In this document: positions 1-64,000 of the stretch, piece after piece
Position numbering within the stretch: the stretch's first letter is position 1
Layout: each line of letters begins with the position of its first letter
IMG/VR virus record: IMGVR_UViG_3300049052_000033
Coordinates: 1-64,000 of that record
Length of the DNA stretch: 64,000 nucleotides
Strand: one strand, 5' to 3'
From: a virus
Taxonomy: Duplodnaviria > Caudoviricetes
Made by a program: the position numbers and the translations under genes
The notes under the pieces: generated by a model
Seen by the model: the letters and a program-made list of their open reading frames with translations, nothing else
The model's database searches: none
Told to the model about the DNA's origin: nothing

Positions 1-74
1 CCAGAGAGGCGGCGGCCGGCAAGTTTCTGGAATTGCAAGAATTGATATAAACTTGATGCAAAGTAACTACTGGA

Positions 75-533
75 GTGTTCCGCGTGAAGTTTCGTTCCGT
101 CGCTGGCCGCATGGCCGCCGCCTCTCTGGCTTTGACCGCAAGCGCGGTGTTTGCCGCGCCCGCTCCCATGTTGCTGCTGTTTGGCGGGGAAGGGCACAAA
201 ACGTTCCTCGGCTGCATCAACTGCGGCAAGTCCGACCCGGGCGCCATCTGCAACAAACTTGGCGACCATGGCAGCACTTACGCCGACCAGAGCATCTGGA
301 ACATGTATGGCAACTTCGGTGGCCGGTACAGCGACTATTCACCGTGGAACCCCTACGCCGGGTCACCGCCGGCCATTGTCGACAAGCAGGGCACATTCTA
401 TGGCTACTTGGCTGCAAACAAGTACCTGCCGGACCGTACCCGGATGACGACGCTGGTCGAGCTGACAAACCTTTGGGAAATGGCCAGCAAAGAGCCTGGC
501 AAGCTGGCGGAAGCATTCTGCGAAGGCATGTAG
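75..533 (+). CDS. Putative secreted protein (moron-like)
   Basis: Signal-peptide-like N-terminus (AAASLALTASAVFAAP), CxxC, G/N/Y/W-rich body; start could be GTG 75 or ATG 111. Confidence 0.6.
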   Translation: MFRVKFRSVAGRMAAASLALTASAVFAAPAPMLLLFGGEGHKTFLGCINCGKSDPGAICNKLGDHGSTYADQSIWNMYGNFGGRYSDYSPWNPYAGSPPAIVDKQGTFYGYLAANKYLPDRTRMTTLVELTNLWEMASKEPGKLAEAFCEGM

Positions 534-615
534 TCGCCGCGTCGCTGTTTCACTTTCGCCAAGTCACAGGGCTATACTACACGCCATCTTCGTCACGTCG
601 TTCAAGGAGTTCACC

Positions 616-1581
616 ATGTGCTATTCCGCCCAGGTGTGGGCCGACTACAGAAAGTACGTTCGGGCTTACGGCGCCGACGTCAACTTCAGCGAATTTGCCC
701 GCCTGCTGGGCCTGCGCGTCGACGGTGAAAAGATCCCGCTGCCCAAGGGGCTGACCGACGCCTTCAAGTTCTGCACCCCGTCCAGCCCCGAAGAAGCGGA
801 GTGCCAACGATTGGCCATCGAATACGACATGGCGCAGATCCCCCAGCTGGAGGAAAAGCTATTCGCGCAGCGCCGGCGGCTTGCCGATGCAGAGCGCAGT
901 TTGTCCACCAAGGAGACCAAGAAGGCCCGGGAGGACAAGCGCATTGCGACTAACAAGGTGGAAGACCTGATGCGCAAGCTGGACGACCTGCAGCGCTCCG
1001 ATCACCGCGACCGCGACGACCGGATCTTCCCAGGGCACTTCTGTCCAGTCATGACCGTCGACGCTGACGGCAAGCTAATCGTTACACCGATGCGTTACCT
1101 GTGCCGGCCAGCTGGGAAGCCGGCCTTTTACGACGTGCGTTACCCCGGCACGTACAACGCTCGCCGGGATAACCTGCTGGGCTTCTGGAAGGGGCAATTC
1201 GCCAATACGCACGCGGTGCTGGTCGCCACGGCGTTCTTTGAAAACGTCAAACGCCACCGCCTGGAAGGCCGCGCGCTGGCCGAAGGCGAGGCAGAGGAAA
1301 ACGTGGTGCTGAAGTTCAGTCCCGACGACGGGCAGCCCATGCAGCTGGCCTGTCTGTGGTCGCACTGGACCGGCAAGGAACAGGCGGATCTGGATTCCTT
1401 TGCCGTCATCACGGACGAACCGCCGCCCGAAGTCGCAGCTGCTGGGCATGACCGCTGCCCGATCCCGCTCAAGGCATCCAACCTGGCTGCATGGCTGGCG
1501 CCTTCCGCGCCGCCGGATACGTACCAGGTGCTGCTGGATGACAAAATCCGCCCGTACTACGAACATCGCATGGCCGCTTGA
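616..1581 (+). CDS. SOS-response-associated peptidase (SRAP/HMCES/YedK family)
   Basis: N-terminal MC (catalytic Cys2), YNARRDNL, FFE, and HDRCP motifs; AAGGAG RBS. Confidence 0.9.
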   Translation: MCYSAQVWADYRKYVRAYGADVNFSEFARLLGLRVDGEKIPLPKGLTDAFKFCTPSSPEEAECQRLAIEYDMAQIPQLEEKLFAQRRRLADAERSLSTKETKKAREDKRIATNKVEDLMRKLDDLQRSDHRDRDDRIFPGHFCPVMTVDADGKLIVTPMRYLCRPAGKPAFYDVRYPGTYNARRDNLLGFWKGQFANTHAVLVATAFFENVKRHRLEGRALAEGEAEENVVLKFSPDDGQPMQLACLWSHWTGKEQADLDSFAVITDEPPPEVAAAGHDRCPIPLKASNLAAWLAPSAPPDTYQVLLDDKIRPYYEHRMAA

Positions 1582-1644
1582 CGTCACCGCGGCGCGAAAC
1601 CCGATACACTTGACGTACAGCAACCACTCTTATGAAAGGACTAC

Positions 1645-2022
1645 ATGTCGCTGCGTCAAACCCGTTGGATGTATTTCGCCCCTGCCGCCATTGCTTTCGT
1701 CCTGTCCGGATGCGCCAAGAACGGCCGCGCCTGGCTCATGGATAATAGCCCTTTACTTGACATGCTGTTCGAAGGCTGGAAGTTCCACTTCGGCGGTCTT
1801 TTGCTTGCTGGCCTGATGTTCTGGTGGTTCCGCCTGTCCTACAAGTACCGGGGAACGTGGACCCCACTGCTGGCGGCTGCCGCCGTCGCCGTGTCGTTCA
1901 GCAGCTACGGCTTGTACGTCGGCTACGAGTACACGCACGCGCCTTGCGAAGGCGACAAGCGCGACTGCCCGACCTATAAGGTGGAGCGCGGCCTGTATAA
2001 CCCGCAGCGCAACTGGTACTAA
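1645..2022 (+). CDS. Putative membrane lipoprotein
   Basis: Lipobox-like VLSGC followed by two hydrophobic segments. Confidence 0.5.
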   Translation: MSLRQTRWMYFAPAAIAFVLSGCAKNGRAWLMDNSPLLDMLFEGWKFHFGGLLLAGLMFWWFRLSYKYRGTWTPLLAAAAVAVSFSSYGLYVGYEYTHAPCEGDKRDCPTYKVERGLYNPQRNWY

Positions 2023-2081
2023 TTTCCCCAGCTGGGCATGCCGGCGACACGTCCGCCGGCAGCGCCGCCACCACCCTGGAC

Positions 2082-3596
2082 GTGATGAACGCCGTAAGGA
2101 ACCACATGGAAGAAGACGTCGCACAACAACCCGCCGATCCACTCGACGCTATCTGGACGGGCGATCACCTCGGGCGCCGGGCCGACGCCGCCTACCTGTC
2201 GAAGTACTTGGCGAATCGCCATCTGCTAAAACCCGACGAGCCCGGGTTCGTGCTGGCGGTCAATGCCGACTGGGGCGTCGGTAAGACCTTCATGGTGCGC
2301 AACTGGTGCAAGCAAGCCGAGCACGAGGAACATCCTGCTGTCTGCTTTGACGCCTGGGCCAATGACTTCAGCAAGGAACCGCTGATCGGTTTCATTGCCT
2401 CGCTGGATGCCGCGCTGAAACCGCATTATGCCAAGGTCCCAGCTGCGCAAAAGCTGCGTCGTGAATTGCTTGCAGCAGCCAAGCAGATCGTCATGCCAGT
2501 TACCAAGGTCGTGGGCGCTGCCGCGAGTAAAAAGGTGCTGGGGCTCACCATGGACCAGGTTGCCGACCTATTCGACGGCGACAACGGGGACGACCACACG
2601 AAACACGAGGGCGGGGCCGTGTCCAAGGAAGATTTCCAGAAAATCGGCAAGGACCTGAGCAAAGCCATGGAAGATGCCTTGAAAGCGCACCAGTCGACGG
2701 CCAGGGCGATCCAGGCCTTCAAGGACAAGTTTGGCTTGCTGATCGCGGCGCTCCGCAAGGAAGCCAACGTCCAGCTGCCGGTCTACGTATTCGTGGATGA
2801 ACTGGACCGTTGCCGGCCGGACTACGCGATCGCACTGCTGGAAGGCATCAAACACCTGTTTGGTATTCCAGGTTTGTACTTCGTCATCGCCACCAATATC
2901 GAACAGCTGGCGCATTCCATTAAGGCCGTTTATGGCGAAAGCTTTGACGCAGTGCGCTACCTCAAACGCTTTTTTGACATGGAGTTCACGCTTCCGATAC
3001 CTGACACGACTAAGTTCGCCATCGAGCTGCTGTCAAAAATCATTGCTCCCGATCCGCAACATCAAGTCTGGGGCTTCAATCAGGTTCTTCCCCAGTTCCC
3101 GCTTCCCGCTGAGGAATGGCTGCCATATACGTTTGTCCGCTATGCGCGTGCCTTCCGATTGGAACTGCGCGACATGCAGCAGGCCGCCCATATTCTGGAG
3201 GCATGTTTCCTAACCATGAAAAGCCAGCAGATCCACATGCACTGGCTCATCTTTTTGGTCGTTCTCTACCAGCGTGATACGACGCTGTACCACCAGGCAG
3301 TGAAGCAGAAACAAATATTGCCGGATCTCGTGAGCAAGCTTGATACCAACAACGATTTGCAGTTTGTGGTCCCGGCGCATCAAATGGGTTGGGAGAACCC
3401 GCCCACAAAGAATGTCAACATCCTTACGGTCATTGAGCCTTTTTTCTCGGCACTGCGTGGGAACGTAGTTGAGTCAAAGCACGACGTTTCGCATACTTTC
3501 CCCGACAACTTGGGAGGCAGCATAAAGCGCGCGCTGCATGATGGCGCAATCCATAGTTACACTGAATTGGTGCCACGCGCTGGGCGCTTTACCTAA
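2082..3596 (+). CDS. KAP-family P-loop NTPase
   Basis: Walker A ADWGVGKTF, FDAW motif, Walker B VFVDELDRCRP, YLKRFFD motif. Confidence 0.9.
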   Translation: MMNAVRNHMEEDVAQQPADPLDAIWTGDHLGRRADAAYLSKYLANRHLLKPDEPGFVLAVNADWGVGKTFMVRNWCKQAEHEEHPAVCFDAWANDFSKEPLIGFIASLDAALKPHYAKVPAAQKLRRELLAAAKQIVMPVTKVVGAAASKKVLGLTMDQVADLFDGDNGDDHTKHEGGAVSKEDFQKIGKDLSKAMEDALKAHQSTARAIQAFKDKFGLLIAALRKEANVQLPVYVFVDELDRCRPDYAIALLEGIKHLFGIPGLYFVIATNIEQLAHSIKAVYGESFDAVRYLKRFFDMEFTLPIPDTTKFAIELLSKIIAPDPQHQVWGFNQVLPQFPLPAEEWLPYTFVRYARAFRLELRDMQQAAHILEACFLTMKSQQIHMHWLIFLVVLYQRDTTLYHQAVKQKQILPDLVSKLDTNNDLQFVVPAHQMGWENPPTKNVNILTVIEPFFSALRGNVVESKHDVSHTFPDNLGGSIKRALHDGAIHSYTELVPRAGRFT

Positions 3597-3610
3597 GCCC
3601 AAACACGCGC

Positions 3611-4225
3611 TTATGGGGCGACAACCTTGCAACGCCAAGACTGCGTGTGATACCTGCATGTCAGTTCGTTATAGTAGGTTCCTTCCAGCTTCAACATGCC
3701 GTTCTTAATGAAGAACACTTCAGCCCTGACCATGAACGGGATGACATCGACCGTCCCGTTCATGAGGCGGGCCACCGGTGTCGAGCGTCCAAAGGGCGCG
3801 AAGAACTCGTAGTCCAGTGACAACTGCCCTTCCGGATAATTGCTCTCGCGCCGGAATGCCTCCTGCCATCGCTTGACCGGCGTGCCGTCGGCAAAGAAGC
3901 ACTGGTGTATCGCCACCCGCCGGGGGATACGGCAACGCCACGACTGCGCGTGGTATTTACCCTTCAGATCATCGTAGTAGGTCCCCTCGACCTTCATCAG
4001 GCCGTCTTTGAGGAAGAACACTTCCGCCTTGATCATGGGCGGGATGACGTCGACGGCGCCATCCATCAGCCGGGCGACCTTCGTCCACCGGCCAAACGGC
4101 TCGTGAAACTCGTAGTCCAGGGTCAGCGCCCCCTGCGCCACCACGGCATCACGCCCAGGTGTACCCTGCCCGCGCTTCGTCGGAGTGCCATCATCCAAAA
4201 AGCACCGGTGTACCGCCACATGCAT
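3611..4225 (-). CDS. SOS-box-preceded protein made of two tandem ~100-aa homologous domains
   Basis: Internal repeat VAVHRCFLDDGTP...LDYEF..PFGR.T.VARLM.G.VDVIP...EGTYY....YH.QSWRC occurs twice; start placed at MHVAVH (4225). Confidence 0.75.
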   Translation of the reverse strand: MHVAVHRCFLDDGTPTKRGQGTPGRDAVVAQGALTLDYEFHEPFGRWTKVARLMDGAVDVIPPMIKAEVFFLKDGLMKVEGTYYDDLKGKYHAQSWRCRIPRRVAIHQCFFADGTPVKRWQEAFRRESNYPEGQLSLDYEFFAPFGRSTPVARLMNGTVDVIPFMVRAEVFFIKNGMLKLEGTYYNELTCRYHTQSWRCKVVAP

Positions 4226-4244
4226 GGTTCTTTCACTCAATAAA

Positions 4245-4264
4245 TACTGTATGTTTGTACAGTA
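4245..4264. promoter_or_regulatory. LexA (SOS) box
   Basis: TACTGTATGTTTGTACAGTA matches CTGT-N8-ACAG with TA flanks, about 20 bp upstream of the 4225 start. Confidence 0.85.
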
Positions 4265-4304
4265 TATCAGAGCCCGAATCCGCCCAGTACTGGCTTCGCG
4301 CGCA

Positions 4305-4347
4305 GTGCGGGTTTTCCCGCGCAACAAAGTACTGGGAAAACCCGCAC
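4305..4347. repeat. 14-bp perfect inverted repeat
   Basis: GTGCGGGTTTTCCC (4305-4318) / GGGAAAACCCGCAC (4334-4347); a competing CCCAGTACT/AGTACTGGG pair overlaps it. Confidence 0.75.
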
Positions 4348-4439
4348 AAACACCCCTAAAATTCGCCTCAATTCGATAAGTTGAAAAACTGTCCCTTGCG
4401 CAAAGGCTTGGCCTCCAACAAGTCTTTCAAGGCATCGAA

Positions 4440-4510
4440 GCCGCCGTAGTTCAGAGGTAGAACGGTCCTACAGGATGGATGCGTGGCTGGTTCGAGTCCA
4501 GCCGGCGGCA
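4440..4510 (+). pseudogene. tRNA-like element with a defective anticodon arm
   Basis: 7-bp acceptor stem GCCGCCG/CGGCGGC, D arm GTTC-AGAGGTA-GAAC, T arm GCTGG-TTCGAGT-CCAGC; anticodon arm cannot form the 5+7+5 geometry; no encoded CCA. Confidence 0.65.
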
Positions 4511-4563
4511 ACAAATGCAACACACAACGACGCCACTTTCCAGATAGGACTGGGCATAACCGT

Positions 4564-4641
4564 TGGGGTGTCGCCAAGCTGGTCGAAGGCACCGGGTTTT
4601 GATCCCGGCATACCAAGGTTCAAATCCTTGCGCCCTATCCA
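4564..4641 (+). tRNA. tRNA-Gln (anticodon TTG)
   Basis: Full cloverleaf; anticodon arm CCGGG-TTTTGAT-CCCGG; T loop TTCAAAT; encoded CCA. Confidence 0.93.
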
Positions 4642-4647
4642 AACACT

Positions 4648-4722
4648 TGTCATGTAGCTCAGAGGCAGAGCGTCGGATTGTTAATCCGGTGGTCGCTGGT
4701 TCGATCCCAGCCTTGACAGCCA
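4648..4722 (+). tRNA. tRNA-Asn (anticodon GTT)
   Basis: Full cloverleaf; anticodon arm TCGGA-TTGTTAA-TCCGG; T loop TTCGATC; encoded CCA; one T-T mismatch in the acceptor stem. Confidence 0.93.
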
Positions 4723-4730
4723 GAATATCC

Positions 4731-4763
4731 AAGCCCGAGGCGCGCCCGCCCGGGCTTTTTTTT
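4731..4763 (+). terminator. Intrinsic terminator after the tRNA cluster
   Basis: AAGCCCG...CGGGCTT stem followed by a T-run. Confidence 0.75.
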
Positions 4764-4781
4764 CGTCCCGAGGACCGCACC

Positions 4782-5000
4782 ATGTCGCAGCACCGCAAGA
4801 TCAAAATCAGCCCCGAGTCGCTGCCGACGCGCGGCCCGCTGGGCCTGCTGGCACTCGTCTGGCTGCTGCTGGACCGCTTCCACGCCCCGGACATCGCATT
4901 CGGCGCGTTCTACGCCATTGCCGTCCTGATGCTGCTGGGCTTCGGTTACGCGTACTTTACAGAGCAGTACACCCCCGTCGAAGGCTTTGCCGGCTCGTAG
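4782..5000 (+). CDS. Small membrane protein (72 aa)
   Basis: GAGGA RBS, two hydrophobic helices. Confidence 0.6.
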   Translation: MSQHRKIKISPESLPTRGPLGLLALVWLLLDRFHAPDIAFGAFYAIAVLMLLGFGYAYFTEQYTPVEGFAGS

Positions 5001-5012
5001 GCCGGCACGGCC

Positions 5013-5096
5013 CCTGTACTCAGTCTTGGGCGTTGGCACCCATGCCGGGCGGTCTGGTCAACCACCGCGCAGCCAGCGTCCAAGCCTGAGTACAGG
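5013..5096 (+). ncRNA. Candidate structured small RNA
   Basis: About 24-bp interrupted closing stem (CCTGTACTCAG/CTGAGTACAGG etc.) enclosing two small hairpins; intergenic; terminator downstream. Confidence 0.35.
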
Positions 5097-5131
5097 ACAG
5101 ACTTTGCTTGCGTCTGAGCGTTCAGGCGTTT

Positions 5132-5163
5132 GCCCCGGGCCGCAAGGTCACCGGGGCTTTTTT
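5132..5163 (+). terminator. Intrinsic terminator
   Basis: GCCCCGG...CCGGGGC followed by TTTTTT. Confidence 0.75.
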
Positions 5164-5229
5164 ATTCCAGGGTCTCGCACACAGCATGCCAACGCGTCCG
5201 CTTGCCATTCCCGACAGCGGGAGCCTGTC

Positions 5230-5562
5230 ATGAGCCGCGCGCCGAAAGTCCTGCGCGCCTGGCAGTTCCATAACGACTCGCCAGCGCCGACCTGCTACGA
5301 CGCACGCAACCCTGCTGCACCGTGGCTGCCGGCCGACGAACTGGGCTACGACGATGCGCAGGACCGCATGGACGCCCGCGACTGGTTTGGCGGTGGGCAC
5401 GGTTCCGTTGCGCTGCGCGACGTGCAAGACCCTTACAGCGGCGGTGTCGTAACGGCATGTCGCAGGCCACCGGCGCGACCGGCACCCACCGCGGCGCCGA
5501 CCAGCATTCGCGTGCTCGAACAGATCGCGCAAGCCCTTCACGCCCCGCAAGTCAAACCGTAA
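5230..5562 (+). CDS. Hypothetical protein
   Basis: GGGAG RBS and high-GC3 codons from ATG 5230. Confidence 0.45.
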   Translation: MSRAPKVLRAWQFHNDSPAPTCYDARNPAAPWLPADELGYDDAQDRMDARDWFGGGHGSVALRDVQDPYSGGVVTACRRPPARPAPTAAPTSIRVLEQIAQALHAPQVKP

Positions 5563-5606
5563 CCGCTGCACCTGATGCAGGCGGCAACAGTAGTGAGTAC
5601 ACCGCC

Positions 5607-6236
5607 ATGACCAACGTAAAGGACACTTCGCCCCGTCAGATCGACTGGGACCTGATCGAAGCCGACTGGCGCGCCGGCATCAAAAGCCAGGCCCAGATGG
5701 CCGAACAATACGGCGTATCGCGCGCCGCCATGGTCAAACGCTTCGACAAATTGGGCATCACGCGCAACCTGGCGCCCAAGATCCGTGACGAAGCCAAGAC
5801 CAAAGTCAGCAAATCCATCATCAGCGCCGTACCGCGCGAGCAGGACGCCGCCAGCGAGAAGGAAGTTGTCGAGGCCAACGCCAACCTGCAATCGCAGATT
5901 GCGCTGGCCCATCGGCGCGATATCCAGCGCGCCCGCAAGCTGTCCATGTCGCTGCTGGACGAGCTGGAAAGCCAGACCGACCACCGCGACCTGATCGAGC
6001 AACTGGGCGACGCGTTGCTGGCCGACGACGACAAGACATTCGGCAAACGGCTGGAAGTGCTGGAACGCCTGACCTCCCTGGCGGCCCGCTCCAACACCCT
6101 GAAAACCCTGACAGATTCCCTGCGCTCCCTGGTGGCGTTAGAGCGCCAAGCCTTCGGCATGGACGAGGAAGAAGGCACCAGCGGCAGCGGTGTCGAAGAC
6201 GTCATTGCCCGCATCCTGAAGAAAAATGGCGGTTAA
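5607..6236 (+). CDS. Terminase small subunit (HTH type)
   Basis: IDWDLIEADWRAGIKS...YGVSRAAMVKR HTH pattern; overlaps the TerL start. Confidence 0.8.
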   Translation: MTNVKDTSPRQIDWDLIEADWRAGIKSQAQMAEQYGVSRAAMVKRFDKLGITRNLAPKIRDEAKTKVSKSIISAVPREQDAASEKEVVEANANLQSQIALAHRRDIQRARKLSMSLLDELESQTDHRDLIEQLGDALLADDDKTFGKRLEVLERLTSLAARSNTLKTLTDSLRSLVALERQAFGMDEEEGTSGSGVEDVIARILKKNGG

Positions 6237-7752
6237 TCAGGCTGAACTCGACCGCGTGGTCGAAATCCTGCGCAACGACATTGCGCAGCATTGCGAAACC
6301 TGCCTGTACCTGCAAGACAAGAGCGGCAAGCGCGTGCGGCTGGAGTTCAACAAGGCCCAGCGCTTCATCCACGCCCGCGTCGAAAAACAGCGCGTCGAGA
6401 CCGGGAAGGTCCGCGCCATCATCCTGAAAGGGCGACAGCAGGGCGCTTCGACGTACATCGGTGGCCGGTTTTACGCCATCAGCAGCATCAACCATGGCCG
6501 CAACGCCTTCATCGTGGCGCACGAACAAAAGGCGACCGACAACCTGTTCAAGATGGTCAAGCGCTATCACGAACACAACCCGTTCGCGCCATCGACCGGC
6601 AACACCAACAGCAAGGAACTGGTCTTTAACCGGCTGGACGGCGGCTACAAGCTTGCCACCGCCGGCTCCAAGGACGTCGGCCGCTCCAACACGGCGCAGC
6701 TGCTGCACGCATCCGAGTTCGCATTCTGGGACAACGCGGTCCTGCACCTGGCAGGCCTGGGCAACATCCTGTCCGATGCGGACGGCACCGAATTCATCAT
6801 CGAATCGACGGCCAACGGCGTCGGCGGCAAGTTCCACGAGTTGTGGCAGAACGCGGAAGCCGGCATCGGTGAATTCATCGCCATCTTCGTGCCTTGGTTC
6901 TGGCAGGACGAATACCGCGCCACCGTGCCCGACGACTTCGTGCTGTCACCGGAGGACGTCAAGTACCGCGACGCCTACGGGCTCGACATGGAGCAGATGG
7001 CGTGGCGGCGCAACAAGATCACCACCTACGGCAAGGGTTTCGAATGGCTGTTTGACCAGGAATATCCGGCGACGCCGGCGCTGGCCTTCCGCTCGTCCAC
7101 TGCCGACCCGCTGATCAACCCGACCACCGTCATGGCGGCCGTCAACAGCGGCTTCCGTGAGCGTTCGGGCGCGCTGCTGATCGGCTGCGACCCGGCCGAA
7201 TACGGCGCCGACCGCACCGCGATCGCGTTCCGCCAGGGACGCACCTGCTTCCAGATCGAGTACCACGAGAAAAAGGGGCCGATGGAAGTGGCGGGGCTGT
7301 TGGCCTCGTATTACCAGAAGTTCAATCCTGACGCGATCTTCGTGGACAAGATCGGCATTGGTTCCGGCATCGTGGACCGGCTCAAGGAGCTGGGCGTGCC
7401 GGTCATTGGCGTCAACAGCGCCGAACGCGCGCACGACCCCGAGCGCTACGCCAACAAGCGCGCCGAAATCTGGTACCGCCTCAAGGAATGGCTGGAAGAC
7501 GGTCCGAACCGCATACCGAACGAGCCGTCGCTGATCGCCGACATTTCGGCGCCAAGTTACAAGACCGCCTCCAACGGGTCACGCCTGATCGAGTCCAAGG
7601 ATTCGATGAAAAAGCGCGGGGTACGTTCGCCTGACGGCGCCGACGCCCTCGCCATGACGTTCGCCGAACCGGTCGTGCCGCGCGCCATGCGCGACGAACG
7701 CGACGGCGGCTATCAACAACCCAACCAGGCCGCCAGCAGCGCGGGCTACTGA
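6226..7752 (+). CDS. Terminase large subunit
   Basis: ILKGRQQGASTY Walker A, LLHASEFAFW Walker B, RNase-H nuclease motifs IGCDPA and DGADALAMTF. Confidence 0.93.
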   Translation: MAVNQAELDRVVEILRNDIAQHCETCLYLQDKSGKRVRLEFNKAQRFIHARVEKQRVETGKVRAIILKGRQQGASTYIGGRFYAISSINHGRNAFIVAHEQKATDNLFKMVKRYHEHNPFAPSTGNTNSKELVFNRLDGGYKLATAGSKDVGRSNTAQLLHASEFAFWDNAVLHLAGLGNILSDADGTEFIIESTANGVGGKFHELWQNAEAGIGEFIAIFVPWFWQDEYRATVPDDFVLSPEDVKYRDAYGLDMEQMAWRRNKITTYGKGFEWLFDQEYPATPALAFRSSTADPLINPTTVMAAVNSGFRERSGALLIGCDPAEYGADRTAIAFRQGRTCFQIEYHEKKGPMEVAGLLASYYQKFNPDAIFVDKIGIGSGIVDRLKELGVPVIGVNSAERAHDPERYANKRAEIWYRLKEWLEDGPNRIPNEPSLIADISAPSYKTASNGSRLIESKDSMKKRGVRSPDGADALAMTFAEPVVPRAMRDERDGGYQQPNQAASSAGY

Positions 7753-10043
7753 TGGAAACTACCACCCCGACCGCCGAACAGGCCGCGCAAGCCGAATACA
7801 TCGCCGCGGCCACCGCTGGTATGCACAGCGACAGCCCGGCACCGTATCTGACCCTGGACGCGCTGGGCACGACCCTGCTGTCCGAGTTCAAGCGCGCCGA
7901 AGTGGAGCGCCGCCCGACCGAAGATCGCTGGCTGAAGGATCTGCGCCAGTACCGTGGCGTCTACGACCCGGACGTGCTGGCCCGGATCGGCGAGCGCCGT
8001 TCCAAGGCCTTCGTGCGCGCCACCCGCGTCAAGGTCAAGACCGTCGACGCACGTGTCGCCGACCTGCTGTTCCCGGCCAACTCCGACCGCAACTGGACCG
8101 CCGAGAACACGCCGAATCCGACCGTCGATAACGAGAGCAAGGAAACCCTGTACAAGGTCCTGACACAGCAGCTGGAACGCGAGCCCACCAAGCAGGAAAT
8201 GGATGCGGCGATCCTGAAGGGCGTCCAGTTCGCCGCGCGCCGCATGACGGCCGTCATTGACGACCAGTTGGCCGAGTCGCGCTACAAAGAGCAGGCGCGC
8301 CAGGTCCTGCATTCCGGCCACCTGTACGGCACCGGCGTGCTCAAGGCCCCCTTGGTCGAGCGCAAGACGCGCACCAAGTTTGTCAAGGAAAACGGCAAAT
8401 GGGTCCACAAAACGGTCAGTTACGTGGTGCCGTTCGTCGAATATGTACCGCTCTGGCGGTGGTATCCGGACATGAGCGCGACGACGCTGGAAGACTGCCG
8501 CTACGTGTGGGAGCGCCATGGCATGACCCGGGCCGCCTTGGTCAAGCTGGCGCGCCGCAAGACGTTCGACGGCCAGCGCATCCGCGACTATATCCTGACC
8601 CACCCGCACGGCCACCGCAGCGTGCAGCAATATGACAACGAACTGCGCCAGATCGGCGATCGCGTGTCGACCAACACCAAAGACGACGGCCAGTACGACG
8701 TGCTGGAACGCTGGGGGTGGCTGGACGGCGAACAGCTCGCTGGCGCCGGCGTCCATGTGCCGCCCGAGCGCATGCACGAAACGTTCTTCTCCAATGTCTG
8801 GATGCTGCCCAATGGACAGGTGATCAAGATCGCCCTGCAGCCTATCAACGGCGTGACCTGGCCATACCAGCTGTACTACGCGGACAAGGACGAGACCAGT
8901 ATTTTTGGTGACGGCTTTGCAGCCATCATGCGCGACGACCAGACCATGATCAACGCGGGCACCCGCATGATCCTCGACAACGCTGCGCTGACGGCCGGTC
9001 CGCAGCTGGAAGTGAACATGAAATTGCTGTCGCGCGGCGAACTGGCCGACGATATGTACCCGTTCAAAATCTGGAAGCGCAATGGCGAGGACCCGTCCAA
9101 CCCGGCCATCCGGGTGCTGACCATGCCGAACGGTCTGGAAGAACTTTTCCCGATCGTCAACATGTTCAAGGAGAACGCGGACGACGTGACAGCGATCCCG
9201 CGCTATATGCAGGGCGAGAATGCCACCGCCGGCGCCGCCGCCACCGCGTCCGGCATGTCGATGCTGATGGCCAACGCCTCCATCGTGATGAAGGACCTGA
9301 TCGCCAACTACGACGAGGGCATTACCCGGCCGTTCATCCAGGCGCTGTATTACTGGAACATGCAGTTCAACCCGGACAACAGTTGCAAGGGCGACTTCGA
9401 AATCAAGGCGCGCGGCACTGCGTCGCTGATGGCGAAAGAGATCCGCGCACAGCAACTGAATAACTTCGCCGCCACCATCGGGCCGGACGATGCTCCGTAT
9501 ATCAAGCGCGAAGAATTGCTGCGCCAACGGGCCGAAGCGCACGACCTGGCATCCATCATCAAGTCCGAAGAAGAAGTCAAGGCGGAACGCGACAGCGACG
9601 CAGCCAAGCAGCAGATGCAGATGGAGCAGCAGATGCAACAGCTGAACATGCTGACAGCGCAATTGCAGGCCAAGAAGCTGGAAGCGGAAGTCGCGCGCAT
9701 CGGTGCCGACATGCAGCGCCTGCTGGCCCAGGCCACCAAGACCAACGTCGACGCCGCCTACGCAGGCATGCAGGCTGGCGGTGTCGCCACCGAGCGCCCG
9801 GAAGTGGCCCCGGCCGGTGACGCCATCCTGAAATCGGCTGGGTTCAAGGACCAGACTCCCGACGAGGGCACGCCGACCGGCGCCACCCCCATTGCGTCCT
9901 CTGATGGCGGCACGTCGCAGAACGCGGCGACGGCGCCGATCGAGGACCCGTCGGTACCGGTTCAGGACCGTGACCCCGCCGGCGGCCAGGTCGGTGCCAA
10001 CGTCGGCGAACACGCCGGCTTCTACACCCCGGAAATCGAGTAA
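7752..10043 (+). CDS. Portal protein (podovirus type, C-terminal coiled coil)
   Basis: 763 aa directly after TerL; helical content, Q/M-rich coiled-coil C-terminus. Confidence 0.85.
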   Translation: METTTPTAEQAAQAEYIAAATAGMHSDSPAPYLTLDALGTTLLSEFKRAEVERRPTEDRWLKDLRQYRGVYDPDVLARIGERRSKAFVRATRVKVKTVDARVADLLFPANSDRNWTAENTPNPTVDNESKETLYKVLTQQLEREPTKQEMDAAILKGVQFAARRMTAVIDDQLAESRYKEQARQVLHSGHLYGTGVLKAPLVERKTRTKFVKENGKWVHKTVSYVVPFVEYVPLWRWYPDMSATTLEDCRYVWERHGMTRAALVKLARRKTFDGQRIRDYILTHPHGHRSVQQYDNELRQIGDRVSTNTKDDGQYDVLERWGWLDGEQLAGAGVHVPPERMHETFFSNVWMLPNGQVIKIALQPINGVTWPYQLYYADKDETSIFGDGFAAIMRDDQTMINAGTRMILDNAALTAGPQLEVNMKLLSRGELADDMYPFKIWKRNGEDPSNPAIRVLTMPNGLEELFPIVNMFKENADDVTAIPRYMQGENATAGAAATASGMSMLMANASIVMKDLIANYDEGITRPFIQALYYWNMQFNPDNSCKGDFEIKARGTASLMAKEIRAQQLNNFAATIGPDDAPYIKREELLRQRAEAHDLASIIKSEEEVKAERDSDAAKQQMQMEQQMQQLNMLTAQLQAKKLEAEVARIGADMQRLLAQATKTNVDAAYAGMQAGGVATERPEVAPAGDAILKSAGFKDQTPDEGTPTGATPIASSDGGTSQNAATAPIEDPSVPVQDRDPAGGQVGANVGEHAGFYTPEIE

Positions 10044-10285
10044 TGGATATCGATCGCACACCGCACGCACTGGCACACGAACAGGAACGGCTGATGGCCC
10101 ATGCCGGCAGTACCGCCCTGGCGCAAGCCGGACGGATGCTCGACGCGCTGTACCTGGACACGCTGGCAGAACTGGCCACCGTGCCCCCCGATCGATTGCA
10201 ATTCAAGCAAGGCGCACTGGCCCAGATCAAGGCCGTGCGTCAGGTGCTGGCCGACCCCAGTGCCGAGAACAGTCCCAAGGCGTAA
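10043..10285 (+). CDS. Hypothetical virion-cluster protein
   Basis: TAATG translational coupling to the portal gene. Confidence 0.65.
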   Translation: MDIDRTPHALAHEQERLMAHAGSTALAQAGRMLDALYLDTLAELATVPPDRLQFKQGALAQIKAVRQVLADPSAENSPKA

Positions 10286-10300
10286 CGACCCGCGCCACTC

Positions 10301-10325
10301 AGCCCGCCCAGCGCGGGTTTTTTTT
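10301..10325 (+). terminator. Intrinsic terminator
   Basis: GCCCGC/GCGGGT stem followed by 8 T. Confidence 0.75.
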
Positions 10326-10355
10326 CGCCCTGAAACCCCATAGGAGAACGCCAGC

Positions 10356-11300
10356 ATGGCTATTACCACCGAAGATCAACTGAAACAGGATCGCGCCGAC
10401 TTCGCCGACCAGTTCAACGCGGAAGACAAACCAAAAACCGTCCAGTCGGACGACGAGGCCTTCGGCCTGGCCGGCGACGCCGATGCCGGTAGCGGTGATG
10501 GCGCCACCGCTGGCGGCGACGAAGGCCAGGGCGATGCAGCCACTGCCGGCGCTGCCGGTGAAGGCGCCACCGCTGCGGCCGATACCAAACCGGACGAGAA
10601 AGCTGCCGCCCTGGCGGATCAGGAAAAGCAGCTGCGCGAACGCGAAGAACAGCTGGCGGCACGCGAAGCCGAACTGAAAGCCAAGGAGGCAGCGCTGGCT
10701 TCCGCCACCGTCGGCGAGCAGCAGACCAGTACCGATCCCGAAGCCAAGGATGGCAAGGGCGGCGAGAAGGACGACGACAGCGCCGGCGACGACGTCGAGA
10801 AGCTGCTGGGCGATGACTTCGGCCCCGAGTTTGTCTCCCTGCTGAAGCGCCTGATCAACAAGACCGTCGGCACCAGCCTGCGTGACGGTCTGGATCCACT
10901 GCAAACCCGCGTCGAGAACCTGATTCAGGACCTGCAGACCGAGCGCCATACCAACCACTTCAAAGCCATTGCCAAGGCCCACGCCGACTGCAACGACATC
11001 GTGGAGTCGCCGGCGTTCCAGGACTGGCTCAACTGCCATAGCGGCCCCGAAAAGGCCAAGCTGGACCGCGTCATCGACTCGGGCAGCGCCGACGAGATCA
11101 TCGACATGCTGACGCAGTTCAAAGATGCCCAGAAAGCGGCCGCCGGCGTCGCAAATGACGCGTCCGGTACCGGCGACGACTCCGCCAGTGGTAACGATGC
11201 CGAGATTGACGCCGCCGAAGGTGTCCGCTCGACCAGCCTGCAGCTGCCCAAGGAACCTACCGGCGACGACGACTACGCACGTGCCTGGGCCGAGTCCTGA
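10356..11300 (+). CDS. Probable capsid scaffolding protein
   Basis: Acidic, Ala-rich, coiled-coil protein between portal and capsid genes; GGAG RBS. Confidence 0.65.
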   Translation: MAITTEDQLKQDRADFADQFNAEDKPKTVQSDDEAFGLAGDADAGSGDGATAGGDEGQGDAATAGAAGEGATAAADTKPDEKAAALADQEKQLREREEQLAAREAELKAKEAALASATVGEQQTSTDPEAKDGKGGEKDDDSAGDDVEKLLGDDFGPEFVSLLKRLINKTVGTSLRDGLDPLQTRVENLIQDLQTERHTNHFKAIAKAHADCNDIVESPAFQDWLNCHSGPEKAKLDRVIDSGSADEIIDMLTQFKDAQKAAAGVANDASGTGDDSASGNDAEIDAAEGVRSTSLQLPKEPTGDDDYARAWAES

Positions 11301-11472
11301 GCAACACCGTGCCAGTGCGTCTCACTGGCGACGCTGCTGTTGGCGCATCAACAGAAACCTCCCTCCACAGCCGACGGCATGACGCCTGGCCTGCGGCGCC
11401 CAGCCGGGCTCCGCAGCGCCCAGTCACGTCCGTGCACTTCAGCTGCGACTTCAATTCATAGGAATCAACACA

Positions 11473-12474
11473 ATGGCAAACACCACCTACGGCGATATTT
11501 CGCCGCGTACCGCCGCTTATGCGGAGAAGGAGCTGCTGAAGCGCGCGCTCCCGTTCCTGGTGCTGGAAAAGTTCGGTCAGGCGAAGCCCCTGCCGGCTAA
11601 CAACTCCAAAACCATCACCTTCCGCCGCTACACCGCGCTTGACAATACCCCGACCACCCTGACCGAAGGCGTCACCCCAGGTTCGCTGTCGATGCAGTCG
11701 ACCGACGTCCCATGCGTGCTGTCGCAATACGGCTCCATGATCACCATCAGCGACGTCATCGTGGACACCCACGAAGACAACATCCTGAACGAGGCCATCG
11801 AGCTACTGGGCGAGCAGGCCGCGCAGATGATCGAGCGCATGCGCTACGGCATTCTGCGTGCCGGCACCAATGTGGTCTACGCCAACGGCGCCGTGCGCAG
11901 CGCGGTCAATACACCGATCAGCCTGGCACTGCAGCGCAAAGTGGTGAAGGCCCTGAAGCGCCAGAACGCCGAACAGATCACCAAAGTGGTCCGTTCCACC
12001 GCCGCGTTCGGCACCGAATCGGTGGCCAAGGCGTTCATCGGCCTGTGCCACCCGGACTGTGAAGCGGATATCCGCAACATGCTGGGCGCCGACGGCAAGT
12101 CCTGCTTCACCCCGGTAGAAAAGTACGGCTCCATGTCCCCGTATGAAAACGAGTTCGGCAAGGTCGAAGACGTGCGCTACCTGTCGTCCACCATCTTCGC
12201 GCCATGGGCTGATGCCGGCGGCGCGAAAGGCACCATGACCTCCACCGGCGGCGCCAACGCCGACGTCTACCCGATCCTGTACCTGGCGGCCAATGCCTAC
12301 GCGATCGTGGCACTGAAAGGCATGTTCGCGCTGACTCCGATGGTGGTCAATCCGAAGCCATCCGATTCCGACCCGATGGCGCAACGCGCCCGCGTGTCCT
12401 GGAAGGCCATGCAGGGCGCCGTCATCCTGAATGACGCCTGGATGTGCCGTCTGGAAGTCGGCGTCACCGCCTAA
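11473..12474 (+). CDS. Major capsid protein, N4-gp56 family
   Basis: TTYGDISPRTAAYA...FGQAKPLPANNSKTITFRRY N-terminus characteristic of this family. Confidence 0.9.
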   Translation: MANTTYGDISPRTAAYAEKELLKRALPFLVLEKFGQAKPLPANNSKTITFRRYTALDNTPTTLTEGVTPGSLSMQSTDVPCVLSQYGSMITISDVIVDTHEDNILNEAIELLGEQAAQMIERMRYGILRAGTNVVYANGAVRSAVNTPISLALQRKVVKALKRQNAEQITKVVRSTAAFGTESVAKAFIGLCHPDCEADIRNMLGADGKSCFTPVEKYGSMSPYENEFGKVEDVRYLSSTIFAPWADAGGAKGTMTSTGGANADVYPILYLAANAYAIVALKGMFALTPMVVNPKPSDSDPMAQRARVSWKAMQGAVILNDAWMCRLEVGVTA

Positions 12475-12488
12475 TCCATCCCCCTGAA

Positions 12489-12513
12489 AGCGCCCACTTC
12501 GGTGGGCGTTTTT
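12489..12513 (+). terminator. Intrinsic terminator after the capsid gene
   Basis: CGCCCAC-TTCG-GTGGGCG followed by TTTTTT. Confidence 0.85.
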
Positions 12514-12534
12514 TCCTGACAAGAGAGAACCACC

Positions 12535-12888
12535 ATGGCTAAGAATACCTCCGCTGTAACCACCCTTGACGACGAACCGAGCACCGAGCTGGCCGCCGCC
12601 GCAAAACCTTCCAACGAACTGCCGGTCACCGACCACGGCGGCAACTTTTCCGGCAAGCGCCTGCGCCTGACCATCCAATCCGGTGAAGGCGTCGTCGGCC
12701 GTCAGGCCGTGTTTGTCGGCGTGAATACCGTCGGCTTCAACATTCCACGCGACACCCCGGTCATCGTGCCGGAAGAAGTCGTGCAGCAGCTGAAAAACTG
12801 CGTGCAGGTCGTCTACGAACCGGACGAGAAGGGCGTGCAGCGCGAACGCGAAGTGTCGCGCTTCTCCATTACGGTCGAGCCGGTCTAA
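12535..12888 (+). CDS. Hypothetical virion-associated protein
   Basis: Position after the capsid gene, RBS, typical codon usage. Confidence 0.7.
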   Translation: MAKNTSAVTTLDDEPSTELAAAAKPSNELPVTDHGGNFSGKRLRLTIQSGEGVVGRQAVFVGVNTVGFNIPRDTPVIVPEEVVQQLKNCVQVVYEPDEKGVQREREVSRFSITVEPV

Positions 12889-12894
12889 TCGCCC

Positions 12895-13524
12895 ATGGCC
12901 AGCCTGTCCGACTTCCTGCCGCACGTGCTGCCCCATGTCCCGGGCTGCGCCGTGCCCCTTGCCCTGCAGCAGATCCGCCACGTGTGCATCGACTTCTGTA
13001 CCAAGGCGCCCATCGTGCAGGTCGAGCTGGACCCGATCGACGTGCTAGCCGGACAGGCCCAGTACGACATTGACACCCCGCCCGGTACCGACGTCAGCCT
13101 GATCCTAACTGCCACGTGGCGCGGTCTCCCGCTGCCGGTGCTCACCGGCGGCAAGGCTGGACAGATCCTGGCCAACCGCCCCACCGGACAACCAAGCGGG
13201 CTGGTCCAGGCGGCCGACAACACCTTCACGCTGAACAGCACGCCAACTGAAGCCCAGCGTGGCGCCATCGGCCTGCTGGTCTCCACACGACCAACGCGCA
13301 CCGCCATGAGCGTGGCCGACGTTCTGCTGAACGACTACGCCCACGAAATCGGGCTGGGGGTAGTGGCCCGGCTGGTGGTCCTTCCAGGGCAACCTTTCAG
13401 CGCCCCGGGCAACGCCGCGTATTACAAAGGCGAGTACGAGCGCGCCCGGACCGAAGCCCGCATCGAGGCCGAACGCAGCTTCGGTGCCGCCTCGCACCAG
13501 GTGCGCCCGCGCGCCTTCCAGTAG
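12895..13524 (+). CDS. Probable head-tail adaptor protein
   Basis: LSDFLPHVLPHVPGC...IRHVCIDFC pattern; position in the operon. Confidence 0.6.
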   Translation: MASLSDFLPHVLPHVPGCAVPLALQQIRHVCIDFCTKAPIVQVELDPIDVLAGQAQYDIDTPPGTDVSLILTATWRGLPLPVLTGGKAGQILANRPTGQPSGLVQAADNTFTLNSTPTEAQRGAIGLLVSTRPTRTAMSVADVLLNDYAHEIGLGVVARLVVLPGQPFSAPGNAAYYKGEYERARTEARIEAERSFGAASHQVRPRAFQ

Positions 13525-13570
13525 CGCCACGGGCACCGGCGCGCCCCTCCATTTCAAAGAAGGAAACCCC

Positions 13571-14173
13571 ATGGGAACCGTTACCGCCCGCAGCGTGCTC
13601 CGGCGCGTCGGCGTCCTGCTGCACGACACCAGCTTTGTGCACTGGACCGAATCCGAACTGCTGGACTACTTGTGCGACGGCCAGCGCGAAGCCGTCATTC
13701 ACAAACCGAGCGCCTTCGTTCGCCAGGTCGAATTCGTCTGCGCCGCCGGCACCTTGCAAACCTTGCCCGTCGATGCCAACACCCTCGTGGATATCCCGTG
13801 CAACACCAATGGGCCAGCCATCAGCGTCACGGCACGCACCGCGCTCGACAGCCTGGCGCCTGACTGGCACCAACACAAAGCAGACCCACAGGTCCTGCAC
13901 TTTTGCTACAACCCGCAAGATCCCAAGCACTTCTACGTCTACCCCCGCTCACCTGGTGGCAACCGCATCCAGCTGAGCTACAACGCCGTCCCGCCGGACA
14001 TCGGCATCGATGCGCCGCTCACGCTGGACGACCTGTATGTCGGCGCCCTGGTCGATTACGTCATCTACCGCGCCTATAGCAAAGACAGCGAGCACGCGGC
14101 CCACGGCGACGCAGCACAGCGCCATTACGGCGCCTTCCTGACCTCCTTGGTCGGCAAAACCAAAGCAACCTAG
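13571..14173 (+). CDS. Probable adaptor/connector protein
   Basis: VHWTESELLDYLCDGQR...ALVDYVIYRAYSKDSE pattern; AGGA RBS. Confidence 0.6.
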   Translation: MGTVTARSVLRRVGVLLHDTSFVHWTESELLDYLCDGQREAVIHKPSAFVRQVEFVCAAGTLQTLPVDANTLVDIPCNTNGPAISVTARTALDSLAPDWHQHKADPQVLHFCYNPQDPKHFYVYPRSPGGNRIQLSYNAVPPDIGIDAPLTLDDLYVGALVDYVIYRAYSKDSEHAAHGDAAQRHYGAFLTSLVGKTKAT

Positions 14174-14186
14174 TTGAGGGCATTCC

Positions 14187-14768
14187 GTGGTCACTACCGT
14201 AAAAGTCACCTGCCTGGCACGCGGGCAAGACGGCTCCCCCGTTCCCGGAGCGATTGTCAACGCCAAGCTTTCGGGTGTGGAGGTCGATAGCGCCGCAGGA
14301 TATGTGCTGCCCAAGCAGGTCACCGCGATCGCGGATGCCAGCGGCATCGCCGTCCTGTCCCTCTGGCCCAATCAGCTGGGGTCAACCGCCACATTCTACG
14401 AAGTCAAGATCACCAACCCCGTGACCGGCAAGACAGTCAGGGTCGACGCAACGATTCCCAACGCCGATTGCCAGCTGCACCTGGTGGCCAATCTGCCACC
14501 GTATGAAGGCAAACCCGATGGGCAGCTCGCCGTGGACGCCGCGGCGCAAAGTGCCAATTCGGCTAACGCCGCTGCCCTCACTGCCGTTGCGGCTCGGGAC
14601 GCTACGCAGGCCCTCCTGGCCTCGCCGCTCGCCCTCACCAATCAAACCACCACCACAACCGTTGGCACCGCCGGCGCCGCTGCGCCGTTGCCCGCAACAC
14701 CGCTGGGCTACTGGACTACAACCTTCAACGGCATCGCGGTCAAGATCCCTTTCTATAAAGCCGAGTAG
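14187..14768 (+). CDS. Short tail-fibre-like protein
   Basis: GTG start; first ~135 aa are paralogous to the N-terminus of the next gene. Confidence 0.7.
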   Translation: MVTTVKVTCLARGQDGSPVPGAIVNAKLSGVEVDSAAGYVLPKQVTAIADASGIAVLSLWPNQLGSTATFYEVKITNPVTGKTVRVDATIPNADCQLHLVANLPPYEGKPDGQLAVDAAAQSANSANAAALTAVAARDATQALLASPLALTNQTTTTTVGTAGAAAPLPATPLGYWTTTFNGIAVKIPFYKAE

Positions 14769-14824
14769 TTGGCGACGGGAAGGCCAATGGCTGCGCTGCG
14801 CTAACCAATTTTTGAGGCAATTCT

Positions 14825-17617
14825 TTGGTAACTACCGTTAAAGTCACCATCTTGGCCAGCGAGCAGGATGGCATGCCGATCGCGGGCGCCGTTGTCACGG
14901 CCAAACTTTCGGGGCTGGAAGTCGATGCCGTTGCGGGCTACATTCTGCCCCACCAGATGACGGCAACGGCTGACGCCCAAGGCGTTGCCGTGCTGTCGCT
15001 GTGGCCGAACCAGCTTGGCAACACCGAGACGTTCTACGAGTTCAAGATCACCGATCCCGCTACGGGCAAGTCCGCGCGTATCCAGGCCAGCATTCCAAAC
15101 GGCGATTGCAAACTCCACATGGTGGCGAACCTGCCGCCGTATGAAGGCAAGCCGGATGGCCAGCTGGCCGCCGATGCGGCGGCAGCCAACGCAGTCATCG
15201 CAGCGAATGCGGCGAACACTGCCGTGGCGGCGCGTGACATTGCTACCGCTGCGCGGGATATTGTGGTGCCGGCACAAGACACCGCTGTCGCTGCCGCCAA
15301 CAGCGCCGCGGCAAGCGAGGCAAGCGCTTTCGCATCCAAGAATGCAGCCGGTGCGTCCGCCGCGGGCGCCGCCGCCAGCGAAGTCAATGCGCTTGCGTCC
15401 AAGAACGCCGCGAACACGGCCGCCGCCAACGCTGCAACCAGCGAGGCGAATGCCCTGGCGTCGAAAAACACCGCTGTTTCCTCTGCCACCAATGCGGCCA
15501 CCAGCGAGGCGAGCGCGCTGTCGTCCAAGAATGCCGCCGCGGCCTCGGCCACTGGTGCCTCTACGTCCGCGACCAACGCCGCAGGATCGGCGACCGCTGC
15601 CGCTGGGGCGGCCACCACCGCCACGACAAAGGCCGACGAGGCAGCGGCTTCCGCTACCGCTGCCGCCACGTCGGCGCAGCAGGCCGCCATCGCCGCCGCC
15701 GGCCAAGTGCAAGCCGATTGGTCGCTAACCGATGCCTCCAACAAAGGGTTCATCAAGAACAAGCCGGCCCTGGCGGCGGTGGCTACGAGCGGGAACAAGG
15801 CGGACATTGGGCTGGGTAGTGTCGACAATACGCCGGATGCAAACAAACCGGTTTCTGGACCGACTCAGACCGCGCTCAACGCCAAAGTCAATTCGTCGCT
15901 GCTTGGCGCCGCAAACGGCGTGGCGACGCTCGGTTCGGACGGCAAAGTGCCGGCAGGACAGTTACCATCCTATGTGGACGATGTAATCGAAGTTGCGACG
16001 AAGTCCGCGCTTCCGGCCACCGGCGAAACCAGCAAGATCTATGTGGTCATCACCGACGAATCGCGCGGCGGGGCAACCTCGCAGTACCGTTGGTCTGGGA
16101 CGGCGTATACCCGCATCCCGACCTCTCCTGGTTCGACCGATGAAGTGCCAGAAGGCTCCACCAACCGGTATTTCACGGAAAGCCGCGTGATTGCGGCCCT
16201 CTTGACGGGCCTGTCCACCGCCACCAATGCAGTCATTGGCGCCGGGGACTCGATCCTCGTAGGCATAGGGAAACTGCAAGCGCAGATCACCGCAGCGCTG
16301 GCGTCGATCGCCACCAAGGCGGCGAAGGGCGCAAATACCGATATCACCTCGTTGGCAGGGCTGAATAGCGTAGAAATCAACGCTGCCGTCCCATACATCT
16401 ACCTGAACGAAACGGACCAGTCGGGTAGCGTGGGCAAGTGGCGCATCCTCGCGGAGGGCGGGGCATTCCGGATCGACATGAACACGGCAGCGGCCCGGGA
16501 CTTCTCGACGGCGGCGAATAGCCTGCTAACCATCGACTCATCGGGGAAGTGCACCACCAATGGCAGCGTTGTGCAGGGCGGTGGAGCGGCACAAGGCAAC
16601 AACCGGATCTACCTCGGGTGGGGTAACGTCAACGGAGGACTGAAATGCACCGTCGATGCGACCGACCAGGGATTCATTCCATTTTCTGGTAGCAATCCTG
16701 CCGTCAATGGGGCCAATTTTGGCTTTGCCGCGACGTACACCGGTCTGTTGGCAGCCAACGGCGGGCTAACCGCCTCCGGGAATACCATCCTGAGCAATGG
16801 CAACTCGCTGGCCTTAACCGTGAATGGCAATGCTCAAATCAACTACGGCATGCAAGTACAGGGCGCGCCAGCTGCATACTTCACTTGCGGTGGGCTTCTG
16901 TCTTCCATCGGCGGAACCGGGATGGTACAGACAGGCACAACCGCTGGCCTGAACATCGTCTATGACTACCAGGCTATTCAGGCACGTAACAACGGTGCGG
17001 CATCAACGCTCGTCCTGAACTATTACGGCGGCGCGGTGAATGTCTACTCTGGTGGACTGAACGTCTACAGCGGTAATGGCATCTACACCACTGGTCCTTC
17101 GTTCGCGGATGGTTGGGGTTACTTCCGCGCCACCACAGACGTAAAGATCGGATTGTATCGCGGTGGCGCGCAGTCAGAGGGATACATCGGCGCCAGTGTC
17201 GGAAACAATTTCTGCTTTATTGCGATCAATAAGGACAACACCGCCTACCGCTTCGCCGTCGATAACAACGGCAATACGGTAGCGTGGGGGAACGTCACCG
17301 CGTACTCCGACGAACGTCTGAAGGCCAACTGGCGTGACCTCGGCCCGGGTTTTATTGAGAAATGGTCCAAGGTTCGATATGGGGTGTTTGACCGTAAGGA
17401 CATCCGTCTTACACAGGTTGGCCTCTCGGCGCAGTCAGTGCGGGCCGTCCTTCCCTACGCCGTGGACAGGCAAGTGAACGGCTATCTGTCCGTGAACTAC
17501 GGCCCTGCCGCGGCGGTGGCTACTGTCGAACTGGCGAAGGAAGTTATCGCACTGCGCTCTCGCCTGGACGCGCAAGAAAAACTAATCAAAAAACTGATGA
17601 AGAAGGTTCGGATCTGA
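14825..17617 (+). CDS. Long tail fibre with C-terminal intramolecular chaperone (peptidase S74-like)
   Basis: Ala-rich SEANALASKNAA repeats, G/N-rich beta region, YSDERLK chaperone motif followed by a coiled coil; TTG start. Confidence 0.85.
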   Translation: MVTTVKVTILASEQDGMPIAGAVVTAKLSGLEVDAVAGYILPHQMTATADAQGVAVLSLWPNQLGNTETFYEFKITDPATGKSARIQASIPNGDCKLHMVANLPPYEGKPDGQLAADAAAANAVIAANAANTAVAARDIATAARDIVVPAQDTAVAAANSAAASEASAFASKNAAGASAAGAAASEVNALASKNAANTAAANAATSEANALASKNTAVSSATNAATSEASALSSKNAAAASATGASTSATNAAGSATAAAGAATTATTKADEAAASATAAATSAQQAAIAAAGQVQADWSLTDASNKGFIKNKPALAAVATSGNKADIGLGSVDNTPDANKPVSGPTQTALNAKVNSSLLGAANGVATLGSDGKVPAGQLPSYVDDVIEVATKSALPATGETSKIYVVITDESRGGATSQYRWSGTAYTRIPTSPGSTDEVPEGSTNRYFTESRVIAALLTGLSTATNAVIGAGDSILVGIGKLQAQITAALASIATKAAKGANTDITSLAGLNSVEINAAVPYIYLNETDQSGSVGKWRILAEGGAFRIDMNTAAARDFSTAANSLLTIDSSGKCTTNGSVVQGGGAAQGNNRIYLGWGNVNGGLKCTVDATDQGFIPFSGSNPAVNGANFGFAATYTGLLAANGGLTASGNTILSNGNSLALTVNGNAQINYGMQVQGAPAAYFTCGGLLSSIGGTGMVQTGTTAGLNIVYDYQAIQARNNGAASTLVLNYYGGAVNVYSGGLNVYSGNGIYTTGPSFADGWGYFRATTDVKIGLYRGGAQSEGYIGASVGNNFCFIAINKDNTAYRFAVDNNGNTVAWGNVTAYSDERLKANWRDLGPGFIEKWSKVRYGVFDRKDIRLTQVGLSAQSVRAVLPYAVDRQVNGYLSVNYGPAAAVATVELAKEVIALRSRLDAQEKLIKKLMKKVRI

Positions 17618-18378
17618 TGGCGATCACGACAGAAGTCTCCAGCATTACAACGATGCTCGATGCCAGGCGAAATCTTGAAATGATTAGCTTCATTGTGGTT
17701 GCCTGGGACAGTTATTCGAAAGAAAAGTACGAACTCCCCGTGGTCAAGCTGGGCGGGTTGCCAACGCCGGAGGCCGGCCTCACGCAGATTCCCGATCCTC
17801 GCCCGCCCAATGGCGAAGAACCACAAATGATCGAGGTGAGCTTGCCCTACACGCAAGGCGAAATTGACCGCATCGTCGAGGCGGTCATCACCGAACAAAA
17901 CGCCCGTGAACGCGCAGCAGGCTTCCTGCAGGTCAAGCTCGTCAATCCTGCCAACCCGCATGGCGGATATCCGATGATGCCTTCGCCGGTACCGCCAGCC
18001 ACCGACTGGGAGTGCAAAGCAGTGTGGATCCGGCAGGTGGATAACTCGGTGGCGGCTGTGTTCAGCAAGTGGACGCGCTTCCAGATGGAGTACGAACAGA
18101 GGGAGAAAGCGGCGCTGGCGTTCAAAAATAGCGGCTATGCCGGCGCGCCGTCCCTCTGGATCACGAGCTTTGCCGAGCCGGTTGGCCTCTCCAACAGAGT
18201 CGCCACCGACTTGATCTTGGCGCAGGCCCAGCGCCTTCGTAAAGCGATTGAACAGCTGGGCGTCCAGCGCATGAGCAAGTATCGGATTCTGAATGCTGCG
18301 TCGATTGCGGAGGCAGAAACGGAATTCAATATGATTATCAACGCGGTGATCCAGATTGACACCGGGCTGGCAGCATGA
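17617..18378 (+). CDS. Hypothetical tail-associated protein
   Basis: TGATG coupling to the tail fibre gene. Confidence 0.65.
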   Translation: MAITTEVSSITTMLDARRNLEMISFIVVAWDSYSKEKYELPVVKLGGLPTPEAGLTQIPDPRPPNGEEPQMIEVSLPYTQGEIDRIVEAVITEQNARERAAGFLQVKLVNPANPHGGYPMMPSPVPPATDWECKAVWIRQVDNSVAAVFSKWTRFQMEYEQREKAALAFKNSGYAGAPSLWITSFAEPVGLSNRVATDLILAQAQRLRKAIEQLGVQRMSKYRILNAASIAEAETEFNMIINAVIQIDTGLAA

Positions 18379-18854
18379 CACTGCCGACCGGAAGCATCAG
18401 CTTGTGGGAAGTCAATATTGAGTTGGGCCGACCGGGAGGGCAGTCAATCAGCTTGAACGATTCTGCGGTCCGGGCGCTCTCGGGACAGCCTGGTGGTGCA
18501 GTGGACATGTATAGCTTGCGGGGCAAGTCCAGCTACACGCCGATGACGGTCACACCGATCTCTGACTACCAGTCCTATTACAGCGCCGACTCCGGCGGCA
18601 CGGCAGCTGCTAATCCGTCCGTTTCTGTGACTGGCGGGTCTGGCGGGTACAGCTACAGCTGGAGCTTCGTCAGCAATTCAAGCGGGCTGACGATGAACGG
18701 CGGCAATTACAACGTGTGTTCCGTCTACAAGACCTATAACAGGTACTCGATGGGCAGTTGGGGCGCTACGTTGCAATGTGTGGTGACCGACAACACAGGT
18801 CACAGTGTCGCGGTCCAGGTGAATTGCGGGGCGGATTGGGACGACGGACGATGA
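18375..18854 (+). CDS. Putative tail-fibre tip/adhesin protein
   Basis: TLPTGSISLWEVNIELGR...ISLNDSAVRAL N-terminus followed by a S/G/Y-rich beta domain; ATGA coupling. Confidence 0.55.
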   Translation: MTLPTGSISLWEVNIELGRPGGQSISLNDSAVRALSGQPGGAVDMYSLRGKSSYTPMTVTPISDYQSYYSADSGGTAAANPSVSVTGGSGGYSYSWSFVSNSSGLTMNGGNYNVCSVYKTYNRYSMGSWGATLQCVVTDNTGHSVAVQVNCGADWDDGR

Positions 18855-18874
18855 AACAGAAAGGAGTAAAGCAG

Positions 18875-19441
18875 ATGGAGTACAGCCAGGCCAGAGGCCT
18901 GATCGCCACCGGCGATTTAATTGCCGTGCGCACCGCGAGCGGGCTACTGGGACGAGCCACCCAGTTTTTCACGCGCGGCCCCTACACCCACACCGGGCTG
19001 GCCCTCTGGCTATGTGGGCGCCTATTTATGACGGAGATTAACGGCGGCCGCAATCACCTGGTGCCGCTGTCGCAGCTCAACGCGGTTGACTTCGACGTTT
19101 ATGCACACCCGCCGGAGCTAGACCCGGCAGCCCTGGACGCGGCCATCCACGAATGGCTGGCGGCAAGGGTCGATTACGGCTACCTCGCGTTCGTCGCCAT
19201 CGGCCTGTTGGAGTGGCTGCGCCTCAAGCTGACCGTCCCTTGGCGCAAGATCCTGGTGTGCTCCGGTTACTGCGTGGCGAACTGGGAAAGTGCCGGTTGG
19301 CACGCGACCTGTAGCCGGGTCGTTTCTCCAACCAAGCTGGCGGCGCAAGTCCGGCGCAAGTTCACCGTGCAGGCGTCGCCGCTTGGCCCGCCAGGCGCAG
19401 GCCTAGCCGGCGGAACATCCCCGCCACCAGCCACCGTATAA
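18875..19441 (+). CDS. Permuted papain-like (YiiX/YaeF, NlpC/P60 superfamily) enzyme
   Basis: GDLI...PYTHTG (His first) and later Y...LVCSGY (Cys) order; AAGGAG RBS. Confidence 0.75.
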   Translation: MEYSQARGLIATGDLIAVRTASGLLGRATQFFTRGPYTHTGLALWLCGRLFMTEINGGRNHLVPLSQLNAVDFDVYAHPPELDPAALDAAIHEWLAARVDYGYLAFVAIGLLEWLRLKLTVPWRKILVCSGYCVANWESAGWHATCSRVVSPTKLAAQVRRKFTVQASPLGPPGAGLAGGTSPPPATV

Positions 19442-19450
19442 CCCCACCCG

Positions 19451-19472
19451 GCCCGCCTCGTGCGGGCTTTTT
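19451..19472 (+). terminator. Intrinsic terminator
   Basis: GCCCGC-CTCGT-GCGGGC followed by TTTTT. Confidence 0.75.
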
Positions 19473-19489
19473 CTTTCCAGGAGCCATGT

Positions 19490-19918
19490 ATGGCAGTCGA
19501 AACCGCGGGCGCAACGGGCGCCCTTTTGAAAATCGCCGGCGTACCTATCGTCACCAGCGCCGCCGCCACCGCCCTGGGCTTCATGTTCATGTGGCCTAAA
19601 ACACGCAGGGAAGCCTATTTCCGCATGGCCACCACCATCATTGTGTCTACGTTTGTCGGTCCATTGCTGGTCATTGCCCTGCGCTCCGCAGTGCCAAGCC
19701 TGTTCGTGGCCGCGCGCGACGGCGCCCTGCTGTACGGACTAGATCCGGCGGTCGGATTCCTGTTGATTGCGGCGCCCGTCATGGTGTTCGCCGGTCTGCC
19801 GGCCTGGTGGATTGTGGGCGCTCTGGTGCGCTGGCTCGATAAGCGCAAGGACAAGGATATCGGCGAGCTGGCAGCCGACGCCAAGCAGACCATCCAGCAG
19901 CTGCGGGGCGCCGCATGA
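19490..19918 (+). CDS. Putative holin
   Basis: Several hydrophobic segments, charged C-terminus, immediately upstream of the endolysin; AGGAG RBS. Confidence 0.7.
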   Translation: MAVETAGATGALLKIAGVPIVTSAAATALGFMFMWPKTRREAYFRMATTIIVSTFVGPLLVIALRSAVPSLFVAARDGALLYGLDPAVGFLLIAAPVMVFAGLPAWWIVGALVRWLDKRKDKDIGELAADAKQTIQQLRGAA

Positions 19919-20463
19919 ACTTGGACCAGTTAGCTGCCATCTTCCCGCGTGCCGGCAAACGTGCAGCGGTATTCCTGCCATGGCTCAACGCCGCCATGGC
20001 GGAATTTGACATCAGCACGCCCGCGCGGCAAGCCGCTTTCCTGGCTCAGGTCGGGCACGAGTCCGGGCAACTGCAATGGGTCCAGGAGCTGGCCAGCGGA
20101 GCCGCCTACGACACCGGCCCGATCGCGGCCCGTTTGGGCAATACGCCCGAAGCCGACGGCGACGGCCAGCGCTGGAAGGGACACGGCTTGATCCAAGTCA
20201 CCGGCGCCGCCAACCACCGCGCCTGCGCTGCCTACTTCAAGATCCCGGAAGGCCAGATTGTCGCCTGGCTGCTGACGCCGGAAGGCGCCTGCCGCTCAGC
20301 CGGCTGGTTCTGGCACACCAAACGCCTGAATGCGCTGGCCGATGCCGGCGACCAGATCGGCATCACCCGCCGTATCAACGGCGGCACCAACGGACTGGCC
20401 GAACGGCTGGACCTCTACCGGCAAGCGGCCCGCGTATTGGGCGCCCCTGCCATCCCTCGATAA
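19915..20463 (+). CDS. Endolysin, glycoside hydrolase family 19
   Basis: AAFLAQVGHESG, GLIQVTG, ITRRINGGTNGLAER motifs. Confidence 0.92.
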   Translation: MNLDQLAAIFPRAGKRAAVFLPWLNAAMAEFDISTPARQAAFLAQVGHESGQLQWVQELASGAAYDTGPIAARLGNTPEADGDGQRWKGHGLIQVTGAANHRACAAYFKIPEGQIVAWLLTPEGACRSAGWFWHTKRLNALADAGDQIGITRRINGGTNGLAERLDLYRQAARVLGAPAIPR

Positions 20464-20475
20464 CGGAAAGCTCCT

Positions 20476-21027
20476 ATGATTTCGACACTTTGCAAGCTGG
20501 TCGTTCCAGCCTGGGCCCGCGCGGCCATGCTCGTTGCCGCCGGCGTCGCCCTCCTGGGCATCGGCTGGATCCAGGGCGAGCGCTCCGCCGGTGAAGCGCA
20601 CCTGGCCTACGTCAGCGCCCAAGCCACGCGCACCGTGGCGATTGCCCGCGCGCAGGCCAAGGTCGTGCAACAGGTCGAAGTCCGCTACCAGGAGCGCATC
20701 CGCACCATTTACCTGCACGGAGAAACGATTGAAACCCACATCCCGCAACTGGTCACGCCTGCCGACGTGGAGCGCTTTGGCGTGCACGTTGGCTTTGTCC
20801 GCCTGTTCGACGCCGCCTGGTCAGGTGACGCTCCCGGACCCTCCGAAGATGCTGACCGCGAACCCGCCGCCGTTTCGCTTGCTGACGTCGCACAAGTCGA
20901 AGCCGAAAACGCCACCACTTGCCGCGCCTGGCGCGAGCAAGCCCTGGGCTGGCGCGACTTCTACGACGAATTGAAGCGGGCTACCGACGGCGGCAGGACA
21001 GGGGAGGGCACAGCATGGCAAAACTGA
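20476..21027 (+). CDS. Putative spanin-like (Rz-type) lysis protein
   Basis: Single N-terminal TM helix plus a helical periplasmic domain, following the endolysin. Confidence 0.55.
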   Translation: MISTLCKLVVPAWARAAMLVAAGVALLGIGWIQGERSAGEAHLAYVSAQATRTVAIARAQAKVVQQVEVRYQERIRTIYLHGETIETHIPQLVTPADVERFGVHVGFVRLFDAAWSGDAPGPSEDADREPAAVSLADVAQVEAENATTCRAWREQALGWRDFYDELKRATDGGRTGEGTAWQN

Positions 21028-22778
21028 GCCTGAACGGCTTTTCTGGCCTGCTGCCGCGCGTGCCGGAATCCAAGCTGCCCCTGGGTGGTGCCCTGGCGGC
21101 GGAGAACATCGACTTTTCGGGCGGCCAGTTGCAATCGTTAAAGGGCGATTTTGCCCTGCGCCAGCTGCCGCATGCGGCACGCTCGGTGTTTTCCGAGAAC
21201 GGCCTCCAGTTTTACACTTGGACGGAAGACGTCAATGCGGTTCCCAGTCCCCTGCAGGCAGGCGACGCCAGCGATTTGCTGTACTACACCACGCCGACCG
21301 ACTTCCGCGTCACGCGCCTGTCGCTGGCCACCGAGAGCGGCGGCGTGCCGGCAACCAGCTGGCGCGTGGGGGTGCCGAAACCGACCCGGGCGCCGATCGT
21401 GACCGTTGTCCACCCAGCGCTGCCGGCCAAGCCAGTGGCCACCGTGGACCCCGAACCGGTCGATACCTACGCCACGCGCCTGGCATCGGCGCAGGCCGCG
21501 GCAGAAGCGACCCAGACCGCCGGCACCAAAACCAGCACCGAAACACGCGTCTACACCTACACCTACCGCAATGTCTTCAATGAAGAGGGGCCACCAAGCC
21601 CGAGCGCGACGGTGGATGTCAAAGCCGTGACGCTGAACGGTGTCACCACCTACAGCAAGGTGACGGTGCAGGTACCATTTGACGAGCTGCCGGACTATGT
21701 GGCGATCAAGAGTGCGGGGCTATACCGCACGGCCGACGGCGCCACGGCGGCCGAGTTCTACTACGCCATGACGGTACCGGTCGCGCCGGGCCAGGCGACC
21801 GTGGAAGACGCAGTGAAGGGCGCAGCGCTCAACGAGCCTCTGTCGAGCAACTTCTTCTACCCGCCCGACCCGCTGCTGCAAGGCTTGATCCACCTTGGCA
21901 ACGGCATCCTGGCGGCCTGGAAAGGCAAGCAGCTGTGGCTGTCCGAGGCCTACAAGCCGTGGGCCTGGAATCCAGCCAACATGCAAACGTTCGCGCACCC
22001 GATTGTCGGCGCCATTCGCTACGGCTCTGGTGCGCTGGTGACGACGGTCGGCGAACCCGTCATCGTGTCCGGCTTGAGCCCGGACGGTATGGCGCAAGTA
22101 TCCCTCGAGGTGCCGCAGGCGGGCGTGTCGAAATGGTCGCTGTTGGCCCTGGACGGCCTGGCGGTGTACGCCAGCCATGACGGCCTGATCGTGCTGAACG
22201 GCGGACAGCAAGACATGCGCGTCACCAAGCGCTACTTCACGCGCAAGGTCTGGCGCAAGCGCTATGCCGCAGGGCTGGCCAGCATGCAGTTTGCCTACTA
22301 CGACGGCAGGCTGATCGTGTTTTCCCGCGCCAACGCCTTTGTACCGTTCATGTTGGAACTGGACGAGGCTGGCGCCATGACCGAACTGCCAGGACTGCGC
22401 GCCCAGGCGGCCACCGTGCTGGTGACGTCGGACCAGCTGTACACAGTCGATGGCACGACGCTCAACCAGTTTGCCGGAGGCGCCGATCTGCCGCTGCATT
22501 GGGCCAGCGACAAGTTGGTATTGCCTTCCCCGGTCATGCTGGCAGTGGCCAAGGCCGAGTGTGAAGGCAATTTCACGATCCGCTTTTACCAGGATGGCGT
22601 ACTGGGGTTTACCCAGGCGGTGTCCACCGGTGCCACCGTCTTCCGCTTGCCAAGCCAGCCCATCCCCGGCCATGCGGGGTTGGCGTGCAGCGATCGCTGG
22701 GAAATTGATATCGCCGGTACCGGCACCTTCAAACGGCTCAAGGCCGCATCTTCGACGCAGGAATTGAAAGAGAGTTAG
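21015..22778 (+). CDS. Probable tail tubular/stabilisation (nozzle) protein
   Basis: KLSLNGFSGLLPR...AENIDF N-terminus and beta-rich body; GGAGGG RBS. Confidence 0.65.
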   Translation: MAKLSLNGFSGLLPRVPESKLPLGGALAAENIDFSGGQLQSLKGDFALRQLPHAARSVFSENGLQFYTWTEDVNAVPSPLQAGDASDLLYYTTPTDFRVTRLSLATESGGVPATSWRVGVPKPTRAPIVTVVHPALPAKPVATVDPEPVDTYATRLASAQAAAEATQTAGTKTSTETRVYTYTYRNVFNEEGPPSPSATVDVKAVTLNGVTTYSKVTVQVPFDELPDYVAIKSAGLYRTADGATAAEFYYAMTVPVAPGQATVEDAVKGAALNEPLSSNFFYPPDPLLQGLIHLGNGILAAWKGKQLWLSEAYKPWAWNPANMQTFAHPIVGAIRYGSGALVTTVGEPVIVSGLSPDGMAQVSLEVPQAGVSKWSLLALDGLAVYASHDGLIVLNGGQQDMRVTKRYFTRKVWRKRYAAGLASMQFAYYDGRLIVFSRANAFVPFMLELDEAGAMTELPGLRAQAATVLVTSDQLYTVDGTTLNQFAGGADLPLHWASDKLVLPSPVMLAVAKAECEGNFTIRFYQDGVLGFTQAVSTGATVFRLPSQPIPGHAGLACSDRWEIDIAGTGTFKRLKAASSTQELKES

Positions 22779-22782
22779 CAGC

Positions 22783-24339
22783 ATGTCCACCGTCAACGCA
22801 CTTTCGCACGCAGCCATCCGGGCAGTGCAGGACCCACAAGCACGCCTGTTGTTCCAGCAGCTGTCCGACATGGCCGCGGTGCGCAACGGCGACGTCGGCA
22901 ACGGTGACCAAGCGTTCGTGACACTGGGCGACCTGACCAACAACCCAGACAGGGCGGCCAGCGTCGCGCGGGCCATGGCCAAGGCCCTGGCCGACGGCGT
23001 CAGTGCGCCGGGTTCGGCCATGCAGCAATTGGCCGACCAGTTGCAGGAGCGCATCCTCGGCAGCGCGGCCTGGCAACAGCTGTTTGCCCCTGTCGCGCTG
23101 CTCACTGCCCCGGATACCACGGCCGGCAGCGCCGCTTATGCGCTGTTACAGGAAGGGAAGGCACGCGGTGCCGCCATCAAGGTGGTTAGCGAAGCAGTCA
23201 AGACCGCCAACGAGAACATTGCGCGGGTGAGCCAGCAGCTTGTGGCAGGCCTGGCAGATAGTGCGGCAGCGGTCCAGCAGGAAGCCCAGGCGCGCGCCTC
23301 GGCTGACAGTGCCACCGCCAGTACGCTCAGCACCCTTACCACGCAGACCAACAGCAATACAGCAGGCATCACGAGCGAGGAAAGCGCGCGCACGAACAGC
23401 GACAACGCCCTGGTCAACGCGATCAACACGCTGTGGGGGAAGGTCGGCACCAATACCGCCCTGGTCTCGGGCGGCAGTAACGTGGTGGTGAACAACGTCG
23501 GCGGCGCGGCAACCAAATTCGACCAGTTGCAAGCCACCGTCACCGATCCGAGCACCGGACTGGTCACGAAATACGCCACCGTGCGCAATGACCTGAGCGT
23601 TACCAACGACACGGTCAAGGGCATCTCCGGCAAATGGGGCATGAAGCTGGACCTGAACGGCTACATCAGCGGTCTGCTGCTCAATGCTGGGGTAACGCCG
23701 GACGGCAAGAGTGAATCGGCCTTCATGATCCTGGCGGACATGTTCGCTGTCGGCGCGCCTGGCAAGCCCAATATCGTCCCCTTCGCCATCGATGCCCAAA
23801 CCGGGCTGGTGGCAATCCGTGGTGACCTGGTGGTCAAGCGCTCCATCACCGCTGACAGCATCGCTGCCAACACGATTACGGCCGAGAGCGCCGTCATCGG
23901 CACGGCCGCGATCACGACTGCCAATATCCGAGACGCGGCCGTCGATACCTTGAAGATCCAAGGCAACTCGGTCACCGTCATGTCGTCGGCCAAGGGCACC
24001 GGCAGCGCGTCGATCACGCTCAACGCCCAAGGCGGCGGCGTCCCTGTGTTCCTGACATGCTCCGCGCAGGGAGGGTACTCGGTGCGCGGCACGCCGATCA
24101 ATGGGCGAGTGCGGCTACGGATCAAGCGCGACGGATTGCAGATCTACGAAACGTTCACCCAGGCCTACGCGCCATCGGGTCAGGACCTGTACATCTGCAC
24201 CACGGGCGTGCATGTCGACGTGCCGGCTGGCGGGGTGCGCACTTATACCTTTGAAGTCGTCTGCGACAACGACCCCGAAACGGGGTATGCAGGCTACCCG
24301 GTTTCGGTGAGCGCTGCATTACTGGAGACTAAACGATGA
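22783..24339 (+). CDS. Tail tip protein with a DUF1983-like segment
   Basis: Coiled-coil N-terminal half; KWGMKLDLNGYISG...SAFMILADMFAV...PFAID motif. Confidence 0.7.
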   Translation: MSTVNALSHAAIRAVQDPQARLLFQQLSDMAAVRNGDVGNGDQAFVTLGDLTNNPDRAASVARAMAKALADGVSAPGSAMQQLADQLQERILGSAAWQQLFAPVALLTAPDTTAGSAAYALLQEGKARGAAIKVVSEAVKTANENIARVSQQLVAGLADSAAAVQQEAQARASADSATASTLSTLTTQTNSNTAGITSEESARTNSDNALVNAINTLWGKVGTNTALVSGGSNVVVNNVGGAATKFDQLQATVTDPSTGLVTKYATVRNDLSVTNDTVKGISGKWGMKLDLNGYISGLLLNAGVTPDGKSESAFMILADMFAVGAPGKPNIVPFAIDAQTGLVAIRGDLVVKRSITADSIAANTITAESAVIGTAAITTANIRDAAVDTLKIQGNSVTVMSSAKGTGSASITLNAQGGGVPVFLTCSAQGGYSVRGTPINGRVRLRIKRDGLQIYETFTQAYAPSGQDLYICTTGVHVDVPAGGVRTYTFEVVCDNDPETGYAGYPVSVSAALLETKR

Positions 24340-24689
24340 TTGACTACGCGCTGTACGACAACGATGGCCGGATCATGCAAACCGGCACCTGCCCGGAGTC
24401 CATGGTGACCTTGCAGAAGGCATCCGGCTACCAGGTGGCCACCGGTCCCGCCACCCTCGATCGCCACTATGTCCGCGCTGGCGAAATCGCCGAGCGTCCG
24501 GCATGCCCGGCCGTGCTGCGCGGCCAGTTGCTGGAGCAGCTGCCGGTCCCTTGTGACATTGTCATTAACACCACATCCTACCGGTGCGAAGACGCCAGCG
24601 CGCAGCTGAACTTCTCCCACCCAGGGACGTACCAGGTGCGCGTGGTGGCCTTTCCTTACCTTGACGCCAATTTTGCAATCACCGTATGA
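24336..24689 (+). CDS. Hypothetical tail-associated protein
   Basis: ATGA coupling, GGAG RBS. Confidence 0.65.
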   Translation: MIDYALYDNDGRIMQTGTCPESMVTLQKASGYQVATGPATLDRHYVRAGEIAERPACPAVLRGQLLEQLPVPCDIVINTTSYRCEDASAQLNFSHPGTYQVRVVAFPYLDANFAITV

Positions 24690-24877
24690 CCACGATCATC
24701 CAGCACACCGAAGACTACGCCGCGCTTCGCGCCACCGCCTATCCGCCTCTGGCCGACTTCGCCGACGCCATGTACTGGGCGGCGAAGGGCGACACCACCA
24801 AACTTGAGGCCTACCACGCACGGGTGGAAGCCATCAAACAGCGCTTTCCCAAACCGCCCGCGGCCGCCCCGGACTAA
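24686..24877 (+). CDS. Small tail-associated protein
   Basis: Y..LR...YPP..D..DA.YW pattern; ATGA coupling. Confidence 0.6.
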   Translation: MTTIIQHTEDYAALRATAYPPLADFADAMYWAAKGDTTKLEAYHARVEAIKQRFPKPPAAAPD

Positions 24878-24909
24878 ATCCCAAGTTTTTCGGGATCCAC
24901 TCCTATCAT
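24878..24909 (+). promoter_or_regulatory. Phage-specific promoter repeat, copy 1 (ATCCCAAGT-N17-TATCAT)
   Basis: Same motif and exact spacing recur four more times at 46.5-48.6 kb. Confidence 0.7.
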
Positions 24910-24955
24910 CGCTCGCGAACGCAGGCCGTCGCCTGCACCGAACCGAAGGGACCCC

Positions 24956-25525
24956 ATGAAGAACTTTCTGCGCATCGCCGAGGGCGTTGACATTATTCCA
25001 CTGCTGCTGGCGATCAAGCGCCAACCCGAAATGTGGCGCGAAGACACGTACTTGCGCAGCTATCCGCAGGGGCCTTTCGGGGAAGTGGAATCCATCATGC
25101 TGCGCTTCCCCGAGCGTACCGTACACGAAACCGAAGAACTGATGCGCCAGCACCTGGCCGTGACGGACCAGCACGAAAGCATCGACTACCCACCATATAA
25201 ACGCCTGCCGGAAGCGCGCGCGCTGATCATGCAACTGATGACCCGCGTGGCCGGCGAGCGCCTGGGGCGCTGCATGATCAACAAGATCGCCCCGGGCGGC
25301 CGTATCTTCCCGCACGCCGACACCCCGGCGCATGCCGAGTACTACGACCGCTTCCACCTGGTACTGGAATCGAACCCACAGTCGAGCTTCCGCGCCGGCG
25401 ACGAGGTGGTCAACATGGCCGTCGGCGAAGTCTGGTGGTTCGACAACAGCATCGAGCACGAAGTGGTGAACCACGGCGATTGCGATCGCATCCATTTAGT
25501 CATTGATATCCGAACATCGAAATGA
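24956..25525 (+). CDS. Aspartyl/asparaginyl beta-hydroxylase-family 2OG-Fe(II) dioxygenase
   Basis: PHAD (HxD), RFHLVL, WWFDNSIEH (distal His), RIHLVID motifs. Confidence 0.88.
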   Translation: MKNFLRIAEGVDIIPLLLAIKRQPEMWREDTYLRSYPQGPFGEVESIMLRFPERTVHETEELMRQHLAVTDQHESIDYPPYKRLPEARALIMQLMTRVAGERLGRCMINKIAPGGRIFPHADTPAHAEYYDRFHLVLESNPQSSFRAGDEVVNMAVGEVWWFDNSIEHEVVNHGDCDRIHLVIDIRTSK

Positions 25526-26043
25526 ACACCATCACCTACCAGGTGGAGCGCTGGGCGGCGTTTGCCGCCGACGCGCAGGACCTGTTCCGCCAGCACTGGC
25601 TGGAAATCGCCTTGGGCCACGCCAAGGTGCCGCTGGACGTCGCCCATGACCGATACCAGGCCATGTGCGATCAGGACGTGTTGCACATCGTGACCGTGCG
25701 CGACAACGGCCGGCTGGTCGGCTACCACGTGGCAATTGTCAGCGGCCACCTGCACTACGCCAGCACGCTGCATGGCATCACCGACGTGTACTACCTGCTG
25801 CCGAAGTACCGCCGCGGCCGCACAGGTATCCGCCTGTTCCAGCGCGTCGAGGCGGAAATGCGGGCGCTGGGCGTGGAAAAGCTGTTCACCGGCGTGAAGC
25901 TGCACACCGCTGACGGCCAGAGCGGGCGCCTGTTTGAGTATCTGGGCTACACGCCGACCGAAACCCTGTACACCAAGCTGCTTGGTGACGAGGGCTTCGC
26001 CACTCCCCACGAAACCATGTACATCAAGCAGATCGGAGACTGA
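25522..26043 (+). CDS. GNAT-fold acyltransferase
   Basis: LVGY...DVYYLLPKYRRGRTGIRL (acetyl-CoA motif A), LFEYLGY. Confidence 0.8.
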   Translation: MNTITYQVERWAAFAADAQDLFRQHWLEIALGHAKVPLDVAHDRYQAMCDQDVLHIVTVRDNGRLVGYHVAIVSGHLHYASTLHGITDVYYLLPKYRRGRTGIRLFQRVEAEMRALGVEKLFTGVKLHTADGQSGRLFEYLGYTPTETLYTKLLGDEGFATPHETMYIKQIGD

Positions 26044-26044
26044 C

Positions 26045-26836
26045 ATGCGCACCAAGCTTCGCGCCGAATCCAAACACGAACTGCGCCTGAGCGAAGGCAG
26101 TCAGTTCTGCCACGTGGCCGCCGCCATGGTGGGCGCCGCGGTGGTGGGCGGCGTCGCGTCCAACGCGGCAGCCAAAAAGGGCGCCAAGGCCATGGATCGT
26201 GCGACCGACCAGAACGCCTACCAGGGTGAGATCGCCAAAGACCAGTACGAGGACTACAAGGAGAATTACCGTCCCCTCGAGCACCAGCTGGTCAAAGAGG
26301 CGCAGGACGCCGATTCCGAAGCGGCGCAGGAGAAGGCAGCGAGTGCGGCAGCGGCCACTGTGTCGAGCCAGATCGGGCTGGCCAAGGAACGGCTGGCGCG
26401 CACCCCGGGGCTGGACCCGTCCAGCGCCGCCGCAGCAGCAGCAGCGTCCGACCTGGCGCTGAAAGGCGCCGCCATGGGGGCCAACGCCCAGAATACGGCG
26501 CGGCAGCAGACCAAGGACATGGCCTACGCCAAGAAGATCGACGCCGTATCGTTGGGCAAGGGGCTGTCGGCCAGTGCCGGTGCCGGTCTGGCCAGCGCTT
26601 CCGCCGGCGCCAACGCACTCGCGGCGTCGCAGCAGAGCCTGGCGGGGCAGCAGGCCGCCGGCATCGGCCAGATGACCAGTGGCCTGATCAACGCGTTCGG
26701 ACGGATGGGCCAGACCTCTCCGGGCCTGAGCATGCCGAAGGCCGACTACACCAATACCTTCACCACCACCGATACCGGCCTGCCAAGTTCGCCGACCGGG
26801 ATGGGAAGCGGGGCGCCCGACGTCGGGTACGCCTAA
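26045..26836 (+). CDS. Probable internal virion (DNA ejection) protein
   Basis: AAAMVGAAVVGG N-terminal hydrophobic stretch, Ala/Gly-rich helical body, position after GNAT. Confidence 0.65.
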   Translation: MRTKLRAESKHELRLSEGSQFCHVAAAMVGAAVVGGVASNAAAKKGAKAMDRATDQNAYQGEIAKDQYEDYKENYRPLEHQLVKEAQDADSEAAQEKAASAAAATVSSQIGLAKERLARTPGLDPSSAAAAAAASDLALKGAAMGANAQNTARQQTKDMAYAKKIDAVSLGKGLSASAGAGLASASAGANALAASQQSLAGQQAAGIGQMTSGLINAFGRMGQTSPGLSMPKADYTNTFTTTDTGLPSSPTGMGSGAPDVGYA

Positions 26837-26857
26837 CTGAACAGAAAGGCACCACAG

Positions 26858-28507
26858 ATGGGAATCAATGTTGGCGGCATGGCCGCCGCGTATCAAGGCT
26901 TCATGGGCGAGCAGCGCCGCTTTGAAGACGACGAGCGCCGCCGGCAGGCGGACGTGCGCGAAAAGCAGGCCTCCGATTTTGCGGAAGAAGTCCGCAACCG
27001 CGACCGCAAGACTTGGAAGGAGCAGGACCGTATCGAAGCCGAGGACAAGGCAGACCTGGCCAGTGTCAGCGAGAAGTACCGCAAGCAGGCCGAACAGTCT
27101 GCCGCCGCCGCCGATGCCGCCAGCGCGGCTTCCGACAACACTGCGAACGCCAGCGCGCCGCCGGCCGGCGGTCCGCCGCCCGTCGACGCGGCGCTGGACG
27201 GTGCAGCGGATGCCGCGCCAGCAGCAACGGCCGCCGCCGCACCTGCCCCGGCCAGACCAGCCGGGCTCCCCAAAGCGCGCAGTTTCAACGACGTGCTGGG
27301 CATGCAGACCGAGCTGCTGCGCAATAAAGCCGCGCGCGGCACCCTGTCAGCAAAGGACTACGCGCAGGGCATGTCGATGCTGAACGCCATGCGCGACGAA
27401 GGCGTCAATGAGGCCCTGAAACGCATCAGTGCCGGCGACTACGAAGGCGGCATGGATGCCTTCAATTCGGTCGGGCAGCACGGCAATGCGCGCATCGTCA
27501 AAGGTGAGGCGGGCACCACCAAGATCAATGGCCAGGACGTCCCGACGCACAATCTCGTGATTGCCAATCCGGACGGCTCGCGCACGACCATTGATTCGGC
27601 ACTGGCGCAATTCCAGCTGATGGACCTGAACACCCAGCTGGCGCACATGGACCGCAGCCGCCAGATGAACAGTCAGGAGAAGTACCAGAACGCCAACCTG
27701 CAGCTGCAGCGCGACCAGCTCGACCTCAGCGCCAAGAACGCCGCCGCCAGCCAAGCCCTGCAGCGGGAGCAGCTGGGCCTGCACCGCGAGCAACTGGCCG
27801 CCGGCACCCCGCTGGGCCAGATCACGGCCATACAGAAGGCACTGGGCCGCAAGCTCAGCACGGACGAAATCGAGAACCGCATGGGGCTGTCCAAGATCCC
27901 GCGCGCGGTCGAGCTGCAGGTGCAGTCGCTGCTGAAAGCGGCGGATACTGACAGCACCGCGGTGGCGAAGGCGATCGCGTCGCCGGAAGGCCTCAACCCG
28001 GCCGCATCGGCGCTGTTCTCCAAAAACGCCGCCTTGCGCGAAATCAAGTTGAGTGAGCTGCTGGCCCCGTACAACGGCAAGGGCGGCGCCACGGTGAGCG
28101 CCGATCCACTGGGCCTGCGCGCGCCGGCCCCGGCACCACAACAGCAACCCGCTCCCGTGTTGCGTGCTCCCGGAGGACTGCAGGCGACCCCGGCTGCCGG
28201 GCAAGCGGCACCGCGCGTCCCGACGGTCACCGCGACCGGCATGCCGATCGCCGAGCGCGACCGCCAGATCGACCTGTGGAACGAACGCGTCGGCGGTGCC
28301 AACATGACCCGCAAGGCAGCACTGGACGAGCGCCAAGCCGACGCGCTAGCCAATTTTGACGAGAACCTGGCCGCGATCAACCGCAACATGTCCCGCGAAG
28401 ACCAGCAGCGCGTATTCAGCTGGTTCGACCGCATGGCCGACTCGGGCTTCCTGACCAATGCCCAACTGAAACAGGTCCGCGAGGCGCGCCGCGCCGCCGG
28501 CGTTTGA
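26858..28507 (+). CDS. Probable internal virion (DNA ejection) protein
   Basis: Helical Ala/Gln-rich 549-aa protein preceding the giant virion protein. Confidence 0.6.
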   Translation: MGINVGGMAAAYQGFMGEQRRFEDDERRRQADVREKQASDFAEEVRNRDRKTWKEQDRIEAEDKADLASVSEKYRKQAEQSAAAADAASAASDNTANASAPPAGGPPPVDAALDGAADAAPAATAAAAPAPARPAGLPKARSFNDVLGMQTELLRNKAARGTLSAKDYAQGMSMLNAMRDEGVNEALKRISAGDYEGGMDAFNSVGQHGNARIVKGEAGTTKINGQDVPTHNLVIANPDGSRTTIDSALAQFQLMDLNTQLAHMDRSRQMNSQEKYQNANLQLQRDQLDLSAKNAAASQALQREQLGLHREQLAAGTPLGQITAIQKALGRKLSTDEIENRMGLSKIPRAVELQVQSLLKAADTDSTAVAKAIASPEGLNPAASALFSKNAALREIKLSELLAPYNGKGGATVSADPLGLRAPAPAPQQQPAPVLRAPGGLQATPAAGQAAPRVPTVTATGMPIAERDRQIDLWNERVGGANMTRKAALDERQADALANFDENLAAINRNMSREDQQRVFSWFDRMADSGFLTNAQLKQVREARRAAGV

Positions 28508-28542
28508 CCCCTCGCATAGCATAACCAAAGGATTTTCCCTGC

Positions 28543-31500
28543 ATGAACCTGAACGAAGCACGCCAACGAATTCCGGCCCTGGCCAATCTCAACGATCAGG
28601 ACGCAATCGACGTCCTGCAACAGCACTACTATCCCGATATCGACAAGGCGCAGCTGGCGCAGGCCTTGGGCGTGCAAACGCCCCAGGTCGACCCACCGCA
28701 GGCTGGCGTACTACGCACGGCCGGCGATATGGGGATCAAGGTGGCACAGGGCGTGGTTGGACTGGGTCAGGCCGCTGTCGGCCTGGGCAGTCTGGCCACG
28801 GGCGGGCTGGTCGGCAAGGGCGCGCGCGCGCTGGGCTACGATCCGCAGCGCACCAAGGAAATCCTGGGTGAGTACCTGAGCGATAGCCAGAAAGCGTCCG
28901 ATGCCAAGGTCGCCAACGCCGATGGCTTCGTGGACACGATCGCCGCCTCCCTGTCCAACCCGCGCGCGCTGTTCGGCAGCGTCGCCGAATCGGCCCCCGG
29001 CATGTTGGGAGGCATGGGCGTGGCCCGTGCTGCAGCCGGCAAGATCGCCGCGCGCGCCGCACTGGCCCCCACCGAGGGCGCCGCCGCCAGCGCCGCAGAA
29101 CTGGCGGCAGGGCGTTCCGCCGCTTCGGCCGCCCAGGCAGCCCTGCGCACCAAGGCTGGCGCGCAGGCGGCCACCGACGCCGTCGAGGCGGCCGGTACCC
29201 GCCTGATGGTCACCGGGTCCGCCGTGGAAGGGGCCCAGACTGCGGGCCAGATTGCCGACGACGCGCAAGCGGCCGGCCGCAGCTACGGCGAATACGCCTT
29301 GCCGGCACTGGCAGCCGGCGTCGGGACAGCCGCCATCGGGGTGGGCGCCGGCAAATTCATGGGCGACAGCGCGACCCAGCTGGCTACCGGCGCGCGATCG
29401 ACGGGCGTGCGCGGCAGCCTGCCGGCGCGCATTGCCAAAGAGGCGCTGAGCGAGGGTGTACTGGAGGAAATGCCCCAGTCGGCGCAAGAACAGGTGTGGA
29501 CCAACGCCGCCATGGGCGAGGCCGACCTGTCCAAAGGTGTCGGCAATGCCGCCGGCGCCGGGCTGATCACGGGCGCTGCCATGGGCGGCGGTCTGGGCGT
29601 GCTGCAGGGGGAAGCGCACCACGCCCCCACGCCGGCACCGGTTCAGCTGCCCAACACCGGACCGCTGTCACAAGCAGCCAACGCCGGGCAAGCCGCAACA
29701 GCCGCCAAGGCCCAAGCCAACGCCACGGTGCCGCAGGCCCCGAGCCCAGCCCAGCCATCGCTGCAGGAAATTGACGACAGGATGGCCGCCCTGGTCGCGA
29801 TCGGCTCCGGCAGCCTGGCACGCAAAGAGCGCGACGCCGCCGGCAACCTGGTGACGATCCCGGCCGTGGCCGGGCGCCGCCTGACGACGGACGAAATCGC
29901 CGAATACAACCGCCTGAAGCAACTGCGCACCGAGCGCACCACCCTGACGCCCGCCCAGCAGGCAGAATTCAACCAGCTGCTGGCCGCCGAACAGGAACAG
30001 CACAACGCCAAGCATGCCGCAGCCATGGCCGCTGCCGCCGAGCAGCGTAACAAGGCTGAGGACGCCGAACTGGCCTCCTTGATGGCGCAGGACGAACGCG
30101 CGCGCCAGCAGGCCGAAGCGCAGCAGCTGGCCGACGCGATCGCCGCCAGCGACGCGCGGGTGGCCGCCGGTGACGCGCGACGTGCCGCCGACAAGCGCGC
30201 CGACCTGCGCACGGGGATCATCAATGATGCGGGCATTGCCGTGGCCGATCGCAAGCAGGCGTTCGCCGATCGTCTGCGGCAGGAGGGCTATCACAGCACC
30301 GCTTTGACCGACGACGATCATGCCGATTTCGACCAGGCCGCCGCGCCGCTGTCCAGCGCGCCCAACGAACTGCAGGACGCGGTCCCGGAACGCGTCGCAC
30401 CGCCTGTTGCGACTGCGGACACACCCAACCTGCGCGCGGTGGACGACGCGATCGCCGCCGGCATGCGCCTGAAAACGGCCAACGGCAAGGTGCTGCACAA
30501 GCCCGGGTCCAGCAAGATTTTCCGCCTGAACAGCGCGCAGCTGGCCTATTACCAGGAAGCGATCAACCGCCCGGCAGTGGCGCAACAGGCGCCCGCGCCG
30601 TCCACGGCCGTCCCCACGGTCGAACCTGTGAGCCCGGCGCCCGAACAAACCGCGGCCTCGCCGATGCTGGCCAACGCCCCACCCATCGCGCCGGCCAGCG
30701 ACGACGGCTTTGACGCCGCTGCCCATGCGGCGGCGACCTCGCCCCACAACGACCTGCCCGAGCCGACCCCAGCCCAAAAAGAGGCCGGGAATTACAAGGT
30801 CGGCCATGTCAGGCTTCATGGGCTGGACCTGTCCATCGAGAACCCCGTGGGGTCCGTGCGCCGCGGCGTCGACCGCGACGGTCAGGCGTGGGAGTCCACC
30901 ATGCAGCACCATTACGGCTACATCAAGGGCACGGTAGGCGCCGACAAAGACCACATCGACGTGTTTGTGGGGCCGAACCGCGACAGCGACAAGGCGTTCG
31001 TAGTCGACCAGGTGCATCCCGACAGCGGCAAGTTTGATGAACACAAGATCATGCTGGGCTTCGACTCCGTCGAGGCGGCGCGCGCCGGCTACCAGGCCAA
31101 TTACGACGCCAGCTGGACCGGCGGGCGCAACATCAGCGAAACGAGCATCGCCGGACTGAAGGACTGGCTGGCCAGCGGCAAAACCCGCAAACCATTTACC
31201 AAACTCCCATCCGCCGCCCCGGCAGCGGAACCGATGGTCGCCGTGACTCCACCGGTGTCCCGCCAAGCGCTGAACCACCTGACCGTCGCCGACATGAACG
31301 ACGACCAGCTGCTGCAGGCCAGGAGCGTGTTTGCCGGACATGCGCGCGAACCGAAGATCCTGCGCGAGCTGGTGCGGCGCGGGCTCGACGCGTCGGCCGC
31401 CGCACCGGGCGCGCCTGCGCCTGCAGCGGTCACGCAGACCGACTCCGCCACCACGAGTGTGGAACCCGATGCCTCGGGCAAACTTGCCAACGCCACGGCG

Positions 31501-34500
31501 CCGGAACACGTTCAGACCGGCGTCGATGACCGGGAGCTGGGCGAAATCGTCGCCGAGTTCAATGAGGCACAGGCGGAGATGATGGAGGGCGACCACGTCG
31601 TGTCCAACATCTTCCAGCCGCCGGCCAAGCGCGACATTGTGCGACTGGCGGACAAGGCGAAAGGCAAGCTGTGGAACCCGGTCGAGGTGAAAGCCTACAA
31701 CAAGGACCTGGCCGCACGCGACGAGCTGGAAAAGGAAGGTCAGCCGGTACCGGCCGAACTGGCCAAGCGCATCAGGGACTTCGAAGCCGTGTATCTGCCG
31801 CATGTGGCGAAGCTGCAAGCCGAAGCGCAGGCCGAAATCGGCGCGTGGAAGGCGCACGCGCAAGCACAGGGCCTGGACCCGGAAACACGCCGCGCCAACG
31901 GCCGCAAGATCGTGCTGTCGCTGTTCGACCTGTCCGGCGAATGGTCCAAACCATGGCTGGAAGCGGGCTATCAGGTGTATCGCTTTGACATTCAGGACGA
32001 TCCCGAAGTGGGCGACGTCAACAACTTCTCGTCGGAATTCTTCAGCGACTGGTTCGGTGACTTCGACGGACTGGATATTTACGCCATCCTTGCCGCCACG
32101 CCGTGCACCGACTTCGCCGTCAGCGGCGCGCGCCACTTCGCCGCCAAGGACAAGGACGGCCGCACCGTGGCCAGTGTCAAGCTGGTGCACCAGACCATGC
32201 GCACCATCGAGTACTTCAAGCCTGTCATCTGGGGCATTGAAAACCCGGTCGGGCGCATCGAAAGCCTGGGCGGGCTGCCGCCATGGCGACTGGCATTTGA
32301 CCCGAACCATCTGGGCGACTCGTACACCAAGAAAACCCTGATCTGGGGACGCTTCAACGCCGACCTGCCGGTCGCTCCGGTCGAGGCGACCGAAGGCAGC
32401 AAGATGCACAAGCAGTACGGCGGCAAGAGCATGGCCACCAAGAATGCGCGTAGCGTGACACCGGAAGGGTTCTCGTATGGCTTCTTCATGGCCAACAACG
32501 CCGTCGACCACCCTGTGATGGCGGTGGCCAACACGTTCGACCGTCTGGACCGTGACGCGATCGCCGAAGCCATGCGCGCCGGCGTGACGGAAGAAGAAAT
32601 CCGGGACGCCGTGCAGGACCTGTACTACATGGATCTGGACGACGATGCCGCCAACGACGCCATCCGCGCCCTGACCCGTGAGCACGCGACCGAGCCGGAT
32701 CCAGATCCGTCGCCGACCCAACCCCGCGGCAAGCAGGACGACACCGTGTCAGCCCCTGACGCGACACTGGCCGACAAAGCGGGACCGGCGGGCGATGACG
32801 CAGTGGCCACCGCGGCGCGCGACGATGCGCTGCAGTTCTCGCGGCGCCGTATCGACACCGACGACCAGCTGGTGAACATCTACAGCCAGATCGCGCAGGA
32901 CGACGCGGCCTTCCGCCTGCCCGACAGCCAAGGCAAGACGCTGGCCGCTGTCGTGGGCGACATGGCACCCGGTATCGTGGTCGATGGCGATGTTGAGATC
33001 GACCTGACCACGGCCGACGGGCCGAACGCCGACCGCGTCTGGCGCCTGCGCCGCGGCGACGGCGCCGGTGGGGACGCCCTGGTGTTCCGCAACACGCGCA
33101 ACAAACAGGTCTGGCTCAATATTTCGAACTGGAAGGAGGGCCGTAGCGGCCACCGCATCTACCAGGCGATCGCCACCTGGGCCCACAACACCGGACAGGT
33201 ATTCATCGGCGACCCGGATGGTCTGTCCGATAAGGCGCTGTACCGTCGCACCGAGCAAATGCTGTCGTCCGCGCTGCGCCACGGCACCACCGAGCACTTG
33301 GCGCCCCACGCACGCCAGGTCGAGGACACCCGCACCCACACGGGTACACCGGTGCGTCCGATTCATTGGCGCGAAGGCAACGATGCACGCAACTTGCGGG
33401 AACTGCTGGTTTCGTCCTACACTAACATTTCTGCAATTTTCCCTGAAATCGAACGTGTCCATTACAACTTCGCCACTGGCCAGTTTGAACGCCTCCCGGC
33501 ATCCGTTCGCGCACCTGAGCACGATGTACTGGCTCACGCTGCCGCTGGCGGAGAACGCGCTGCTGAAGAAGGGGTGGGACGCGGAAGCGATCGAGGCGCT
33601 GCCGGACACGGAATTGCTCGCGCTGATGAAGCAGACGGGCAGTTCGCACGAGTGGATGCAGTTCCTTTCACCGACGAGGATTTCGCAGCTCTTGTCCGGG
33701 AAGTTCGAACAGCTTATGAACAGTTCTACCCATCCTCCCGAGGAGCTTACACGCCACCGGTTGGCGTGTCTGATCTTAAGAGAGCGGCACTTACCGGCAC
33801 CGTTCTACGCGCAGAAGGAAGCGACGCAGGGCGAACGGTTCTGGATCACGTTGCAGAGCGGCTGCTACAACGAGTAAGCATCCCGCTGGAGTCGCTGCTG
33901 TATAGCCGCGACGCCGCCTATTTCCGCCACGACGACGCCTTCGCCCCGCCAGCCATTGAGCAGGGCGATACGGTCGGCGACACGCCGCCGGCCGCACTGG
34001 CCGGGCATGAGTACGTCCAGGCGCTCAAGGACACCGAGCAGCTGAACCGCCGCCTTGCCGGCGAAGGCATGGCGCCGGTCAAGGCGCTGCGCCAGGCCCC
34101 CACCACGCAATTCGCCATGGCGCGCCAGATCGGCAAGGCCTTGGGTATCCGGGTCCAGTTCGTATCGGGCAATGGCGACTTCGAAGGAGTTGCCACCGGC
34201 GGGGTGGCCTATCTGGCCAACGATATGCGCCAGCCTGCACTGGCCATTGCCGGCCACGAGACCCTGCACGCCCTGGAGCAAAGCAATCCCGCACTGGGCG
34301 AGCGCCTGCGCGCGCAGATCCGCAGCTACCTCAAGGAAGGAGTGGTGGATGACCGGCAGGCGCGCGAATATGCGGCCAGCGGCTTTCAGGAAGTCACCGA
34401 GCGGCAGGCCGAAAGCGAGGTCCTGGCCGATATCAACGGCGCCATGTGGCTGGACCCGGGCTTCTGGGCTGCATTGGCCAAGGCCGACCGCTCGCTATTC

Positions 34501-37500
34501 CGCACGGTGGCCTACAAGTTCATGGAAGTGGCCACGTCCCTGCTGGCGTCCCTGCGCCGCGGACGGTTCGACGTGACGCAACTGGTGTCGGACGTGGATG
34601 CGGTGCGCAACATTATGGTGGCGACCTGGGCCGAGCATACCCGTAGCCGGGACGCACTCACGCAAGACACAGCGCGCCGCGCGGTGCCGGTCTATGCGCC
34701 GGCACTGGACGGCTTAGTGGCGCCAGAACAGCAGCTGTCGACCGACGCGCTGCACCAGCTGGCGGACGCGGTCGTAGCGCCGCTCGCGCATCCGCCGCAA
34801 ATCTTCGTTCTGGATGGCCCGGAATTCCTCGACCGTCATCTGGTCGGGGCTGGCGAGGCGCCAGTGAGCGCGGGGGCGACGATCGGCGGCAAGATTTACC
34901 TGTTCCGTAACGGCATTTCCAGCCGGGATAGCGCGGCGGCCACGATCTGGCATGAGTTGTTCCACTATGGGCTCCGAAAACTGATGACGCCGGATAATTA
35001 TGTTTCGGCAATGTCGAAATTGTACAACATCGACCCACAGGTGAAGGCCTACGCCGATCGCTGGAAGGCGACCGAGGATGCGGCGACGCGCCATCGGTCC
35101 GGGGTCAGCGTGACCGACATGCACGTGCTGGCGGTGGAAGAAGCGCTGGCCGTGATGGCCGAGGAACAGCGCAACGGCAAGCCGGTCGGCACCCGCTATG
35201 CCACCGAAAGCCACATCGGCCGCATGCTGCTGTGGATGGTCAATACCGCCCGCAGCATGGGTCTGGACCGCGTGGCCGAAGCGCTGCGCAAACTGACCCG
35301 GGCGCAGGGCCAGGTGTTCGTGGAAAGCATTTTCGACCGCATCGCCGCCGGCGAACGGGAAGTCGAGGGTGCCATGGCGTCGCTCGACGGCCGCAGCATC
35401 AACTTCCGCGCAGCCGATGGTGCCCGACCTGCCACGGACAGCGACAACTTCCGCGCCTGGTTTGGTGATAGCAAGGTGGTGGACAAGGACGGGGAACCCT
35501 TGGTGGTCTACCACGGCACCACCCGTGACTTTTCCACGTTCGATATCGGCGAACCCTTCGGCGACAAAGAGGCAGGCGCGTTCTTCACCGCCGATCCGGG
35601 CGCCGCCAGCGCCTACGCGCACAAGGAAGGCGGGCGCGTCATGCCGGCATTCCTGCGCATTGAGCACCCTTACGTCACCACGGTAGAGGACTGGGAAAGC
35701 GGCGCGGCCAGTTCAGTGGACGCCATCAAACACGAGGGCCGGCATGATGGCTATCAGGTGAAAGGCTGGTCGGACGCGGGCGACATGTGGATCGCGTTTG
35801 AGCCCGAGCAGATCAAGTCCGCGATCGGCAACGACGGCAGCTTCGATGGCGAGAACCCGGATATCGCGTTCAGCCGTGCAGGGCTGGCCGCGGCGCTGGG
35901 CAAGGCCGCCGGCAACATTGAAAACGTGCGCCTGCCCGCCGGCTACCTGCTGGGCGACCTGTTCAACCGCAGCGGCAAGATCAGCTGGTGGCATAAAAGC
36001 ATCGGCACCATGGACAACCTGGCGCGTCGCCAGCCGCTGTTCGCGCCGGTGTACCGTGCCGTGCAGGGCTTCCTGGGCGACGTGTCGCGCTATGCCGTCG
36101 TGGCAGCCAACAAGGCCCCCACCCTGTTGCCGAAGCTGGAAAAAGTCGCCGACATCCTGGGCAAGGACCGCAAGAAGCCCTTGACGGCGGAGGACACCAA
36201 GGCCATCAGCGCACCGATCTTCGAAGGCACGCTGGTGTGGGCGCGCGACGCCCACGGCAAACCGGTCAAACTGGCCGAGCTGGAAGCATGGGCCGACGGC
36301 CTGACGACCGCCCAGAAGGCCGATATCCTGCTGCAGAAGGGCATCATTGATGACGAAACGAATCAGGCCTGGCTGCACAGCCCGCTGGATCACTACGATG
36401 AAAGCATCAATCGCCGCTTCACCACCACGCAGCTGCAGGCCGGCGTGGTATGGAGCGATGCGGAGCTGCGCGAGCTGTTCCAGCTGGACGACCGTCGCAT
36501 TGGCCTGTACCGCGAATTCCGCGCGGCGCTGGACCAGAGCCTGACCAACCTGACCATCAGCGAGATGGTCAAGCTGGGCGGCAAGGATGCCGAAGGCACG
36601 CTGGACTACGCCATGGCGCAGCCGGACCTGCGCGGTGCTGCGCATTACCTGCGTGATCATTTCGTGGCGCTGGCCAAGCTGCACCCTGAAAAGGCGGACT
36701 GGCATCTGGATACGGCGCGCCAGATCATGGACCTGGCCGACCGCGGCCAGGACCTGATGGACCGTGGCTACGCGCCACTGTCGCGTTTTGGCAAGCACAC
36801 CGTCTACGTGCAGCAGGGCGGCGACCAGGTGTACTTCGGCATGTTCGAAACCCCGTATGAAGCCGCCCGCATGGCGCGCCAGATGGAATCCGAGCACCCG
36901 GGCGCCGACGTGTCGCAGGGCACGGTCTCCGAAGATGCCTACAAGCTGTTCGCCGGCATCGCTCCGGAGACCATCGAGCTGTTCGGTTCCATGGTCGGGC
37001 TCGACAGCCAGGGTGACAGCGCAGGCAGCGAGGTGTACCAGTCGTACCTGAAACTGGCCAAGAACAACCGCAGCGCGATGAAGCGCATGATCGAGCGCAA
37101 GGGCATCGCCGGCTTCTCGGAGGACGCCGGCCGCGTGCTGGCCTCGTTCATCTATTCGAATGCCCGCCTCACCTCGGGTAACGCCAATCTGGGCAAGATT
37201 GACGAGGCCATCACCACCATTCCGAAGCAGGAAGGCGAACTAACCGACGCCGCCATGCAGCTGCGCGAGACCATCCGCAATTCCGAAGGCGGCAACCGGC
37301 TGGGCGGCCTGATGTTCGCCCAGTTCCTCGGTGGGTCGGTGGCATCCGCCCTGGTCAACCTGACGCAGCCGGTGACCATGACCTTGCCCTACCTGAGCCA
37401 ATATGGTGGTATCGGCAAGGCCGGCCAGCGTCTCGCCGGCGCCATCCGCGATGCCGGCAAGCGCAGCACGGGCGACGCGAGGCTGGACGCAGCGCTGCAA

Positions 37501-38799
37501 TGGGCCGCTGACGAAGGTATCGTGGCGCCGCAGGAAGTGCACTACCTGCAGGCGCAAGCGGCCGGCAAGGGGGCTTTGCAATCGGGCGATGGCACACGGG
37601 TCGGCAACGCCCGCGCGCAGCTGAACAACGCCTTGGCCAAGGTCCAGCTGGGCTGGGGCAAGTTGTTCGCCATGGCGGAGGAAGCCAACCGCCGGATCAC
37701 CTTCATTGCGGCCTACCGCACGGCCATCGAGGAAGGCAAGTCCGACCCGGCCCGCTTCGCCGAAGAAGTCGTGACGCAGACACAAGGTACCTACAACAGC
37801 GGCAACCGACCGAAGTGGGCGCGCAACCCGGTCGGTGGCGTCCTGATGACGTTCAAGCAGTACTCCATCGGCTATCTGGAGCTGTTGACACGCATGGCTT
37901 TCGCCGGCCCACCAGGTTCGCCCGAGCGTGCCGCCGGCCGCCGCGCGGCGCTGTACATGGTCGCCGTGCTGTTCCTGATGGCGGGCGCCGATGGACTGCC
38001 GTTCGAACAGGACCTGGAAGACGCCTTGGACGGCGTCATGCAGTGCCTCGGCTACAACTTCTCCACCAAGCGCGCCAAGCAAGAATTCCTGACCGGCGTG
38101 CTGGGCGCGGGCGGCGCCGACTTCGTGCTGAAAGGCGTGTCGAGCATGCCGGGCATGCCGATCGACGTGGCAGGGCGCTTCGGCATGGGCAACTTGATTC
38201 CCGGTACCGGCCTGTTGACGAAGAAAGATTCGTACACGCAGGACCTGGGCGAGCTGGTCGGCCCGGCGGGTGACGTGGCCAAGCGCACGTTCGCCGCCGC
38301 AGGCAAGCTCCTGGGCGGTGACGTCGCCGGCGCGGCGCTGGACATGTCGCCGGCAGCCGTGCGCAACGCCGTCAAGGGTGCCGACATGCTGTCGACCGGT
38401 CATTACTCGGACGGGCGTGGCTACAAGGTCAACGACACCACCCCGATCGAAGGCGTGCTGAAGATCGTCGGCTTCCAGCCAAACAGCACCGCGAATATCC
38501 AGGATGCGAAGGGGCAGGCGCTCGACATGATTAGCCAGACCCGGATGCGCTCCAAGGAGATTCAGGAGCACTGGGCGCAGGGTATTCTGGAAGGCGACGC
38601 CAGCACCATCGCCGAGGCCCGGGCGTGGCGCGACGACTGGAACGCCAAGAACCCGGAAGCGCCGGTGCGCGTGAATATGGCGGCGATCGCCAAGCGGGTG
38701 CGCAACATGCGTCAGGACGTGATGAACCGCACGCAGAAGACGGCGCCGGCCGCGCTGAAGGCGGCCGTGCGCAGCGAACTGTCCGAAACACGCGGATAA
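28543..38799 (+). CDS. Giant polyvalent internal virion protein (3418 aa; InPase-like, C5-MTase-like, two zincin, ART-like and PLxRFG domains)
   Basis: AQKEAGNYKVGH...HYGYIKGT.GAD.DHIDV (InPase-like, ~30770-31170); LSLFDLSG...ATPC...IENPV (MTase-like, ~31900-32510); HETLH (34255) and HELFH (34951); NFRAWFGDSKVVD..GEPLVVYHGT (ART-like, ~35440-35880); GYAPLSRFG (~36770). Confidence 0.9.
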   Translation: MNLNEARQRIPALANLNDQDAIDVLQQHYYPDIDKAQLAQALGVQTPQVDPPQAGVLRTAGDMGIKVAQGVVGLGQAAVGLGSLATGGLVGKGARALGYDPQRTKEILGEYLSDSQKASDAKVANADGFVDTIAASLSNPRALFGSVAESAPGMLGGMGVARAAAGKIAARAALAPTEGAAASAAELAAGRSAASAAQAALRTKAGAQAATDAVEAAGTRLMVTGSAVEGAQTAGQIADDAQAAGRSYGEYALPALAAGVGTAAIGVGAGKFMGDSATQLATGARSTGVRGSLPARIAKEALSEGVLEEMPQSAQEQVWTNAAMGEADLSKGVGNAAGAGLITGAAMGGGLGVLQGEAHHAPTPAPVQLPNTGPLSQAANAGQAATAAKAQANATVPQAPSPAQPSLQEIDDRMAALVAIGSGSLARKERDAAGNLVTIPAVAGRRLTTDEIAEYNRLKQLRTERTTLTPAQQAEFNQLLAAEQEQHNAKHAAAMAAAAEQRNKAEDAELASLMAQDERARQQAEAQQLADAIAASDARVAAGDARRAADKRADLRTGIINDAGIAVADRKQAFADRLRQEGYHSTALTDDDHADFDQAAAPLSSAPNELQDAVPERVAPPVATADTPNLRAVDDAIAAGMRLKTANGKVLHKPGSSKIFRLNSAQLAYYQEAINRPAVAQQAPAPSTAVPTVEPVSPAPEQTAASPMLANAPPIAPASDDGFDAAAHAAATSPHNDLPEPTPAQKEAGNYKVGHVRLHGLDLSIENPVGSVRRGVDRDGQAWESTMQHHYGYIKGTVGADKDHIDVFVGPNRDSDKAFVVDQVHPDSGKFDEHKIMLGFDSVEAARAGYQANYDASWTGGRNISETSIAGLKDWLASGKTRKPFTKLPSAAPAAEPMVAVTPPVSRQALNHLTVADMNDDQLLQARSVFAGHAREPKILRELVRRGLDASAAAPGAPAPAAVTQTDSATTSVEPDASGKLANATAPEHVQTGVDDRELGEIVAEFNEAQAEMMEGDHVVSNIFQPPAKRDIVRLADKAKGKLWNPVEVKAYNKDLAARDELEKEGQPVPAELAKRIRDFEAVYLPHVAKLQAEAQAEIGAWKAHAQAQGLDPETRRANGRKIVLSLFDLSGEWSKPWLEAGYQVYRFDIQDDPEVGDVNNFSSEFFSDWFGDFDGLDIYAILAATPCTDFAVSGARHFAAKDKDGRTVASVKLVHQTMRTIEYFKPVIWGIENPVGRIESLGGLPPWRLAFDPNHLGDSYTKKTLIWGRFNADLPVAPVEATEGSKMHKQYGGKSMATKNARSVTPEGFSYGFFMANNAVDHPVMAVANTFDRLDRDAIAEAMRAGVTEEEIRDAVQDLYYMDLDDDAANDAIRALTREHATEPDPDPSPTQPRGKQDDTVSAPDATLADKAGPAGDDAVATAARDDALQFSRRRIDTDDQLVNIYSQIAQDDAAFRLPDSQGKTLAAVVGDMAPGIVVDGDVEIDLTTADGPNADRVWRLRRGDGAGGDALVFRNTRNKQVWLNISNWKEGRSGHRIYQAIATWAHNTGQVFIGDPDGLSDKALYRRTEQMLSSALRHGTTEHLAPHARQVEDTRTHTGTPVRPIHWREGNDARNLRELLVSSYTNISAIFPEIERVHYNFATGQFERLPASVRAPEHDVLAHAAAGGERAAEEGVGRGSDRGAAGHGIARADEADGQFARVDAVPFTDEDFAALVREVRTAYEQFYPSSRGAYTPPVGVSDLKRAALTGTVLRAEGSDAGRTVLDHVAERLLQRVSIPLESLLYSRDAAYFRHDDAFAPPAIEQGDTVGDTPPAALAGHEYVQALKDTEQLNRRLAGEGMAPVKALRQAPTTQFAMARQIGKALGIRVQFVSGNGDFEGVATGGVAYLANDMRQPALAIAGHETLHALEQSNPALGERLRAQIRSYLKEGVVDDRQAREYAASGFQEVTERQAESEVLADINGAMWLDPGFWAALAKADRSLFRTVAYKFMEVATSLLASLRRGRFDVTQLVSDVDAVRNIMVATWAEHTRSRDALTQDTARRAVPVYAPALDGLVAPEQQLSTDALHQLADAVVAPLAHPPQIFVLDGPEFLDRHLVGAGEAPVSAGATIGGKIYLFRNGISSRDSAAATIWHELFHYGLRKLMTPDNYVSAMSKLYNIDPQVKAYADRWKATEDAATRHRSGVSVTDMHVLAVEEALAVMAEEQRNGKPVGTRYATESHIGRMLLWMVNTARSMGLDRVAEALRKLTRAQGQVFVESIFDRIAAGEREVEGAMASLDGRSINFRAADGARPATDSDNFRAWFGDSKVVDKDGEPLVVYHGTTRDFSTFDIGEPFGDKEAGAFFTADPGAASAYAHKEGGRVMPAFLRIEHPYVTTVEDWESGAASSVDAIKHEGRHDGYQVKGWSDAGDMWIAFEPEQIKSAIGNDGSFDGENPDIAFSRAGLAAALGKAAGNIENVRLPAGYLLGDLFNRSGKISWWHKSIGTMDNLARRQPLFAPVYRAVQGFLGDVSRYAVVAANKAPTLLPKLEKVADILGKDRKKPLTAEDTKAISAPIFEGTLVWARDAHGKPVKLAELEAWADGLTTAQKADILLQKGIIDDETNQAWLHSPLDHYDESINRRFTTTQLQAGVVWSDAELRELFQLDDRRIGLYREFRAALDQSLTNLTISEMVKLGGKDAEGTLDYAMAQPDLRGAAHYLRDHFVALAKLHPEKADWHLDTARQIMDLADRGQDLMDRGYAPLSRFGKHTVYVQQGGDQVYFGMFETPYEAARMARQMESEHPGADVSQGTVSEDAYKLFAGIAPETIELFGSMVGLDSQGDSAGSEVYQSYLKLAKNNRSAMKRMIERKGIAGFSEDAGRVLASFIYSNARLTSGNANLGKIDEAITTIPKQEGELTDAAMQLRETIRNSEGGNRLGGLMFAQFLGGSVASALVNLTQPVTMTLPYLSQYGGIGKAGQRLAGAIRDAGKRSTGDARLDAALQWAADEGIVAPQEVHYLQAQAAGKGALQSGDGTRVGNARAQLNNALAKVQLGWGKLFAMAEEANRRITFIAAYRTAIEEGKSDPARFAEEVVTQTQGTYNSGNRPKWARNPVGGVLMTFKQYSIGYLELLTRMAFAGPPGSPERAAGRRAALYMVAVLFLMAGADGLPFEQDLEDALDGVMQCLGYNFSTKRAKQEFLTGVLGAGGADFVLKGVSSMPGMPIDVAGRFGMGNLIPGTGLLTKKDSYTQDLGELVGPAGDVAKRTFAAAGKLLGGDVAGAALDMSPAAVRNAVKGADMLSTGHYSDGRGYKVNDTTPIEGVLKIVGFQPNSTANIQDAKGQALDMISQTRMRSKEIQEHWAQGILEGDASTIAEARAWRDDWNAKNPEAPVRVNMAAIAKRVRNMRQDVMNRTQKTAPAALKAAVRSELSETRG
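33524..33877 (+). CDS. Candidate nested (+1 frame) 117-aa gene inside the giant gene
   Basis: Third-position G/C bias moves from the main frame to the +1 frame over this stretch; weak RBS. Confidence 0.4.
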   Translation: MYWLTLPLAENALLKKGWDAEAIEALPDTELLALMKQTGSSHEWMQFLSPTRISQLLSGKFEQLMNSSTHPPEELTRHRLACLILRERHLPAPFYAQKEATQGERFWITLQSGCYNE

Positions 38800-38802
38800 G
38801 GC

Positions 38803-38827
38803 AAAGGCCCCTCGCGGGGCCTTTTTT
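38803..38827. terminator. Bidirectional terminator between the late and early arms
   Basis: AAAGGCCCC-TCGC-GGGGCCTTTTTT between convergent genes. Confidence 0.85.
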
Positions 38828-39527
38828 ACAGCAGCAGCAGCGCCTGCTGCGCGGTACCGGCGACCGCCGTGTGCACCCTGGCGTCGCTGCCTCGCCGGTA
38901 ACCATGGTGGCGGTGCAAGTTGGGCGAATGCCGTTCAGGCAGGTCGCGTTCGGACGGTTTCAGGACGCCCAGCTGGGCATGGTGGGTCAGCATGTAGGCC
39001 TGGACCGCCGTCATATCGTGCGCCGGCGGCGGCCCTGCATTGAGCAATCGGTATACCGCCAGCACCCAGCCATCGCAGAAGGCGTCCGCTGCGGCCAGCT
39101 TGTTCTTGCGGTAGCGCTTGAGCTTGGTGGCGCTGTATTCGGCACGGCCCTTGGCCAGCTGGCGGCGCAACACCGTGAAGGTATAGGCGGCCACGTCGGC
39201 GCCAGCCCCGGCGCCGACAAAGACCCAGAGCCCTTCGATATCGCGGTTGTCGGCCCGCGGCCGGGTCTTGAACAGGGTGTCGCAGCCGAAGCTCTCCGCG
39301 ACCATGCTGGCCAGCGCGCATTCGTAGCCTGCTGGCCGCCGCTTGGCCTGGCTCCGCACATCCTTTTCGGCCACCCCGGCCGCCAGCAGTTCCGGCTGGT
39401 CGACATTGAAGCGCACCATCAAGGCCCGCGCCTGGCTGAGTGCACGCGCCACTTCCTCGGGGAAGCTGGACCCTTCCGCCCTTGCCAGGCACGCGCGGAT
39501 CTTGCGCAGGGCATCCTTCCTATCCAT
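38826..39527 (-). CDS. DUF2786-family protein
   Basis: DALRKIRACLARAE....EEVARALSQARALM N-terminal motif; FCDGWV. Confidence 0.8.
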   Translation of the reverse strand: MDRKDALRKIRACLARAEGSSFPEEVARALSQARALMVRFNVDQPELLAAGVAEKDVRSQAKRRPAGYECALASMVAESFGCDTLFKTRPRADNRDIEGLWVFVGAGAGADVAAYTFTVLRRQLAKGRAEYSATKLKRYRKNKLAAADAFCDGWVLAVYRLLNAGPPPAHDMTAVQAYMLTHHAQLGVLKPSERDLPERHSPNLHRHHGYRRGSDARVHTAVAGTAQQALLLL

Positions 39528-39888
39528 GCTCTGGCCCTTTCCCTGGCGTCGGTTCTCCGCTGCAGGCAGGGCAGAAGGGATTGCGCCCCTTGCCGGTGCA
39601 CAGCGGGTGGTGGCCCGGCATGGCGCCCGGCACCGTCTTGTCGAGGACGACATGGGCCGTGCATTCCCGGGTGGGGTAGGGCGCTGTCGACGGCGCCGCG
39701 AAGGCTTTTAGGGCAGCCCGGTGCTCGAGCAAAAATTCCTCTATGTCGGCTTCCGCCGATGTGCAGGCGCGGCGATAGGTCTGCAGTGTGTCGGGCATGA
39801 AGCGCCGCGCGTGCATCAAGTCACGTTTCAGCCGGCGCAGCAGGTCGAAGGCTGCCACGGCAAGGTCATGTTGCTGTTGTTCGTTCAT
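39520..39888 (-). CDS. Hypothetical protein with a C-terminal Cys/His cluster
   Basis: GAGGAA RBS; C..H...HPLC...CPAC; overlaps the next start. Confidence 0.55.
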   Translation of the reverse strand: MNEQQQHDLAVAAFDLLRRLKRDLMHARRFMPDTLQTYRRACTSAEADIEEFLLEHRAALKAFAAPSTAPYPTRECTAHVVLDKTVPGAMPGHHPLCTGKGRNPFCPACSGEPTPGKGPEHG

Positions 39889-39907
39889 CCACAATTCCTC
39901 GTCATCT

Positions 39908-40543
39908 TCACGGCGCCACCGCGTCGGGCGGCGAAAAGTCGTAATCGCACGGCGGCAAGGTGCGGCCGGTCGCGCGCTCAAAGCGGTCCACGATGCGGCG
40001 TACCGCGAACCACCCGTAGCAGATGCGGTTCGCCCGTCCATGCCGATCTCGGTGGCAGTGGCACAGAAATGGCACGTCTTCGGTGACGGCTTTCTGCACG
40101 TCGAGCTGGGTCTGGGCGCAACCGTTGGGCACCGTCCCTGCGCGAAACGCGCAGCTCTGGCAGCGCTCATCCTGTTCCCCCTCCCGCATCAGGGTGGCGA
40201 TTTCGGCGTCCGCCAGCCGGGCCATCACGGCGCCGGCCTGCCGGCCTGCTGCGCTGACACGGCGGTGGGCATGCGCCGCCGGCACATGCTGTTCTGCGGG
40301 ACGGGTGCCGGTGGACGCCGCCACCACCACCGCCTGGCCCTTGCTGCCAATCTGAAGGCACAGGCGCGACAGGCCGCCGCTGCCGGGGCCATAGTCGACC
40401 CGCCACTGGTCGCCGGGGTCGGTTTCGCCGGATAGAAAGACCACTGTCCCCGTTTCGCCGGTCGGATGGCGAAGCGTGTCGCCGGCATGGATTGGAGAGC
40501 CCGCGTAGTCGGGCCAGGGCGCATGCACCCGCACGCCCGCCAT
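39908..40543 (-). CDS. Hypothetical protein with a Cys-rich C-terminal domain
   Basis: TAATG coupling, GGAGG RBS; CQSCAF...FLCHCH...ICYGW. Confidence 0.6.
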   Translation of the reverse strand: MAGVRVHAPWPDYAGSPIHAGDTLRHPTGETGTVVFLSGETDPGDQWRVDYGPGSGGLSRLCLQIGSKGQAVVVAASTGTRPAEQHVPAAHAHRRVSAAGRQAGAVMARLADAEIATLMREGEQDERCQSCAFRAGTVPNGCAQTQLDVQKAVTEDVPFLCHCHRDRHGRANRICYGWFAVRRIVDRFERATGRTLPPCDYDFSPPDAVAP

Positions 40544-41658
40544 TATGCCGCCTCCCGTGTATCGACTGCGATCACCTGGTTGCCATCGCCATCCCAGCCT
40601 CGCACTTCGTCGGCCGTGAACTTGCCGGCCTGCGACTGGTCGGGCGTATAGCCCCTGAAGCCGGCCTTGTGGTACAAACGGCACTCCGTGTTCCACACCA
40701 CGTACAGCGCCAGACGGCCCGGGAACAGAATGTCGCGTAGGACCGCCGCACGTTCGAAGTTCATCGCTGTGACGGCCGCGTGTAATTCGCCCTCCAGCGA
40801 ACGGCGGCGGGCCTCGCTGTTACGCTTCAATCGCACCCGGTCAGGGCAGCGCGTAAGCAGCTCAAAGCTGGCAAGATTGCGAACGTCGTAGCGTCCCGTG
40901 ATGACCCACCACATATTGTTGATGTTGTAGAAAGTGGTGCCCCGACACAGGCGCCCCTTGCGGTCGTAATACCAGACCACCGCGCCATGCCGCACCGTGC
41001 CGTCATCGGCCGACCGGTTGTTGTAGCTTTGTTCCTCGCCGCTACGACGCCCCAGCCCACTTTTGTGATGCCAGCACGCACGGCTGTCAGCCTGCACCCA
41101 TTCCAGCGCCGTCAAGCCATCGGGTCCACAGTGGCGGGTCGAAGGAGAAAAGGCGTAGCCCGTGAAGACGTTACACAGGTAATTGCGGATACGGCGTCGG
41201 GTGCGCTCCATTTCCAGCCGCAGCAGGTACGGCATGACCGCCTCCTTGTTTGGCTCGTGCTTGCCGCCATGGTCCGGACGGTTGGGCGTGTGCACCGACT
41301 GCCACATGTCGAAACTGATGCAGCGGCCAGAAATGTGCAGTTCGCCAAACAGATCCCCTTTCCGGCAGTTGCGGCGACTTTCCGATGCCCAGCGGGCCAC
41401 ATCGCCACCGTAATGCTTGATATCGTGGTCGCTAACCGGTGGCAGTGCACACTGCCAGCCCAGCCGATTCAGGGTCTGCACGACACGCGCAAAGACGTCC
41501 CGCTTGAACTGGCGGGACCATGCTTTTTCGGCTGGATAGCCGCCGGCGGCACGCGCCCCGGCAATGCCATCTTCCCAGATACCCAGGCCGGCGTCACCGA
41601 AGCGGATCTCCCCGGCACGGGTAATGCGTCCAATCGTCTTCATGCTGCCATCCTCCAT
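40543..41658 (-). CDS. Hypothetical phage protein with a UVR-like motif
   Basis: Long ORF with typical codon usage; LEGELHAAVTAMNFERAAVLRDIL; start may be 41643. Confidence 0.7.
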   Translation of the reverse strand: MEDGSMKTIGRITRAGEIRFGDAGLGIWEDGIAGARAAGGYPAEKAWSRQFKRDVFARVVQTLNRLGWQCALPPVSDHDIKHYGGDVARWASESRRNCRKGDLFGELHISGRCISFDMWQSVHTPNRPDHGGKHEPNKEAVMPYLLRLEMERTRRRIRNYLCNVFTGYAFSPSTRHCGPDGLTALEWVQADSRACWHHKSGLGRRSGEEQSYNNRSADDGTVRHGAVVWYYDRKGRLCRGTTFYNINNMWWVITGRYDVRNLASFELLTRCPDRVRLKRNSEARRRSLEGELHAAVTAMNFERAAVLRDILFPGRLALYVVWNTECRLYHKAGFRGYTPDQSQAGKFTADEVRGWDGDGNQVIAVDTREAA

Positions 41659-43190
41659 ACTCGTTCATGGCGGAAGTTCGCTTCGATCAGCGCGCGGGCC
41701 ACCGGTGGGCACACAGAATTGCCGATCATGCGAATCTGTTCCGCGTTGGTCAATGTCTTGCCGTTGTAAATCGCTTCCAGCACATAGCTTTCCGGGAAGC
41801 CTTGCGCGCGCGCCAGCTCGCGTGGCGTCAGCATGCGCATGCCGATATCGACAATCGCGTAAGGCTCGCCGCGCACCATCACCAGGGCAATACGGTCCTT
41901 GGTCGGGATGGTGTGCATCGGGTCGTCCAGCGACTGGTCCTGCCCGCCCGTGCTGTAGTACTTGATCAGGAAGGCGCGCACTTCCGCGTGGTGGTTGCCG
42001 CCGGCGCTGACGGTATGGAGCGGTTCGGCCACGTCGGCCGCCACGCTGGTGCCGCGCAGCTTGATCATGGTGCTGGCCACCATGGCGTCGTCGTTGGCGG
42101 CCTGCGCATCGGTCGGCCACGGCGCATCCGGCCCGATTTCCCGCCCGTTGTACTTCATCAGCATGGCCGAGACCAGGGCGAAGTGGCCGCCCTTGACTTC
42201 GGCGCACTGGGTGCGCAGCGGTTCGTTGATATCGAACACGCGCTGGGTCGAACCATTGGCGTGCTCCGTGAGGAACGGTGCGGCGTCGCCCGGCACGATG
42301 AACGGTTCCGGGTTGTCGATGATGTACTTCATGACGCCCTTGGCGATGCGCGCCATGGTCTTGTCCGCCAGCGGCTTGGTGCGGTTGAAGATGCTGCGCA
42401 CCGGGATGGACCAGTCGATGCATTCGGCTGCCGTGCGGTAGGGCAACAGACCGCTGCGGTCGAAACCGCGCGCCTTCGGATCGCCGTGAGTGGGTGACGG
42501 CCAGCGGATCGGCTTGCCATCGCGGCGCGCGAACATGAACAGGCGTCTGCGAATGGTCGGCGTCCCGTAGTCGCAGGCGTACAAAATGCGCCATTCGACC
42601 TTGTAGCCCAGGCCCTGATACAGGCGTTCCATCGGGAAGTCGCTGCCCAGGGCTTCGTAGATTTCGGGCACGTCCGGATGGTCGCGGTCGACGCCGGTGG
42701 TCAGTGCGGCGATGAACGCGTCGAAGGTGCGGCCTTTTTCCGACTTGATGACGCGGCCCTCGTCGTCCAGAGGGCCCCATTCGCGGAATTCTTCCACGTT
42801 TTCAAGCCCAATGCAGCGCGGCGCCTGGAACGCGCCCCATTTCAGCGTGACCCAAGCGAGGCCGCGAATACCCTTTTCGCGCGGCTTGCCGCCCTTGGCC
42901 TTGCTGTGGTGCTTGCAGTCCGGACTGAACCACGCCAGTCCGATCGGGCGCTGGCCAGTGACAAGCCCCGGGTGGACGTCGAACACGTCTTCCCGGTAGT
43001 GGCGCGTGGTAGGGTGGTTGGCCGCATGCATGGCCAAGGCAGGACCATCGTGATTGATCGCGATATCAGGCTGGCGCCCCAGTGCCTGGTAGATGCCTTC
43101 AGAGGCGCCACCGCCGCCGGCGAAGTTGTCGATGACCAGTTCATGGCCCAGATCCAGCATCATCTGGATCAGCGCGTCCTCCCGTTTCAT
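41640..43190 (-). CDS. DNA cytosine-5 methyltransferase
   Basis: NFAGGGG (motif I), FSPDC (IV), LENVEEF (VI), TIRRRLF (VIII), RELARAQGFP (IX), IGNSV (X). Confidence 0.93.
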   Translation of the reverse strand: MKREDALIQMMLDLGHELVIDNFAGGGGASEGIYQALGRQPDIAINHDGPALAMHAANHPTTRHYREDVFDVHPGLVTGQRPIGLAWFSPDCKHHSKAKGGKPREKGIRGLAWVTLKWGAFQAPRCIGLENVEEFREWGPLDDEGRVIKSEKGRTFDAFIAALTTGVDRDHPDVPEIYEALGSDFPMERLYQGLGYKVEWRILYACDYGTPTIRRRLFMFARRDGKPIRWPSPTHGDPKARGFDRSGLLPYRTAAECIDWSIPVRSIFNRTKPLADKTMARIAKGVMKYIIDNPEPFIVPGDAAPFLTEHANGSTQRVFDINEPLRTQCAEVKGGHFALVSAMLMKYNGREIGPDAPWPTDAQAANDDAMVASTMIKLRGTSVAADVAEPLHTVSAGGNHHAEVRAFLIKYYSTGGQDQSLDDPMHTIPTKDRIALVMVRGEPYAIVDIGMRMLTPRELARAQGFPESYVLEAIYNGKTLTNAEQIRMIGNSVCPPVARALIEANFRHERVWRMAA

Positions 43191-43867
43191 GCAGCCTCCC
43201 GGGTAGCGCGGGTGTGCGTGGACAACGAGGCAAGGCGCTTGAACGTGATGACCCAGACCCATGGATTGCTCAACCAGCTACCGCCGGTCGAGTCCCACAG
43301 GTCGGCGAAGCGCTGGCGCGGCGTACTGCTGGTGAACGGCCGGCCGTCCGGCAGGGTCATGGCGGTGCCTTCGGCGACGATATCGGCGTCGCTGATGGCC
43401 TGCAGGCGTTCCACGCGCACGTCGACAATCTCCAGTTCCAGGCGGCAGGCCCAGCGCGGCATGTGGATGCTGGGCCGCCAGCCTTGGCGCAGGTTCTCGT
43501 CGGAGTCGAGGTACTCCGGTGTCGGGCCACCGTCGGCCGCGTACTCGCAGTAAGCCGGCTGCTGGTAAGGCGCCGGGTTGCGCCACAGGCGTGGCGCCTC
43601 GTCGCTGCTGACCAGCGGCCCCTGCCATGTCTCGCGCACCCAGATGCGGTCGCCCGGGCCACCGTATGGGCAGTGCTGGCCTTTTTGTTTCAGCAGCTGC
43701 AGCAGCACGGCGGGATCGCCATCCCACGGCACCATGCGCGCACCCTGCACCATCATCGGGGGCGGGTCAATCAGGCGGCGCGTCATGGTCTTGGTATCGG
43801 CGAAGATGGCGCGCACTAGTGGCCCCTTGAACAGCAGCGGGGAGTATTTCGGGTTACCGGCGCTCAT
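43187..43867 (-). CDS. ASCH/PUA-like domain phage protein
   Basis: KTMTRR, CPYG.PGDRIWVRETW, WRPSIHMPRWACR, VRVERLQAIS, NPWVWVITF motifs. Confidence 0.8.
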   Translation of the reverse strand: MSAGNPKYSPLLFKGPLVRAIFADTKTMTRRLIDPPPMMVQGARMVPWDGDPAVLLQLLKQKGQHCPYGGPGDRIWVRETWQGPLVSSDEAPRLWRNPAPYQQPAYCEYAADGGPTPEYLDSDENLRQGWRPSIHMPRWACRLELEIVDVRVERLQAISDADIVAEGTAMTLPDGRPFTSSTPRQRFADLWDSTGGSWLSNPWVWVITFKRLASLSTHTRATREAA

Positions 43868-44235
43868 TGGGGCGCCTGGTCCTTGCCAGCGACCTGGTAG
43901 TGGTCCAGCTGGCCAGCATCTTTCAGGCGCTGCGCCCACAATGGCGCGCGTCCGCGTCCGGTCCACGTTTCGTTCGTGTTGTCCGGGTTGAAGTAGCGCG
44001 GCGCCACTTTGGTGACGGTCTTGGCCGGCTTTTCTTTGGCCAGCAATTCTTCCACGCTCATATCGACGCTGGCGGCAATACGGAATATCTCCGCCCGCGC
44101 CAGCTCCCTGCGTTCCTTGTCGCGTTTCTGGGCCAAGTGGCTAAAGGCGCCAGCCAGCTGTAAAAATTCCTCCACGGTCAGAATCTCCGCGCGGTCGAGA
44201 ATGTCTTGTACTGCCTTGCTAATCGGGTGAATCAT
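43864..44235 (-). CDS. hns: H-NS family DNA-binding protein
   Basis: RYFNP...ETWTGRGRAPLW C-terminal H-NS motif; helical N-terminal oligomerisation region. Confidence 0.9.
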   Translation of the reverse strand: MIHPISKAVQDILDRAEILTVEEFLQLAGAFSHLAQKRDKERRELARAEIFRIAASVDMSVEELLAKEKPAKTVTKVAPRYFNPDNTNETWTGRGRAPLWAQRLKDAGQLDHYQVAGKDQAPQ

Positions 44236-44263
44236 CCAGTCTCTCCAATCTGTTTAAAGTGCG

Positions 44264-44305
44264 TTACAACAATTTATTGTAAGCGATTTAAATAAATAAT
44301 TGAAG
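44264..44305 (-). promoter_or_regulatory. Sigma70 promoter overlapped by CI-type operators
   Basis: Minus-strand TTCAAT-N17-TACAAT; operator TTACAAC-AATTT-ATTGTAA (44264-44282) plus a half-conserved copy at 44287-44305. Confidence 0.7.
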
Positions 44306-44382
44306 TTTTTTAAAGCAGTCTGGACGGCGGCTTTAAAGCCACGTCAGAATGGCGGGGCAGGGTCATTCAACAGGAAAGCGAT

Positions 44383-45114
44383 ATGGAAGAATTGACGCGG
44401 TACAGTAAGGACGGCGAGTTCGGGATTAAGGAGTTCCCAGAGTGTCCCATCGTGGTACTGGAAGGGACGGACGCCGACTTCGCGGCCGACCTGACCCTGC
44501 ACCTGAAAGACCTGCAGTTTGCGGCGAACTGCCTGGCCCAGCTGAATGACCTGCCAGCCGACAACCAGGTGCTGCTGGATGCGCTCTGGCTGGCGGCGGT
44601 CAGTCGATTCGCGCGCTGCTTCATGCACGGCAAGCGGCATCGGCTCGATCGCGACATCATCTACACGCCCTACGGCGATCGGGCGCTGCAGGCGTTCGAC
44701 CTGTTCCACGCCCTGCGCAGCGAGCACTTTGCCCATGACGTCAACGGCCTGACCGCGGTGCATCTGGCAGCGGTACTGGCGCCGAACGACATGCCGCGCA
44801 AGGTCGTGCGCATCATCACCACGCAGGATATTGGCGAAACACTGTCGCCGGCTTTCATGGCGTCGCTGGCCGCGCTCATTGATGTGGCCATCGGCTGGGT
44901 CGAGGACCAATACGACGCACTGTGTGACCACCTGCGCAAGCAGCTGGAAAAGGAATCCTACGAGGCCCTGCTAGCCCGGCCAAAGCTGGATCTGGCGCGG
45001 GTCCAGCGCGATCTGCGGGCGCCGGCCGCACTGACCAAGAACGCGCGGCCATCGCGCAAAGGGGCTCCATCGTTCGACTGGTTGACCAAGGACGACGCCC
45101 CGTCGGAAGGGTGA
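44383..45114 (+). CDS. HEPN-like protein (putative RNase; moron)
   Basis: RFARCF...LRSEHFAHD (R-x5-H) in a helical protein; opposite strand to its neighbours; AGGAAAG RBS. Confidence 0.55.
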   Translation: MEELTRYSKDGEFGIKEFPECPIVVLEGTDADFAADLTLHLKDLQFAANCLAQLNDLPADNQVLLDALWLAAVSRFARCFMHGKRHRLDRDIIYTPYGDRALQAFDLFHALRSEHFAHDVNGLTAVHLAAVLAPNDMPRKVVRIITTQDIGETLSPAFMASLAALIDVAIGWVEDQYDALCDHLRKQLEKESYEALLARPKLDLARVQRDLRAPAALTKNARPSRKGAPSFDWLTKDDAPSEG

Positions 45115-45170
45115 TTGCGTAAGCAGGAGTCCCCGTCCAGACAAGCCAAACCACGCAGCAGGGCGATCGG

Positions 45171-45764
45171 TTACGCCGCCAGGCTGACGATCTGGGCGTG
45201 AATGCGGCGTGGCGCCGGCGCATCGCGCTCGCGGCGCGCTTCCCGGGCGCGCAGTTCCTTGCGCATCGGCCCCTGCATGGCCAGGATCTTGTCCAGTAGT
45301 TCCTGCACCGTTTCCGGTTCGGTGATCAGCTCCTGCGGCGCCGGCGCATCGAGCTGGCGGAACAGGCTCAGGTTCCGGAGCGGCTTGTTCTCGATACGCA
45401 TCAAATATGGCTCTCCGTCGACCCAGCGTGCCGACTCCACCGGATGGCGGCCCTGGATGAATACATCCTTGGTGCTGGCCAGCGTTTCAATTTGAATCAC
45501 CACATGATCCAGGTCACGCGTACCACGGTAGCTGTCATGCAGGCATGACTGCAGCAGGTCCATGTAGCCCCGGATGCGACCATAACCGGTCATGCCCAGT
45601 CCCTTGTGGTGCAGCATCAGGTGCAACTCGTTGTGCTGATATGACTCCTGCGTCGCGATCGACCAGCCAGAGCGTGTCAGGGTATAGGTGTCGGACTCCC
45701 ACCCGGCCCACGCTACGCGGATCGGGTGGCCCTGCACCATGTAAGTGTCAGTTGAACGAGCCAT
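45171..45764 (-). CDS. Hypothetical protein
   Basis: Typical codon usage, in operon. Confidence 0.65.
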   Translation of the reverse strand: MARSTDTYMVQGHPIRVAWAGWESDTYTLTRSGWSIATQESYQHNELHLMLHHKGLGMTGYGRIRGYMDLLQSCLHDSYRGTRDLDHVVIQIETLASTKDVFIQGRHPVESARWVDGEPYLMRIENKPLRNLSLFRQLDAPAPQELITEPETVQELLDKILAMQGPMRKELRAREARRERDAPAPRRIHAQIVSLAA

Positions 45765-45933
45765 CCGCGATGCTCGCCTTCAGGTCCTCGATTTCGGCTT
45801 CGATGTTGCGGACCACCTGCTTCGCCCCTTCCAGCGCACGCAACTTCGTCACCAGTGCGCGCTTCGCCTTCTCGCTGCGCTCTTTCGATACTTCCAGCTC
45901 CGCGTCCTTAATGACCTGTTTGATGTCAATCAT
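45748..45933 (-). CDS. Small coiled-coil protein
   Basis: GGAGG RBS before MIDIKQ. Confidence 0.65.
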   Translation of the reverse strand: MIDIKQVIKDAELEVSKERSEKAKRALVTKLRALEGAKQVVRNIEAEIEDLKASIADGSFN

Positions 45934-46111
45934 ATGTCCTCCGTTGAATGATGATGGTGTAAGGGAACAGGCGGTGCCACCAGCGGCGGGCCCGTAAATG
46001 CTTCTTCGCGGCGCCGACCGCCGCGCGGTACTTCTCGTAATCCAGCTCGGCCCGGGCCGCGGCAAGAATCGCCTGCGCGTCGACGCAGATGTGCTGGGCC
46101 AGGTAATTCAT
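45926..46111 (-). CDS. Small hypothetical protein
   Basis: ATGA coupling with the upstream gene. Confidence 0.55.
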   Translation of the reverse strand: MNYLAQHICVDAQAILAAARAELDYEKYRAAVGAAKKHLRARRWWHRLFPYTIIIQRRTYD

Positions 46112-46494
46112 GACACTGCGGCCACGCCCTCAATTGGCGCCGCTGCGGCTTCGGCCTCCAGCTGCGCTTCGTGGTAGCGGGCCAGCGCCTGCAGATAGCG
46201 GGCAAAGGCTTCCTGGCGATCCTTGGCCGCCACAATGTGTTCGCCGATGCCGTTGGTGTAACGGCGGAGCAGCACGGCGCCCGCGGCACACGCTTCGGGC
46301 GGCACCACCGTCATCCAGTACAGCGCACAGTGCGCCAGCTGATCCGGGGTCAGGCCTTCCGGCTGCGGGATCGGGCTGTATGGGTCGGGGCCGACGGCCG
46401 ACGGTGGCACGACAGGCCGTTCTTCGGTGAGCGGCGTGGGCGCCAGCCGGGCGCTGGCCGACAGGCTGGCAAACCAGCGTTTCAAGCGGTGCAT
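46108..46494 (-). CDS. Hypothetical protein
   Basis: GGAG RBS; preceded by promoter repeat copy 2. Confidence 0.6.
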   Translation of the reverse strand: MHRLKRWFASLSASARLAPTPLTEERPVVPPSAVGPDPYSPIPQPEGLTPDQLAHCALYWMTVVPPEACAAGAVLLRRYTNGIGEHIVAAKDRQEAFARYLQALARYHEAQLEAEAAAAPIEGVAAVS

Positions 46495-46520
46495 AGGGTC
46501 TCCACAAGGTCGAAAGCCAC

Positions 46521-46552
46521 AGTGTCAGGGTAATCCCGGGAAAACTTGGGAT
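46521..46552 (-). promoter_or_regulatory. Phage-specific promoter repeat, copy 2 (ATCCCAAGT-N17-GACACT)
   Basis: Motif and spacing identical to the other copies. Confidence 0.65.
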
Positions 46553-47001
46553 TTAGTTCCTGCGCCGGAAATCCCACCCGAGGAATGTCCGGGCAAAGCC
46601 CGGCAAGATGCCATTCACGACGGAAAAACCACCAGAGGATTTCAGCGGCCGGGAGCTGCAAACTGGCGTCAGCTGGGGGCCGTATCCGTGATGCGGAGCA
46701 TCGCACCCACAATAGGAAAAGTGGCCCGGTCGAATAGATTTTCACCCATCACAATGGATTCACCAGGTGGACCGGACATGGAAAACCCACCAGAGGAACC
46801 GACCAGGGAGGTGAGGAAAAATAGACATGAAAAGGGTGTGCTTAACCCGGACAATGGCTTCGACAATTTGGGAAACCAGCCGCAGTCGAATAGTTCTGGC
46901 CCCTTGAAAATCCGCTTTACCGATTGACCGACGCTGGTCGTGACTGAAACCTTGATTAAGAAGCGCGCATGGGCGTGCACCAACTTAAGGAAATAAACCC
47001 G

Positions 47002-47181
47002 ATGAAACCTTTGACTAAACTCTTGGAAACGTTGTGCGACAAAGCAGGCCCGGCCGCGAAGCAGCTGCAGCGCTATCCGGTTGGCGCCCAGCTGCTGCGC
47101 AGCCTGTTCGACCGCGCCCTGATCGCGCTCGCCCTGTGGATCATTTACCAGCTGGTGGTTGTCTTCGCCCGCGCAGTGTAA
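47002..47181 (+). CDS. Small membrane protein
   Basis: AAGGA RBS, C-terminal TM helix. Confidence 0.5.
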   Translation: MKPLTKLLETLCDKAGPAAKQLQRYPVGAQLLRSLFDRALIALALWIIYQLVVVFARAV

Positions 47182-47207
47182 TGGAGCGAAGACAACCTGG
47201 GCGAGGC

Positions 47208-47759
47208 TCAGCGACGACTGCTAAAGCTGCTGGTCGACGTCGACGGGCGGTAGCTGCTGCTGGTGCTGATGCTGGAACTACTACGGTACGACGGTGCATT
47301 GCTCACGGCGGCGACGCTGGATCGGTAGCTGGGAGTGGCCGGCGCAGCGGTCGGCTTGGGTGGTGGAGACGTGAAGGCCGGCTTGATGGTGGGCGCCGGC
47401 GCCACCGGTGGCACGGCCGCTTTCGGCGCCTGTTGCACCACTACGGTCTTGTGCACCACTGTCTGGTGCACGGTGGGCGCTGGCGGCGCAGCACGCGGGC
47501 TGTCGCGGCCGTTCAGGGCGGTGGCTGCGACGTAGCCGGCGGCGGCGCCGACCAGCATGTCGGTCATGCCGTTACTTGGGGCGGGCTGGTTGATGATGAC
47601 GGGTGCGGCTGGCGCAGTGCCGACGGTGGCCGCTGGTGCAGCCGCAGCTGGCGGCGGCGCTGCAGCCGGCGCATGTGGTGGTTCGTTCTGGCCGCAGGCC
47701 GACAGCATGAGGGTGGCGGCCATCAGGATGGCCAGGGAGCGGGTGCGTGTGCGTTGCAT
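47208..47759 (-). CDS. Pro/Ser-rich lipoprotein
   Basis: Lipobox LMLSAC; GAGGA RBS; low-complexity body. Confidence 0.75.
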   Translation of the reverse strand: MQRTRTRSLAILMAATLMLSACGQNEPPHAPAAAPPPAAAAPAATVGTAPAAPVIINQPAPSNGMTDMLVGAAAGYVAATALNGRDSPRAAPPAPTVHQTVVHKTVVVQQAPKAAVPPVAPAPTIKPAFTSPPPKPTAAPATPSYRSSVAAVSNAPSYRSSSSISTSSSYRPSTSTSSFSSRR

Positions 47760-47796
47760 AGTTCCTCGCAAATTGACTGGCAACATTGCCGCACGC

Positions 47797-47828
47797 AGTA
47801 TCCGGCCGTCTTCGCTAAAACTTGGGAT
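47797..47828 (-). promoter_or_regulatory. Phage-specific promoter repeat, copy 3 (ATCCCAAGT-N17-GATACT)
   Basis: Motif and spacing identical to the other copies. Confidence 0.65.
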
Positions 47829-48275
47829 TTAGCTGACGGCACTGGCAGCAGCGTGCGCCTGAAGCGCCGCGGCATATGCATTGACCGCGCGGCCAGCGGC
47901 ATCGAAGGCGAGGAACCATGCATATGACAGGGCCAGGCCAATGAACTGCTGCGCCGGCTGGCCGCACGGGACAAAGGCGCCTTGTAGGTTGGCGATGATG
48001 AGTACGAACGGTACCGTCATCAGGACAAGTACCACGCACCAGAGGTGGGTCAGGCGATCGAGCTGAATGGTCAGGCTGCCTTCCGCAAAGCCCCAGCGGG
48101 TCAGGACCTTGATGGACGCTGTCACGCCGGCGAGCAGCATCGACAACAGGGCCAGGAACATCAGCACTGGATGACCGGTAGGCGTTGCCGCCCACAGGGT
48201 CTGGATGCCAAAGGCGCACAGGCCAATGGCCGTCACGTGCAGGGCGGTGAAGAAACCACGCGCAATGTAGTGCAT
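47829..48275 (-). CDS. Multi-pass membrane protein
   Basis: About four hydrophobic segments; AGGAG RBS. Confidence 0.7.
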   Translation of the reverse strand: MHYIARGFFTALHVTAIGLCAFGIQTLWAATPTGHPVLMFLALLSMLLAGVTASIKVLTRWGFAEGSLTIQLDRLTHLWCVVLVLMTVPFVLIIANLQGAFVPCGQPAQQFIGLALSYAWFLAFDAAGRAVNAYAAALQAHAAASAVS

Positions 48276-48305
48276 GTCTTACTCCTATCAGGTCAAAGAG
48301 TCGCC

Positions 48306-48337
48306 ATAGTAGGAGTGGTGCGCGGAAAACTTGGGAT
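48306..48337 (-). promoter_or_regulatory. Phage-specific promoter repeat, copy 4 (ATCCCAAGT-N17-TACTAT)
   Basis: Motif and spacing identical to the other copies. Confidence 0.7.
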
Positions 48338-48550
48338 TTAGGCCGGTGCCAGCAGCGGTGGCGCCGCCAATGGCAGCACGTCGGGCACCTCGCGCGCCTC
48401 GACGTCGATCACGCCAAAGAACCGGTCAGCGGCCGCACGCCCGGCAGCAGCCATGGCGTTGGCCTTTTCGGCCTCACGTTCAGCAGCCAACTGGGCAGCC
48501 TTGGCTTCGGACGCGATGCGTAGAGCCACGAAATAGAGAGGGGTAAACAT
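48338..48550 (-). CDS. Small hypothetical protein
   Basis: MFTPLYF start; the stop codon sits inside the promoter repeat. Confidence 0.5.
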   Translation of the reverse strand: MFTPLYFVALRIASEAKAAQLAAEREAEKANAMAAAGRAAADRFFGVIDVEAREVPDVLPLAAPPLLAPA

Positions 48551-48581
48551 GTCAGCGGTCCGGCGTGGTGGAGATCCACGC

Positions 48582-48613
48582 ATGATAGGACCGCTTGGCG
48601 AAAAACTTGGGAT
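48582..48613 (-). promoter_or_regulatory. Phage-specific promoter repeat, copy 5 (ATCCCAAGT-N17-TATCAT)
   Basis: Motif and spacing identical to the other copies. Confidence 0.7.
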
Positions 48614-48627
48614 TGCTGCCGCGCCAC

Positions 48628-49227
48628 TCAGGCCGCAACGACCGCGTCTTCGACGTGCTTGCGTTCGGACAGGATAGCCAGCTGCTGTTCCCTGGAGCGC
48701 AGGGCTGCCAGCTTCTCGGTCAGCCCGATCTTGGTGTCGGCTTTGAGGCGGGCCGGGGTGGCCATGCGGTCCAGCAGCGCTTCCAGAGAATCGGCATCCT
48801 TCACGCTGTGGAAGGTCTTGTCCTTGTTAATGAAGACCAGGCTGTACTTTTTGCGGCCCAGCAGCTCGCACACATTAGTCAGGGTGCCGGTGCTCTTGCA
48901 ATCCCAGATCATCAGGCCCGTGTCGGCCTTCTCCGCCATGGCGACGTCCTTCACCGTAAAGAACGCGCGCGAGCCGGGCTTGTGGTAGGTGCTGACCTGG
49001 TGCAGTGGCCAGTTGCCAATGTTATTGCGGGCGCGGTCGCCGGTGCAGAAGACCGTGACGCGGTCGACGTGTTCTTCCCACAGGAACTGCTGGATGGACG
49101 TGTCGACACCGTCGGCGTCGCCCACCACAATATCATGGCCCAGCGTGATGATATTCATCAGGCGTTCCTGCACTTTGAAGTCCAGGTGTTTAATGGCCAT
49201 CGAGCCGGCAATAAATACGGTCGTCAT
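48628..49227 (-). CDS. SLOG/DprA-like (YspA-type) nucleotide-binding protein
   Basis: TVFIAGS...IVVGDADGVD...RDxxMA-like VKDVAMA...IWDCKSTGT Rossmannoid pattern. Confidence 0.7.
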   Translation of the reverse strand: MTTVFIAGSMAIKHLDFKVQERLMNIITLGHDIVVGDADGVDTSIQQFLWEEHVDRVTVFCTGDRARNNIGNWPLHQVSTYHKPGSRAFFTVKDVAMAEKADTGLMIWDCKSTGTLTNVCELLGRKKYSLVFINKDKTFHSVKDADSLEALLDRMATPARLKADTKIGLTEKLAALRSREQQLAILSERKHVEDAVVAA

Positions 49228-49231
49228 GGTT

Positions 49232-49819
49232 TTATCTCCACGTCAGCGTTGCAACATAAATCGACCCTATTTTCTCATAAGTGCGCAACACATCGCATGC
49301 GGCGTCCAAAGAAGCGCCGCTATGATACAAGTCATCCACTACGAGGGCCGCCCATTTACCGTTATTTTGAATGACGGGATTCAAGGTAATCTGCCCGGCG
49401 AGCGCTGCCACCTTTTCTTCGCGGGTATTGAGGTTCTTCAGCGACGGACCGCCGGGCGCCTTGATCAGCATATTCTCAAACACCGGTTTGTCCAGTAGCT
49501 TACCCAGTGCTTCCGCCACCTGGTACACCGGCTGCACGGTCCTGACATTACTGGCTGGCATAGGGATGATCATGCCGAACTTGGGCAGCAGTGGCACGAT
49601 ATGGTCTCTGACCGCCTCCGCCAAATGCGCGACCTGGCTGTGGTCTTGCCGGTATTTCAGCTGGAAAGTGGCTTCCCCGGCTTCGGTGCGCACCGTCTCA
49701 AATTGCATGTGCCCATACTCGTTATAGCCGATGGGGGTGCTGTATTTCGAATGCTTGTCGAGCGCATAGCCGCTGTCGAAGTGCCCGGTAAGCGGACGAA
49801 GGTTCACCTGCATGGCCAT
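49232..49819 (-). CDS. ComF-like type I phosphoribosyltransferase
   Basis: PRPP-binding loop LVVDDLYHSGASL; IIPMPAS; AAGGAGG RBS. Confidence 0.85.
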   Translation of the reverse strand: MAMQVNLRPLTGHFDSGYALDKHSKYSTPIGYNEYGHMQFETVRTEAGEATFQLKYRQDHSQVAHLAEAVRDHIVPLLPKFGMIIPMPASNVRTVQPVYQVAEALGKLLDKPVFENMLIKAPGGPSLKNLNTREEKVAALAGQITLNPVIQNNGKWAALVVDDLYHSGASLDAACDVLRTYEKIGSIYVATLTWR

Positions 49820-49932
49820 AGGGGCCTCCTTGAATGGATGAGATAGGGACATGATAGGGAGGAAAGACCATGTTTCAAGAGCACTATGTCAGATTGCTGA
49901 AAAAATATCTTGGTTGCCTTGAATCGGCAGTG

Positions 49933-49962
49933 AACGCGTGATTATTCCTCTAATCACGCGTT
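49933..49962. repeat. 12-6-12 perfect inverted repeat (candidate recombinase site or operator)
   Basis: AACGCGTGATTA-TTCCTC-TAATCACGCGTT. Confidence 0.75.
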
Positions 49963-50025
49963 GCTAGACGAGCGTTAAAAGCAGGCGTAAAGTTTCAAAA
50001 CTCACATTCTCTGAAGGATTAAAAC

Positions 50026-50268
50026 ATGGCCACCAAACACCCAAACCACGCCGAACTCACCGCGGCCGCCAAACTCTGCCTGGAACGCGTCCGCAACAAC
50101 TGGGTCGGCGCCAACGCCATCGGTGGCAATCCGGATGCGTATCACTTTGACGGCCAGGCCAAGGGCATCTTTGACTTGTGGTGCGAAGCCACCGGCGTGG
50201 CGATGTATTCGCAGGACTGGGTAGCACTGGATCAGCTGGTCAAGTCCGTCACAGCATCGAAGCGCTGA
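50026..50268 (+). CDS. Small hypothetical protein (paralog of 50661-50912)
   Basis: AAGGA RBS; AELT...A.G..DLW motif. Confidence 0.7.
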   Translation: MATKHPNHAELTAAAKLCLERVRNNWVGANAIGGNPDAYHFDGQAKGIFDLWCEATGVAMYSQDWVALDQLVKSVTASKR

Positions 50269-50295
50269 GCGACACCACGCACAACGGAATTCACC

Positions 50296-50664
50296 ATGCC
50301 GACCGACGACAAGAAACCATATCGGGATTTACTGATTCTCCTTGGCCATACCGGCAGTGCCGCGTCTGTGCTCAACAAGCTGCATGCCCAGATGGTCAAG
50401 ATCCACGACCCGCACCTGAAGGCGCTGTGCGACCAGGTCGTGGCGTTCTTCATCGAGAAGCCGCAATTCACCGGCTGGAAGAAGTTCCAGCTGCTGGACT
50501 TCGCTCACCAGTACGGCGCCAACAGCGGCGACTACCGCGCGACCTCCAAGGCGATCAACGCTGCACGGGAACATTGCGAGGCGCGCCTCGCATCCACCAT
50601 GCCGGCGTGGCAGCAGATCGCCCTCGACCACGGCTGGGCGCCACCAACAAGGAGCACACCATGA
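50296..50664 (+). CDS. Hypothetical protein
   Basis: Typical codon usage, coupled to the next gene. Confidence 0.65.
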   Translation: MPTDDKKPYRDLLILLGHTGSAASVLNKLHAQMVKIHDPHLKALCDQVVAFFIEKPQFTGWKKFQLLDFAHQYGANSGDYRATSKAINAAREHCEARLASTMPAWQQIALDHGWAPPTRSTP

Positions 50665-50912
50665 GCAAGACCTGGACCTATGCGGAACTGACGCAGGAGA
50701 CTGAACGCGCGCTGATCTTCTGGGCTGAAGTCGCCAGCGACGCCCGTGCCGGCGGCGAGAGCAATGGCCAAAGCCATAACTGCCGCACCCGGGCCACCGG
50801 CGCCCTCGACCTGTGGAACCGACTGACGGAAGGCTATTCGACGGTCGAGGACACGAAGCGCTTGCTGGCCCTGTCGAAAGCAGTCGACCCGAGTCCCTTC
50901 GACCACGGGTAA
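50661..50912 (+). CDS. Small hypothetical protein (paralog of 50026-50268)
   Basis: AAGGAG RBS; AELT...A.G..DLW motif. Confidence 0.7.
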   Translation: MSKTWTYAELTQETERALIFWAEVASDARAGGESNGQSHNCRTRATGALDLWNRLTEGYSTVEDTKRLLALSKAVDPSPFDHG

Positions 50913-50915
50913 CTT

Positions 50916-52055
50916 GTGAGCGGCAGCGACAAACCATCCGACGCGGGCGCGGTGCTGCCTTTCATACACCAGGTGCTGCTGCCGGCATTGCCGGCTCCCG
51001 GCACCCTGACTAACGCCAGCACCGACGACCAGATCATCGCGCTGTGGCTGGCCCGACCGCGTATCTCCAGCCGCACCCACCGCAACGGCGGCAAGGATGC
51101 ATTGCGCTTCCAGCTCTGGTGCCGGGCCTACGGTCTCGGGCTCAAGGATGTACGCTACGAACACCTGGTGGCGTACACCGCCTTCCTTGCCAAGATCCCG
51201 GCGGAGTGGATCAACCCAGTCAAACTGCCACGCACGGACCCTGACTGGCGGCCGTTCGCCCGGCAGCTGTCCGATCGCTCGCAACGTCAGGCGATGATCG
51301 TCATCAAGTCACTGCTGACGTGGATGCACAACGCGGAATACCTGCCCAAGAATCCGGCCAAGCTCTTGGGCAAACTGAACCTGCCGCTGGGCGAGACCGT
51401 CACTCGCTACCTGCCGACAGCCGGCATCGATTACCTATACCGCGCCGCCGATGGAATGCCGGCCGACAAGCCATCCGATATCCTACGGCGCGCCCGGGCC
51501 CGGTTTCTGGTGCGGGCCTATTACAACACAGCGACGCGTCTGTCCGAACTCGTCAACGCCAACATGGATAGTCTGCGCCCGGACGACCACGGCGAATGGT
51601 GGCTGCATGTGATCGGCAAGGGCAACAAGGCTGGTCAGGTTCCGGTGCCCGCTGACCTGGTTGAAGAATATGGGCGGTACCGCCATGCTTTCGGGCTGCC
51701 TACCTATCCCGACGACGGTGAGGAATTACCACTGCTGCTTACCAGCCGCGGGCCCGTGCGTCGCTTGTCCGATTACGCAGCAGGCCGGGCGATCAAGCAG
51801 CTGCTACAGGCCGCTGCCCAGCTGGCGAAAGACGACGGCCAGCATCACCTGGTCAAACGCCTGAAACAAGCTTCTACCCACTGGCTGCGCCATTCCATAC
51901 TGACCCATCAAGTCAATGCGGGCATGCCGATCAAGACCGTGCAATTGAATGCGCGTCACGCCGATATCAGCACGACAGGCCACTACGTCCACAAGGAAGG
52001 ACGCGAACGCCATGCCGAAACAGTAGCTGCCCTGGAAGCGCTGAACAAACGCTGA
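50916..52055 (+). CDS. Tyrosine recombinase (plasmid resolvase/Xer-like)
   Basis: Catalytic R (TATRLSEL), K (IGKGNK), HxxR (HWLRH), H (RHAD) and Y (TTGHY). Confidence 0.93.
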   Translation: MSGSDKPSDAGAVLPFIHQVLLPALPAPGTLTNASTDDQIIALWLARPRISSRTHRNGGKDALRFQLWCRAYGLGLKDVRYEHLVAYTAFLAKIPAEWINPVKLPRTDPDWRPFARQLSDRSQRQAMIVIKSLLTWMHNAEYLPKNPAKLLGKLNLPLGETVTRYLPTAGIDYLYRAADGMPADKPSDILRRARARFLVRAYYNTATRLSELVNANMDSLRPDDHGEWWLHVIGKGNKAGQVPVPADLVEEYGRYRHAFGLPTYPDDGEELPLLLTSRGPVRRLSDYAAGRAIKQLLQAAAQLAKDDGQHHLVKRLKQASTHWLRHSILTHQVNAGMPIKTVQLNARHADISTTGHYVHKEGRERHAETVAALEALNKR

Positions 52056-52062
52056 TCCGGGA

Positions 52063-52097
52063 ATTATTCCCGGGGAATAATCGCTAAGTCTTTGATT
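52063..52097. promoter_or_regulatory. parS-like palindrome plus IHF site, copy 1
   Basis: ATTATTCCC-G-GGGAATAAT followed by TAA-GTCT-TTGATT (reverse of WATCAANNNNTTR). Confidence 0.65.
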
Positions 52098-52159
52098 TGA
52101 CTAGACTGACAGGAATATGGGGACGAATTAACGCCACAGAATTCCTATCGATGCCGCCA

Positions 52160-52194
52160 ATTATTCCCGGGGAATAATCGCTAACTCATTGATT
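52160..52194. promoter_or_regulatory. parS-like palindrome plus IHF site, copy 2
   Basis: ATTATTCCC-G-GGGAATAAT followed by TAA-CTCA-TTGATT. Confidence 0.65.
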
Positions 52195-52385
52195 TATAAC
52201 GGATTCCTGTCACCCCGCCGCACGACAACCGAACAAGAAAAAACAAGCCATCCCACAATCAGCACCCCTGGCCAAGCCGATTCCGCGCGAATTTGCTACG
52301 CAAATTTCCCCAGCTCCCGCTGGGTCGCTTCGGCTGCTTAAAGACCATCCGTATATCAATAAGCGAATTGCGATTGCCAGCTCTT

Positions 52386-53585
52386 TCATCCATCAAGCAA
52401 TAGATTCGGCAGACCAAAATTCACAGGACCAGCGTCAAACACCCCCGGCTCAACACCCACCGCTGACCCCGCAGGTACCTGATGTGCACCATACTTAACA
52501 GTGCTTTGCTGAGCGCGCACTGTCTCCAGAGTGGCGACCGGCGCCGGCTGCAGGGCCGACTCAAGCAGGTGTTTATAGCTGGCTACCGTCTGGCGAGAGA
52601 GGCGGGCGACCTTAGCCACTGCGGTCTGCGTCAGCTTCACGCCCTGGTCGAGGAGCTGCCGGCAGGCGCCACGGATTTTCGATTCAGTGGCCTGGTGGCG
52701 CCGGCCGTGCGTGCGCTCGGCGGCCATGCGCTGGCGAACTTGCAGCGGAAGGCTGTCGTCCAGCTGCATCACCCCTCGATGGCATCCTCCGCTGCCTTTG
52801 TAGTAGGTCCATGTCCAGCGGGCCACAGACCGCACAGTCGATCGCAGCGACGACAACGGAAGGTTCTCGGCGAATCCATATTTGTGGAAGCTGTTATGGT
52901 TGTGGGCGAAGGCATCCAGCAATCGCGAGAACCCTTCGAACGTCCCGTTAGACCGCTCGCGGTTCACGATGGAGTAGGCGTAGTGGCGCAGCAGCTCAAA
53001 CAGGATGCAGTGACGGGACTGGGCGACGTCTTCGACATTGGCTTGTTTTGCCCAGGGCGCAGTGCGTTCCAGCTCGACATGGTCGGCCAGCTCCCCCAGC
53101 TCGTACTCGTGCGCATGCAGTTCGTCGGTTAACCACCAGCGATGACCTGGTGTCTTGGCGACGGGGCCGCTGTGGAAGCTGCGGTCCGCATCCAGCCTGG
53201 CCGCCATTGCTTCGTAGATCGCCTTCATATAGGCAATCGGTTTGTCGCGTGCCGCCTCAGTCGTGCAGACCGGGACGATGGCGTAGAACAGGTGGCTTTT
53301 CCCGCTTTGCCTGTTGCGCACGATCAGGTTTGGTGCCGGCAGGCCCACGTCCTCCCAGCGCATCGCATGAGAGTGGTCCAGGTCGAAGATTAGCCAGCTG
53401 ACGAACCCCGGGCGGTTGACCTGCATGTACGGGTAGCGAATGGCGTACTCGCGCGGCCGCACACGCGTCGCGGTCTTATCGTCGCTACACCTGGGGTAAT
53501 ACGGGGCTTCCGTCAGGACGCGCGACAGCGCCGTCCCTTCCTGGAAGAACCGTTGTTGCGATTCTTCAATCTTAGGCACGAACAT
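52386..53585 (-). CDS. repA: Plasmid replication initiator, ColE2-type replicase/primase (Replicase + PriCT + HTH)
   Basis: PYYPRCSDD, YMQVNRP, WLIFDLD, KSHLFY, GPVAKTP motifs; PriCT-like helical region; C-terminal HTH; GAGG RBS (start 53585 or 53591). Confidence 0.88.
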   Translation of the reverse strand: MFVPKIEESQQRFFQEGTALSRVLTEAPYYPRCSDDKTATRVRPREYAIRYPYMQVNRPGFVSWLIFDLDHSHAMRWEDVGLPAPNLIVRNRQSGKSHLFYAIVPVCTTEAARDKPIAYMKAIYEAMAARLDADRSFHSGPVAKTPGHRWWLTDELHAHEYELGELADHVELERTAPWAKQANVEDVAQSRHCILFELLRHYAYSIVNRERSNGTFEGFSRLLDAFAHNHNSFHKYGFAENLPLSSLRSTVRSVARWTWTYYKGSGGCHRGVMQLDDSLPLQVRQRMAAERTHGRRHQATESKIRGACRQLLDQGVKLTQTAVAKVARLSRQTVASYKHLLESALQPAPVATLETVRAQQSTVKYGAHQVPAGSAVGVEPGVFDAGPVNFGLPNLLLDG

Positions 53586-53618
53586 AGCCATCCTCGCCCC
53601 CAAAAGGGGGTAAAGTGG

Positions 53619-53755
53619 TTGACAGGGGCTAAGAGGGGGTCTAAGATGAAGCTTCCTAGTAAGGGGGTTCCAGCCCCCTGACGCTGCATCCAGTACCATC
53701 GACTCTGTAGCTGTACATGAAACGCCTCGGTTCCAGCCGGGGCGTTTCGCTTTTC
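53619..53755 (+). ncRNA. Candidate counter-transcribed antisense RNA of the repA leader (promoter plus ~100-nt RNA)
   Basis: TTGACA-N17-TAAGAT at 53619-53647 pointing opposite to repA; terminator GAAACGCC...GGCGTTTC-GCTTTT at 53719-53755. Confidence 0.65.
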
Positions 53756-53853
53756 AGGGTCCGGTTATCGGTCCATGTGGTTCCTTTGTCCAAATACGTC
53801 GAAACCCGACCAAAGGCCGGGTTTCGCGGTTTACGGGTTAACGATTAGACTAT

Positions 53854-53886
53854 TATTCCCGGGGAATATTACATAAGCCATTGATT
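53854..53886. promoter_or_regulatory. parS-like palindrome plus IHF site, copy 3
   Basis: TATTCCC-G-GGGAATA followed after 5 bp by TAA-GCCA-TTGATT, at the parB 3' end. Confidence 0.65.
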
Positions 53887-54842
53887 TAATTGACTTTCAT
53901 GTCTTTTTTCTGCTGCGTCAAACGCTCCAGAGCTTCCTCGATGGCACGGCGCACCTCCGCCATATCTAGATCCGGGTCGGCCAGGCGCGTTACGATATCG
54001 CGATCCTTTTCCAGCGTAACAAAGCACGCGTCCCCCGACGGGTAGGGGATATGGTGCCGCCCTCGCTGGGTGCTTGTCCGCTCAGTCTTACTTTTTACTT
54101 TGTTGCTTACAGCTTGTGCAACCCATGCCCGGAGGCCGTTTTGTTCGACACCTGGTTCGACTAAGCGACGAATACCTGCGATGACCAATTCGCTGTGTTC
54201 CGGATATTGATCCCACAGCGCCTGGACAACAGCGGCTGCCTTCGCACCGAATAACCCCGGTTCCTTGTCCAGCTCGTCCAATATCGGCTTGGGCAGGTCG
54301 AGCATACTCAGGCATTTCGATACCTTTCCCTGCGAACAGCCCCAAAGCTCGGCCACTCCCGACTGGCTCGACGCGAAGCCGTCGTCCAGCGCCTCGCGGA
54401 ACATCAACGCATGTTCGTAGTCGGTATTAGGCCGGCTGGTATTGTCCAGCCAGACGTCCAGCTTCGCCTGCCGATCATCACGTACAACCACAAGCGCCCG
54501 CAGTTCGGGAATGCCGCGATCCTTGGCGGCCCGGGTACGGGTTTCGCCTTTCAAAAGCTCATAACGACCGTTGGCTTTTTGACGCACCGTAATCGGCGTG
54601 CGCTGGCCAGCAGTAATGAGCGTCGCGCCCACTTGGTCAACGGCAATCGGGTCAACCTTCTTGCGGCTTTGGTACGGGGAATAGTCCAGCAGATCCACGG
54701 CAATCATGCGCTCGACCGCCACGTCGGCAGTCGGCGTCTGCGCCTGATTTTGCGCCTCAGGGAGAGCGTCGAACGCGTGAGACTCGCTTCCAGCAGTAGG
54801 TGCTGCAACTTTTCCAGCTTGAATCAGTCCGGACACCTTCAT
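53886..54842 (-). CDS. parB: ParB partition protein
   Basis: SPYQSR, GQRTPITVR, YELLKGETRTRA (ParB box II-like), HTH region SQSGVAELWGCSQGKVSK. Confidence 0.9.
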   Translation of the reverse strand: MKVSGLIQAGKVAAPTAGSESHAFDALPEAQNQAQTPTADVAVERMIAVDLLDYSPYQSRKKVDPIAVDQVGATLITAGQRTPITVRQKANGRYELLKGETRTRAAKDRGIPELRALVVVRDDRQAKLDVWLDNTSRPNTDYEHALMFREALDDGFASSQSGVAELWGCSQGKVSKCLSMLDLPKPILDELDKEPGLFGAKAAAVVQALWDQYPEHSELVIAGIRRLVEPGVEQNGLRAWVAQAVSNKVKSKTERTSTQRGRHHIPYPSGDACFVTLEKDRDIVTRLADPDLDMAEVRRAIEEALERLTQQKKDMKVN

Positions 54843-55888
54843 GCAGCAGCCTCCAGGCCGTATGGCTTGATGCCGGCAAGGCGAACGTCATACAGCTTTA
54901 CCAGCGATCGAGTCAGGTCGATAATCTCGCGAGCCCCCACGCTATTCAGTTCGCGCTCCAGCACCGGCGCATTGCTGGTGACATTGGCCGGATCTGTCTC
55001 TCGCAAGAATCCGACGAAATCTCGGACAACGTTATCGTTGACTTTGCCAGGATACTTAGACAGCAACACGGAGAGATTGTCGCGATGCGGTTGGCGTGAC
55101 TGGTTGAACTTATTGACCACGATATGCACGTCAAGCCTCACACCAGAATCGCGCAACGCCTGGTTAATTTCTTGCACATTCGACGCCAGCACATCCAGCG
55201 CGGTAATGGCTTGACCTTCAGGTGCCACAACGGCCAGTAACTGTTTGCTTGCCACCATGAAGCTGGTCGCCAGCAGCGAGGCCCCCGGGGCCGAGTCGAT
55301 GATAATTACGTCATACTGGCTGAAAAATTCCAGTTCCGCTTCTAACAAACGCTTAAACACATGTTCCCGCGCCATAGCCCCAATCATCCAGGCATCGTCC
55401 GCCATCGTGATATCGCTCGGGATCAGGTCAAGCATGCCGCCCACGTACATTGGACGAACGGCCTCGCGGATTCTAGTTGGTTCACCGCGCGCGTTCCGCT
55501 TCATCAGCTCAGCGATGTGCGTGATCGGTTCAGCCATTGCGTCAATGCCGTAGAGGCCTGTCAGCGAAGCCTGAGGGTCCCCGTCGATTAGCAGGACCTT
55601 GTAGCCCATCAGGGCCATAGCACAAGCCACGTTGCCCGAAATGGTAGTCTTACCTACGCCGCCCTTCGCCATGCGTGTATTCATGATTGGCGGCAAGGCC
55701 AGCGGGCGCTTCGTGTCCTGAGGAATATTCAATAGCTGCATCCGAATACTGCGGATGCGCTGCGGAGAGTAAAGCTGCACGGTGCCATCGTTGGCTTCGC
55801 GGAAACGGTCACGGAACATCTTAGGTGACCCCGTGAAGCCGGTAAAATCCTGTGCGTGTTTTGGTTTAATGCCGGGGAAGTTTCGCAT
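54839..55888 (-). CDS. parA: ParA partition ATPase (type Ia with N-terminal extension)
   Basis: KGGVGKTT Walker A, LLIDGDPQASLT, YDVIIIDSAP. Confidence 0.93.
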   Translation of the reverse strand: MRNFPGIKPKHAQDFTGFTGSPKMFRDRFREANDGTVQLYSPQRIRSIRMQLLNIPQDTKRPLALPPIMNTRMAKGGVGKTTISGNVACAMALMGYKVLLIDGDPQASLTGLYGIDAMAEPITHIAELMKRNARGEPTRIREAVRPMYVGGMLDLIPSDITMADDAWMIGAMAREHVFKRLLEAELEFFSQYDVIIIDSAPGASLLATSFMVASKQLLAVVAPEGQAITALDVLASNVQEINQALRDSGVRLDVHIVVNKFNQSRQPHRDNLSVLLSKYPGKVNDNVVRDFVGFLRETDPANVTSNAPVLERELNSVGAREIIDLTRSLVKLYDVRLAGIKPYGLEAAA

Positions 55889-56045
55889 TTGCGACCCTGT
55901 CTTAATTTTCGTTCAATGGATCATAACCGCAACTTTGGTCGCTTTTCAAGAAAAAATTACGAAAAAGCGACCTAGAACCGCAAACGAATCCGACGCCTGA
56001 AAACGCGAATTCGCTCGTTAAGTCGGAGTTAACGTTTCAAATCAA

Positions 56046-56477
56046 TTACTTAACAATTGGGAATTTGTGCTGGCGTCCAATTTGGCGCAATCGTTGATGA
56101 CCGTTGCGTAATCGCTGCTGCACGGCACCTGCGCGAACGAAGACGCCCAGCTGGGTGAAGAAGCCGACCCAGTAACCTTTGCTGGTCGAGCGGTCGAGGT
56201 AGTCGATATCGGCGGCGATTCGTCCCAGCAGGTTGGCGCCCACCTGGTGTGGACTTGCGCGTAACGTGCGGGCCAACTGCCGCGCGAAATGACGTCCCGC
56301 CTGGCAGGCATGGTTATAGTTCGCCGGCGGGCGTGTTGCCCAAAGCGCGGTAATGCGGCCGCCGGGGCGCGACTGCTGAATAAAGGGAAGCTGATGGAAG
56401 TGGTTAGCGCCGTGCGACAGGCGCGCGCGACGATAGGGGCGCTTGAGAGCGCCGGCCCGGGATGGGCGTGGGTTCAT
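56046..56477 (-). CDS. Hypothetical protein
   Basis: GAGGA RBS; FHQLPF...KGYWVGFF pattern. Confidence 0.55.
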   Translation of the reverse strand: MNPRPSRAGALKRPYRRARLSHGANHFHQLPFIQQSRPGGRITALWATRPPANYNHACQAGRHFARQLARTLRASPHQVGANLLGRIAADIDYLDRSTSKGYWVGFFTQLGVFVRAGAVQQRLRNGHQRLRQIGRQHKFPIVK

Positions 56478-56744
56478 TTGATTTTCCTCTGATTTCGTTC
56501 ACGATCACCCCTTGTTCAGAGAGGTGGCCAGGTGCTTGAACACGGTCAGAGAACCGCCCGCAGTTTTCCCCGAAGGTCTTATATGGACTGCACGCCACCC
56601 GGCCGTAGTCGGTATGCGCCGTACAGGCGCAGATATTCTATGGTCAAATGGCCGCGAATTGACGGATGCGACTTCCGCTCTGAGGTGTGTTCAGCACCAA
56701 CGCGGAGGCTACGCGGTGTTTGCCGGATTGTCAACCGGCAACCG

Positions 56745-56942
56745 TCAATCGCCGGACTGAATTGCCATCGACCCGATCCGATCACGTGCATAGTGGTCGA
56801 TGGCTTCGCGCAGGCTCGTACGCCAGCGATCTGAGCCAAAGAGGCGATACGCCGGTGCTCCGTTGTGGCTGCCAGCAACGTAACCGTGCGTGCGTTCAAG
56901 CAGGTCCAGCCGTTCGCTATCACTCAGCTGCTGGACGCTCAT
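56745..56942 (-). CDS. Small hypothetical protein
   Basis: ATGA coupling to the upstream gene (MSVQQLSDSERLDLLE). Confidence 0.45.
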   Translation of the reverse strand: MSVQQLSDSERLDLLERTHGYVAGSHNGAPAYRLFGSDRWRTSLREAIDHYARDRIGSMAIQSGD

Positions 56943-57499
56943 GCCGGTGCTGCGGCCGGCGTGGCGGCGCCGGCCGCGGCTGCCGCTTCTTCGCTCATGA
57001 CGCAGTCGAGTGCCTGGTTCCATTGCGTATGGCGCGGGAACACGCGGTAGCGATGATTGCGGCTGCCGACGCTCGATACCTGCAGCCGGCACATGTCCGG
57101 CCCAATATGCCAGAGGCGATCCAACGCCCACTCCAGGTAGGCGCCGTTGCGGCCTTGCACAGCGATGACGGCACGCATCTGGTCCAGTACCGCCAATGGG
57201 TTGAACTCGGTGTGGGGTGGCAGACCAGCGGCTGCACCAATCCTGGTGAATAGCTGGTCCAGGTAATTCTCGGCGGTCGTCTTGCCGACGTCATTGAAAG
57301 CGCCACGAATAGCGCCGATGCATGCTTCCGCCTGCGCCGTGTCGACGCCATCTTCGGACTCGCAGGCCTCCACCAGCAAGCTGGCAGCCTTGTCCATCAG
57401 CAGCTGCTGTCGTTCGATCAAAGCCAGGGCAGAGGCGGCAAGTGGGTGGTTGGGTTCGGCGCGCAGGCGCTCCAGCAGGTCGGCGGTGTCAATGTTCAT
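56939..57499 (-). CDS. Hypothetical protein
   Basis: Typical codon usage from MNIDTADL. Confidence 0.6.
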   Translation of the reverse strand: MNIDTADLLERLRAEPNHPLAASALALIERQQLLMDKAASLLVEACESEDGVDTAQAEACIGAIRGAFNDVGKTTAENYLDQLFTRIGAAAGLPPHTEFNPLAVLDQMRAVIAVQGRNGAYLEWALDRLWHIGPDMCRLQVSSVGSRNHRYRVFPRHTQWNQALDCVMSEEAAAAAGAATPAAAPA

Positions 57500-57560
57500 G
57501 GGCTGTCGGATAAAGAAAGGGCGGCACGCAGGCCGCCCGGGTGGGTCGTAGTCAATGCGG

Positions 57561-57839
57561 TTAGCCGGCGTCTGGCGTGCCAGGCTTGGCCTGCAGCATG
57601 CGGTGGGCTTCACCGAATTCGTGGGGTACGCGGCCGGTCTTATCGGGCAGGATATTCAGCATGATGACGCCTGCTTCTTCCGTAAGCGGCACCGAGAACG
57701 CCGCCAGCATGCAGATATTGTGTTTCTTGCAGGTGTTTTTCAGGTGGTCCACGATTGGGGCGATGTGGCGCAGGTAGACGAAAGAAGGATCGTCCTTGCC
57801 GTTGCCATTGCCGTTACCGTTGCCGTGTTTCTTGGTCAT
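57561..57839 (-). CDS. Hypothetical protein
   Basis: AAGGA RBS; N-terminal (GN)n stretch. Confidence 0.6.
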   Translation of the reverse strand: MTKKHGNGNGNGNGKDDPSFVYLRHIAPIVDHLKNTCKKHNICMLAAFSVPLTEEAGVIMLNILPDKTGRVPHEFGEAHRMLQAKPGTPDAG

Positions 57840-57848
57840 GGGCGGTCC

Positions 57849-58070
57849 TTAGTTGGTCGAAGTCAGAATGTGCGGCGGCAGCGACGGATTTCCCGGCGAT
57901 TGATACCAATAAACAACAATCACAACGATCAAGGCGAAACCCAGCGCAGTCAGCGCCTCGCCCCAAGTGGTTTGGTGCTCGCAAGGTGGTGCAGCGAATG
58001 GTGAAGTCGGGTATGCGGTGGTCATGCGCGGTTCCGTGCTGCGCGCCATGCGGTGCCGGCCAACAGGCAA
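57849..58070 (-). CDS. Small membrane protein (start uncertain, possibly 58025)
   Basis: Single TM helix ALTALGFALIVVIVVYW. Confidence 0.5.
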   Translation of the reverse strand: MPVGRHRMARSTEPRMTTAYPTSPFAAPPCEHQTTWGEALTALGFALIVVIVVYWYQSPGNPSLPPHILTSTN

Positions 58071-58183
58071 GCGGGCTTCCGTCCCGTTGAAAATGCTTGG
58101 TTAAAGGATGGCCGGACGGCGCCCGGGTCCTGTACGTTGCATCGAAAGTCCGCTTGCTTGTTGCCCGGCGTTCCCGCCGAGCG

Positions 58184-58233
58184 CTACAACAAATAGTTGA
58201 AGTTCAGCGAGTATATATCAATTTTTCGGTGTA
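58184..58233 (-). promoter_or_regulatory. Leftward sigma70 promoter with a CI-type operator just downstream
   Basis: Minus-strand TTGCTA-N16-TATACT; operator CTACAAC-AAATA-GTTGAAG at 58184-58202. Confidence 0.6.
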
Positions 58234-58335
58234 GCAAGTGCTGCATTCCGGCAAACCTGAATTCCGTTATACAAAATCAGCTTTCAGGAGTTGCAAATAA
58301 GGCTATATACTTTGCCCGAAGCATTGGAGATTTAT

Positions 58336-59343
58336 ATGTCCCGGCTGCCCCTATACCGACACCCAACGACAACCGTCATTCTTGACGAGTCGCAGCACCA
58401 CATTCACGCCGTGCCAACCGAGCTGGATACCCAGCACCCGACCGTCACCTTTACGAATGCGGCGGATGCCGTCGAATACATCACCGGGGCGCAGGCGATG
58501 ATGGACCATGCACGCAGCCCGATTGCCCTGGATCCTGTGGCGCCGGCGGCTGGCGTTCCGGTCGGGTCGCTTTCGGACGGGCTCGACCACATTTACGGCT
58601 ACGTGCAGGACCCGCAGCGATTCTGCGCGCCGGCAGTCGTGGTCGTTGAATACTCGCGCGCCGCCGGCGGGGGCATGGAGTTTTGCGAGGAAATCGCGCA
58701 CCTGCCCGTCAAGTGCATCTGGCGGTCCCGTGCCGCGGAGCAGCACGATGGTATTGCGGCCTATCAGCGCGGCCTGGTCAATCGGTTTGTGCAGCGCGAA
58801 GCGGGCTGGGCCAGCCGCGGCCTGTTGGAGTCCGTGGAAATGCTCGAGCACGAATACTTCGTGGAGCTATCCCAGCGCCTTCCGGGGCACATCCTTGATA
58901 CTGCGTCCTATCGCTTCCTGCAGGACCCGGCATTTGCCTCCCTGGTGCAGGAGCAGGCCGACCGCTATGGATTCGTCGAGCACTACCTGTTCACGGCACC
59001 CAGCGGCCTGTTGTTTTTCGACGCCGATGGGCATGCCACCTTGATGGTCGTCCAGACCGAAGAAAGCTTGGCCACCCAGTTCGAAATCGCGCGTGACGCG
59101 CAGGCACCGGTGCGCCTGTTGCAGGACCTGTTCAAGTGCAGGGTGGTGCCGTTTTTCGGCACGGAGGATGGCATGTACTCCGACCAGCTGGAGGACGATC
59201 CATGCAGCTATTGCCAGCCGGCGCTCGTATGTCGCGGAAGCAGCGACTACTACTGGGCATTGTTTGACGTGCCGCCCGGTATGCGAAAGGGCCAGGCCTT
59301 CCCTTATGCCCGGTATCGCGAGACAGGCCCGCTACGCGGTTAG
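58336..59343 (+). CDS. LqsR/JqsR-family response regulator homolog with an atypical receiver domain (Asp replaced by Glu)
   Basis: P.T.V..D(E)S N-terminus, P.RF...VVVVEY...GMEFC..I, GIAAYQRGLVNRFV, EYF, FL.DPAF, VEHYLF...SGLLFFDADG follow the recalled LqsR pattern over ~335 aa; GGAG RBS. Confidence 0.8.
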   Translation: MSRLPLYRHPTTTVILDESQHHIHAVPTELDTQHPTVTFTNAADAVEYITGAQAMMDHARSPIALDPVAPAAGVPVGSLSDGLDHIYGYVQDPQRFCAPAVVVVEYSRAAGGGMEFCEEIAHLPVKCIWRSRAAEQHDGIAAYQRGLVNRFVQREAGWASRGLLESVEMLEHEYFVELSQRLPGHILDTASYRFLQDPAFASLVQEQADRYGFVEHYLFTAPSGLLFFDADGHATLMVVQTEESLATQFEIARDAQAPVRLLQDLFKCRVVPFFGTEDGMYSDQLEDDPCSYCQPALVCRGSSDYYWALFDVPPGMRKGQAFPYARYRETGPLRG

Positions 59344-59348
59344 GGCCG

Positions 59349-60245
59349 CTACGATAGAAGGCCCAAGCGCACCGCTGCATCGACAATCTGGTTGGTGGTC
59401 TCGACGCCCAGCTTTCCCTTGATCGCCTTAATGCGGCGGTCAATGGTCGGAATGCTCACGCCCATGAAGGCAGCAATTTCTTTGCGCAGGCGGCCATTCT
59501 TCAGGTAGGCAATGATCTCCACGTCATTCGCCGGAATTCCGACTTCGTCTTGCTCCTGCGCTGAGGCCGCACGGGCAGCTTGCAATCGCCCCAGCAAGGC
59601 ATGCGCGGCGTGGGCCAGCATGATCAGGTTTGGCTCCATTTGCGCCAGCTCGACCGGGTCAATGTCCGGATCTGCGCGCGATAGGACCAGAGTAGCCAGG
59701 CCGTCATCGGAGCGGAGCACCCAGCCAGAGCGAATACCGTGCCGGCTCGCCAGTGACCAGAACGCCGGGTTTTCTGCATGGCGTTCTCGCGCGGTCCATG
59801 TGGTTGGCCCTGTCATTTGGTTGACGCGTGGATCGATCAGGACAAGTTGTTCCCGATCGTAGGCCTCGCGCCATTCCCGCAGGTGATTGTGTTCTACCAC
59901 CATGTCGCCTGGGTCGCGCGCAGAGTGGGCCACGCCCAGCGTGGTGCCGAAACCGAATTTCTCGCGCGCCAGCTTGGCGATCGCCGAAAACTGCTTGTGA
60001 TCGGGCAGGTCTTGCAGTTCACGAATGATGCGTTTGCCCCACCGGTTGGTCCCGTCGCGGTGCTCGATCGGCAAGGTGAGCGGCGCGTCGCGCGCCTGGC
60101 GCTGCACTCGTTCCGCCGACAGGATGCGTTGATGAATGGTCTTGAGCTGCAGCCAAGGCTGCCAATCGACACGGCGACGAATCCTGCGCAGCACGAAACT
60201 GGCGAACTCGCCGGCCGGCACCGGCATGCCCGTGCTCTCCGACAT
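59349..60245 (-). CDS. LuxR-family regulator (autoinducer-binding domain plus HTH), orphan, with N-terminal extension
   Basis: W125, Y129, D138, P139, W150, G174 match the conserved AHL-pocket W/Y/D/P/W/G set; C-terminal LuxR HTH (KEIAAFMGVSIPTIDRRI..IKGKLGV). Confidence 0.88.
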   Translation of the reverse strand: MSESTGMPVPAGEFASFVLRRIRRRVDWQPWLQLKTIHQRILSAERVQRQARDAPLTLPIEHRDGTNRWGKRIIRELQDLPDHKQFSAIAKLAREKFGFGTTLGVAHSARDPGDMVVEHNHLREWREAYDREQLVLIDPRVNQMTGPTTWTARERHAENPAFWSLASRHGIRSGWVLRSDDGLATLVLSRADPDIDPVELAQMEPNLIMLAHAAHALLGRLQAARAASAQEQDEVGIPANDVEIIAYLKNGRLRKEIAAFMGVSIPTIDRRIKAIKGKLGVETTNQIVDAAVRLGLLS

Positions 60246-60505
60246 AGCGTAATGTTCGACGTGATGCCATGCGGCGGGATGACGAACCGTCGAAGGCTAT
60301 CATCGTAGTACCAGTGCCATCGGACCCACACATCCGGCTGATAGCTTCCACGCCATTCAGCGAATCCCGCTATCAGGACCGGGAAAAGGCGCTTCAATTG
60401 CTCCAGCAGCTGGTCGTCCACGTCGATCGTCAGGCGGCGCTGCGCGATGCGCTTCAAGGCTGCGCGGGTCAGGCGCACTTCCTGGTCGTGGGTTGAGCCG
60501 GTCAT
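60246..60505 (-). pseudogene. Upstream coding segment that appears frameshifted relative to the LuxR ORF
   Basis: 87 high-GC3 codons from ATG 60505 (MTGSTHDQ); the coding signal switches frame at ACG CTA TGT / ATG TCG with no stop codon. Confidence 0.45.
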
Positions 60506-60724
60506 GTCGTTGCCTGTGTGGCGAAATGCGTGTGGGGACGGACAAGCGGGTGTTACCAAGCCTATCACGAAAGCTATCACGTCCTTGATAGTTTAAGCTC
60601 AGCTGTTACATTGTCACAGTGCGCTTAATTGATAGCTAACAGGTGTTGCCTTGGCGCCATCGGCGATGCCAAGATACTGACCTCGTTTCTTGACTTACAT
60701 CAACAATCGTAAAGGTAGCGTTCG

Positions 60725-60985
60725 ATGAGTAAAGTGGTATCCCGCCTGACCCGCATTGCAACCGGTAGCATGACCTCTGATCGTACTGAAGCCGCGGCGC
60801 TCTACGCCCTGGCACAAGCCTATCGCCGCGCGTCGCGGGCCGATCAGGCCTATTTACTGGCGGTGGCCCAAGACCTGGGCCGTGGCGAAGATTTGGAAAT
60901 GGAGCAAGTCGTGGCCCGCATGCCGGCGCCGGCTTCCCGTGGAAGGTTACGCTTGGTTCAGGGCGGCGGGCGGCAGAGCCGGTAA
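60725..60985 (+). CDS. Small protein resembling the CI C-terminal domain (candidate antirepressor)
   Basis: AAAGG RBS; residues 28-51 align ungapped with CI residues 106-129; divergent from luxR and convergent with cI. Confidence 0.6.
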   Translation: MSKVVSRLTRIATGSMTSDRTEAAALYALAQAYRRASRADQAYLLAVAQDLGRGEDLEMEQVVARMPAPASRGRLRLVQGGGRQSR

Positions 60986-61393
60986 CTCCCCTGCAGGCTT
61001 TTTCTCAATCCGTGCGGCCGACAGCAGCAGCTGTCGCTGGCCGGCATCGGTGCCCATGCGGAAGTGGTGCAGCAGTTCCATCTCCTTCGTCCCCTCGACG
61101 AAAACCAGCAAATACTCCGGCTGCTGCCGACGCGGGCCGGTGGGGATCGTCTGGACCTGGCCATCGATGTCGCCATACAACAAGTAGGATTCGGTCACCC
61201 CGAAGTGCATGGCCAGCTTGGTCAGCATGGCAGGGCGTGGAAGCTGCGGGCCAGTCAGCCATTTGCTGACCGCTTGCGGCGAAGTCCCGACGATGCGCGC
61301 AAGTTCGGACTGGTTGCCGTCGTGATATTCGTGCAGTAAGGCTCTGAGGCGGTCCGCGAAAGTTTCCGGCGCCTTCTCTTTCATTTGTTCCAT
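60947..61393 (-). CDS. cI: CI-like XRE/HTH repressor without an S24 autopeptidase domain
   Basis: FADRLRALL...NQSELARIVGTSPQAVSKW HTH; only 148 aa; divergent from cro. Confidence 0.88.
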   Translation of the reverse strand: MEQMKEKAPETFADRLRALLHEYHDGNQSELARIVGTSPQAVSKWLTGPQLPRPAMLTKLAMHFGVTESYLLYGDIDGQVQTIPTGPRRQQPEYLLVFVEGTKEMELLHHFRMGTDAGQRQLLLSAARIEKKPAGELPALPPAALNQA

Positions 61394-61402
61394 TGCAATA
61401 GG

Positions 61403-61469
61403 TTACAACGTTTCGTTGTAAATGGCACTTCAATATTTTGTTGTAGAAACCCCTCTGTTGTTTTAATAT
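61403..61469. promoter_or_regulatory. cI/cro operator pair and rightward promoter
   Basis: TTACAAC-GTTTC-GTTGTAA (61403-61421), CTTCAAT-ATTTT-GTTGTAG (61428-61446); TTGTAG-N17-TAATAT (61441-61469). Confidence 0.8.
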
Positions 61470-61504
61470 TTTGGTTCAATAGTTTTTGCCAATGGAAACA
61501 GGAA

Positions 61505-61702
61505 TTGAGTACAGGAATAGCAAAGGCAGTGGAGCTTGCCGGCAATTCGCAGACAGGCCTCGCTAAAGCCATCGGGTTGACCCCGCAGGCCGTACAGCGC
61601 TGGGTGTCGCTGGGCCGCACTTCCGCGCAGGGCGCTGTGCTGATTGAAAAGGCCTACCCGGGCCGCATTACGCGCGCCGAACTCTGTCCGATCTTCGCCT
61701 GA
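61505..61702 (+). CDS. cro: Cro-like repressor (YdaS type)
   Basis: TTG start; KAVELAGNSQTGLAKAIGLTPQAVQRW HTH; TRAELCP C-terminus. Confidence 0.85.
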   Translation: MSTGIAKAVELAGNSQTGLAKAIGLTPQAVQRWVSLGRTSAQGAVLIEKAYPGRITRAELCPIFA

Positions 61703-61732
61703 CCTGGCACACACCCACCACAAGGATTTCGC

Positions 61733-62035
61733 ATGACCAACGAAACCACTGCAGTAGAGACTGAACTGGAATTCTCGCGTTCCTCGCTACTTGACGAGGT
61801 TCAATTATCTCCGGAAGTGACCAGCCGGTCACGCAAGAATCAATCGGTAATCTTGCAAAAGATGCAGGAAGTGACGGGCGTTGAGTTGGCGGCCCGCATG
61901 GGCTTCCACGAATCCCAGATTTCGCGCTTCAAGAATGGCCCGTTGCAGTTCGCTGCCTGCCTGCTGGCAGCAGCAGGCCTGAAAGTGGTGCCGGCCGACG
62001 CCGTGGTCTATGTCAAGCCGACCGAGTACGAATGA
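61733..62035 (+). CDS. cII: CII-family transcriptional regulator
   Basis: SRKNQSVILQKM...LAARMGFHESQISRFK...LLAAAGLKVVP; position after cro. Confidence 0.8.
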   Translation: MTNETTAVETELEFSRSSLLDEVQLSPEVTSRSRKNQSVILQKMQEVTGVELAARMGFHESQISRFKNGPLQFAACLLAAAGLKVVPADAVVYVKPTEYE

Positions 62036-62211
62036 TGCGTACTCCAGAGCAGTCGATTCCCACCTTGCCCCAGGTGCCACCGATGCCGATCGAGCCGGCG
62101 CACGTCATGCGGAAAGCTGACTACGCCCGGCAAGTGGAGCAATCCCGGTAACAGGGCGAAAAAAAGCCCGGCTGCAACCGGGCTTCCTTCCACTACTTGT
62201 ATTCATTGCTC

Positions 62212-62541
62212 ATGAACATCAAAACTGTACCACAGCAGGCGGAGCTTTGCCGCAACCATGCCCTCACGTCGCTGGCGGCCCATTCGAACGGCCTGACCGT
62301 GCGCGAACTCCAGCAGCTGCTGCCCCCGAAGACCGTGCGCCAGCAGGACCTGCAGGCCGCCATTGACGTCCTGCAAGACGAAGGCGAGGTCGACTACGAG
62401 CAGCGCCGATCGGAAACCAAAGTGTACTTCCTGGCGAAGCGTCCACCACGCGCCCGTATCGTGCGCGTCGCCGCCCACTCACTGCCACCCGTGCAAATGG
62501 CCCCGCGTACCTGGTTCGCCGCACTGGGGGCCACAGCATGA
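62212..62541 (+). CDS. Hypothetical winged-helix-like protein
   Basis: GLTVRELQQLL...AIDVLQDEGEV...VYFL pattern. Confidence 0.55.
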   Translation: MNIKTVPQQAELCRNHALTSLAAHSNGLTVRELQQLLPPKTVRQQDLQAAIDVLQDEGEVDYEQRRSETKVYFLAKRPPRARIVRVAAHSLPPVQMAPRTWFAALGATA

Positions 62542-62714
62542 TGTACGACCTGGCCCGAAACGAGCGGCAACACCGCGCCATATCCACGGAGAGCGTGTCC
62601 GGAGCTTATTCCCCTATGAAGACCTGCACGGGCGAGTGCCGCCGTCGCCGGTCCATTACCCAATTCAAAAGCGGCAGCAGTGTGTGCATGCGCTGCGCCC
62701 GGAGAACTGCATGA
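62538..62714 (+). CDS. Small zinc-finger-like protein (58 aa; not in the ORF track)
   Basis: ATGA coupling at both ends; CTGEC and CMRC. Confidence 0.55.
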   Translation: MMYDLARNERQHRAISTESVSGAYSPMKTCTGECRRRRSITQFKSGSSVCMRCARRTA

Positions 62715-63799
62715 GTTTCTTGCACGTCATATCCGTATCGGGCGGCAAAGACAGCGCGGCAACGCTGCTGCTGGCTATCGCCCGCTTCGGCAAGCACACC
62801 GTCCGCCCGATTTTCTGTGACACCGGTAACGAAGACGACCACGTCTACGACTACCTCGACTATCTGGAAGACGTCACGGGACTGACGATCGTCCGCTTAA
62901 AGGCGGATTTCGCCGACCAGTTCCCACGCAAGCGCATGTTCATCGCCCGCGACGTCCGGACCCGTCGCGAGTATGACATCAAGCCCGTGGTCGACGCGGA
63001 GGGCAATCCGGTCTACCAGCGCGACGCGCGCGGTCAGATCGTATTGAACAGCAAGGGCAAGCCGGTCCAGAAACAGCGAAAGGTGGGAGGCGGTCGACGC
63101 GTGCGCTGGACCAACAAGGCCAAGCGCCGAGCCTTGGCGGCGCTGCACCCGACCGGGAATCCCTTCCTCGACCTCTGCATGCTGAAAGGGCGATTCCCCA
63201 GCCGGCGCGCCCAGTTCTGCACCGAGGAACTGAAACGCAATATCGCGGTCGAGTACCAGCTGGAACTCATGGACCAAGGCTACACGGTCATTTCGTGGCA
63301 GGGCGTCCGTCGCGACGAGTCCGACGCCCGTAAGGACGTGCGGTCCGTGGAGCGCGTGGGTCCACAGTTGTGGATCTATCGCCCCATCGCGGCCTGGACC
63401 GCCAACCAGGTATTCATCTACTGCGCGTCGCAAGGCGTTAAGCCGAATCCCCTGTATCTGCAGGATATGAGCCGTGTAGGCTGCATGTACTGCATCAACG
63501 CCAACAAGGATGAAATCCGTGCAGTGGCGCTGCGCTTCCCGCAACATCCGCGGCGCATCGCCGCGTGGGAAATGATCGTCTCGCGATGCTCAAAACGCGG
63601 GTTCTCCACCTTCTTCCACAAGGTCGACGGGCTGACTGGCTCCCCGGCGTCCATCTTTGAACAGTGCAAGATTGAAACCGTAATGCAATGGGCCAAAACT
63701 TCACGCGGCGGCCGTCAATTCTCGCTGCTGACGGCGTTGGAAGAACCAACGGGATGCTCGTCCTCTTACGGGCTGTGCGATGCGGCCGCGGCGAACTGA
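62711..63799 (+). CDS. PAPS-reductase-family (PP-loop) protein
   Basis: [10 protein letters not shown]-loop, [27 protein letters not shown]-terminal GCSSSYGLC. Confidence 0.88.
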
Positions 63800-63813
63800 T
63801 GGAGGGCCTGAAC

Positions 63814-64000
63814 ATGGAAATTACACGTCCAGCGCTGCGGTACCACGGCGGTAAATTCCGCCTTGCCGACTGGATCCAGTCGTTCTTCCCTGCGCATACC
63901 TGCTACGTCGAACCGTTTGGCGGCGCCGCCGGCGTCCTGCTGCAGAAAGAGCGCTGCTATGCCGAGGTCTATAACGACCTGGACGGTATGGTGGTCAACT
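63814..64000 (+). CDS. DNA adenine methyltransferase, D12/Dam class (truncated by the window edge)
   Basis: [26 protein letters not shown] motifs; GGAGG RBS. Confidence 0.88.

Follow-up and report, generated by a model that had tools for sequence, protein, structure and literature searches.

We identified an LqsR/JqsR family member, encoded by the open reading frame at 58336-59343, on a virus that is a phage-plasmid of about 77 kb. LqsR of Legionella and JqsR of Janthinobacterium and Duganella are the response regulators of alpha-hydroxyketone (LAI-1/JAI-1) signalling. Taken together, the sequence and the predicted structure somewhat favour a functional, kinase-independent family member, belonging to an accessory regulatory cassette of Massilia-group phage-plasmids, which would be non-phosphorylated, with a fixed activity and presumably a target shared with the host regulator. 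The window, i.e. the whole stretch of 64,000 nucleotides that we analysed, belongs to an IMG/VR record of 72,364 bp, which is 91% complete according to CheckV. The gene and the receiver-site codons discussed below are the following:

58336..59343, + strand: LqsR/JqsR-family gene, 335 aa (open ORF; PDB, profile and fold matches)
58384..58389, + strand: codons of D17 and E18, columns of the acidic (Mg-binding) pair, DD in most members (motif script and alignment)
58648..58650, + strand: codon GAA of E105, phospho-acceptor column, corresponding to D108 of Legionella LqsR (alignment; D108 from PMC3376566)
58795..58797, + strand: codon of R154, column of the conserved receiver Lys (161-member alignment)

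The start codon, an ATG, lies 6 nt downstream of a GGAG Shine-Dalgarno sequence (58326-58329). The preliminary description had placed the product in this family from its sequence pattern, and it was right, since LqsR (6SY9) is the sole sequence match and the top fold match in the PDB and chromosomal homologs sit in jqsA-jqsS-jqsR clusters. When all PDB chains were searched with phmmer, only 6sy9_A from Legionella was matched (E 6e-21, residues 4-278), with its VVVVDY aligned onto the VVVVEY of the window protein, and a profile built from 76 homologs matched 6sy9 over the full length (3.9e-114, residues 4-334). The AF2 model of the JqsR-like protein (pLDDT 91.9, pTM 0.91) gave the same entry, "Legionella pneumophila response regulator LqsR", as the top Foldseek match (E 1.3e-24, TM 0.76/0.83), followed by ordinary receiver domains at E 6e-5 or weaker. 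The protein shares 35-40% identity with chromosomal JqsR and 22-23% with LqsR. Homologs in the 35-40% range were located directly after a class I/II aminotransferase gene (jqsA/cqsA type) and a histidine kinase gene in Duganella, Pseudoduganella, Massilia, Janthinobacterium, Rugamonas and Gallionella.

No such partners accompany the viral gene. HATPase_c and Aminotran_1_2 had zero matches in the whole 72-kb record, while the positive controls were matched; thus, the lack of an autoinducer synthase and a sensor kinase, previously noted for the window, holds for the entire record (no HATPase_c, no class I/II aminotransferase). The LuxI family model matched neither the record nor the control genomes, and it did match in M. 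frigida.

The protein combines a pseudo-receiver at its N-terminus (about residues 1-160) with an output domain of the LqsR type at its C-terminus (about residues 190-335), the latter with a degenerate GGDEF-like fold. We read the receiver columns from an alignment of 161 full-length LqsR/JqsR family members. At the phospho-acceptor column, where 148 of the 161 members have Asp, the window protein has E105, and R154 stands at the column of the conserved Lys (K in 151/161). The two columns of the acidic pair, with D in 150 and 143 members, respectively, are occupied by D17 and E18, and the switch Thr (146/161) is replaced by S131; these changes in the acidic pair and the switch residue are conservative. 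In the MPxM(N/D)G motif, which follows the acceptor, Ala replaces the Pro found in 139/161 members. The family-invariant R95, F96 and E215 were kept. All four motifs named in the preliminary description were confirmed by a motif script and fall on the columns it implied: DE at 17-18 on the acidic pair; VVVVEY at 101-106, with E105 on the phospho-acceptor column; KCIWRS at 126-131, with S131 on the switch Thr column; and RFVQR at 150-154, where Lys was expected and where the Lys column corresponds to R154, not Q153.

According to DSSP assignment on the AF2 model, the catalytic residues, E105 and R154 among them, lie where strands b1, b3, b4 and b5 terminate on their C-terminal side, the canonical placement in receivers. 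In the model, the receiver is a (beta-alpha)5 fold whose strands b3 and b5 end in E105 and R154, so that the fold is kept and catalytic residues are missing, as is typical of a pseudo-receiver. From the loss of both the acceptor Asp and the conserved Lys, we infer that the window protein is a kinase-independent pseudo-receiver. Response_reg (PF00072) was undetected in the window protein, and zero Pfam families were found even at E <= 1; relatives with the Asp have precomputed PF00072 matches. No meaningful match to the JqsR-like protein was obtained in Pfam, NCBIfam or PHROGs. According to Pfam and Foldseek, it has neither an autoinducer-binding nor a DNA-binding domain, while the neighbouring RsaM-LuxR gene has both.

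The gene was also found independently of the record. Contigs from a separate rhizosphere metagenome (X2) were identical to the window over the whole JqsR-like gene, and the stretch is contained in soil and rhizosphere metagenomes from some 20 studies. Contigs from metatranscriptome runs (X23 and X24) overlapped parts of the gene and its neighbours; such contigs show neither strand, level nor freedom from DNA carry-over.

The viral nature of the carrier, as described earlier, was borne out, and from its gene set the carrier is more precisely a phage-plasmid. Virion and packaging genes of the record include the small and large terminase (TerS/TerL), tail fibres, a tail-fibre assembly protein and an internal virion protein, and a 3,418-aa polyvalent protein is encoded as well. 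These occur on one record together with cI, cro and cII genes (see below) and with a plasmid maintenance block:

50916..55888, no strand assigned: tyrosine recombinase, Replicase+PriCT_1 initiator, ParB and ParA (Pfam and other library matches)

The nearest cultured relative is a closed circular 87-kb "unnamed plasmid" (NZ_CP024609.1) of Massilia violaceinigra B2, whose TerL is 76% identical; the best deposited phage reached only 45%. The M. violaceinigra plasmid shares the regulatory block and encodes a capsid protein of the N4-gp56 type, a tail fibre and a GH19 lysin. It also has a small second response regulator, the like of which we looked for in the window and did not find. The window's own element probably resides in a member of the Massilia-group Oxalobacteraceae, judging only from the TerL identity to this plasmid. 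Independent assemblies yielded homologs of the JqsR-like gene on contigs that measure 76.5-79.7 kb and of which one has direct terminal repeats. We rejected a misassembled fragment of a host chromosome, since the same synteny is repeated in more than 10 independent assemblies and on the closed circular plasmid.

To place the viral copies, we built a maximum-likelihood tree of 69 family members, by a quick search with SH-aLRT support only. All phage-plasmid copies fell together in a clade of 18 rows (support 99) that lies within the chromosomal JqsR of Oxalobacteraceae and Gallionellaceae, and this points to a single origin, the host jqsR having been captured once by the ancestor of these phage-plasmids. 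The tree contained two changes between Asp and non-Asp and a single change of the labelled genomic context. The older branches of the phage-plasmid clade have Asp, and the Asp branch (P0008, P0013-17, P0020 and L011) retains the other catalytic residues too. The window protein falls in a non-Asp subclade of 9 rows (support 99), in which the acceptor is Glu in 7 members, Ala in P0004 and Lys in P0005, the sequences of the latter two being derived from short contigs. In all nine, the conserved Lys is replaced by Arg, Asn or Ser; the acidic pair is partly lost, the MPxM motif is gone and helix a1 is rewritten. The window copy has thus descended from a canonical copy that was already phage-borne.

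As the preliminary description had supposed, Glu at the acceptor is specific to a lineage, given that 148 of 161 family members have Asp. It had also taken Glu in chromosomal orthologs as counting against its reading. Such a case was found once, in P0029, a chromosomal orphan. In the near family, P0029 is the one further case of Glu, and an in-place deletion has removed jqsA and jqsS from between its unchanged flanking genes, the loss of the kinase being judged at this locus only. This co-occurrence links kinase loss and Asp loss more strongly. An Asp-type element, on the other hand, was found in M. frigida, whose chromosome has jqsA, jqsS and jqsR in addition to LuxI-type synthases, and thus the Asp-type copy has a plausible kinase. 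The canonical Asp form on related elements had escaped the preliminary description.

The comparison of the window with its closest relative (L002, 75% identity) gave a dN/dS of 0.18 overall, 0.20 for the receiver and 0.17 for the output domain; these values are rough, because dS is about 1.0 and near saturation. Over the comparisons made, dN/dS was 0.18-0.37. The low ratio points to a gene that is functional and under purifying selection in both domains. A decaying relic, in which a captured jqsR lost its link to the kinase and is drifting towards a pseudogene, would explain the lost catalytic residues, the faster evolution of the receiver and the silence of Pfam, and we consider it highly improbable. 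Nine lineages, diverging by as much as 55% in sequence, all maintain an open frame, the dN/dS range is that of constraint, the predicted fold is of high confidence, R95, F96 and E215 are retained and an identical sequence recurs in an independent metagenome. On the basis of dN/dS and the intact frames, the pseudogene reading was rejected.

The two domains evolved differently in the two branches. Deeper in the Glu clade, the identity of the receiver was 36-39% against 55-57% for the output domain; when Asp-type elements were compared, the receiver was 57% identical and the output domain 51%.

These patterns are consistent with the following course of events, which is that of the kinase-independent regulator favoured above. 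An ancestral phage-plasmid would have taken up the host jqsR once. The early-branching copies with Asp are plausibly phosphorylated by the host JqsS, so that the element could read the host alpha-hydroxyketone signal. In the sublineage of the window, the receiver would then have become a pseudo-receiver, with Asp changed to Glu, Lys changed to Arg, Asn or Ser, the MPxM motif lost and a1 rewritten, while the output domain stayed conserved. Such a pseudo-receiver would take no phosphate and would ignore JqsS. Since it could not take phosphate, its activity would be set by the amount of protein made, possibly through a promoter with a cI/Cro-type operator, rather than by the cell density of the host. 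The output domain would most likely act via the same downstream partner as host JqsR, imposing one fixed JqsR output state. The shared partner is a conjecture, because the output domain of LqsR itself is a degenerate GGDEF-like fold without an assigned function, for which no diguanylate cyclase activity could be detected (PMC10653808).

In the preliminary description, E105 was taken as a built-in phosphomimetic that may lock the circuit on, at the position equivalent to the D108 on which LqsR is phosphorylated (PMC3376566). No substitutions are more frequent among pseudo-receivers than D to E and K to R, and Glu activates many regulators, with constitutive activity disproved for some (PMC12632262). 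For the window protein, a phosphomimetic role appears doubtful, because the acceptor is Ala or Lys in members of the same subclade and because the Lys that would contact the phosphoryl mimic is gone in 9/9 members. Furthermore, the Legionella autoinducer LAI-1 inhibits the autophosphorylation of LqsS and LqsT, and phospho-LqsR is the dimerising form (PMC5289986); therefore, a true phosphomimic would copy the low-signal state, which is the opposite of "on".

A second proposal of the same description was interference with the host proteins. As a dominant-negative decoy, the unphosphorylatable protein would bind the host JqsS, blocking its kinase or phosphatase activity, or form dead heterodimers with JqsR, and the host pathway would be silenced. 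Legionella LqsR binds LqsS and LqsT whether phosphorylated or not, and phospho-LqsR dimerises (PMC5289986); the likely hosts of the element possess JqsS and JqsR, and an acceptor that is E, A or K fits the expectation of "anything but Asp". However, the receiver, including the kinase-docking helix a1, diverges fastest and is unconserved in the clade, the opposite of what is expected for docking to a conserved host kinase, and the output domain, needless for a pure decoy, is under purifying selection as strong as that of the receiver (dN/dS 0.17). We therefore regard the decoy as unlikely.

The setting of the gene brings in the promoter assumed for the kinase-independent regulator. The features downstream and upstream of the JqsR-like gene are as follows:

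58185..58201, + strand: operator-like imperfect palindrome of 17 bp, TACAAC-N5-GTTGAA, 135 nt upstream of the JqsR-like start
59349..60505, - strand: RsaM(DUF4902)-LuxR fusion gene, tail to tail with the JqsR-like gene (Pfam Autoind_bind, GerE and DUF4902)
60725..60985, + strand: conserved small ORF of 86 aa, divergent from RsaM-LuxR and overlapping the 3′ end of cI (in all related loci)
60947..61393, - strand: cI-like HTH repressor gene (Pfam HTH_3)
61385..62035, + strand: Cro-like (YdaS/HTH_3) and CII-like genes (domain matches)
61404..61445, + strand: two operator-like palindromes in the cI-cro intergenic region, the copy at 61404-61420 being perfect

The gene order ParB, ParA, small genes, JqsR-like (+), RsaM(DUF4902)-LuxR (-), small ORF (+), cI (-) and cro (+) was the same in all 10 elements examined, namely the window, L002, L003, L008, L009, L011, L090, L091, the contig of P0008 and the M. 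violaceinigra plasmid. In the window, the RsaM-LuxR gene is broken by a 1-nt frameshift at 60245, as indicated by a tblastn match in two frames. Two independent runs (X2 and X3) have one extra A after 60245, which restores an intact ORF of 385 aa, 70% identical to its counterpart in L002, and this points to an assembly error or a rare variant in the window. The 86-aa small ORF is, by its position, a candidate antirepressor.

The palindrome upstream of the JqsR-like gene is similar to those between cI and cro. Four operator-like sites were detected in the window, where 0.67 would be expected, and no shuffle out of 100 reached 4. The upstream site is clear in the window and in L003, which has a comparable pair, is present only as a half-site in L002 and is not evident in L090. 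These sites hint that the phage repressor or Cro may control the JqsR-like gene.

Scanning IMG/VR with the RsaM-LuxR alignment retrieved only contigs that also carry the JqsR-like gene. The JqsR-like gene was absent from 13 related phage records (TerL 61-81% identical; 7 of them 100% complete), in a search that matched both known carriers. This co-occurrence, with the absence from the 13 relatives, marks the two genes as an accessory cassette of one sublineage.

Perhaps the cassette serves the phage alone. The JqsR-like protein would then work with RsaM-LuxR and the small-ORF/cI module on the lysis-lysogeny decision or on plasmid maintenance, and the JqsR regulon of the host would be unaffected. 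The two genes lie tail to tail in 10/10 elements examined, the pair adjoins cI/cro with an operator-like site upstream of the JqsR-like gene, and related phages without the pair lack both genes. Nevertheless, LqsR-family proteins have no DNA-binding domain and synteny alone is weak evidence, and we hold such an internal role to be quite unlikely. Returning to the kinase-independent regulator, a fuller version, which we put forward only tentatively, is that the stolen JqsR was first wired into the alpha-hydroxyketone phosphorelay, as a sensor of cell density, and that one branch then became a kinase-blind effector under the control of phage cI/Cro, or perhaps of RsaM-LuxR.

Phages carry one-component autoinducer receptors, of the VqmA and LuxR types, and small anti-quorum-sensing proteins. 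No phage or phage-plasmid was found on record with a two-component quorum-sensing response regulator or with any LqsR/JqsR member. The preliminary description knew of no phage with this family, in agreement with a tblastn search of the JqsR-like protein against the 50,697 deposited phage genomes of INPHARED, which gave no match. No paper on a phage-borne LqsR was found, and in the literature naming both LqsR and prophage, nothing appeared, judging by titles and abstracts, to deal with a phage-borne copy.

Several known systems resemble the one described here in part. The homology to Legionella LqsR (6SY9) and Janthinobacterium-Duganella JqsR is full length, with a receiver, a degenerate GGDEF-like output domain and the invariant output residues kept in the window protein; it differs from them in having Glu for the acceptor Asp and Arg for the Lys, no MPxM(N/D)G, no linked synthase or kinase, and a phage-plasmid locus beside cI/cro. 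Ralstonia PhcX is likewise an LqsR-family regulator outside an lqs cluster (without lqsA/lqsS) that has been rewired to another regulatory context (PMC10653808). However, PhcX is chromosomal and is described with the same receiver domain as LqsR, whereas here the gene is carried by a virus and the catalytic site itself records the uncoupling. The aspartate-less receivers and pseudo-receivers of bacteria combine the receiver fold with the same two changes, D to E and K to R, and presumably act independently of phosphorylation (PMC4395418, PMC12632262); in our case, unlike those, sister mobile elements keep both the canonical ancestor type and its pseudo-receiver descendants, joined to an LqsR-type output domain.

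VqmA-Phi of VP882 and LuxR of ARM81ld, with their small antirepressors, are also quorum-sensing genes beside the lysis-lysogeny switch of a phage-plasmid, and RsaM-LuxR with its divergent small ORF has the same layout as their modules of a transcription factor and a small ORF (PMC6456758, PMC10432266). Those receptors bind autoinducer and DNA directly, whereas the JqsR-like protein is of the two-component pathway type, and signal reception would have been lost in the lineage of the window. The RsaM-LuxR gene itself resembles the "type 8" RsaM-LuxR chimeras, which were reported from two Massilia species with the order DUF4902, autoinducer-binding domain and HTH and without luxI nearby (PMC10710839). 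That review gives no phage or plasmid context; in all elements examined here, it belongs to a phage-plasmid and forms a pair with the JqsR-like gene. The "RsaM-LuxR chimeras of Massilia" are thus re-labelled as phage-plasmid genes, of an element widespread in soil and rhizosphere metagenomes.

The phage VqmA and LuxR receptors, bacterial pseudo-receivers and PhcX are the kinds of system already known. What is new is a two-component quorum-sensing regulator on a virus and a transition from canonical receiver to pseudo-receiver preserved among sister elements. The virus appears to have captured a signalling regulator of its host and freed it from its kinase. The clade provides a natural series on sister elements, from receivers with Asp to those with Glu and then Ala and Lys, and the cultured relative M. 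violaceinigra B2 offers genetics; with both, the activation of pseudo-receivers and the role of the LqsR output domain become testable. If the tentative scenario above is true, it would be the virus, and not the population, that dictates the JqsR output state of the host, a viral override of two-component quorum sensing of which both evolutionary stages would be extant.

The JqsR-like gene has a LuxR-type neighbour, an RsaM(DUF4902)-LuxR fusion gene, which is split in the window by a 1-nt frameshift at 60245. Features noted in the window were as follows.

28543-38799, + strand, 3,418-aa polyvalent protein with LPD37, InPase and ART-PolyVal domains
44265-44281, TACAAC-N5-GTTGTA-like palindrome inside the 44236-44382 intergenic region
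58185-58201, TACAAC-N5-GTTGTA-like palindrome upstream of the JqsR-like gene
58230-58245, imperfect 16-bp palindrome TGTAGCAAGTGCTGCA within the JqsR-like gene's promoter region
59349-60505, - strand, RsaM(DUF4902)-LuxR fusion gene
60725-60985, + strand, 86-aa ORF in divergent orientation to the RsaM-LuxR gene, with an overlap at the 3′ end of cI
61404-61420 and 61429-61445, two TACAAC-N5-GTTGTA-like palindromes in the cI-cro intergenic region

Since an extra A after 60245 in two independent metagenome runs (X2 and X3) restored a 385-aa RsaM-LuxR ORF, this larger fusion gene was probably broken by an assembly error to give the 298-aa "orphan LuxR with extra N-terminal residues". The 86-aa ORF was kept in all related elements, its copies having a C-terminal LRLV motif in common, and its placement is like that of the small antirepressor genes that adjoin phage VqmA/LuxR receptors.

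The four TACAAC-N5-GTTGTA-like palindromes, against 0.67 expected in the window, are candidate operators of a repressor and would make up a small regulon. The 16-bp palindrome, the outer bases of which were kept in L002 (the element carrying the closest relative of the JqsR-like gene), may represent a LuxR-type box.

An 87-kb plasmid from Massilia violaceinigra B2, recorded as "unnamed plasmid" (NZ_CP024609.1; L102 and L103), is a phage-plasmid of the same family as the window, and a cultured host is available for it in this strain. Its counterpart of the polyvalent protein has 5,555 aa, with PLxRFG. A separate 129-aa single-domain response regulator was identified among its structural genes (record positions 14686-15075), with no counterpart in the window. 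The JqsR-like/RsaM-LuxR cassette was absent from all ten IMG/VR relatives with a TerL 61-77% identical (L113, L118, L120, L122, L151, L153, L136, L143, L131 and L115). As some of these records are classed as proviruses and some carry direct terminal repeats, the virion module is common to elements differing in lifestyle and regulatory cargo.

Among chromosomal loci, the JqsR homolog P0029 (GCA_028291995.1 contig, L092, gene 5928-6941) has Glu at the acceptor position, and both jqsA and jqsS are missing from its otherwise conserved globin-to-FtsX locus, so that here Asp and the kinase were lost together in an independent instance. In a second class of loci, from Pseudoduganella, Duganella and Massilia (L015, L016, L019, L021, L023, L024, L026-L029, L039 and L088), a jqsS-like kinase lies directly upstream of the jqsR-like gene, with no jqsA within 6 kb.

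Massilia frigida (G001), the host of an Asp-type element, has both jqsA and LuxI-type synthases (C222:60113-60610 and C22:179-457). Therefore, the two quorum-sensing-type regulators of this element correspond to two signal systems of its host.

Follow-up and report, generated by a model that had tools for sequence, protein, structure and literature searches.

A candidate quorum-sensing induction module, with an RsaM-LuxR receptor and an LqsR-family pseudo-receiver, in the immunity region of a phage-plasmid of Massilia-like bacteria

Gene content of the immunity region and its relatives

The DNA analysed here (the window) comprises the first 64,000 nt of the virus record IMGVR_UViG_3300049052_000033. 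Its immunity region holds four genes, namely lqsR, luxR, a small ORF (smORF), and cI, between two pairs of putative cI operators (58184/58216 and 61403/61428; Table 1). All genes listed in the initial annotation were recovered with the same identities, order, and positions. The element itself, ~72 kb in size, is a circular phage-plasmid, as had been proposed: the final 126 nt of the record are a copy of nt 10-135, and an SU10-type portal and capsid are encoded together with Replicase/PriCT_1, ParA, and ParB. Most likely, the host is a Massilia-like member of the Oxalobacteraceae from soil or water, in which this temperate phage is kept as a plasmid.

Table 1. Positions of genes and control elements of the immunity region in the window
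Feature	Position	Strand	Evidence or remark
Left operator pair, with leftward promoter-like site	58184..58234	.	CTACAACAAATAGTTGAAG at 58184-58202; TATCAATTTTTCGGTGTAG at 58216-58234
LqsR/JqsR-family pseudo-receiver, 335 aa, Glu105 at the phospho-acceptor position	58336..59343	+	6sy9 match, tree
LuxR part of the split receptor: approximately the last 30 DUF4902 profile positions, autoinducer-binding domain, GerE-type HTH	59349..60245	-	Pfam and PDB matches
RsaM-like (DUF4902) N-terminal part of the receptor gene	60246..60505	-	DUF4902 E=1e-9; BcRsaM 4o2h E=1e-4
Shared control region, ~220 bp	60506..60724	.	Left edge at ATG 60505; repeats, palindrome, promoter-like sites
TGATAG/CTATCA repeats	60562, 60574, 60586, 60630		Within 60506..60724
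Palindrome CTGTTACATTGTCACAG	60603-60619		Unique in the window
Conserved TGATAGCTAAC and GTTGCC-N17-19-GGCAA element	60630-60680		
smORF, 86 aa, core FD..S.AS..YLL.VA and C-terminal LRLV	60725..60985	+	Small-protein family
cI-type repressor, 148 aa, N-terminal HTH_3 and short conserved C-terminal domain	60947..61393	-	HTH families only
Right operator pair between cI and cro	61403..61446	.	TTACAACGTTTCGTTGTAA (61403); CTTCAATATTTTGTTGTAG (61428)
Cro-like HTH protein	61505..61702	+	YdaS/HTH_3; TTG start at 61505 inferred from 66-72 aa homologues
CII-like regulator	61733..62035	+	Phage_CII; phrog_725 E=2e-17

The order lqsR / rsaM-luxR / smORF / cI / cro recurs in at least ten related phage-plasmids of 72-87 kb (lineages L003, L004, L005/6, L007-10, L011, L014/L017, L026, and L037, and the P0013 contig), three of which are in Massilia isolates. 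One Massilia genome carries the element as a separate 87-kb replicon, and in L005 the conserved order lies beside a different Rep/Par module. Synteny with cI across relatives had been named beforehand as a test able to refute a link between these genes and the switch, and it holds in at least ten lineages. Since the elements that share this order are all related phage-plasmids, however, it may have been kept by common descent and not through a functional link among the genes. When viral contigs were scanned with single sequences, no relatives were found; alignment-based scans of viral contigs matched only two IMG/VR contigs that were already known, and blastn against phage and plasmid collections returned PAPS-reductase and Dam matches only.

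Genes of both signalling systems occur in the host genus: LuxI, the AHL synthase, is present in 29 of the 36 Massilia species representatives, and Massilia has a chromosomal lqs/jqs system (PMC9028926). The whole 72-kb record encodes neither a LuxI nor an LqsA-type synthase.

The split receptor and the LqsR-family protein

Relatives encode the receptor as an RsaM(DUF4902)-LuxR chimera of 378-391 aa, and in them the DUF4902/RsaM-like ORF that starts here with the ATG at 60505 is the N-terminal portion of that luxR gene. DNA alignment to these relatives revealed that a 1-nt deletion at 60245/60246, where the G of a CTG codon is missing, splits the gene; the shifted frame extends to 59894, and both window ORFs tile onto an intact 387-aa homologue. 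If the deletion is real, the module is possibly impaired in this record. The initial annotation had left the DUF4902 ORF unnamed and had missed the chimera and the frameshift.

The RsaM (DUF4902) domain was identified with PF16245 in the window piece (E=1e-9, profile positions 2-83 of 118), where the frameshift interrupts it, as well as in the intact homologue (E=2e-10, positions 4-112). The remainder has the architecture of an AHL receptor, in which an autoinducer-binding domain (Autoind_bind PF03472, E=6e-15, above cut-off; best PDB matches QscR and RhlR) precedes a GerE/LuxR HTH. GerE is weak in the window receptor, at 17.6 bits against a cut-off of 23.5, while the homologue P0002 passes at 28.1 bits. 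Alignment with QscR indicated that the equivalents of TraR W57, Y61, D70, P71, and W85 are kept, and a Gly is present within the HGIRSGW segment when compared with TraR G113. The equivalent of TraR Y53 is His in the window receptor and His or Phe in relatives, thus the ligand may differ from a standard AHL. The recognition helix is conserved across lineages.

A Pfam search with the lqsR-like protein gave no match, while phmmer aligned its residues 4-278 with the response regulator in PDB 6sy9 (E=6e-21). We take this entry to be LqsR of L. pneumophila, with which the offset of Asp108 agrees. The likeness to LqsR (Legionella), JqsR (Janthinobacterium/Massilia), and PhcX (Ralstonia) is one of full-length homology with a well-conserved output half, at 25-46% identity to chromosomal members in lqs clusters. 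In LqsR, Asp108 is the phospho-acceptor (PMC5289986). In the alignment, the Asp of VVVVDY corresponds to Glu105 of the viral protein, which lacks the features of a phosphorylatable receiver, that is, the Asp108 equivalent, the acidic pair, the Thr, and the Lys. Glu is the acceptor throughout its sub-clade, save for a single lineage with Ala, and the remaining receiver positions (DD, MPxMxG, Thr, and Lys) have decayed. With Glu105 as acceptor and MPxMxG, Thr, and Lys replaced, the protein, although an LqsR homologue, does not qualify as a working phospho-receiver. The Asp is retained in more distant phage-plasmid copies, and the tree points to a single origin of the Glu variant inside a phage-plasmid-specific LqsR clade.

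The chromosomal homologues are located within lqsA-lqsS-lqsR clusters, whereas here no kinase or synthase gene lies nearby. The element's copy differs further from LqsR, JqsR, and PhcX in being virus-borne, in belonging to a clade of its own among phage-plasmids, and in the loss of the acceptor Asp in its sub-clade. We believe this to be the first virus-borne LqsR/JqsR lineage; in the literature collection searched, no paper names LqsR together with phage-plasmids. The natural Asp-to-Glu series that it contains should be useful for understanding how alpha-hydroxyketone signalling gets read or subverted.

The control region, the smORF, and the repressor

The intergenic region of ~220 bp with repeats, noted in the initial annotation, is real, and its repeats and TGATAG/CTATCA palindromes are conserved across lineages. 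It holds two divergent, overlapping promoter-like sites, identified as consensus matches only, and the palindrome at 60603-60619 covers the -10 of the site directed at the smORF together with the -35 of the site directed at the receptor. This placement fits repression as well as activation of the smORF. A circuit of opposite sign, in which high-density signals stabilise lysogeny, with the receptor repressing the smORF or the smORF supporting cI, would suit such a position. It would also agree with the negative regulation of AHL circuits by RsaM proteins (PMC10710839) and with the lysogeny-driving prophage LuxI/LuxR systems reported in Phaeobacter (bioRxiv 10.64898/2026.07.02.736140). We nevertheless regard the opposite sign as improbable, given that the promoter calls are of the kind stated above, that those phage LuxR-smORF modules which have been characterised trigger lysis (PMC10432266), and that some antirepressor is required where cI has no cleavage domain. 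The palindrome, CTGT-N9-ACAG in the window, was set aside as a LexA box, since it misses the N8 spacing and other lineages do not conserve it in this form.

The candidate cI operators follow the pattern YTWCAAY-N5-RTTGWAR, which gave 6 hits compared with 0.11 expected. The left operators are positioned ~133 and ~101 nt upstream of lqsR, as in most relatives, and a minus-strand promoter-like site at 58237-58210 lies amid them. No cI operator was found in the luxR-smORF region at <=1 mismatch. The right operators are almost the same from lineage to lineage, and the variable palindrome showed no co-variation with them.

The repressor matched HTH families only. Peptidase_S24 (PF00717) was absent from the 72-kb record, while controls matched in 9 of 14 genomes, and cI accordingly does not have the C-terminal S24 domain of a lambda-type cleavable repressor. 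This bears out the earlier statement that it lacks the RecA-activated protease domain; without an autocleavage domain, cI would not respond to RecA on its own.

The smORF overlaps the 3' end of cI by 39 nt, and in every lineage and context seen the two genes are convergent, with 3' ends overlapping by 12-51 nt. Such an overlap could mean that the smORF works mainly as an RNA or through convergent transcription, by antisense or interference against the cI mRNA, and not as a protein. We consider this quite improbable because an open frame of 57-96 codons is preserved in ~20 small-protein clusters, indels in the family are multiples of three, and LRLV is invariant even though its codons vary synonymously across 5 lineages, which points to selection on the protein and argues that the smORF is a protein-coding gene. 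In two Massilia isolates the smORF is frameshifted. The suggestion that its product is a CI mimic was not borne out, as comparison of the smORF with cI disclosed no detectable similarity (hhalign probability 0.1%, E=0.48). A prediction of the cI-smORF complex (score 0.24, mark 0.32) weighs neither way.

One lineage, L038, keeps smORF-cI-cro and is devoid of both luxR and lqsR, with the smORF directly beside the left operators. This arrangement suggests that the smORF can work without LuxR and may be controlled by cI. A 142-aa ORF opposite the smORF in L038 belongs to no family and looks spurious.

The L038 arrangement also indicates that the two quorum-sensing (QS) genes come and go together, as a single cassette located between the left operators and the smORF, in agreement with lysogenic conversion. 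The RsaM-LuxR solo and the LqsR-like protein would then be accessory genes, expressed from the prophage, that reprogram host QS (for example pigment, biofilm, or defence) instead of inputs to the switch, and the smORF would form a separate unit with cI and the left operators. The immunity region is the usual place of lysogen-expressed genes, the conserved GGCTATATACT element upstream of lqsR is free of operators, the hosts retain a chromosomal LqsR of their own too, and the RsaM review counts the chimera of Massilia among the LuxR solos (PMC10710839). On the other hand, the receptor gene and the smORF are divergent in every case, with a common control region that holds the conserved palindromes, which is the published TF-smORF layout (PMC10432266), and the candidate operator motifs of this region occur nowhere else in the window. 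On balance, lysogenic conversion appears rather unlikely, though worth keeping in view.

Candidate induction circuit and comparison with known systems

A few linear plasmid-like phages of Vibrio and Aeromonas are known to encode receptors for the quorum signals of their hosts. In Apop and ARM81ld, an xre-luxR operon and a counter-oriented smORF bring about non-proteolytic inactivation of cI and lysis (PMC10432266, Silpe et al. 2023). The locus described here likewise combines a transcription factor gene with a counter-oriented small ORF and a shared promoter region in a plasmid-like temperate phage. As in the Aeromonas elements, a phage LuxR-type receptor lies near par genes with no luxI on the phage, and a small, unannotated ORF lies 150-220 nt upstream in the opposite direction. 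Unlike these linear elements, ours is circular and has a ColE2-like Replicase/PriCT_1 along with an SU10-type portal, and no protelomerase was noticed; it has no XRE partner, RsaM/DUF4902 being fused to the receptor instead; and its module sits inside the immunity region, with the smORF overlapping cI and an LqsR-family gene attached. Furthermore, no named sequence resembles the smORF.

The explanation that we favour, and to which we give about an even chance on the present analysis, is a TF-smORF induction module in the immunity region, like that of Apop/ARM81ld, together with an accessory LqsR pseudo-receiver. The smORF is most likely the antirepressor of the switch. Gene identities, domains, gene order, operators, conserved control elements, and the signalling genes of the host are observed, and from these we infer every regulatory arrow and its sign. 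Host AHL would bind the LuxR domain of the receptor, and the AHL-bound receptor would switch on the promoter of the smORF, a step that the fused RsaM domain may gate, much like the XRE partner in the Aeromonas phages. The smORF protein would then inactivate cI without cleavage, transcription reading into the 3' end of cI may add interference, and Cro and the lytic genes would come next. The LqsR-like protein is probably produced in the lysogen, where it might lock or block the host alpha-hydroxyketone (Lqs/Jqs) pathway, or else modulate the receptor. Judging from its genes, the phage may therefore time its outbreak by listening to host signals. Such a circuit would extend the TF-smORF principle to circular podovirus-like phage-plasmids with Oxalobacteraceae hosts, and to a repressor without an SOS-cleavable domain, for which a small antirepressor may be the main induction route.

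In vibriophage VP882, the phage-borne QS receptor VqmA(Phage) induces the small antirepressor Qtip, and the repressor is also RecA-cleavable. Two QS circuits bear on the decision of VP882 (PMC11315295), but its receptor family and ligand (DPO) differ, and its second circuit is host-encoded, not phage-encoded. The convergence of two signal chemistries on one switch, put forward as new in the initial annotation, is conceivable here; its novelty is tempered by this double control of VP882 and by the LuxR-smORF-cI modules already published (PMC10432266). A fully two-channel viral cassette would have RsaM-LuxR drive the LRLV antirepressor, while the LqsR lineage passed, in one sub-clade, from a phosphorylatable eavesdropper on the LqsS/JqsS kinase (Asp) to a phosphorylation-independent Glu form, and both channels would act on the same switch. 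We find this version doubtful; if it were true, a partner and a way of acting would be defined for RsaM for the first time.

The receptor has the same DUF4902-autoinducer-HTH architecture as the 'type 8' RsaM-LuxR chimera of Massilia (Venturi et al. 2023, PMC10710839), which comes from the same genus and has no adjacent luxI, and the two are probably the same gene family. That review lists the chimera as bacterial, whereas here it is found on phage-plasmids, between the LqsR-like gene and the smORF-cI-cro switch. This puzzling protein is now placed on a phage switch, which offers a tractable system for the mechanism of RsaM.

Gene content of the element

The source record in IMG/VR comprises 72,364 bp, of which the window covers bases 1-64000, and is itself classed as 'linear'. 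Its last 126 nt repeat nt 10-135, and therefore the assembly closes on itself; the first 9-17 nt of this end of the window (1-135) resemble an inverted assembly artefact. Virion genes (an SU10-type portal, a capsid protein, and a tail-fibre chaperone domain) are encoded together with a Replicase/PriCT_1 initiator, ParA, ParB, and a tyrosine recombinase. The element is therefore a phage-plasmid, in agreement with the circular phage-plasmid described in the initial annotation. All genes listed there for the immunity region (lqsR-like, luxR, small ORF, cI, and cro) were present, with Cro and CII encoded after cI. The stated lack of a RecA-activated protease domain in CI was also borne out, and no S24 peptidase was encoded across the whole record.

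Features of the window discussed in the text
Feature	Position (strand)	Size	Description
KAP-family P-loop NTPase	2082-3596		E=2.5e-32; just upstream of portal and capsid genes
Long ORF	28543-38799 (+)	3,418 aa	within virion gene block
Further cI-type operator copies	44264-44305		TTACAACAATTTATTGTAA; TTTAAATAAATAATTGAAG
GGCTATATACT element	58296-58312		~25-35 nt upstream of lqsR-like start
LqsR-like protein	58336-59343 (+)	335 aa	match to PDB 6sy9 response regulator
LuxR part of receptor	59349-60245 (-)	298 aa	autoinducer-binding domain and LuxR-type HTH
Small ORF	60725-60985 (+)	86 aa	C-terminal LRLV tail
cI	(-)	148 aa	HTH as its sole domain

Metagenomes yielded related elements of 71-87 kb, and three isolates also carry one: Massilia sp. 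CCM 9210, Massilia frigida CCM 8695, and G036, another genome from the M. frigida genus set, in which the element is a separate replicon of 87,120 bp. One relative (L005, 14545-17281) keeps the whole quorum-sensing/immunity block beside a different partition/replication set, a MipZ-like ParA with Rep3, which shows that the plasmid backbone is exchanged modularly; a PemK/MazE pair is also present there. The KAP-family NTPase gene of the window may have a defence or accessory role.

The two quorum-sensing proteins

The LqsR-like product had no Pfam match and aligned over nearly its full length (E=6e-21) with 6sy9, which we take to be Legionella LqsR, as supported by the Asp108 numbering offset. 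The acceptor position is occupied by Glu in the window protein and all close relatives, except for one lineage with Ala. The acidic pair, MPxMxG motif, Thr, and Lys are also decayed, and the output half is more conserved than the receiver half. In Legionella, LqsS or LqsT, kinases inhibited by the autoinducer, phosphorylate LqsR at Asp108, leading to dimerisation (PMC5289986). More distant phage-plasmid copies retain the Asp and the Response_reg signature. A maximum-likelihood tree separated phage-plasmid copies from chromosomal ones (support 96/91) and placed the Glu/Ala forms in one clade inside the former (99/99). Judged by its sequence, the LqsR-like protein is a pseudo-receiver from a viral lineage.

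Chromosomal homologues are located in lqsA-lqsS-lqsR clusters, and two of three host genomes examined carry a chromosomal copy besides that of the element; jqsA/S/R have been reported in Massilia antarctica (PMC9028926). No chromosomal LqsR match was found in a third Massilia genome (G034) at E<=1e-10. This genome has a more divergent lqsR and rsaM-luxR pair (L019/L029), with no recognisable small ORF adjoining. The simplest reading is that the LqsR-like protein is made in the lysogen and either interferes with or mimics the host alpha-hydroxyketone pathway, which the initial annotation had it manipulating. A direct input into the switch is possible, the one specific point in its favour being co-inheritance with the receptor.

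For the LuxR product, the closest solved structures were QscR and RhlR. Its homologues span 378-391 aa and have DUF4902 (the RsaM family) ahead of the autoinducer-binding domain; in the window, an ORF starting at 60505 matched DUF4902 (E=1e-9) as well as the BcRsaM structure 4o2h. The two ORFs tile one intact homologue exactly, and in the DNA alignment a conserved CTG codon lacks one G between 60245 and 60246. These alignments identify the receptor as a chimera of RsaM and LuxR whose gene is broken in the assembled record. The fused RsaM domain would serve as a built-in modulator of the receptor. A review of RsaM already records chimeras of this kind from two Massilia species, classing them as LuxR solos and giving no phage context (PMC10710839).

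No LuxI or LqsA-type synthase was found in the record, and the element therefore merely listens. LuxI-type synthases occur in 29 of 36 Massilia species representatives, one carrier strain included.

The small ORF and proposed control of the switch

Searching 1.84 billion representatives with a profile recovered about 20 small proteins sharing the core and tail of the small ORF product. Wherever this small ORF was recovered, 12-51 nt at its 3' end are shared with the 3' end of a gene for an HTH repressor of 136-148 aa. A role at the RNA level is a rival explanation for this small ORF; its LRLV tail is invariant, with synonymously different codons in five lineages. The small ORF is a genuine gene and is linked to cI. 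It is frameshifted just before LRLV in Massilia sp. CCM 9210 and M. frigida CCM 8695 (L011, 12535-12782; L014), an end shared by a third cluster (P0035), and intact on the 87-kb replicon (L026, 8907-9155). The product had been proposed as a CI mimic, but comparison with cI revealed no detectable similarity, so that this part of the interpretation is unsupported.

A related 71-kb phage-plasmid (L038) has the small ORF, cI, and cro without luxR or lqsR, and there the small ORF directly adjoins the left operators. This layout and the constant overlap imply that the small ORF and cI form the core, and that luxR and lqsR come and go jointly as a cassette. A cassette purely for host reprogramming is a rival to a role in induction.

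A class of 19-bp palindromes occurs six times in the window (0.11 expected), with two copies between cI and cro and one upstream of lqsR. The latter and a second, weaker site flank a leftward promoter-like site; these left operators lie ~133 and ~101 nt from the lqsR start, fixed in most relatives. Four genes are therefore enclosed by left and right candidate operators, as in the lambda immunity region. The copies at 44264-44305, far from this region, suggest a putative third cI-controlled promoter.

In all lineages, the receptor-small ORF spacer contains a conserved TGATAG-N4/5-CTATCA palindrome, an adjacent second palindrome whose sequence differs between lineages, and a TGATAGYTAAC plus GTTGCC-N17-19-GGCAA element; the window's spacer motifs are absent elsewhere in the 64 kb. 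Two overlapping divergent promoter-like sites cover the central palindrome, and regulation of the opposite sign is a further rival here.

Among Aeromonas phages, Apop and ARM81ld each carry an xre-luxR operon that, together with C4-HSL, switches on a small ORF of opposite orientation; the product of this ORF inactivates cI without cleavage (PMC10432266). The layout here matches these published modules, and for this reason we rate induction through an AHL receptor, the small ORF, and cI as the most likely reading, with roughly even chances of being correct. Overall, the observations of the initial annotation stood and its interpretation did so only in part. The system is of a known kind, with an LqsR lineage carried by phages and the LRLV family of small ORFs as its two new components.

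The GGCTATATACT element is invariant, and its position is shared by all relatives. Inspection by eye showed no good -35 hexamer there; the element may be an activator-dependent promoter or binding site.

What the first reader, a model, noticed from the sequence alone, without database searches (positions are those of the whole stretch)
58336..61702. Candidate dual quorum-sensing control module wired into the lysis/lysogeny switch
Seen gene order: lqsR-like (+), luxR (-), ~220-bp intergenic region with repeats, small ORF (+), cI (-), cro (+); CI lacks the RecA-activated protease domain. Known: vibriophage VP882 uses a phage QS receptor to induce a small antirepressor (Qtip), and LuxR-type receptors occur in linear plasmid-like phages. 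Inference: this circular phage-plasmid senses AHLs through LuxR, induces a CI-mimic antirepressor, and at the same time manipulates the host's separate alpha-hydroxyketone system. Two QS chemistries converging on one switch would be new.
Basis: inference. Interest (0 to 1): 0.92.

Follow-up and report, generated by a model that had tools for sequence, protein, structure and literature searches.

The report
Phage RsaM–LuxR sensor beside lysis switch
A family of bacterial viruses that live as plasmids in soil and water bacteria (Massilia and relatives) carries a fused quorum-sensing receptor that probably switches on a small anti-repressor to trigger lysis, plus a borrowed regulator from a second signalling system whose link to the switch is unproven.

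Summary
The gene order is real and conserved in 13 related 70–87 kb phage-plasmids; every host that could be named is Massilia. The 'luxR' is really an RsaM(DUF4902)–AHL-binding–HTH fusion (60505–59349). One base is missing in this assembly; sibling assemblies are intact (385 aa). All six AHL-pocket residues are kept. The small ORF is a conserved partner of the peptidase-less CI. Its promoter has two TGATAG boxes, one abutting the −35, in 11/11 fusion-bearing elements aligned. The boxes are absent from three relatives without the fusion and changed in one with an RsaM–HTH lacking the AHL domain (two independent events). This supports fusion → small ORF control. That the small ORF is an antirepressor is inferred; CI mimicry is statistically weak. 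The LqsR/JqsR homologue is real and under purifying selection, but in this clade its phosphorylation site has decayed, so it cannot relay host α-hydroxyketone signals canonically. The sister clade keeps the site. Nothing links it to the switch except position and co-occurrence. A LexA-box gene elsewhere offers a separate SOS route. Verdict: a new variant of LuxR–smORF induction modules with unreported parts. Convergence of two chemistries is possible (~0.2), not shown.

The parts
58185..58201 (.). CI-operator-like site (TACAAC-N5-GTTGTA type) at the leftward early promoter (O_L); the QS genes lie between it and cI, as rexAB do in lambda
   Evidence: Motif scan; leftward promoter-like site 58237-58210; similar sites in relatives; operator role inferred
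58302..58311 (+). Conserved GCTATATACT element about 25 nt upstream of lqsR-like; likely its -10 region
   Evidence: Present in 9 of 11 upstream regions printed (absent in L092, L096)
58336..59343 (+). LqsR/JqsR-family protein, 335 aa, pseudo-receiver: phospho-Asp->E105, acid pair D17-E18, conserved Lys->R154
   Evidence: 6SY9 match; alignment; tree and residue table; dN/dS 0.21 vs L001
59349..60505 (-). RsaM(DUF4902)-AHL-binding-HTH fusion, 385 aa when intact; W212, Y216, D225, P226, W237, G261 correspond to TraR W57, Y61, D70, P71, W85, G113
   Evidence: Pfam; alignment; AlphaFold/Foldseek of the L001 orthologue hits QscR/RhlR/SdiA and RsaM 4O2H (E 2e-6); dN/dS 0.10 (RsaM part) and 0.21 (LuxR part)
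60245..60246 (-). One base missing in the Leu87 codon in this assembly; it splits RsaM from the LuxR part
   Evidence: Gene is 1158 nt in JGI 3300071325 and SRR35218746 vs 1157 here; P0176 (385 aa) equals window residues 1-87 plus the 298-aa ORF. Assembly error versus real mutation not resolved
60562..60579 (.). Two extra CTATCA half-sites 12 bp apart (window and L001 only)
60586..60601 (.). Box A, consensus TGATAG-N4-CT(A/G)TCA (right half degenerate here); inferred binding site of the fusion
60604..60618 (.). Palindrome TGTTAC-N3-GTCACA between the boxes; clade-specific, unexplained; not a LexA box (9-nt spacer)
   Evidence: win, L001, L002, L116
60630..60645 (+). Box B (TGATAG half-site plus degenerate half) abutting the -35; the class II activator position
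   Evidence: Six invariant columns in 10 loci; absent in TF-less relatives
60646..60675 (+). Promoter of the small ORF: -35 TTGCCT, -10 CAAGAT (relatives TTGC(C/A)N-17-CAAAGT)
   Evidence: inferred from conservation
60725..60985 (+). Small ORF, 86 aa: conserved helix pair, linker and C-terminal LRLV motif; overlaps the cI 3' end by 39 bp; candidate antirepressor
   Evidence: Family found in every element with this CI type; dN/dS 0.29-0.40; no Pfam/PHROG/PDB family
60947..61393 (-). CI repressor, 148 aa, DicA-like, no autoproteolysis domain
61404..61445 (.). Two O_R operator-like palindromes
61505..61702 (+). Cro/YdaS-like regulator (TTG start inferred)
61733..62035 (+). CII-like regulator
3611..4263 (-). 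Canonical LexA box (4246-4263) directly upstream of a 203-aa gene of two similar ~100-aa domains; candidate SOS-route inducer, separate from the QS module
   Evidence: Only CTGT-N8-ACAG site in the genome; homologues behind SOS boxes in L263 and L264

Best explanation
The element is a temperate podovirus-like phage-plasmid of Oxalobacteraceae. Its non-cleavable CI has a dedicated small partner protein. In most family members an RsaM-LuxR fusion sits in the accessory slot between O_L and cI and controls that partner. Step 1 (inferred from pocket residues): host- or neighbour-made AHL binds the fusion. Step 2 (inferred, best supported): the fusion binds boxes A and B and activates the small-ORF promoter as a class II activator. 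Step 3 (inferred by analogy): the small protein binds and inactivates CI, possibly handing it to ClpXP through its LRLV tail, and lysis follows. The RsaM domain probably gates the receptor. The LqsR/JqsR paralogue is a co-travelling modulator of host JQS signalling, not an input to the switch. It is phosphorylatable in one clade and a phosphorylation-independent pseudo-receiver in this one. In the window's own copy the fusion is frameshifted, so this route would be off if the deletion is real.
For: Full module in 12 elements checked on DNA plus one by gene calls. All genes under purifying selection. AHL pocket W/Y/D/W/G invariant in 15 fusions; residue set as in PMC10134790. Box B abuts the -35 in all fusion-bearing elements; boxes are absent in TF-less L117, L118, L195, which instead have a nearer-consensus -35 (TTGATG, TTGACG); boxes change to TGATG-type in L116 with RsaM-HTH. 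The small ORF occurs with this CI type in every relative examined. The host M. frigida CCM 8695 has luxI genes and jqsA-jqsS-jqsR. Precedent: LuxR plus divergent smORF antirepressor in Apop and ARM81ld (PMC10432266). The LRLV tail resembles host SspB tails (PTLTRIK), and an XB-linker-bait design is enough for ClpXP delivery (PMC12373786).
Against: No experiment. Box co-variation rests on two independent events, since the TF-less elements form one clade (bootstrap 97). CI-CTD similarity of the small ORF is not significant by hhalign and weak by PSSM. TF-less relatives have a strong-looking small-ORF promoter with no visible repressor site or LexA box, which is hard to square with a constitutive antirepressor. 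The LRLV tail is lost in a Massilia subgroup (L003, L009, P0188, P0190, P0191). Only one host genome could be checked for luxI.
Confidence: 0.42

Rival explanations
1. Dual-input gate: the LqsR/JqsR paralogue is a required partner of the RsaM-LuxR fusion, as XRE is for LuxR in Apop. In the Asp-retaining clade, host JqsS phosphorylation then brings alpha-hydroxyketone information into the same promoter.
For: LqsR-like is the convergent neighbour in all 14 fusions with an AHL domain whose context was read, including L101 without cI, and is missing in the 4 relatives without that domain. 10 of 19 phage-type copies keep the full phosphorylation site. Aeromonas phage LuxRs need a second factor (PMC10432266). 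RsaM is thought to act through protein contacts (PMC10710839).
Against: Adjacency can be plain linkage, and the co-absence is about two events. In the window's clade the phospho-Asp, acid pair and Lys are all lost (9/9), so no canonical signal relay is possible. LqsR has no DNA-binding domain and its output is unknown; the family can decouple from Lqs (PMC10653808).
Confidence: 0.2
2. The fusion controls the small-ORF promoter, but the output is not protein antirepression leading to lysis. Either the small protein is a CI co-repressor or stabiliser, so QS favours lysogeny, or the effect is antisense transcription into the overlapping cI 3' end.
For: TF-less relatives keep a near-consensus small-ORF promoter. 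The genes overlap convergently by 39 bp with no terminator-like site between them. QS-driven lysogeny is reported in Phaeobacter prophages (10.64898/2026.07.02.736140).
Against: The protein sequence is under purifying selection with a conserved tail, which argues against a purely antisense role. All characterised TF-smORF modules are antirepressors (PMC10432266).
Confidence: 0.15
3. The fusion regulates the small ORF, but its real input is not an AHL. It responds through the RsaM domain to a host protein or another cue, and the ligand domain is structural or binds something else.
For: RsaM-HTH versions without the AHL domain exist and keep boxes at the same positions (L116; P0034, P0035). The receptor is only about 24% identical to a host LuxR. 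Most Janthinobacterium/Duganella strains surveyed lacked luxI (PMC5080296).
Against: All six pocket residues are conserved over 30-70% divergent homologues, and the one host checked encodes LuxI.
Confidence: 0.13
4. The QS genes are accessory cargo in the rexAB-like slot that tune host quorum sensing. Induction runs through the LexA-controlled gene at 3611-4222, independently of them.
For: The slot between O_L and cI is a usual cargo site (own knowledge). The family is viable without the QS genes (L117, L118, L195). A LexA-box gene is present. Gifsy-type non-cleavable repressors use distant LexA-controlled antirepressors (PMC3121763). A phage QS anti-activator, Aqs1, is a precedent (PMC13043044).
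Against: The boxes sit at the small-ORF -35 and track the fusion. The box-A pattern occurs only once elsewhere in the 7.8-Mb host genome, about chance level, so no host regulon is evident.
Confidence: 0.1

Closest known systems
XRE-LuxR-smORF modules of Aeromonas linear plasmid-phages Apop and ARM81ld (PMC10432266, PMC6456758)
   Same: Phage LuxR-type AHL receptor divergent from a small ORF, no luxI; proposed smORF antirepression of CI
   Different: Here: circular phage-plasmid, non-cleavable CI (a class that study excluded), module adjacent to cI, no XRE partner, RsaM fused to the receptor, LqsR-like neighbour; function untested
Vibriophage VP882 VqmA-Qtip (described in PMC10432266)
   Same: QS receptor-TF drives a small antirepressor
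   Different: DPO/PAS receptor, linear telN phage, cleavable CI; no sequence similarity to the small ORF found
RsaM-LuxR chimera, 'type 8' rsaM arrangement (PMC10710839)
   Same: Same domain order, noted in two Massilia species as a LuxR solo
   Different: That review does not mention phage. Here the chimera is shown to be a phage-plasmid gene beside cI, with a candidate target promoter
LqsR (Legionella, PDB 6SY9), JqsR (Janthinobacterium/Duganella), PhcX (Ralstonia)
   Same: Same fold and family over the whole length
   Different: Phage-borne, no lqsA/lqsS nearby, separate clade from 85 host-type copies; phosphorylation site decayed in the window's subclade
Gifsy GfoR/GftA, N15 AntC, 186 Tum: non-cleavable repressors with antirepressors (PMC3121763)
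   Same: Short DicA-like repressor that needs an antirepressor
   Different: Those antirepressors are LexA-controlled and far from cI; the small ORF here has no LexA box, though a LexA-box gene exists elsewhere
Phaeobacter prophage xre-luxR-luxI switches (10.64898/2026.07.02.736140)
   Same: Phage LuxR at the lysis-lysogeny decision
   Different: They make their own AHL, lack cI/cro, and promote lysogeny

Membership tests
TF-smORF prophage induction modules (Silpe et al. 2023) | TF gene divergent from a small ORF | tested here: met
   Fusion and small ORF are divergent across 219 bp; conserved
TF-smORF prophage induction modules (Silpe et al. 2023) | TF activates the smORF promoter | tested here: inconclusive
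   Boxes at the -35 track the TF; no binding or reporter data
TF-smORF prophage induction modules (Silpe et al. 2023) | smORF inactivates CI non-proteolytically | not testable with these tools
   Needs a reporter or binding assay; sequence mimicry weak
TF-smORF prophage induction modules (Silpe et al. 2023) | Linear telN plasmid-phage with autoproteolytic CI | tested here: not met
   Terminal repeat, circular relative, tyrosine recombinase, CI without peptidase
XRE-LuxR module (Apop type) | xre gene in an operon with luxR | tested here: not met
   No xre next to the fusion in any locus
AHL-binding LuxR solo | Autoind_bind plus LuxR-type HTH | tested here: met
   PF03472 above cut-off; PF00196 weak, below cut-off in the window's protein; fold matches QscR/RhlR/SdiA
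AHL-binding LuxR solo | Six pocket residues W57 Y61 D70 P71 W85 G113 | tested here: met
   All six in the window's protein; five invariant in 15 fusions
AHL-binding LuxR solo | No adjacent luxI | tested here: met
   None in the neighbourhoods read, none on NZ_CP024609; the window's own record was not searched with the family model
AHL-binding LuxR solo | Binds AHL | not testable with these tools
   Needs a ligand assay
RsaM family (PF16245) | DUF4902 domain and RsaM fold | tested here: met
   41.6 bits vs cut-off 25; Foldseek to 4O2H E 2e-6
LqsR/JqsR response regulator | Full-length homology and fold | tested here: met
LqsR/JqsR response regulator | Phospho-acceptor Asp (D108), acid pair and Lys | tested here: not met
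   E105, D17-E18, R154; intact in 85/85 host-type copies and in the sister phage clade
LqsR/JqsR response regulator | Clustered with synthase and sensor kinase | tested here: not met
   No jqsA/jqsS in any fusion-bearing locus
ClpX adaptor (SspB XB type) | C-terminal XB motif that binds the ClpX zinc-binding domain | tested here: inconclusive
   LRLV-type tail resembles host SspB tail; four residues only, lost in one subgroup
LexA-controlled antirepressor (Gifsy/N15/186 type) | LexA box before the antirepressor gene | tested here: not met
   No CTGT-N8-ACAG (<=1 mismatch) upstream of the small ORF in 15 elements

The most novel reading that the evidence does not exclude
One phage promoter integrates two unrelated quorum-sensing chemistries. 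An RsaM-LuxR fusion reads AHL and needs a captured JqsR paralogue, phosphorylated by the host alpha-hydroxyketone kinase in one clade and signal-independent in the other, to switch on an adaptor-type antirepressor that delivers a non-cleavable CI to ClpXP.
Probability: 0.12. Interest if true: 0.93.

Novelty: new variant of a known kind. Interest (0 to 1): 0.72.

Why it matters
It would extend quorum-sensing control of prophage induction from linear Vibrio/Aeromonas phages with cleavable repressors to circular phage-plasmids with non-cleavable CI in soil, plant and polar Oxalobacteraceae. I found no report of a phage-encoded LqsR/JqsR or of a phage-encoded RsaM. RsaM's mechanism is an open question (PMC10710839). 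The natural series here (no TF; RsaM-HTH; RsaM-AHL domain-HTH plus LqsR-like), with a predicted target promoter, makes it directly testable. A cultured lysogen exists (M. violaceinigra B2, NZ_CP024609.1).

Tried and rejected
Complex prediction of CI with the small ORF gave no answer (score 0.13, mark 0.32) and is not used either way. hhalign of small ORF vs CI was not significant. ESM Atlas searches of the small ORF and the CI C-terminal part gave only sub-threshold leads. PDB, Pfam and PHROG searches found no family for the small ORF. Single-protein scans of viral contigs found nothing; alignments did. No LqsR homologue in the INPHARED phage set. Rejected: the palindrome at 60603-60619 as a LexA box (9-nt spacer); the TGATAG boxes as CI operators (CI-type sites are TACAAC-N5-GTTGTA at O_R/O_L); the boxes as the JAI-1 motif TTGA-N6/7-TCAA (spacing differs); a host regulon for the boxes (one extra site in 7.8 Mb); the 298-aa ORF as the real gene; 'built-in phosphomimetic' as a general rule (the acceptor is E in 7, A in 1 and K in 1, and Lys and the acid pair are also lost). 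The tree is the quick version (SH-aLRT only).
Full report
The element. The window is the first 64 kb of a single 72,364-bp contig. It has terminase, portal, major head and tail genes, a replicase, ParAB and a tyrosine recombinase. Bases 10-135 repeat as the last 126 bases, so it assembled as a circle. Its major head protein is 80% identical to that of NZ_CP024609.1, a complete circular 87-kb 'plasmid' of Massilia violaceinigra B2 that carries the same module. Other relatives lie in M. antarctica, M. frigida and Massilia sp. CCM 9210 assemblies and on 70-80 kb metagenomic contigs. The window's own host is not known; Oxalobacteraceae is inferred from these relatives.

The gene order is as described. 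CI is 148 aa with an HTH and no peptidase domain. The 'luxR' is longer than the 298-aa ORF: relatives encode 378-397 aa proteins with DUF4902, an autoinducer-binding domain and an HTH. In the window the DUF4902 part starts at 60505 and lies one base out of frame. Other assemblies of the same element have the gene at 1158 nt and 385 aa, and P0176 equals the window's residues 1-87 plus the 298-aa ORF. One base is therefore missing in the Leu87 codon here. DUF4902 is RsaM, and an RsaM-LuxR chimera was noted in two Massilia species without any link to phage (PMC10710839). A model of the L001 orthologue matches QscR, RhlR and SdiA and the RsaM structure 4O2H. The six AHL-pocket residues listed in PMC10134790 are present, five of them invariant in 15 fusions. 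In 401 sampled genomes of the host family, fusion-length frames appeared in three: two on these phage-plasmids and one in L101.

Synteny and selection. The full order lqsR-like, fusion, small ORF, cI, cro, cII is present in 12 elements checked on DNA and one more by gene calls. dN/dS is 0.10-0.21 for the fusion, 0.13-0.42 for lqsR-like and 0.29-0.40 for the small ORF. CI-operator-like palindromes lie between cI and cro and again at 58185 beside the leftward early promoter. The QS genes thus occupy the slot between O_L and cI where lambda keeps rexAB (own knowledge), so adjacency to cI alone does not prove wiring.

Evidence for wiring of the fusion to the small ORF. Upstream of the small ORF, ten loci of 53% mean identity share box A (TGATAG-N4-CT(A/G)TCA), box B 42-45 bp further on, and directly after box B a -35 TTGC(C/A)N, 17 nt and a -10 CAAAGT. 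Box B sits where class II LuxR activators bind (own knowledge). The two-box pattern is in 11/11 fusion-bearing elements, with shuffle frequency at most 0.001. Three relatives (L117, L118, L195) have the same CI and small ORF but no fusion and no lqsR-like gene; they lack the boxes and have a -35 nearer consensus. L116 has an RsaM-HTH without the AHL domain and no lqsR-like gene, and its boxes read TGATG at the same positions. The TF-less elements form one clade (bootstrap 97), so this is two independent events, not four.

The small ORF. It is found in every relative with this CI type, with or without QS genes, so it is a core partner of the switch and the QS regulator is plugged in upstream of it. 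It has a conserved helix pair, a variable linker and an LRLV-type tail. The CI-mimic idea is only weakly supported: hhalign places the helix pair on the CI C-terminal helices but at E 0.51, and a PSSM test puts 8 of 10 sequences in that register with scores of 6-11, against 20% of control chunks reaching 5 and 2% reaching 10. The tail resembles the ClpX-binding tail of host SspB (design precedent in PMC12373786), which suggests an adaptor that delivers CI to ClpXP. It is four residues and is lost in one Massilia subgroup, so this is a lead. The direction of the effect is inferred from Apop, ARM81ld and VP882 (PMC10432266). TF-less relatives show no repressor site or LexA box at this promoter, which leaves room for a co-repressor or antisense role.

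The LqsR-like protein. It matches Legionella LqsR over its length. Nineteen phage-type copies group apart from 85 host-type copies, most of which lie beside jqsS. All host-type copies and ten phage-type copies keep the phospho-Asp, acid pair and Lys. The nine in the window's clade have lost them (acceptor E in seven, A in one, K in one). The window's protein is therefore a maintained pseudo-receiver that cannot take phosphate from JqsS in the usual way; the sister clade could. It lies next to all 14 AHL-domain fusions whose context was read, including L101, which has no cI or small ORF, and is missing where that domain is missing. That fits a partnership but also simple linkage. LqsR's output is unknown and the family can be rewired away from Lqs (PMC10653808). 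The one host genome that could be searched, M. frigida CCM 8695, has luxI genes and jqsA-jqsS-jqsR, so both signals are plausible there.

A parallel route. The genome's only canonical LexA box (4246-4263) precedes an unknown 203-aa gene whose homologues also follow SOS boxes in two relatives. By analogy with Gifsy phages (PMC3121763) it may be an SOS-induced antirepressor; this was not tested.

Verdict. Shown: anatomy, conservation, domain content, loss of the phosphorylation site, box/TF co-variation. Inferred: AHL binding, activation, antirepression, ClpX delivery. It works like a LuxR-smORF induction module but fails two membership features of the described family (linear telN phage with cleavable CI; XRE partner). 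Literature searches found no report of this module or of a phage LqsR or RsaM. I rate it a new variant of a known kind, interest 0.72. Best explanation 0.42; the dual-input reading 0.2.

Noticed in passing
window 3611-4263: Perfect LexA box before a 203-aa gene made of two similar ~100-aa domains; single-domain homologues follow SOS boxes in L263 and L264, while in L262 the box precedes a umuD-like gene. No Pfam family; weak phrog_5560.
   Followed up: partly
window 44265-44281: A third CI-operator-like palindrome far from the immunity region, in an AT-rich intergenic stretch before the gene at 44383.
   Followed up: no
window 4440-4722: tRNA-Gln(TTG), tRNA-Asn(GTT) and an atypical tRNA-like call with a 4-base anticodon loop reading.
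   Followed up: no
window 2082-3596: KAP-family P-loop NTPase, a possible anti-phage or exclusion cargo gene.
   Followed up: no
window 58055-58169: Long inverted repeat (27-nt arms) in the leader of the leftward early operon; similar leader hairpins appear in relatives; may be an antitermination or RNA element.
   Followed up: no
L116:6763-7395; P0034, P0035: RsaM-HTH fusions that lack the AHL-binding domain (210-221 aa); in L116 in the same slot with altered boxes.
   Followed up: partly
L101:7001-9210: RsaM-LuxR plus LqsR-like pair without cI, small ORF or boxes on a 298-kb contig of a genome in which luxI and jqsS were not found; possibly a prophage remnant.
   Followed up: partly
P0043, P0046: RsaM fused to canonical LuxR proteins, distinct from the phage clade; context not looked up.
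   Followed up: no
L003:10535-10782; L009:9523-9796: Small ORF has lost its LRLV tail by a frame change in one Massilia subgroup; the tail persists in another frame in L003.
   Followed up: partly
L001, L002, L090 replication regions: The module stays constant while the plasmid replicon varies (Replicase-PriCT in the window, L001 and L002; Rep3 in L090).
   Followed up: no
window 28543-38799: Giant 3418-aa ORF at the position of the PLxRFG protein of NZ_CP024609.1; not analysed.
   Followed up: no

What the first reader, a model, noticed from the sequence alone, without database searches (positions are those of the whole stretch)
60725..60985. Small ORF mimics the C-terminal domain of CI: candidate dominant-negative antirepressor
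Seen: ungapped alignment of CI 106-129 ELLHHFRMGTDAGQRQLLLSAARI with small ORF 28-51 ALAQAYRRASRADQAYLLAVAQDL gives 7 of 24 identities plus F/Y, T/S and I/L. The small protein has no HTH, and its 3' end overlaps the cI 3' end by 39 bp on the opposite strand. Inference: it heterodimerises with CI through the shared helical domain and removes it from operators; the convergent overlap could add antisense interference. The alignment is short, so chance similarity is possible.
Basis: partly seen in the sequence, partly recalled or inferred. Interest (0 to 1): 0.8.

Follow-up and report, generated by a model that had tools for sequence, protein, structure and literature searches.

The report
Candidate small antirepressor beside phage cI
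The 86-codon ORF is a real, conserved phage gene that always sits tail-to-tail with one type of non-cleavable CI repressor. It is most likely a signal-controlled small antirepressor of a known kind, but its claimed sequence mimicry of CI is no better than chance.

Summary
The ORF (60725-60985, +), the 148-aa HTH-only CI (60947-61393, -) and their 39-bp tail-to-tail overlap are all real. The 7/24 identities also exist, but 84% of shuffles do as well. Profile-profile comparison finds the same register at P 0.12-0.68, and 6% of column shuffles reach its score.

The gene is genuine. Its frame has the only positive codon score of the six frames, dN/dS is 0.17 against a 91%-identical copy, and about 17 relatives of 70-101 aa exist. 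These have no Pfam or PHROG family. They share a helical hairpin and an invariant C-terminal L(R/Q)LV motif.

In all 12 loci with this CI C-terminal domain, the small gene lies convergent to cI. Its upstream input varies between loci:
- a divergent RsaM-like(DUF4902)-LuxR receptor in the window and two relatives;
- DUF4902-HTH without the autoinducer domain in two relatives;
- a perfect LexA box in another phage;
- unknown in the rest.

This fits the published TF-smORF prophage-induction modules and SOS-controlled antirepressors of non-cleavable repressors. SinI/AimX-like heterodimerisation through the CI C-terminal domain stays possible but untested, because the complex predictor was unavailable. 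The 3' overlap is not conserved (0-51 bp).

Other first-reader notes on this genome had proposed the quorum-sensing reading; the scan holds nothing on other DNA.

The parts
60725..60985 (+). smORF: 86-aa small protein, candidate antirepressor. Predicted helices 15-35, 38-50, 54-64, a disordered tail, and an invariant L-R-L-V at residues 75-78.
   Evidence: ORF. Only frame with a positive codon log-likelihood. dN/dS 0.17 vs L004 and 0.35 vs L002. Homologues. Model. No Pfam or PHROG family.
60947..61393 (-). cI-like repressor, 148 aa: HTH_3 domain (about 12-72), Pro-rich linker, hydrophobic strand-like segment 93-99, helical hairpin 101-129, conserved EKKP tail. No S24 peptidase domain.
   Evidence: Pfam HTH_3 1.5e-9 only. 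PDB sequence matches limited to the HTH of 434/P22 repressors. Model. Alignments.
60947..60985 (.). 39-bp convergent 3' overlap of smORF and cI.
   Evidence: Coordinates. Overlap length varies from 0 to 51 bp among relatives.
60562..60640 (.). Conserved control region between the TF gene and the smORF: CTATCA/TGATAG dyads (60574-60591, 60586-60601), CTGT-N9-ACAG palindrome (60603-60619), a further TGATAG (60630-60635).
   Evidence: More conserved than the flanking coding DNA. Blocks shared by five DUF4902-TF loci. No CI-type operator here. Not a LexA box by spacing.
60585..60612 (+). Promoter-like site facing the smORF (TTGATA-16-TACATT with TG). It would give a leader of about 105 nt.
   Evidence: Consensus scan, 3 sites found vs 0.5 expected. 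Hexamers conserved in L002 and L003 by eye. Function inferred, not shown.
60590..60617 (-). Promoter-like site facing the TF gene (GTGACA-16-TAAACT). It overlaps the palindrome.
   Evidence: Function inferred.
60245..60505 (-). RsaM-like (DUF4902) N-terminal part of the transcription factor, 87 codons. In relatives it is fused in frame to the LuxR part.
   Evidence: Pfam DUF4902 3.2e-9. 78% identical to residues 1-87 of the 387-aa L002 protein.
59349..60245 (-). LuxR-type receptor part (Autoind_bind + GerE HTH), 298 aa. It is separated from the DUF4902 part by a 1-nt frame change at the junction.
   Evidence: Pfam. 68% identical to residues 88-384 of the L002 fusion. Intact 387-aa fusions in L002 and L003.
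61403..61446 (.). Two CI/Cro-type operators (19-bp dyads) in the cI-cro intergenic region.
   Evidence: Pattern found 6 times vs 0.11 expected in the window; none lies in 60581-60724.
61505..61702 (+). cro-like gene (YdaS/HTH family). The start is uncertain.
   Evidence: Pfam YdaS_toxin 1.4e-10. 66-aa counterpart in L002.
61733..62035 (+). cII-like regulator.
   Evidence: Pfam Phage_CII 1.2e-4; phrog_725 2.4e-17.

Best explanation
The 86-aa ORF is the effector of a phage induction module. It is a small, largely helical protein with no DNA-binding domain that inactivates the neighbouring CI repressor, which cannot cleave itself. It is made only when an input regulator allows transcription from the conserved control region at 60562-60640.

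In this phage-plasmid the input is the divergently transcribed RsaM-like/LuxR-type acyl-homoserine-lactone receptor, so induction would respond to quorum-sensing signal. In relatives the same effector-repressor pair is wired to other inputs, including LexA/SOS.

Shown: the gene is real, under purifying selection, and strictly linked to this CI type. The upstream inputs differ between loci.

Inferred: that it binds CI, how it binds, and whether the LuxR protein activates or represses its promoter.
For: 1. Real gene. It has a positive codon score in this frame only. Of 19 differences from L004, 12 are at third positions, giving dN/dS 0.17. An 85-aa homologue at about 60% identity lies in the same synteny. 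There are 17 family members in all.
2. Link to CI. HMMs of the small protein and of the CI C-terminal domain hit exactly the same loci (12 of 12). Neither hits any of about 28 loci whose repressor shares only the HTH. Orientation is always convergent to cI.
3. CI has only an HTH_3 domain and no peptidase, so induction needs an antirepressor (established for 186, N15 and Gifsy phages; own knowledge and PMC10432266).
4. Inputs. A DUF4902+Autoind_bind+GerE gene is divergent in the window, L002 and L003. DUF4902+GerE without the ligand domain is divergent in L006 and L042. A perfect LexA box lies 14 nt before the start codon in L013 and L038-41. Chance expectation for the core is 0.79 per 64 kb.
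5. The architecture matches published TF-smORF modules, including LuxR-controlled ones near the par locus of plasmid-like phages (PMC10432266). This element carries Replicase/PriCT, ParA and ParB.
6. There is no CI-type operator in its control region.
Against: No direct evidence of binding to CI or of derepression exists.

The small protein has no similarity to any characterised antirepressor.

The TF gene in this window is interrupted by a 1-nt frame change, so the input may be impaired here, or the assembly may be wrong.

The predicted promoter hexamers overlap the dyads. A regulator bound there could repress rather than activate.

In L007, L008 and L037 no regulator or LexA box was found upstream.

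A separate LexA-box gene (3611-4225) could be the real antirepressor of this phage.
Confidence: 0.6

Rival explanations
1. The small protein copies the helical hairpin of the CI C-terminal (dimerisation) domain and forms an inactive CI:small-protein heterodimer, as SinI does with SinR and AimX with AimC. This is a sub-case of the best explanation, differing only in how CI is inactivated.
For: The predicted hairpin turn falls at the aligned position in both models. The small protein co-occurs only with CIs carrying this C-terminal domain. Both proteins combine a Pro/Ala-rich linker, a short hydrophobic strand-like motif (CI 93-99; small ORF L-R-L-V 75-78) and a two-helix hairpin. The mechanism has precedent (10.1101/2025.11.23.689978).
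Against: The similarity is not significant: 84% of shuffles match the identity count, hhalign P is 0.12-0.68 with probability <=0.5%, and 6% of column shuffles reach the score. There is no Pfam SinI hit. The CI C-terminal model has low confidence. The small protein diverges faster (mean p-distance 0.67) than the domain it would copy (0.55). Distance correlations do not favour the C-terminal over the N-terminal domain. Qtip, the best studied phage smORF, is reported to act through the repressor's N-terminal domain (own knowledge, not checked here).
Confidence: 0.2
2. The small protein is induced with the lytic programme but acts on something other than CI. Possible targets include a host protease, the division machinery, a chaperone or the replisome, with the C-terminal L(R/Q)LV motif serving as a docking peptide or degron.
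For: The invariant C-terminal motif sits in a predicted disordered tail, typical of short linear binding motifs. SOS-controlled small prophage proteins with host targets are common (own knowledge). There is no detectable similarity to known antirepressors.
Against: Strict physical and phylogenetic linkage to one CI type across different phage backbones (ParAB phage-plasmids, and an SSB/DnaB-type phage) argues for a CI-directed function. A host-directed factor would not need to travel with the repressor.
Confidence: 0.13
3. The functional product is the transcript, not the protein. Convergent transcription from the small-ORF promoter into cI lowers CI synthesis by antisense pairing or polymerase collision.
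For: Convergent orientation is conserved in all loci. No intrinsic terminator is found on the + strand between the small ORF and cI.
Against: Purifying selection acts on the protein frame, and protein motifs are conserved at only 27-37% identity. The overlap is variable and absent in L008. This effect may add to a protein function but cannot replace it.
Confidence: 0.05
4. The ORF is a chance open frame in GC-rich DNA.
For: The genome is 62.6% G+C. GC3 of the ORF (0.66) is lower than in most genes of the element.
Against: Codon score, dN/dS, a conserved length and conserved motifs in 17 relatives from many samples.
Confidence: 0.02

Closest known systems
TF-smORF prophage induction modules of plasmid-like phages, including XRE-LuxR/smORF of Aeromonas phages Apop and ARM81ld (Silpe et al., Nature 2023, PMC10432266)
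   Same: A transcription factor gene is divergently transcribed from an unannotated small ORF with no recognisable domain. The module lies beside cI and near the par/rep genes of a phage-plasmid. A LuxR-type AHL receptor is the input.
   Different: The small protein is unrelated in sequence. The TF here is an RsaM-like (DUF4902) domain joined to LuxR, not an XRE plus LuxR operon. CI here is non-proteolytic, a class that study set aside. The smORF is convergent with, and overlaps, cI. Nothing has been tested experimentally.
VqmA(Phage)-Qtip of vibriophage VP882
   Same: [quoted passage not shown]
   Different: The receptor family (VqmA/DPO versus LuxR/AHL) and the small protein both differ. VP882 cI is also SOS-cleavable.
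SinI-SinR of Bacillus subtilis and AimX-AimC of arbitrium phages (bioRxiv 10.1101/2025.11.23.689978)
   Same: A small helical protein acts against an XRE-HTH repressor that has a short helical oligomerisation domain.
   Different: No significant sequence or profile similarity between the small ORF and the CI C-terminal domain. No SinI family hit. The host phylum differs. Heterodimer formation is untested.
SOS-controlled antirepressors of non-cleavable repressors (186 Tum, N15 AntC, Gifsy antirepressors)
   Same: A non-cleavable repressor is inactivated by a small protein whose gene is under LexA. A homologue of this small ORF in L013 and L038-41 carries a perfect LexA box.
   Different: In the window there is no LexA box at the small ORF (CTGT-N9-ACAG only). 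There is no sequence relation to those proteins. The gene sits directly against cI rather than elsewhere in the prophage.

Membership tests
TF-smORF prophage induction module (PMC10432266) | Transcription factor gene adjacent to, and divergently transcribed from, a small ORF | tested here: met
   DUF4902/LuxR gene(s) 59349-60505 (-) face the smORF 60725-60985 (+). Same arrangement in L002, L003, L006 and L042.
TF-smORF prophage induction module (PMC10432266) | Small protein without recognisable domain or distant homologues | tested here: met
   No Pfam or PHROG family. No PDB sequence or fold match. Only a narrow family of about 17 sequences.
TF-smORF prophage induction module (PMC10432266) | Located in a plasmid-like temperate phage near cI and the par/rep genes | tested here: met
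   Replicase/PriCT, ParB and ParA at 52386-55888; cI at 60947-61393.
TF-smORF prophage induction module (PMC10432266) | TF activates the smORF promoter | not testable with these tools
   Only conserved dyads and promoter-like hexamers were seen. The sign of regulation is unknown.
TF-smORF prophage induction module (PMC10432266) | Small protein inactivates the cognate cI without proteolysis and triggers lysis | not testable with these tools
This needs reporter, EMSA and lysis assays.
SinI/AimX-type mimic antirepressor | Antirepressor shares a homologous helical oligomerisation domain with its repressor | tested here: inconclusive
   The same register is found each time, but P is 0.12-0.68, 6% of column shuffles reach the score and 84% of sequence shuffles match the identity count. 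The secondary-structure register agrees.
SinI/AimX-type mimic antirepressor | Match to the Pfam SinI anti-repressor family | tested here: not met
   No hit at E<=1 for the small ORF, its 16 relatives or CI.
SinI/AimX-type mimic antirepressor | Heterodimer with the repressor's C-terminal domain that prevents oligomerisation | not testable with these tools
   The complex predictor was unavailable.
LexA-controlled antirepressor (Tum/AntC/Gifsy type) | LexA box in the promoter of the antirepressor gene | tested here: not met
   Window: the only CTGT-N8-ACAG is at 4247-4262; the dyad at 60603-60619 has N9 spacing. The feature is met in the homologous gene of L013 and L038-41.
Lambda-type autocleavable CI (LexA/S24 family) for the partner repressor | C-terminal S24 peptidase domain with Ser/Lys dyad | tested here: not met
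   148 aa with only HTH families matched. PDB matches are confined to the HTH.

The most novel reading that the evidence does not exclude
The small protein is a rearranged copy of the CI C-terminal module: hairpin then strand, where CI has strand then hairpin. It caps CI monomers through both elements. The same effector-repressor cassette has been rewired during evolution to LexA, to an RsaM-like-HTH factor, and to an RsaM-like-LuxR AHL receptor. In this Janthinobacterium-type phage-plasmid, quorum-sensing signal rather than DNA damage would then be a main trigger for inactivating a non-cleavable CI.
Probability: 0.15. Interest if true: 0.65.

Novelty: new member of a known kind. Interest (0 to 1): 0.45.

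Why it matters
If confirmed, this adds an uncharacterised small-protein family to the TF-smORF antirepressor class and extends that class to phages whose CI cannot self-cleave.

It also gives a natural series in which one effector-repressor pair is coupled to different inputs (SOS, an RsaM-like-HTH factor, an RsaM-like-LuxR AHL receptor). That series is a direct handle on how phages swap induction signals.

An RsaM-like domain joined to a DNA-binding domain may also shed light on how RsaM proteins, whose mechanism is unknown, act in AHL quorum sensing.

One relative lies in a cultured isolate (Janthinobacterium sp. S3T4), so genetics is feasible.

Tried and rejected
Tools that were not available:
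- Complex prediction (CI alignment + small-ORF alignment) was busy, then unavailable, so no complex test was made.

Searches that found nothing:
- blastn of 59300-62100 against phage records: no match.
- Pattern scans of viral and genome contigs with the small protein. The 8-sequence alignment was too divergent for a pattern scan.
- ESM Atlas: no informative neighbour; its own model has pLDDT 0.52.
- PDB sequence search with the family profile: only a chance hit, E 0.68.
- Foldseek of the AF2 model: nothing below E 1.5.
- The weak phrog_12831 'repressor' hit (E 0.09) is seen in 1 of 17 members only, so I dismissed it.

Analyses that were uninformative:
- Distance correlation of the small protein with the CI N-terminal versus C-terminal domain: Pearson 0.67 vs 0.79, Spearman 0.30 vs 0.28.

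Ideas rejected:
- The 60603-60619 dyad as a LexA site: wrong spacing.
- CI autoregulation of the small ORF: no CI-type operator in its control region.
- A lambda CIII-like role: rejected because SOS control in a relative fits induction, not establishment of lysogeny.

Relatives of a virus record cannot be drawn by the genome search.

Full report
WHAT IS THERE

The window is part of a 72.4-kb virus record. It carries Replicase/PriCT, ParB, ParA and an integrase-family gene at 50.9-55.9 kb, so the element is a phage-plasmid.

From 59.3 to 62.0 kb the order of features is:
- a LuxR-type receptor (Autoind_bind + GerE, 59349-60245, -);
- an RsaM-like DUF4902 segment (60245-60505, -);
- a 220-bp control region;
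- the small ORF (60725-60985, +);
- a 148-aa HTH_3 repressor (60947-61393, -);
- a YdaS/Cro-like gene and a CII-like gene (+).

IS THE ALIGNMENT MORE THAN CHANCE? NO.

Shuffling the small ORF 2000 times gives at least 7/24 identities somewhere against CI in 84% of trials. The BLOSUM62 score of the claimed segment (20) equals the mean best score of the shuffles.

I then collected relatives of both proteins and compared profiles. Six percent of column-shuffled small-protein profiles reach the same score.

AlphaFold2 models made from shallow alignments show a two-helix hairpin in both proteins, with the turn at the aligned residues. In CI the helices are 101-113 and 116-129, at pLDDT about 50-62. 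In the small protein they are 15-35 and 38-50, at pLDDT 74-78, followed by a third helix and a disordered tail.

So there is a resemblance of shape in a very common motif, but no demonstrable homology.

IS THE ORF A GENE? YES.

- Its frame is the only one of six with a positive codon-usage score.
- A copy on an independent ENA contig (L004) differs at 19 positions in the non-overlapping part. Twelve of these are third positions, and dN/dS is 0.17.
- An exhaustive phmmer search found one 85-aa homologue. It lies on a 76-kb contig with the same gene order.
- Starting from CI homologues I found further diverged copies. A profile search brought the family to 17 sequences of 70-101 aa.
- The members share the hairpin and an invariant L(R/Q)LV at or near the C-terminus. 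This motif is kept even where the gene does not overlap cI (L008), so it is selected in the small protein itself.
- No member hits a Pfam or PHROG family consistently. The PDB sequence search, Foldseek and the ESM Atlas gave nothing.

CONTEXT IS THE INFORMATIVE PART

Linkage to CI. HMMs of the small protein and of the CI C-terminal domain hit exactly the same loci among those fetched (12 of 12). Neither hits any of about 28 loci whose repressor shares only the HTH. The small gene is always convergent to cI.

The repressor. CI has no peptidase domain. It therefore needs an antirepressor for induction. This is established for phages 186, N15 and the Gifsy phages, and is noted in PMC10432266.

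The upstream input differs between loci:
- Window, L002 and L003: a divergent DUF4902+Autoind_bind+GerE protein, 387 aa when intact.
- L006 and L042: DUF4902+GerE without the ligand domain.
- L013 and L038-41, a different phage type with SSB and DnaB: a perfect 20-bp LexA box whose core ends 14 nt before the start codon. The core motif is expected 0.79 times per 64 kb.
- L007, L008 and L037: nothing recognised.

A conserved effector-target pair with interchangeable induction inputs is what one expects of an antirepressor.

The control region. It is better conserved than the flanking genes and holds TGATAG/CTATCA dyads and a 17-bp palindrome shared by the DUF4902-type loci. It has promoter-like hexamers on both strands. 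It contains no CI-type operator, whereas the 19-bp operator occurs six times elsewhere against 0.11 expected.

COMPARISON WITH WHAT IS KNOWN

The arrangement matches the TF-smORF modules of plasmid-like phages. In those, a transcription factor, in two Aeromonas phages an XRE plus a LuxR receptor with C4-HSL, turns on a divergent small ORF that inactivates cI without cleavage (PMC10432266).

The differences are:
- a new small-protein family;
- an RsaM-like domain joined to LuxR in place of an XRE partner;
- a non-proteolytic CI, a class that study excluded;
- tail-to-tail overlap with cI.

SinI mimics the SinR oligomerisation domain, and AimX binds the C-terminal oligomerisation domain of the arbitrium repressor AimC to form a heterodimer (10.1101/2025.11.23.689978). 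Either way the finding would be a new member of a known kind.

CAVEATS

- In this window the DUF4902 and LuxR parts are separated by a 1-nt frame change exactly where relatives are fused. The LuxR part keeps its own ATG, but the input may be impaired, or the assembly may be wrong.
- The dyads overlap the predicted -35 and -10 hexamers, so the factor may repress rather than activate.
- The element also has one LexA box (4247-4262) in front of a tandem-domain gene (3611-4225, -). That gene could be a separate SOS-driven antirepressor.
- The 3' overlap with cI ranges from none to 51 bp. Antisense pairing is therefore not a conserved feature, though convergent transcription could still interfere.

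HOST

The L008 relative is a 70.8-kb contig of Janthinobacterium sp. S3T4. This fits the 62.6% G+C of the window.

VERDICT

- The antirepressor interpretation is plausible on independent grounds (confidence about 0.6).
- The mimicry mechanism is unproven (about 0.2).

Noticed in passing
window 59349-60505 (-); L002:4613-5776; L003:6854-8017; L006:4763-5395; L042:441-1109: An RsaM-like DUF4902 domain is fused to a LuxR-type regulator in these phages. The fusion has the AHL-binding domain in L002 and L003 (387 aa) and lacks it in L006 and L042 (210-222 aa). In the window the fusion is split by a 1-nt frame change at residue 87/88. RsaM proteins are known as stand-alone quorum-sensing regulators (PMC10710839 was listed but not read).
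   Followed up: partly
window 60947-60958; alignment A9: An invariant C-terminal L(R/Q)LV motif in all 17 small proteins lies in a predicted disordered tail after a Pro/Ala-rich linker. It is retained where there is no overlap with cI. Its role is unexplained: it may be a docking strand for the CI segment 93-99, or a degron.
   Followed up: partly
window 4247-4262 and 3611-4225 (-): The only CTGT-N8-ACAG (LexA-type) box in the record lies about 20 bp upstream of a 204-aa gene made of two similar halves. That gene has no Pfam family and only a weak phrog_5560 hit. It is a possible separate SOS input to the same non-cleavable CI.
   Followed up: partly
L013:4540-4555 (also L038-L041): A perfect 20-bp LexA box lies directly in front of the small-ORF homologue of an unrelated phage backbone (SSB, RecA-dependent nuclease, DnaB). 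The same phage was seen in four JGI samples.
   Followed up: yes
window 44264-44305, 58184-58202, 61403-61446: The 19-bp CI/Cro-type dyad occurs at three distant places (6 matches with at most 1 mismatch vs 0.11 expected). One copy lies upstream of the 350-aa gene at 58291-59343, which has no Pfam hit and has 333-334-aa counterparts in L002 and L003 convergent to the LuxR gene.
   Followed up: partly
L043 / L008: The L008 relative is identical in length (70,830 bp) to a contig of Janthinobacterium sp. S3T4. The smORF-cI pair is therefore present in a cultured isolate, probably as a phage-plasmid.
   Followed up: no
window 60640-60724; alignment A10: Conserved blocks (GTTGC ... GCAAAG) continue through the putative 5' leader of the small ORF in all five DUF4902-type loci. 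Their function is unknown: a second promoter, a leader structure or a further binding site.
   Followed up: no
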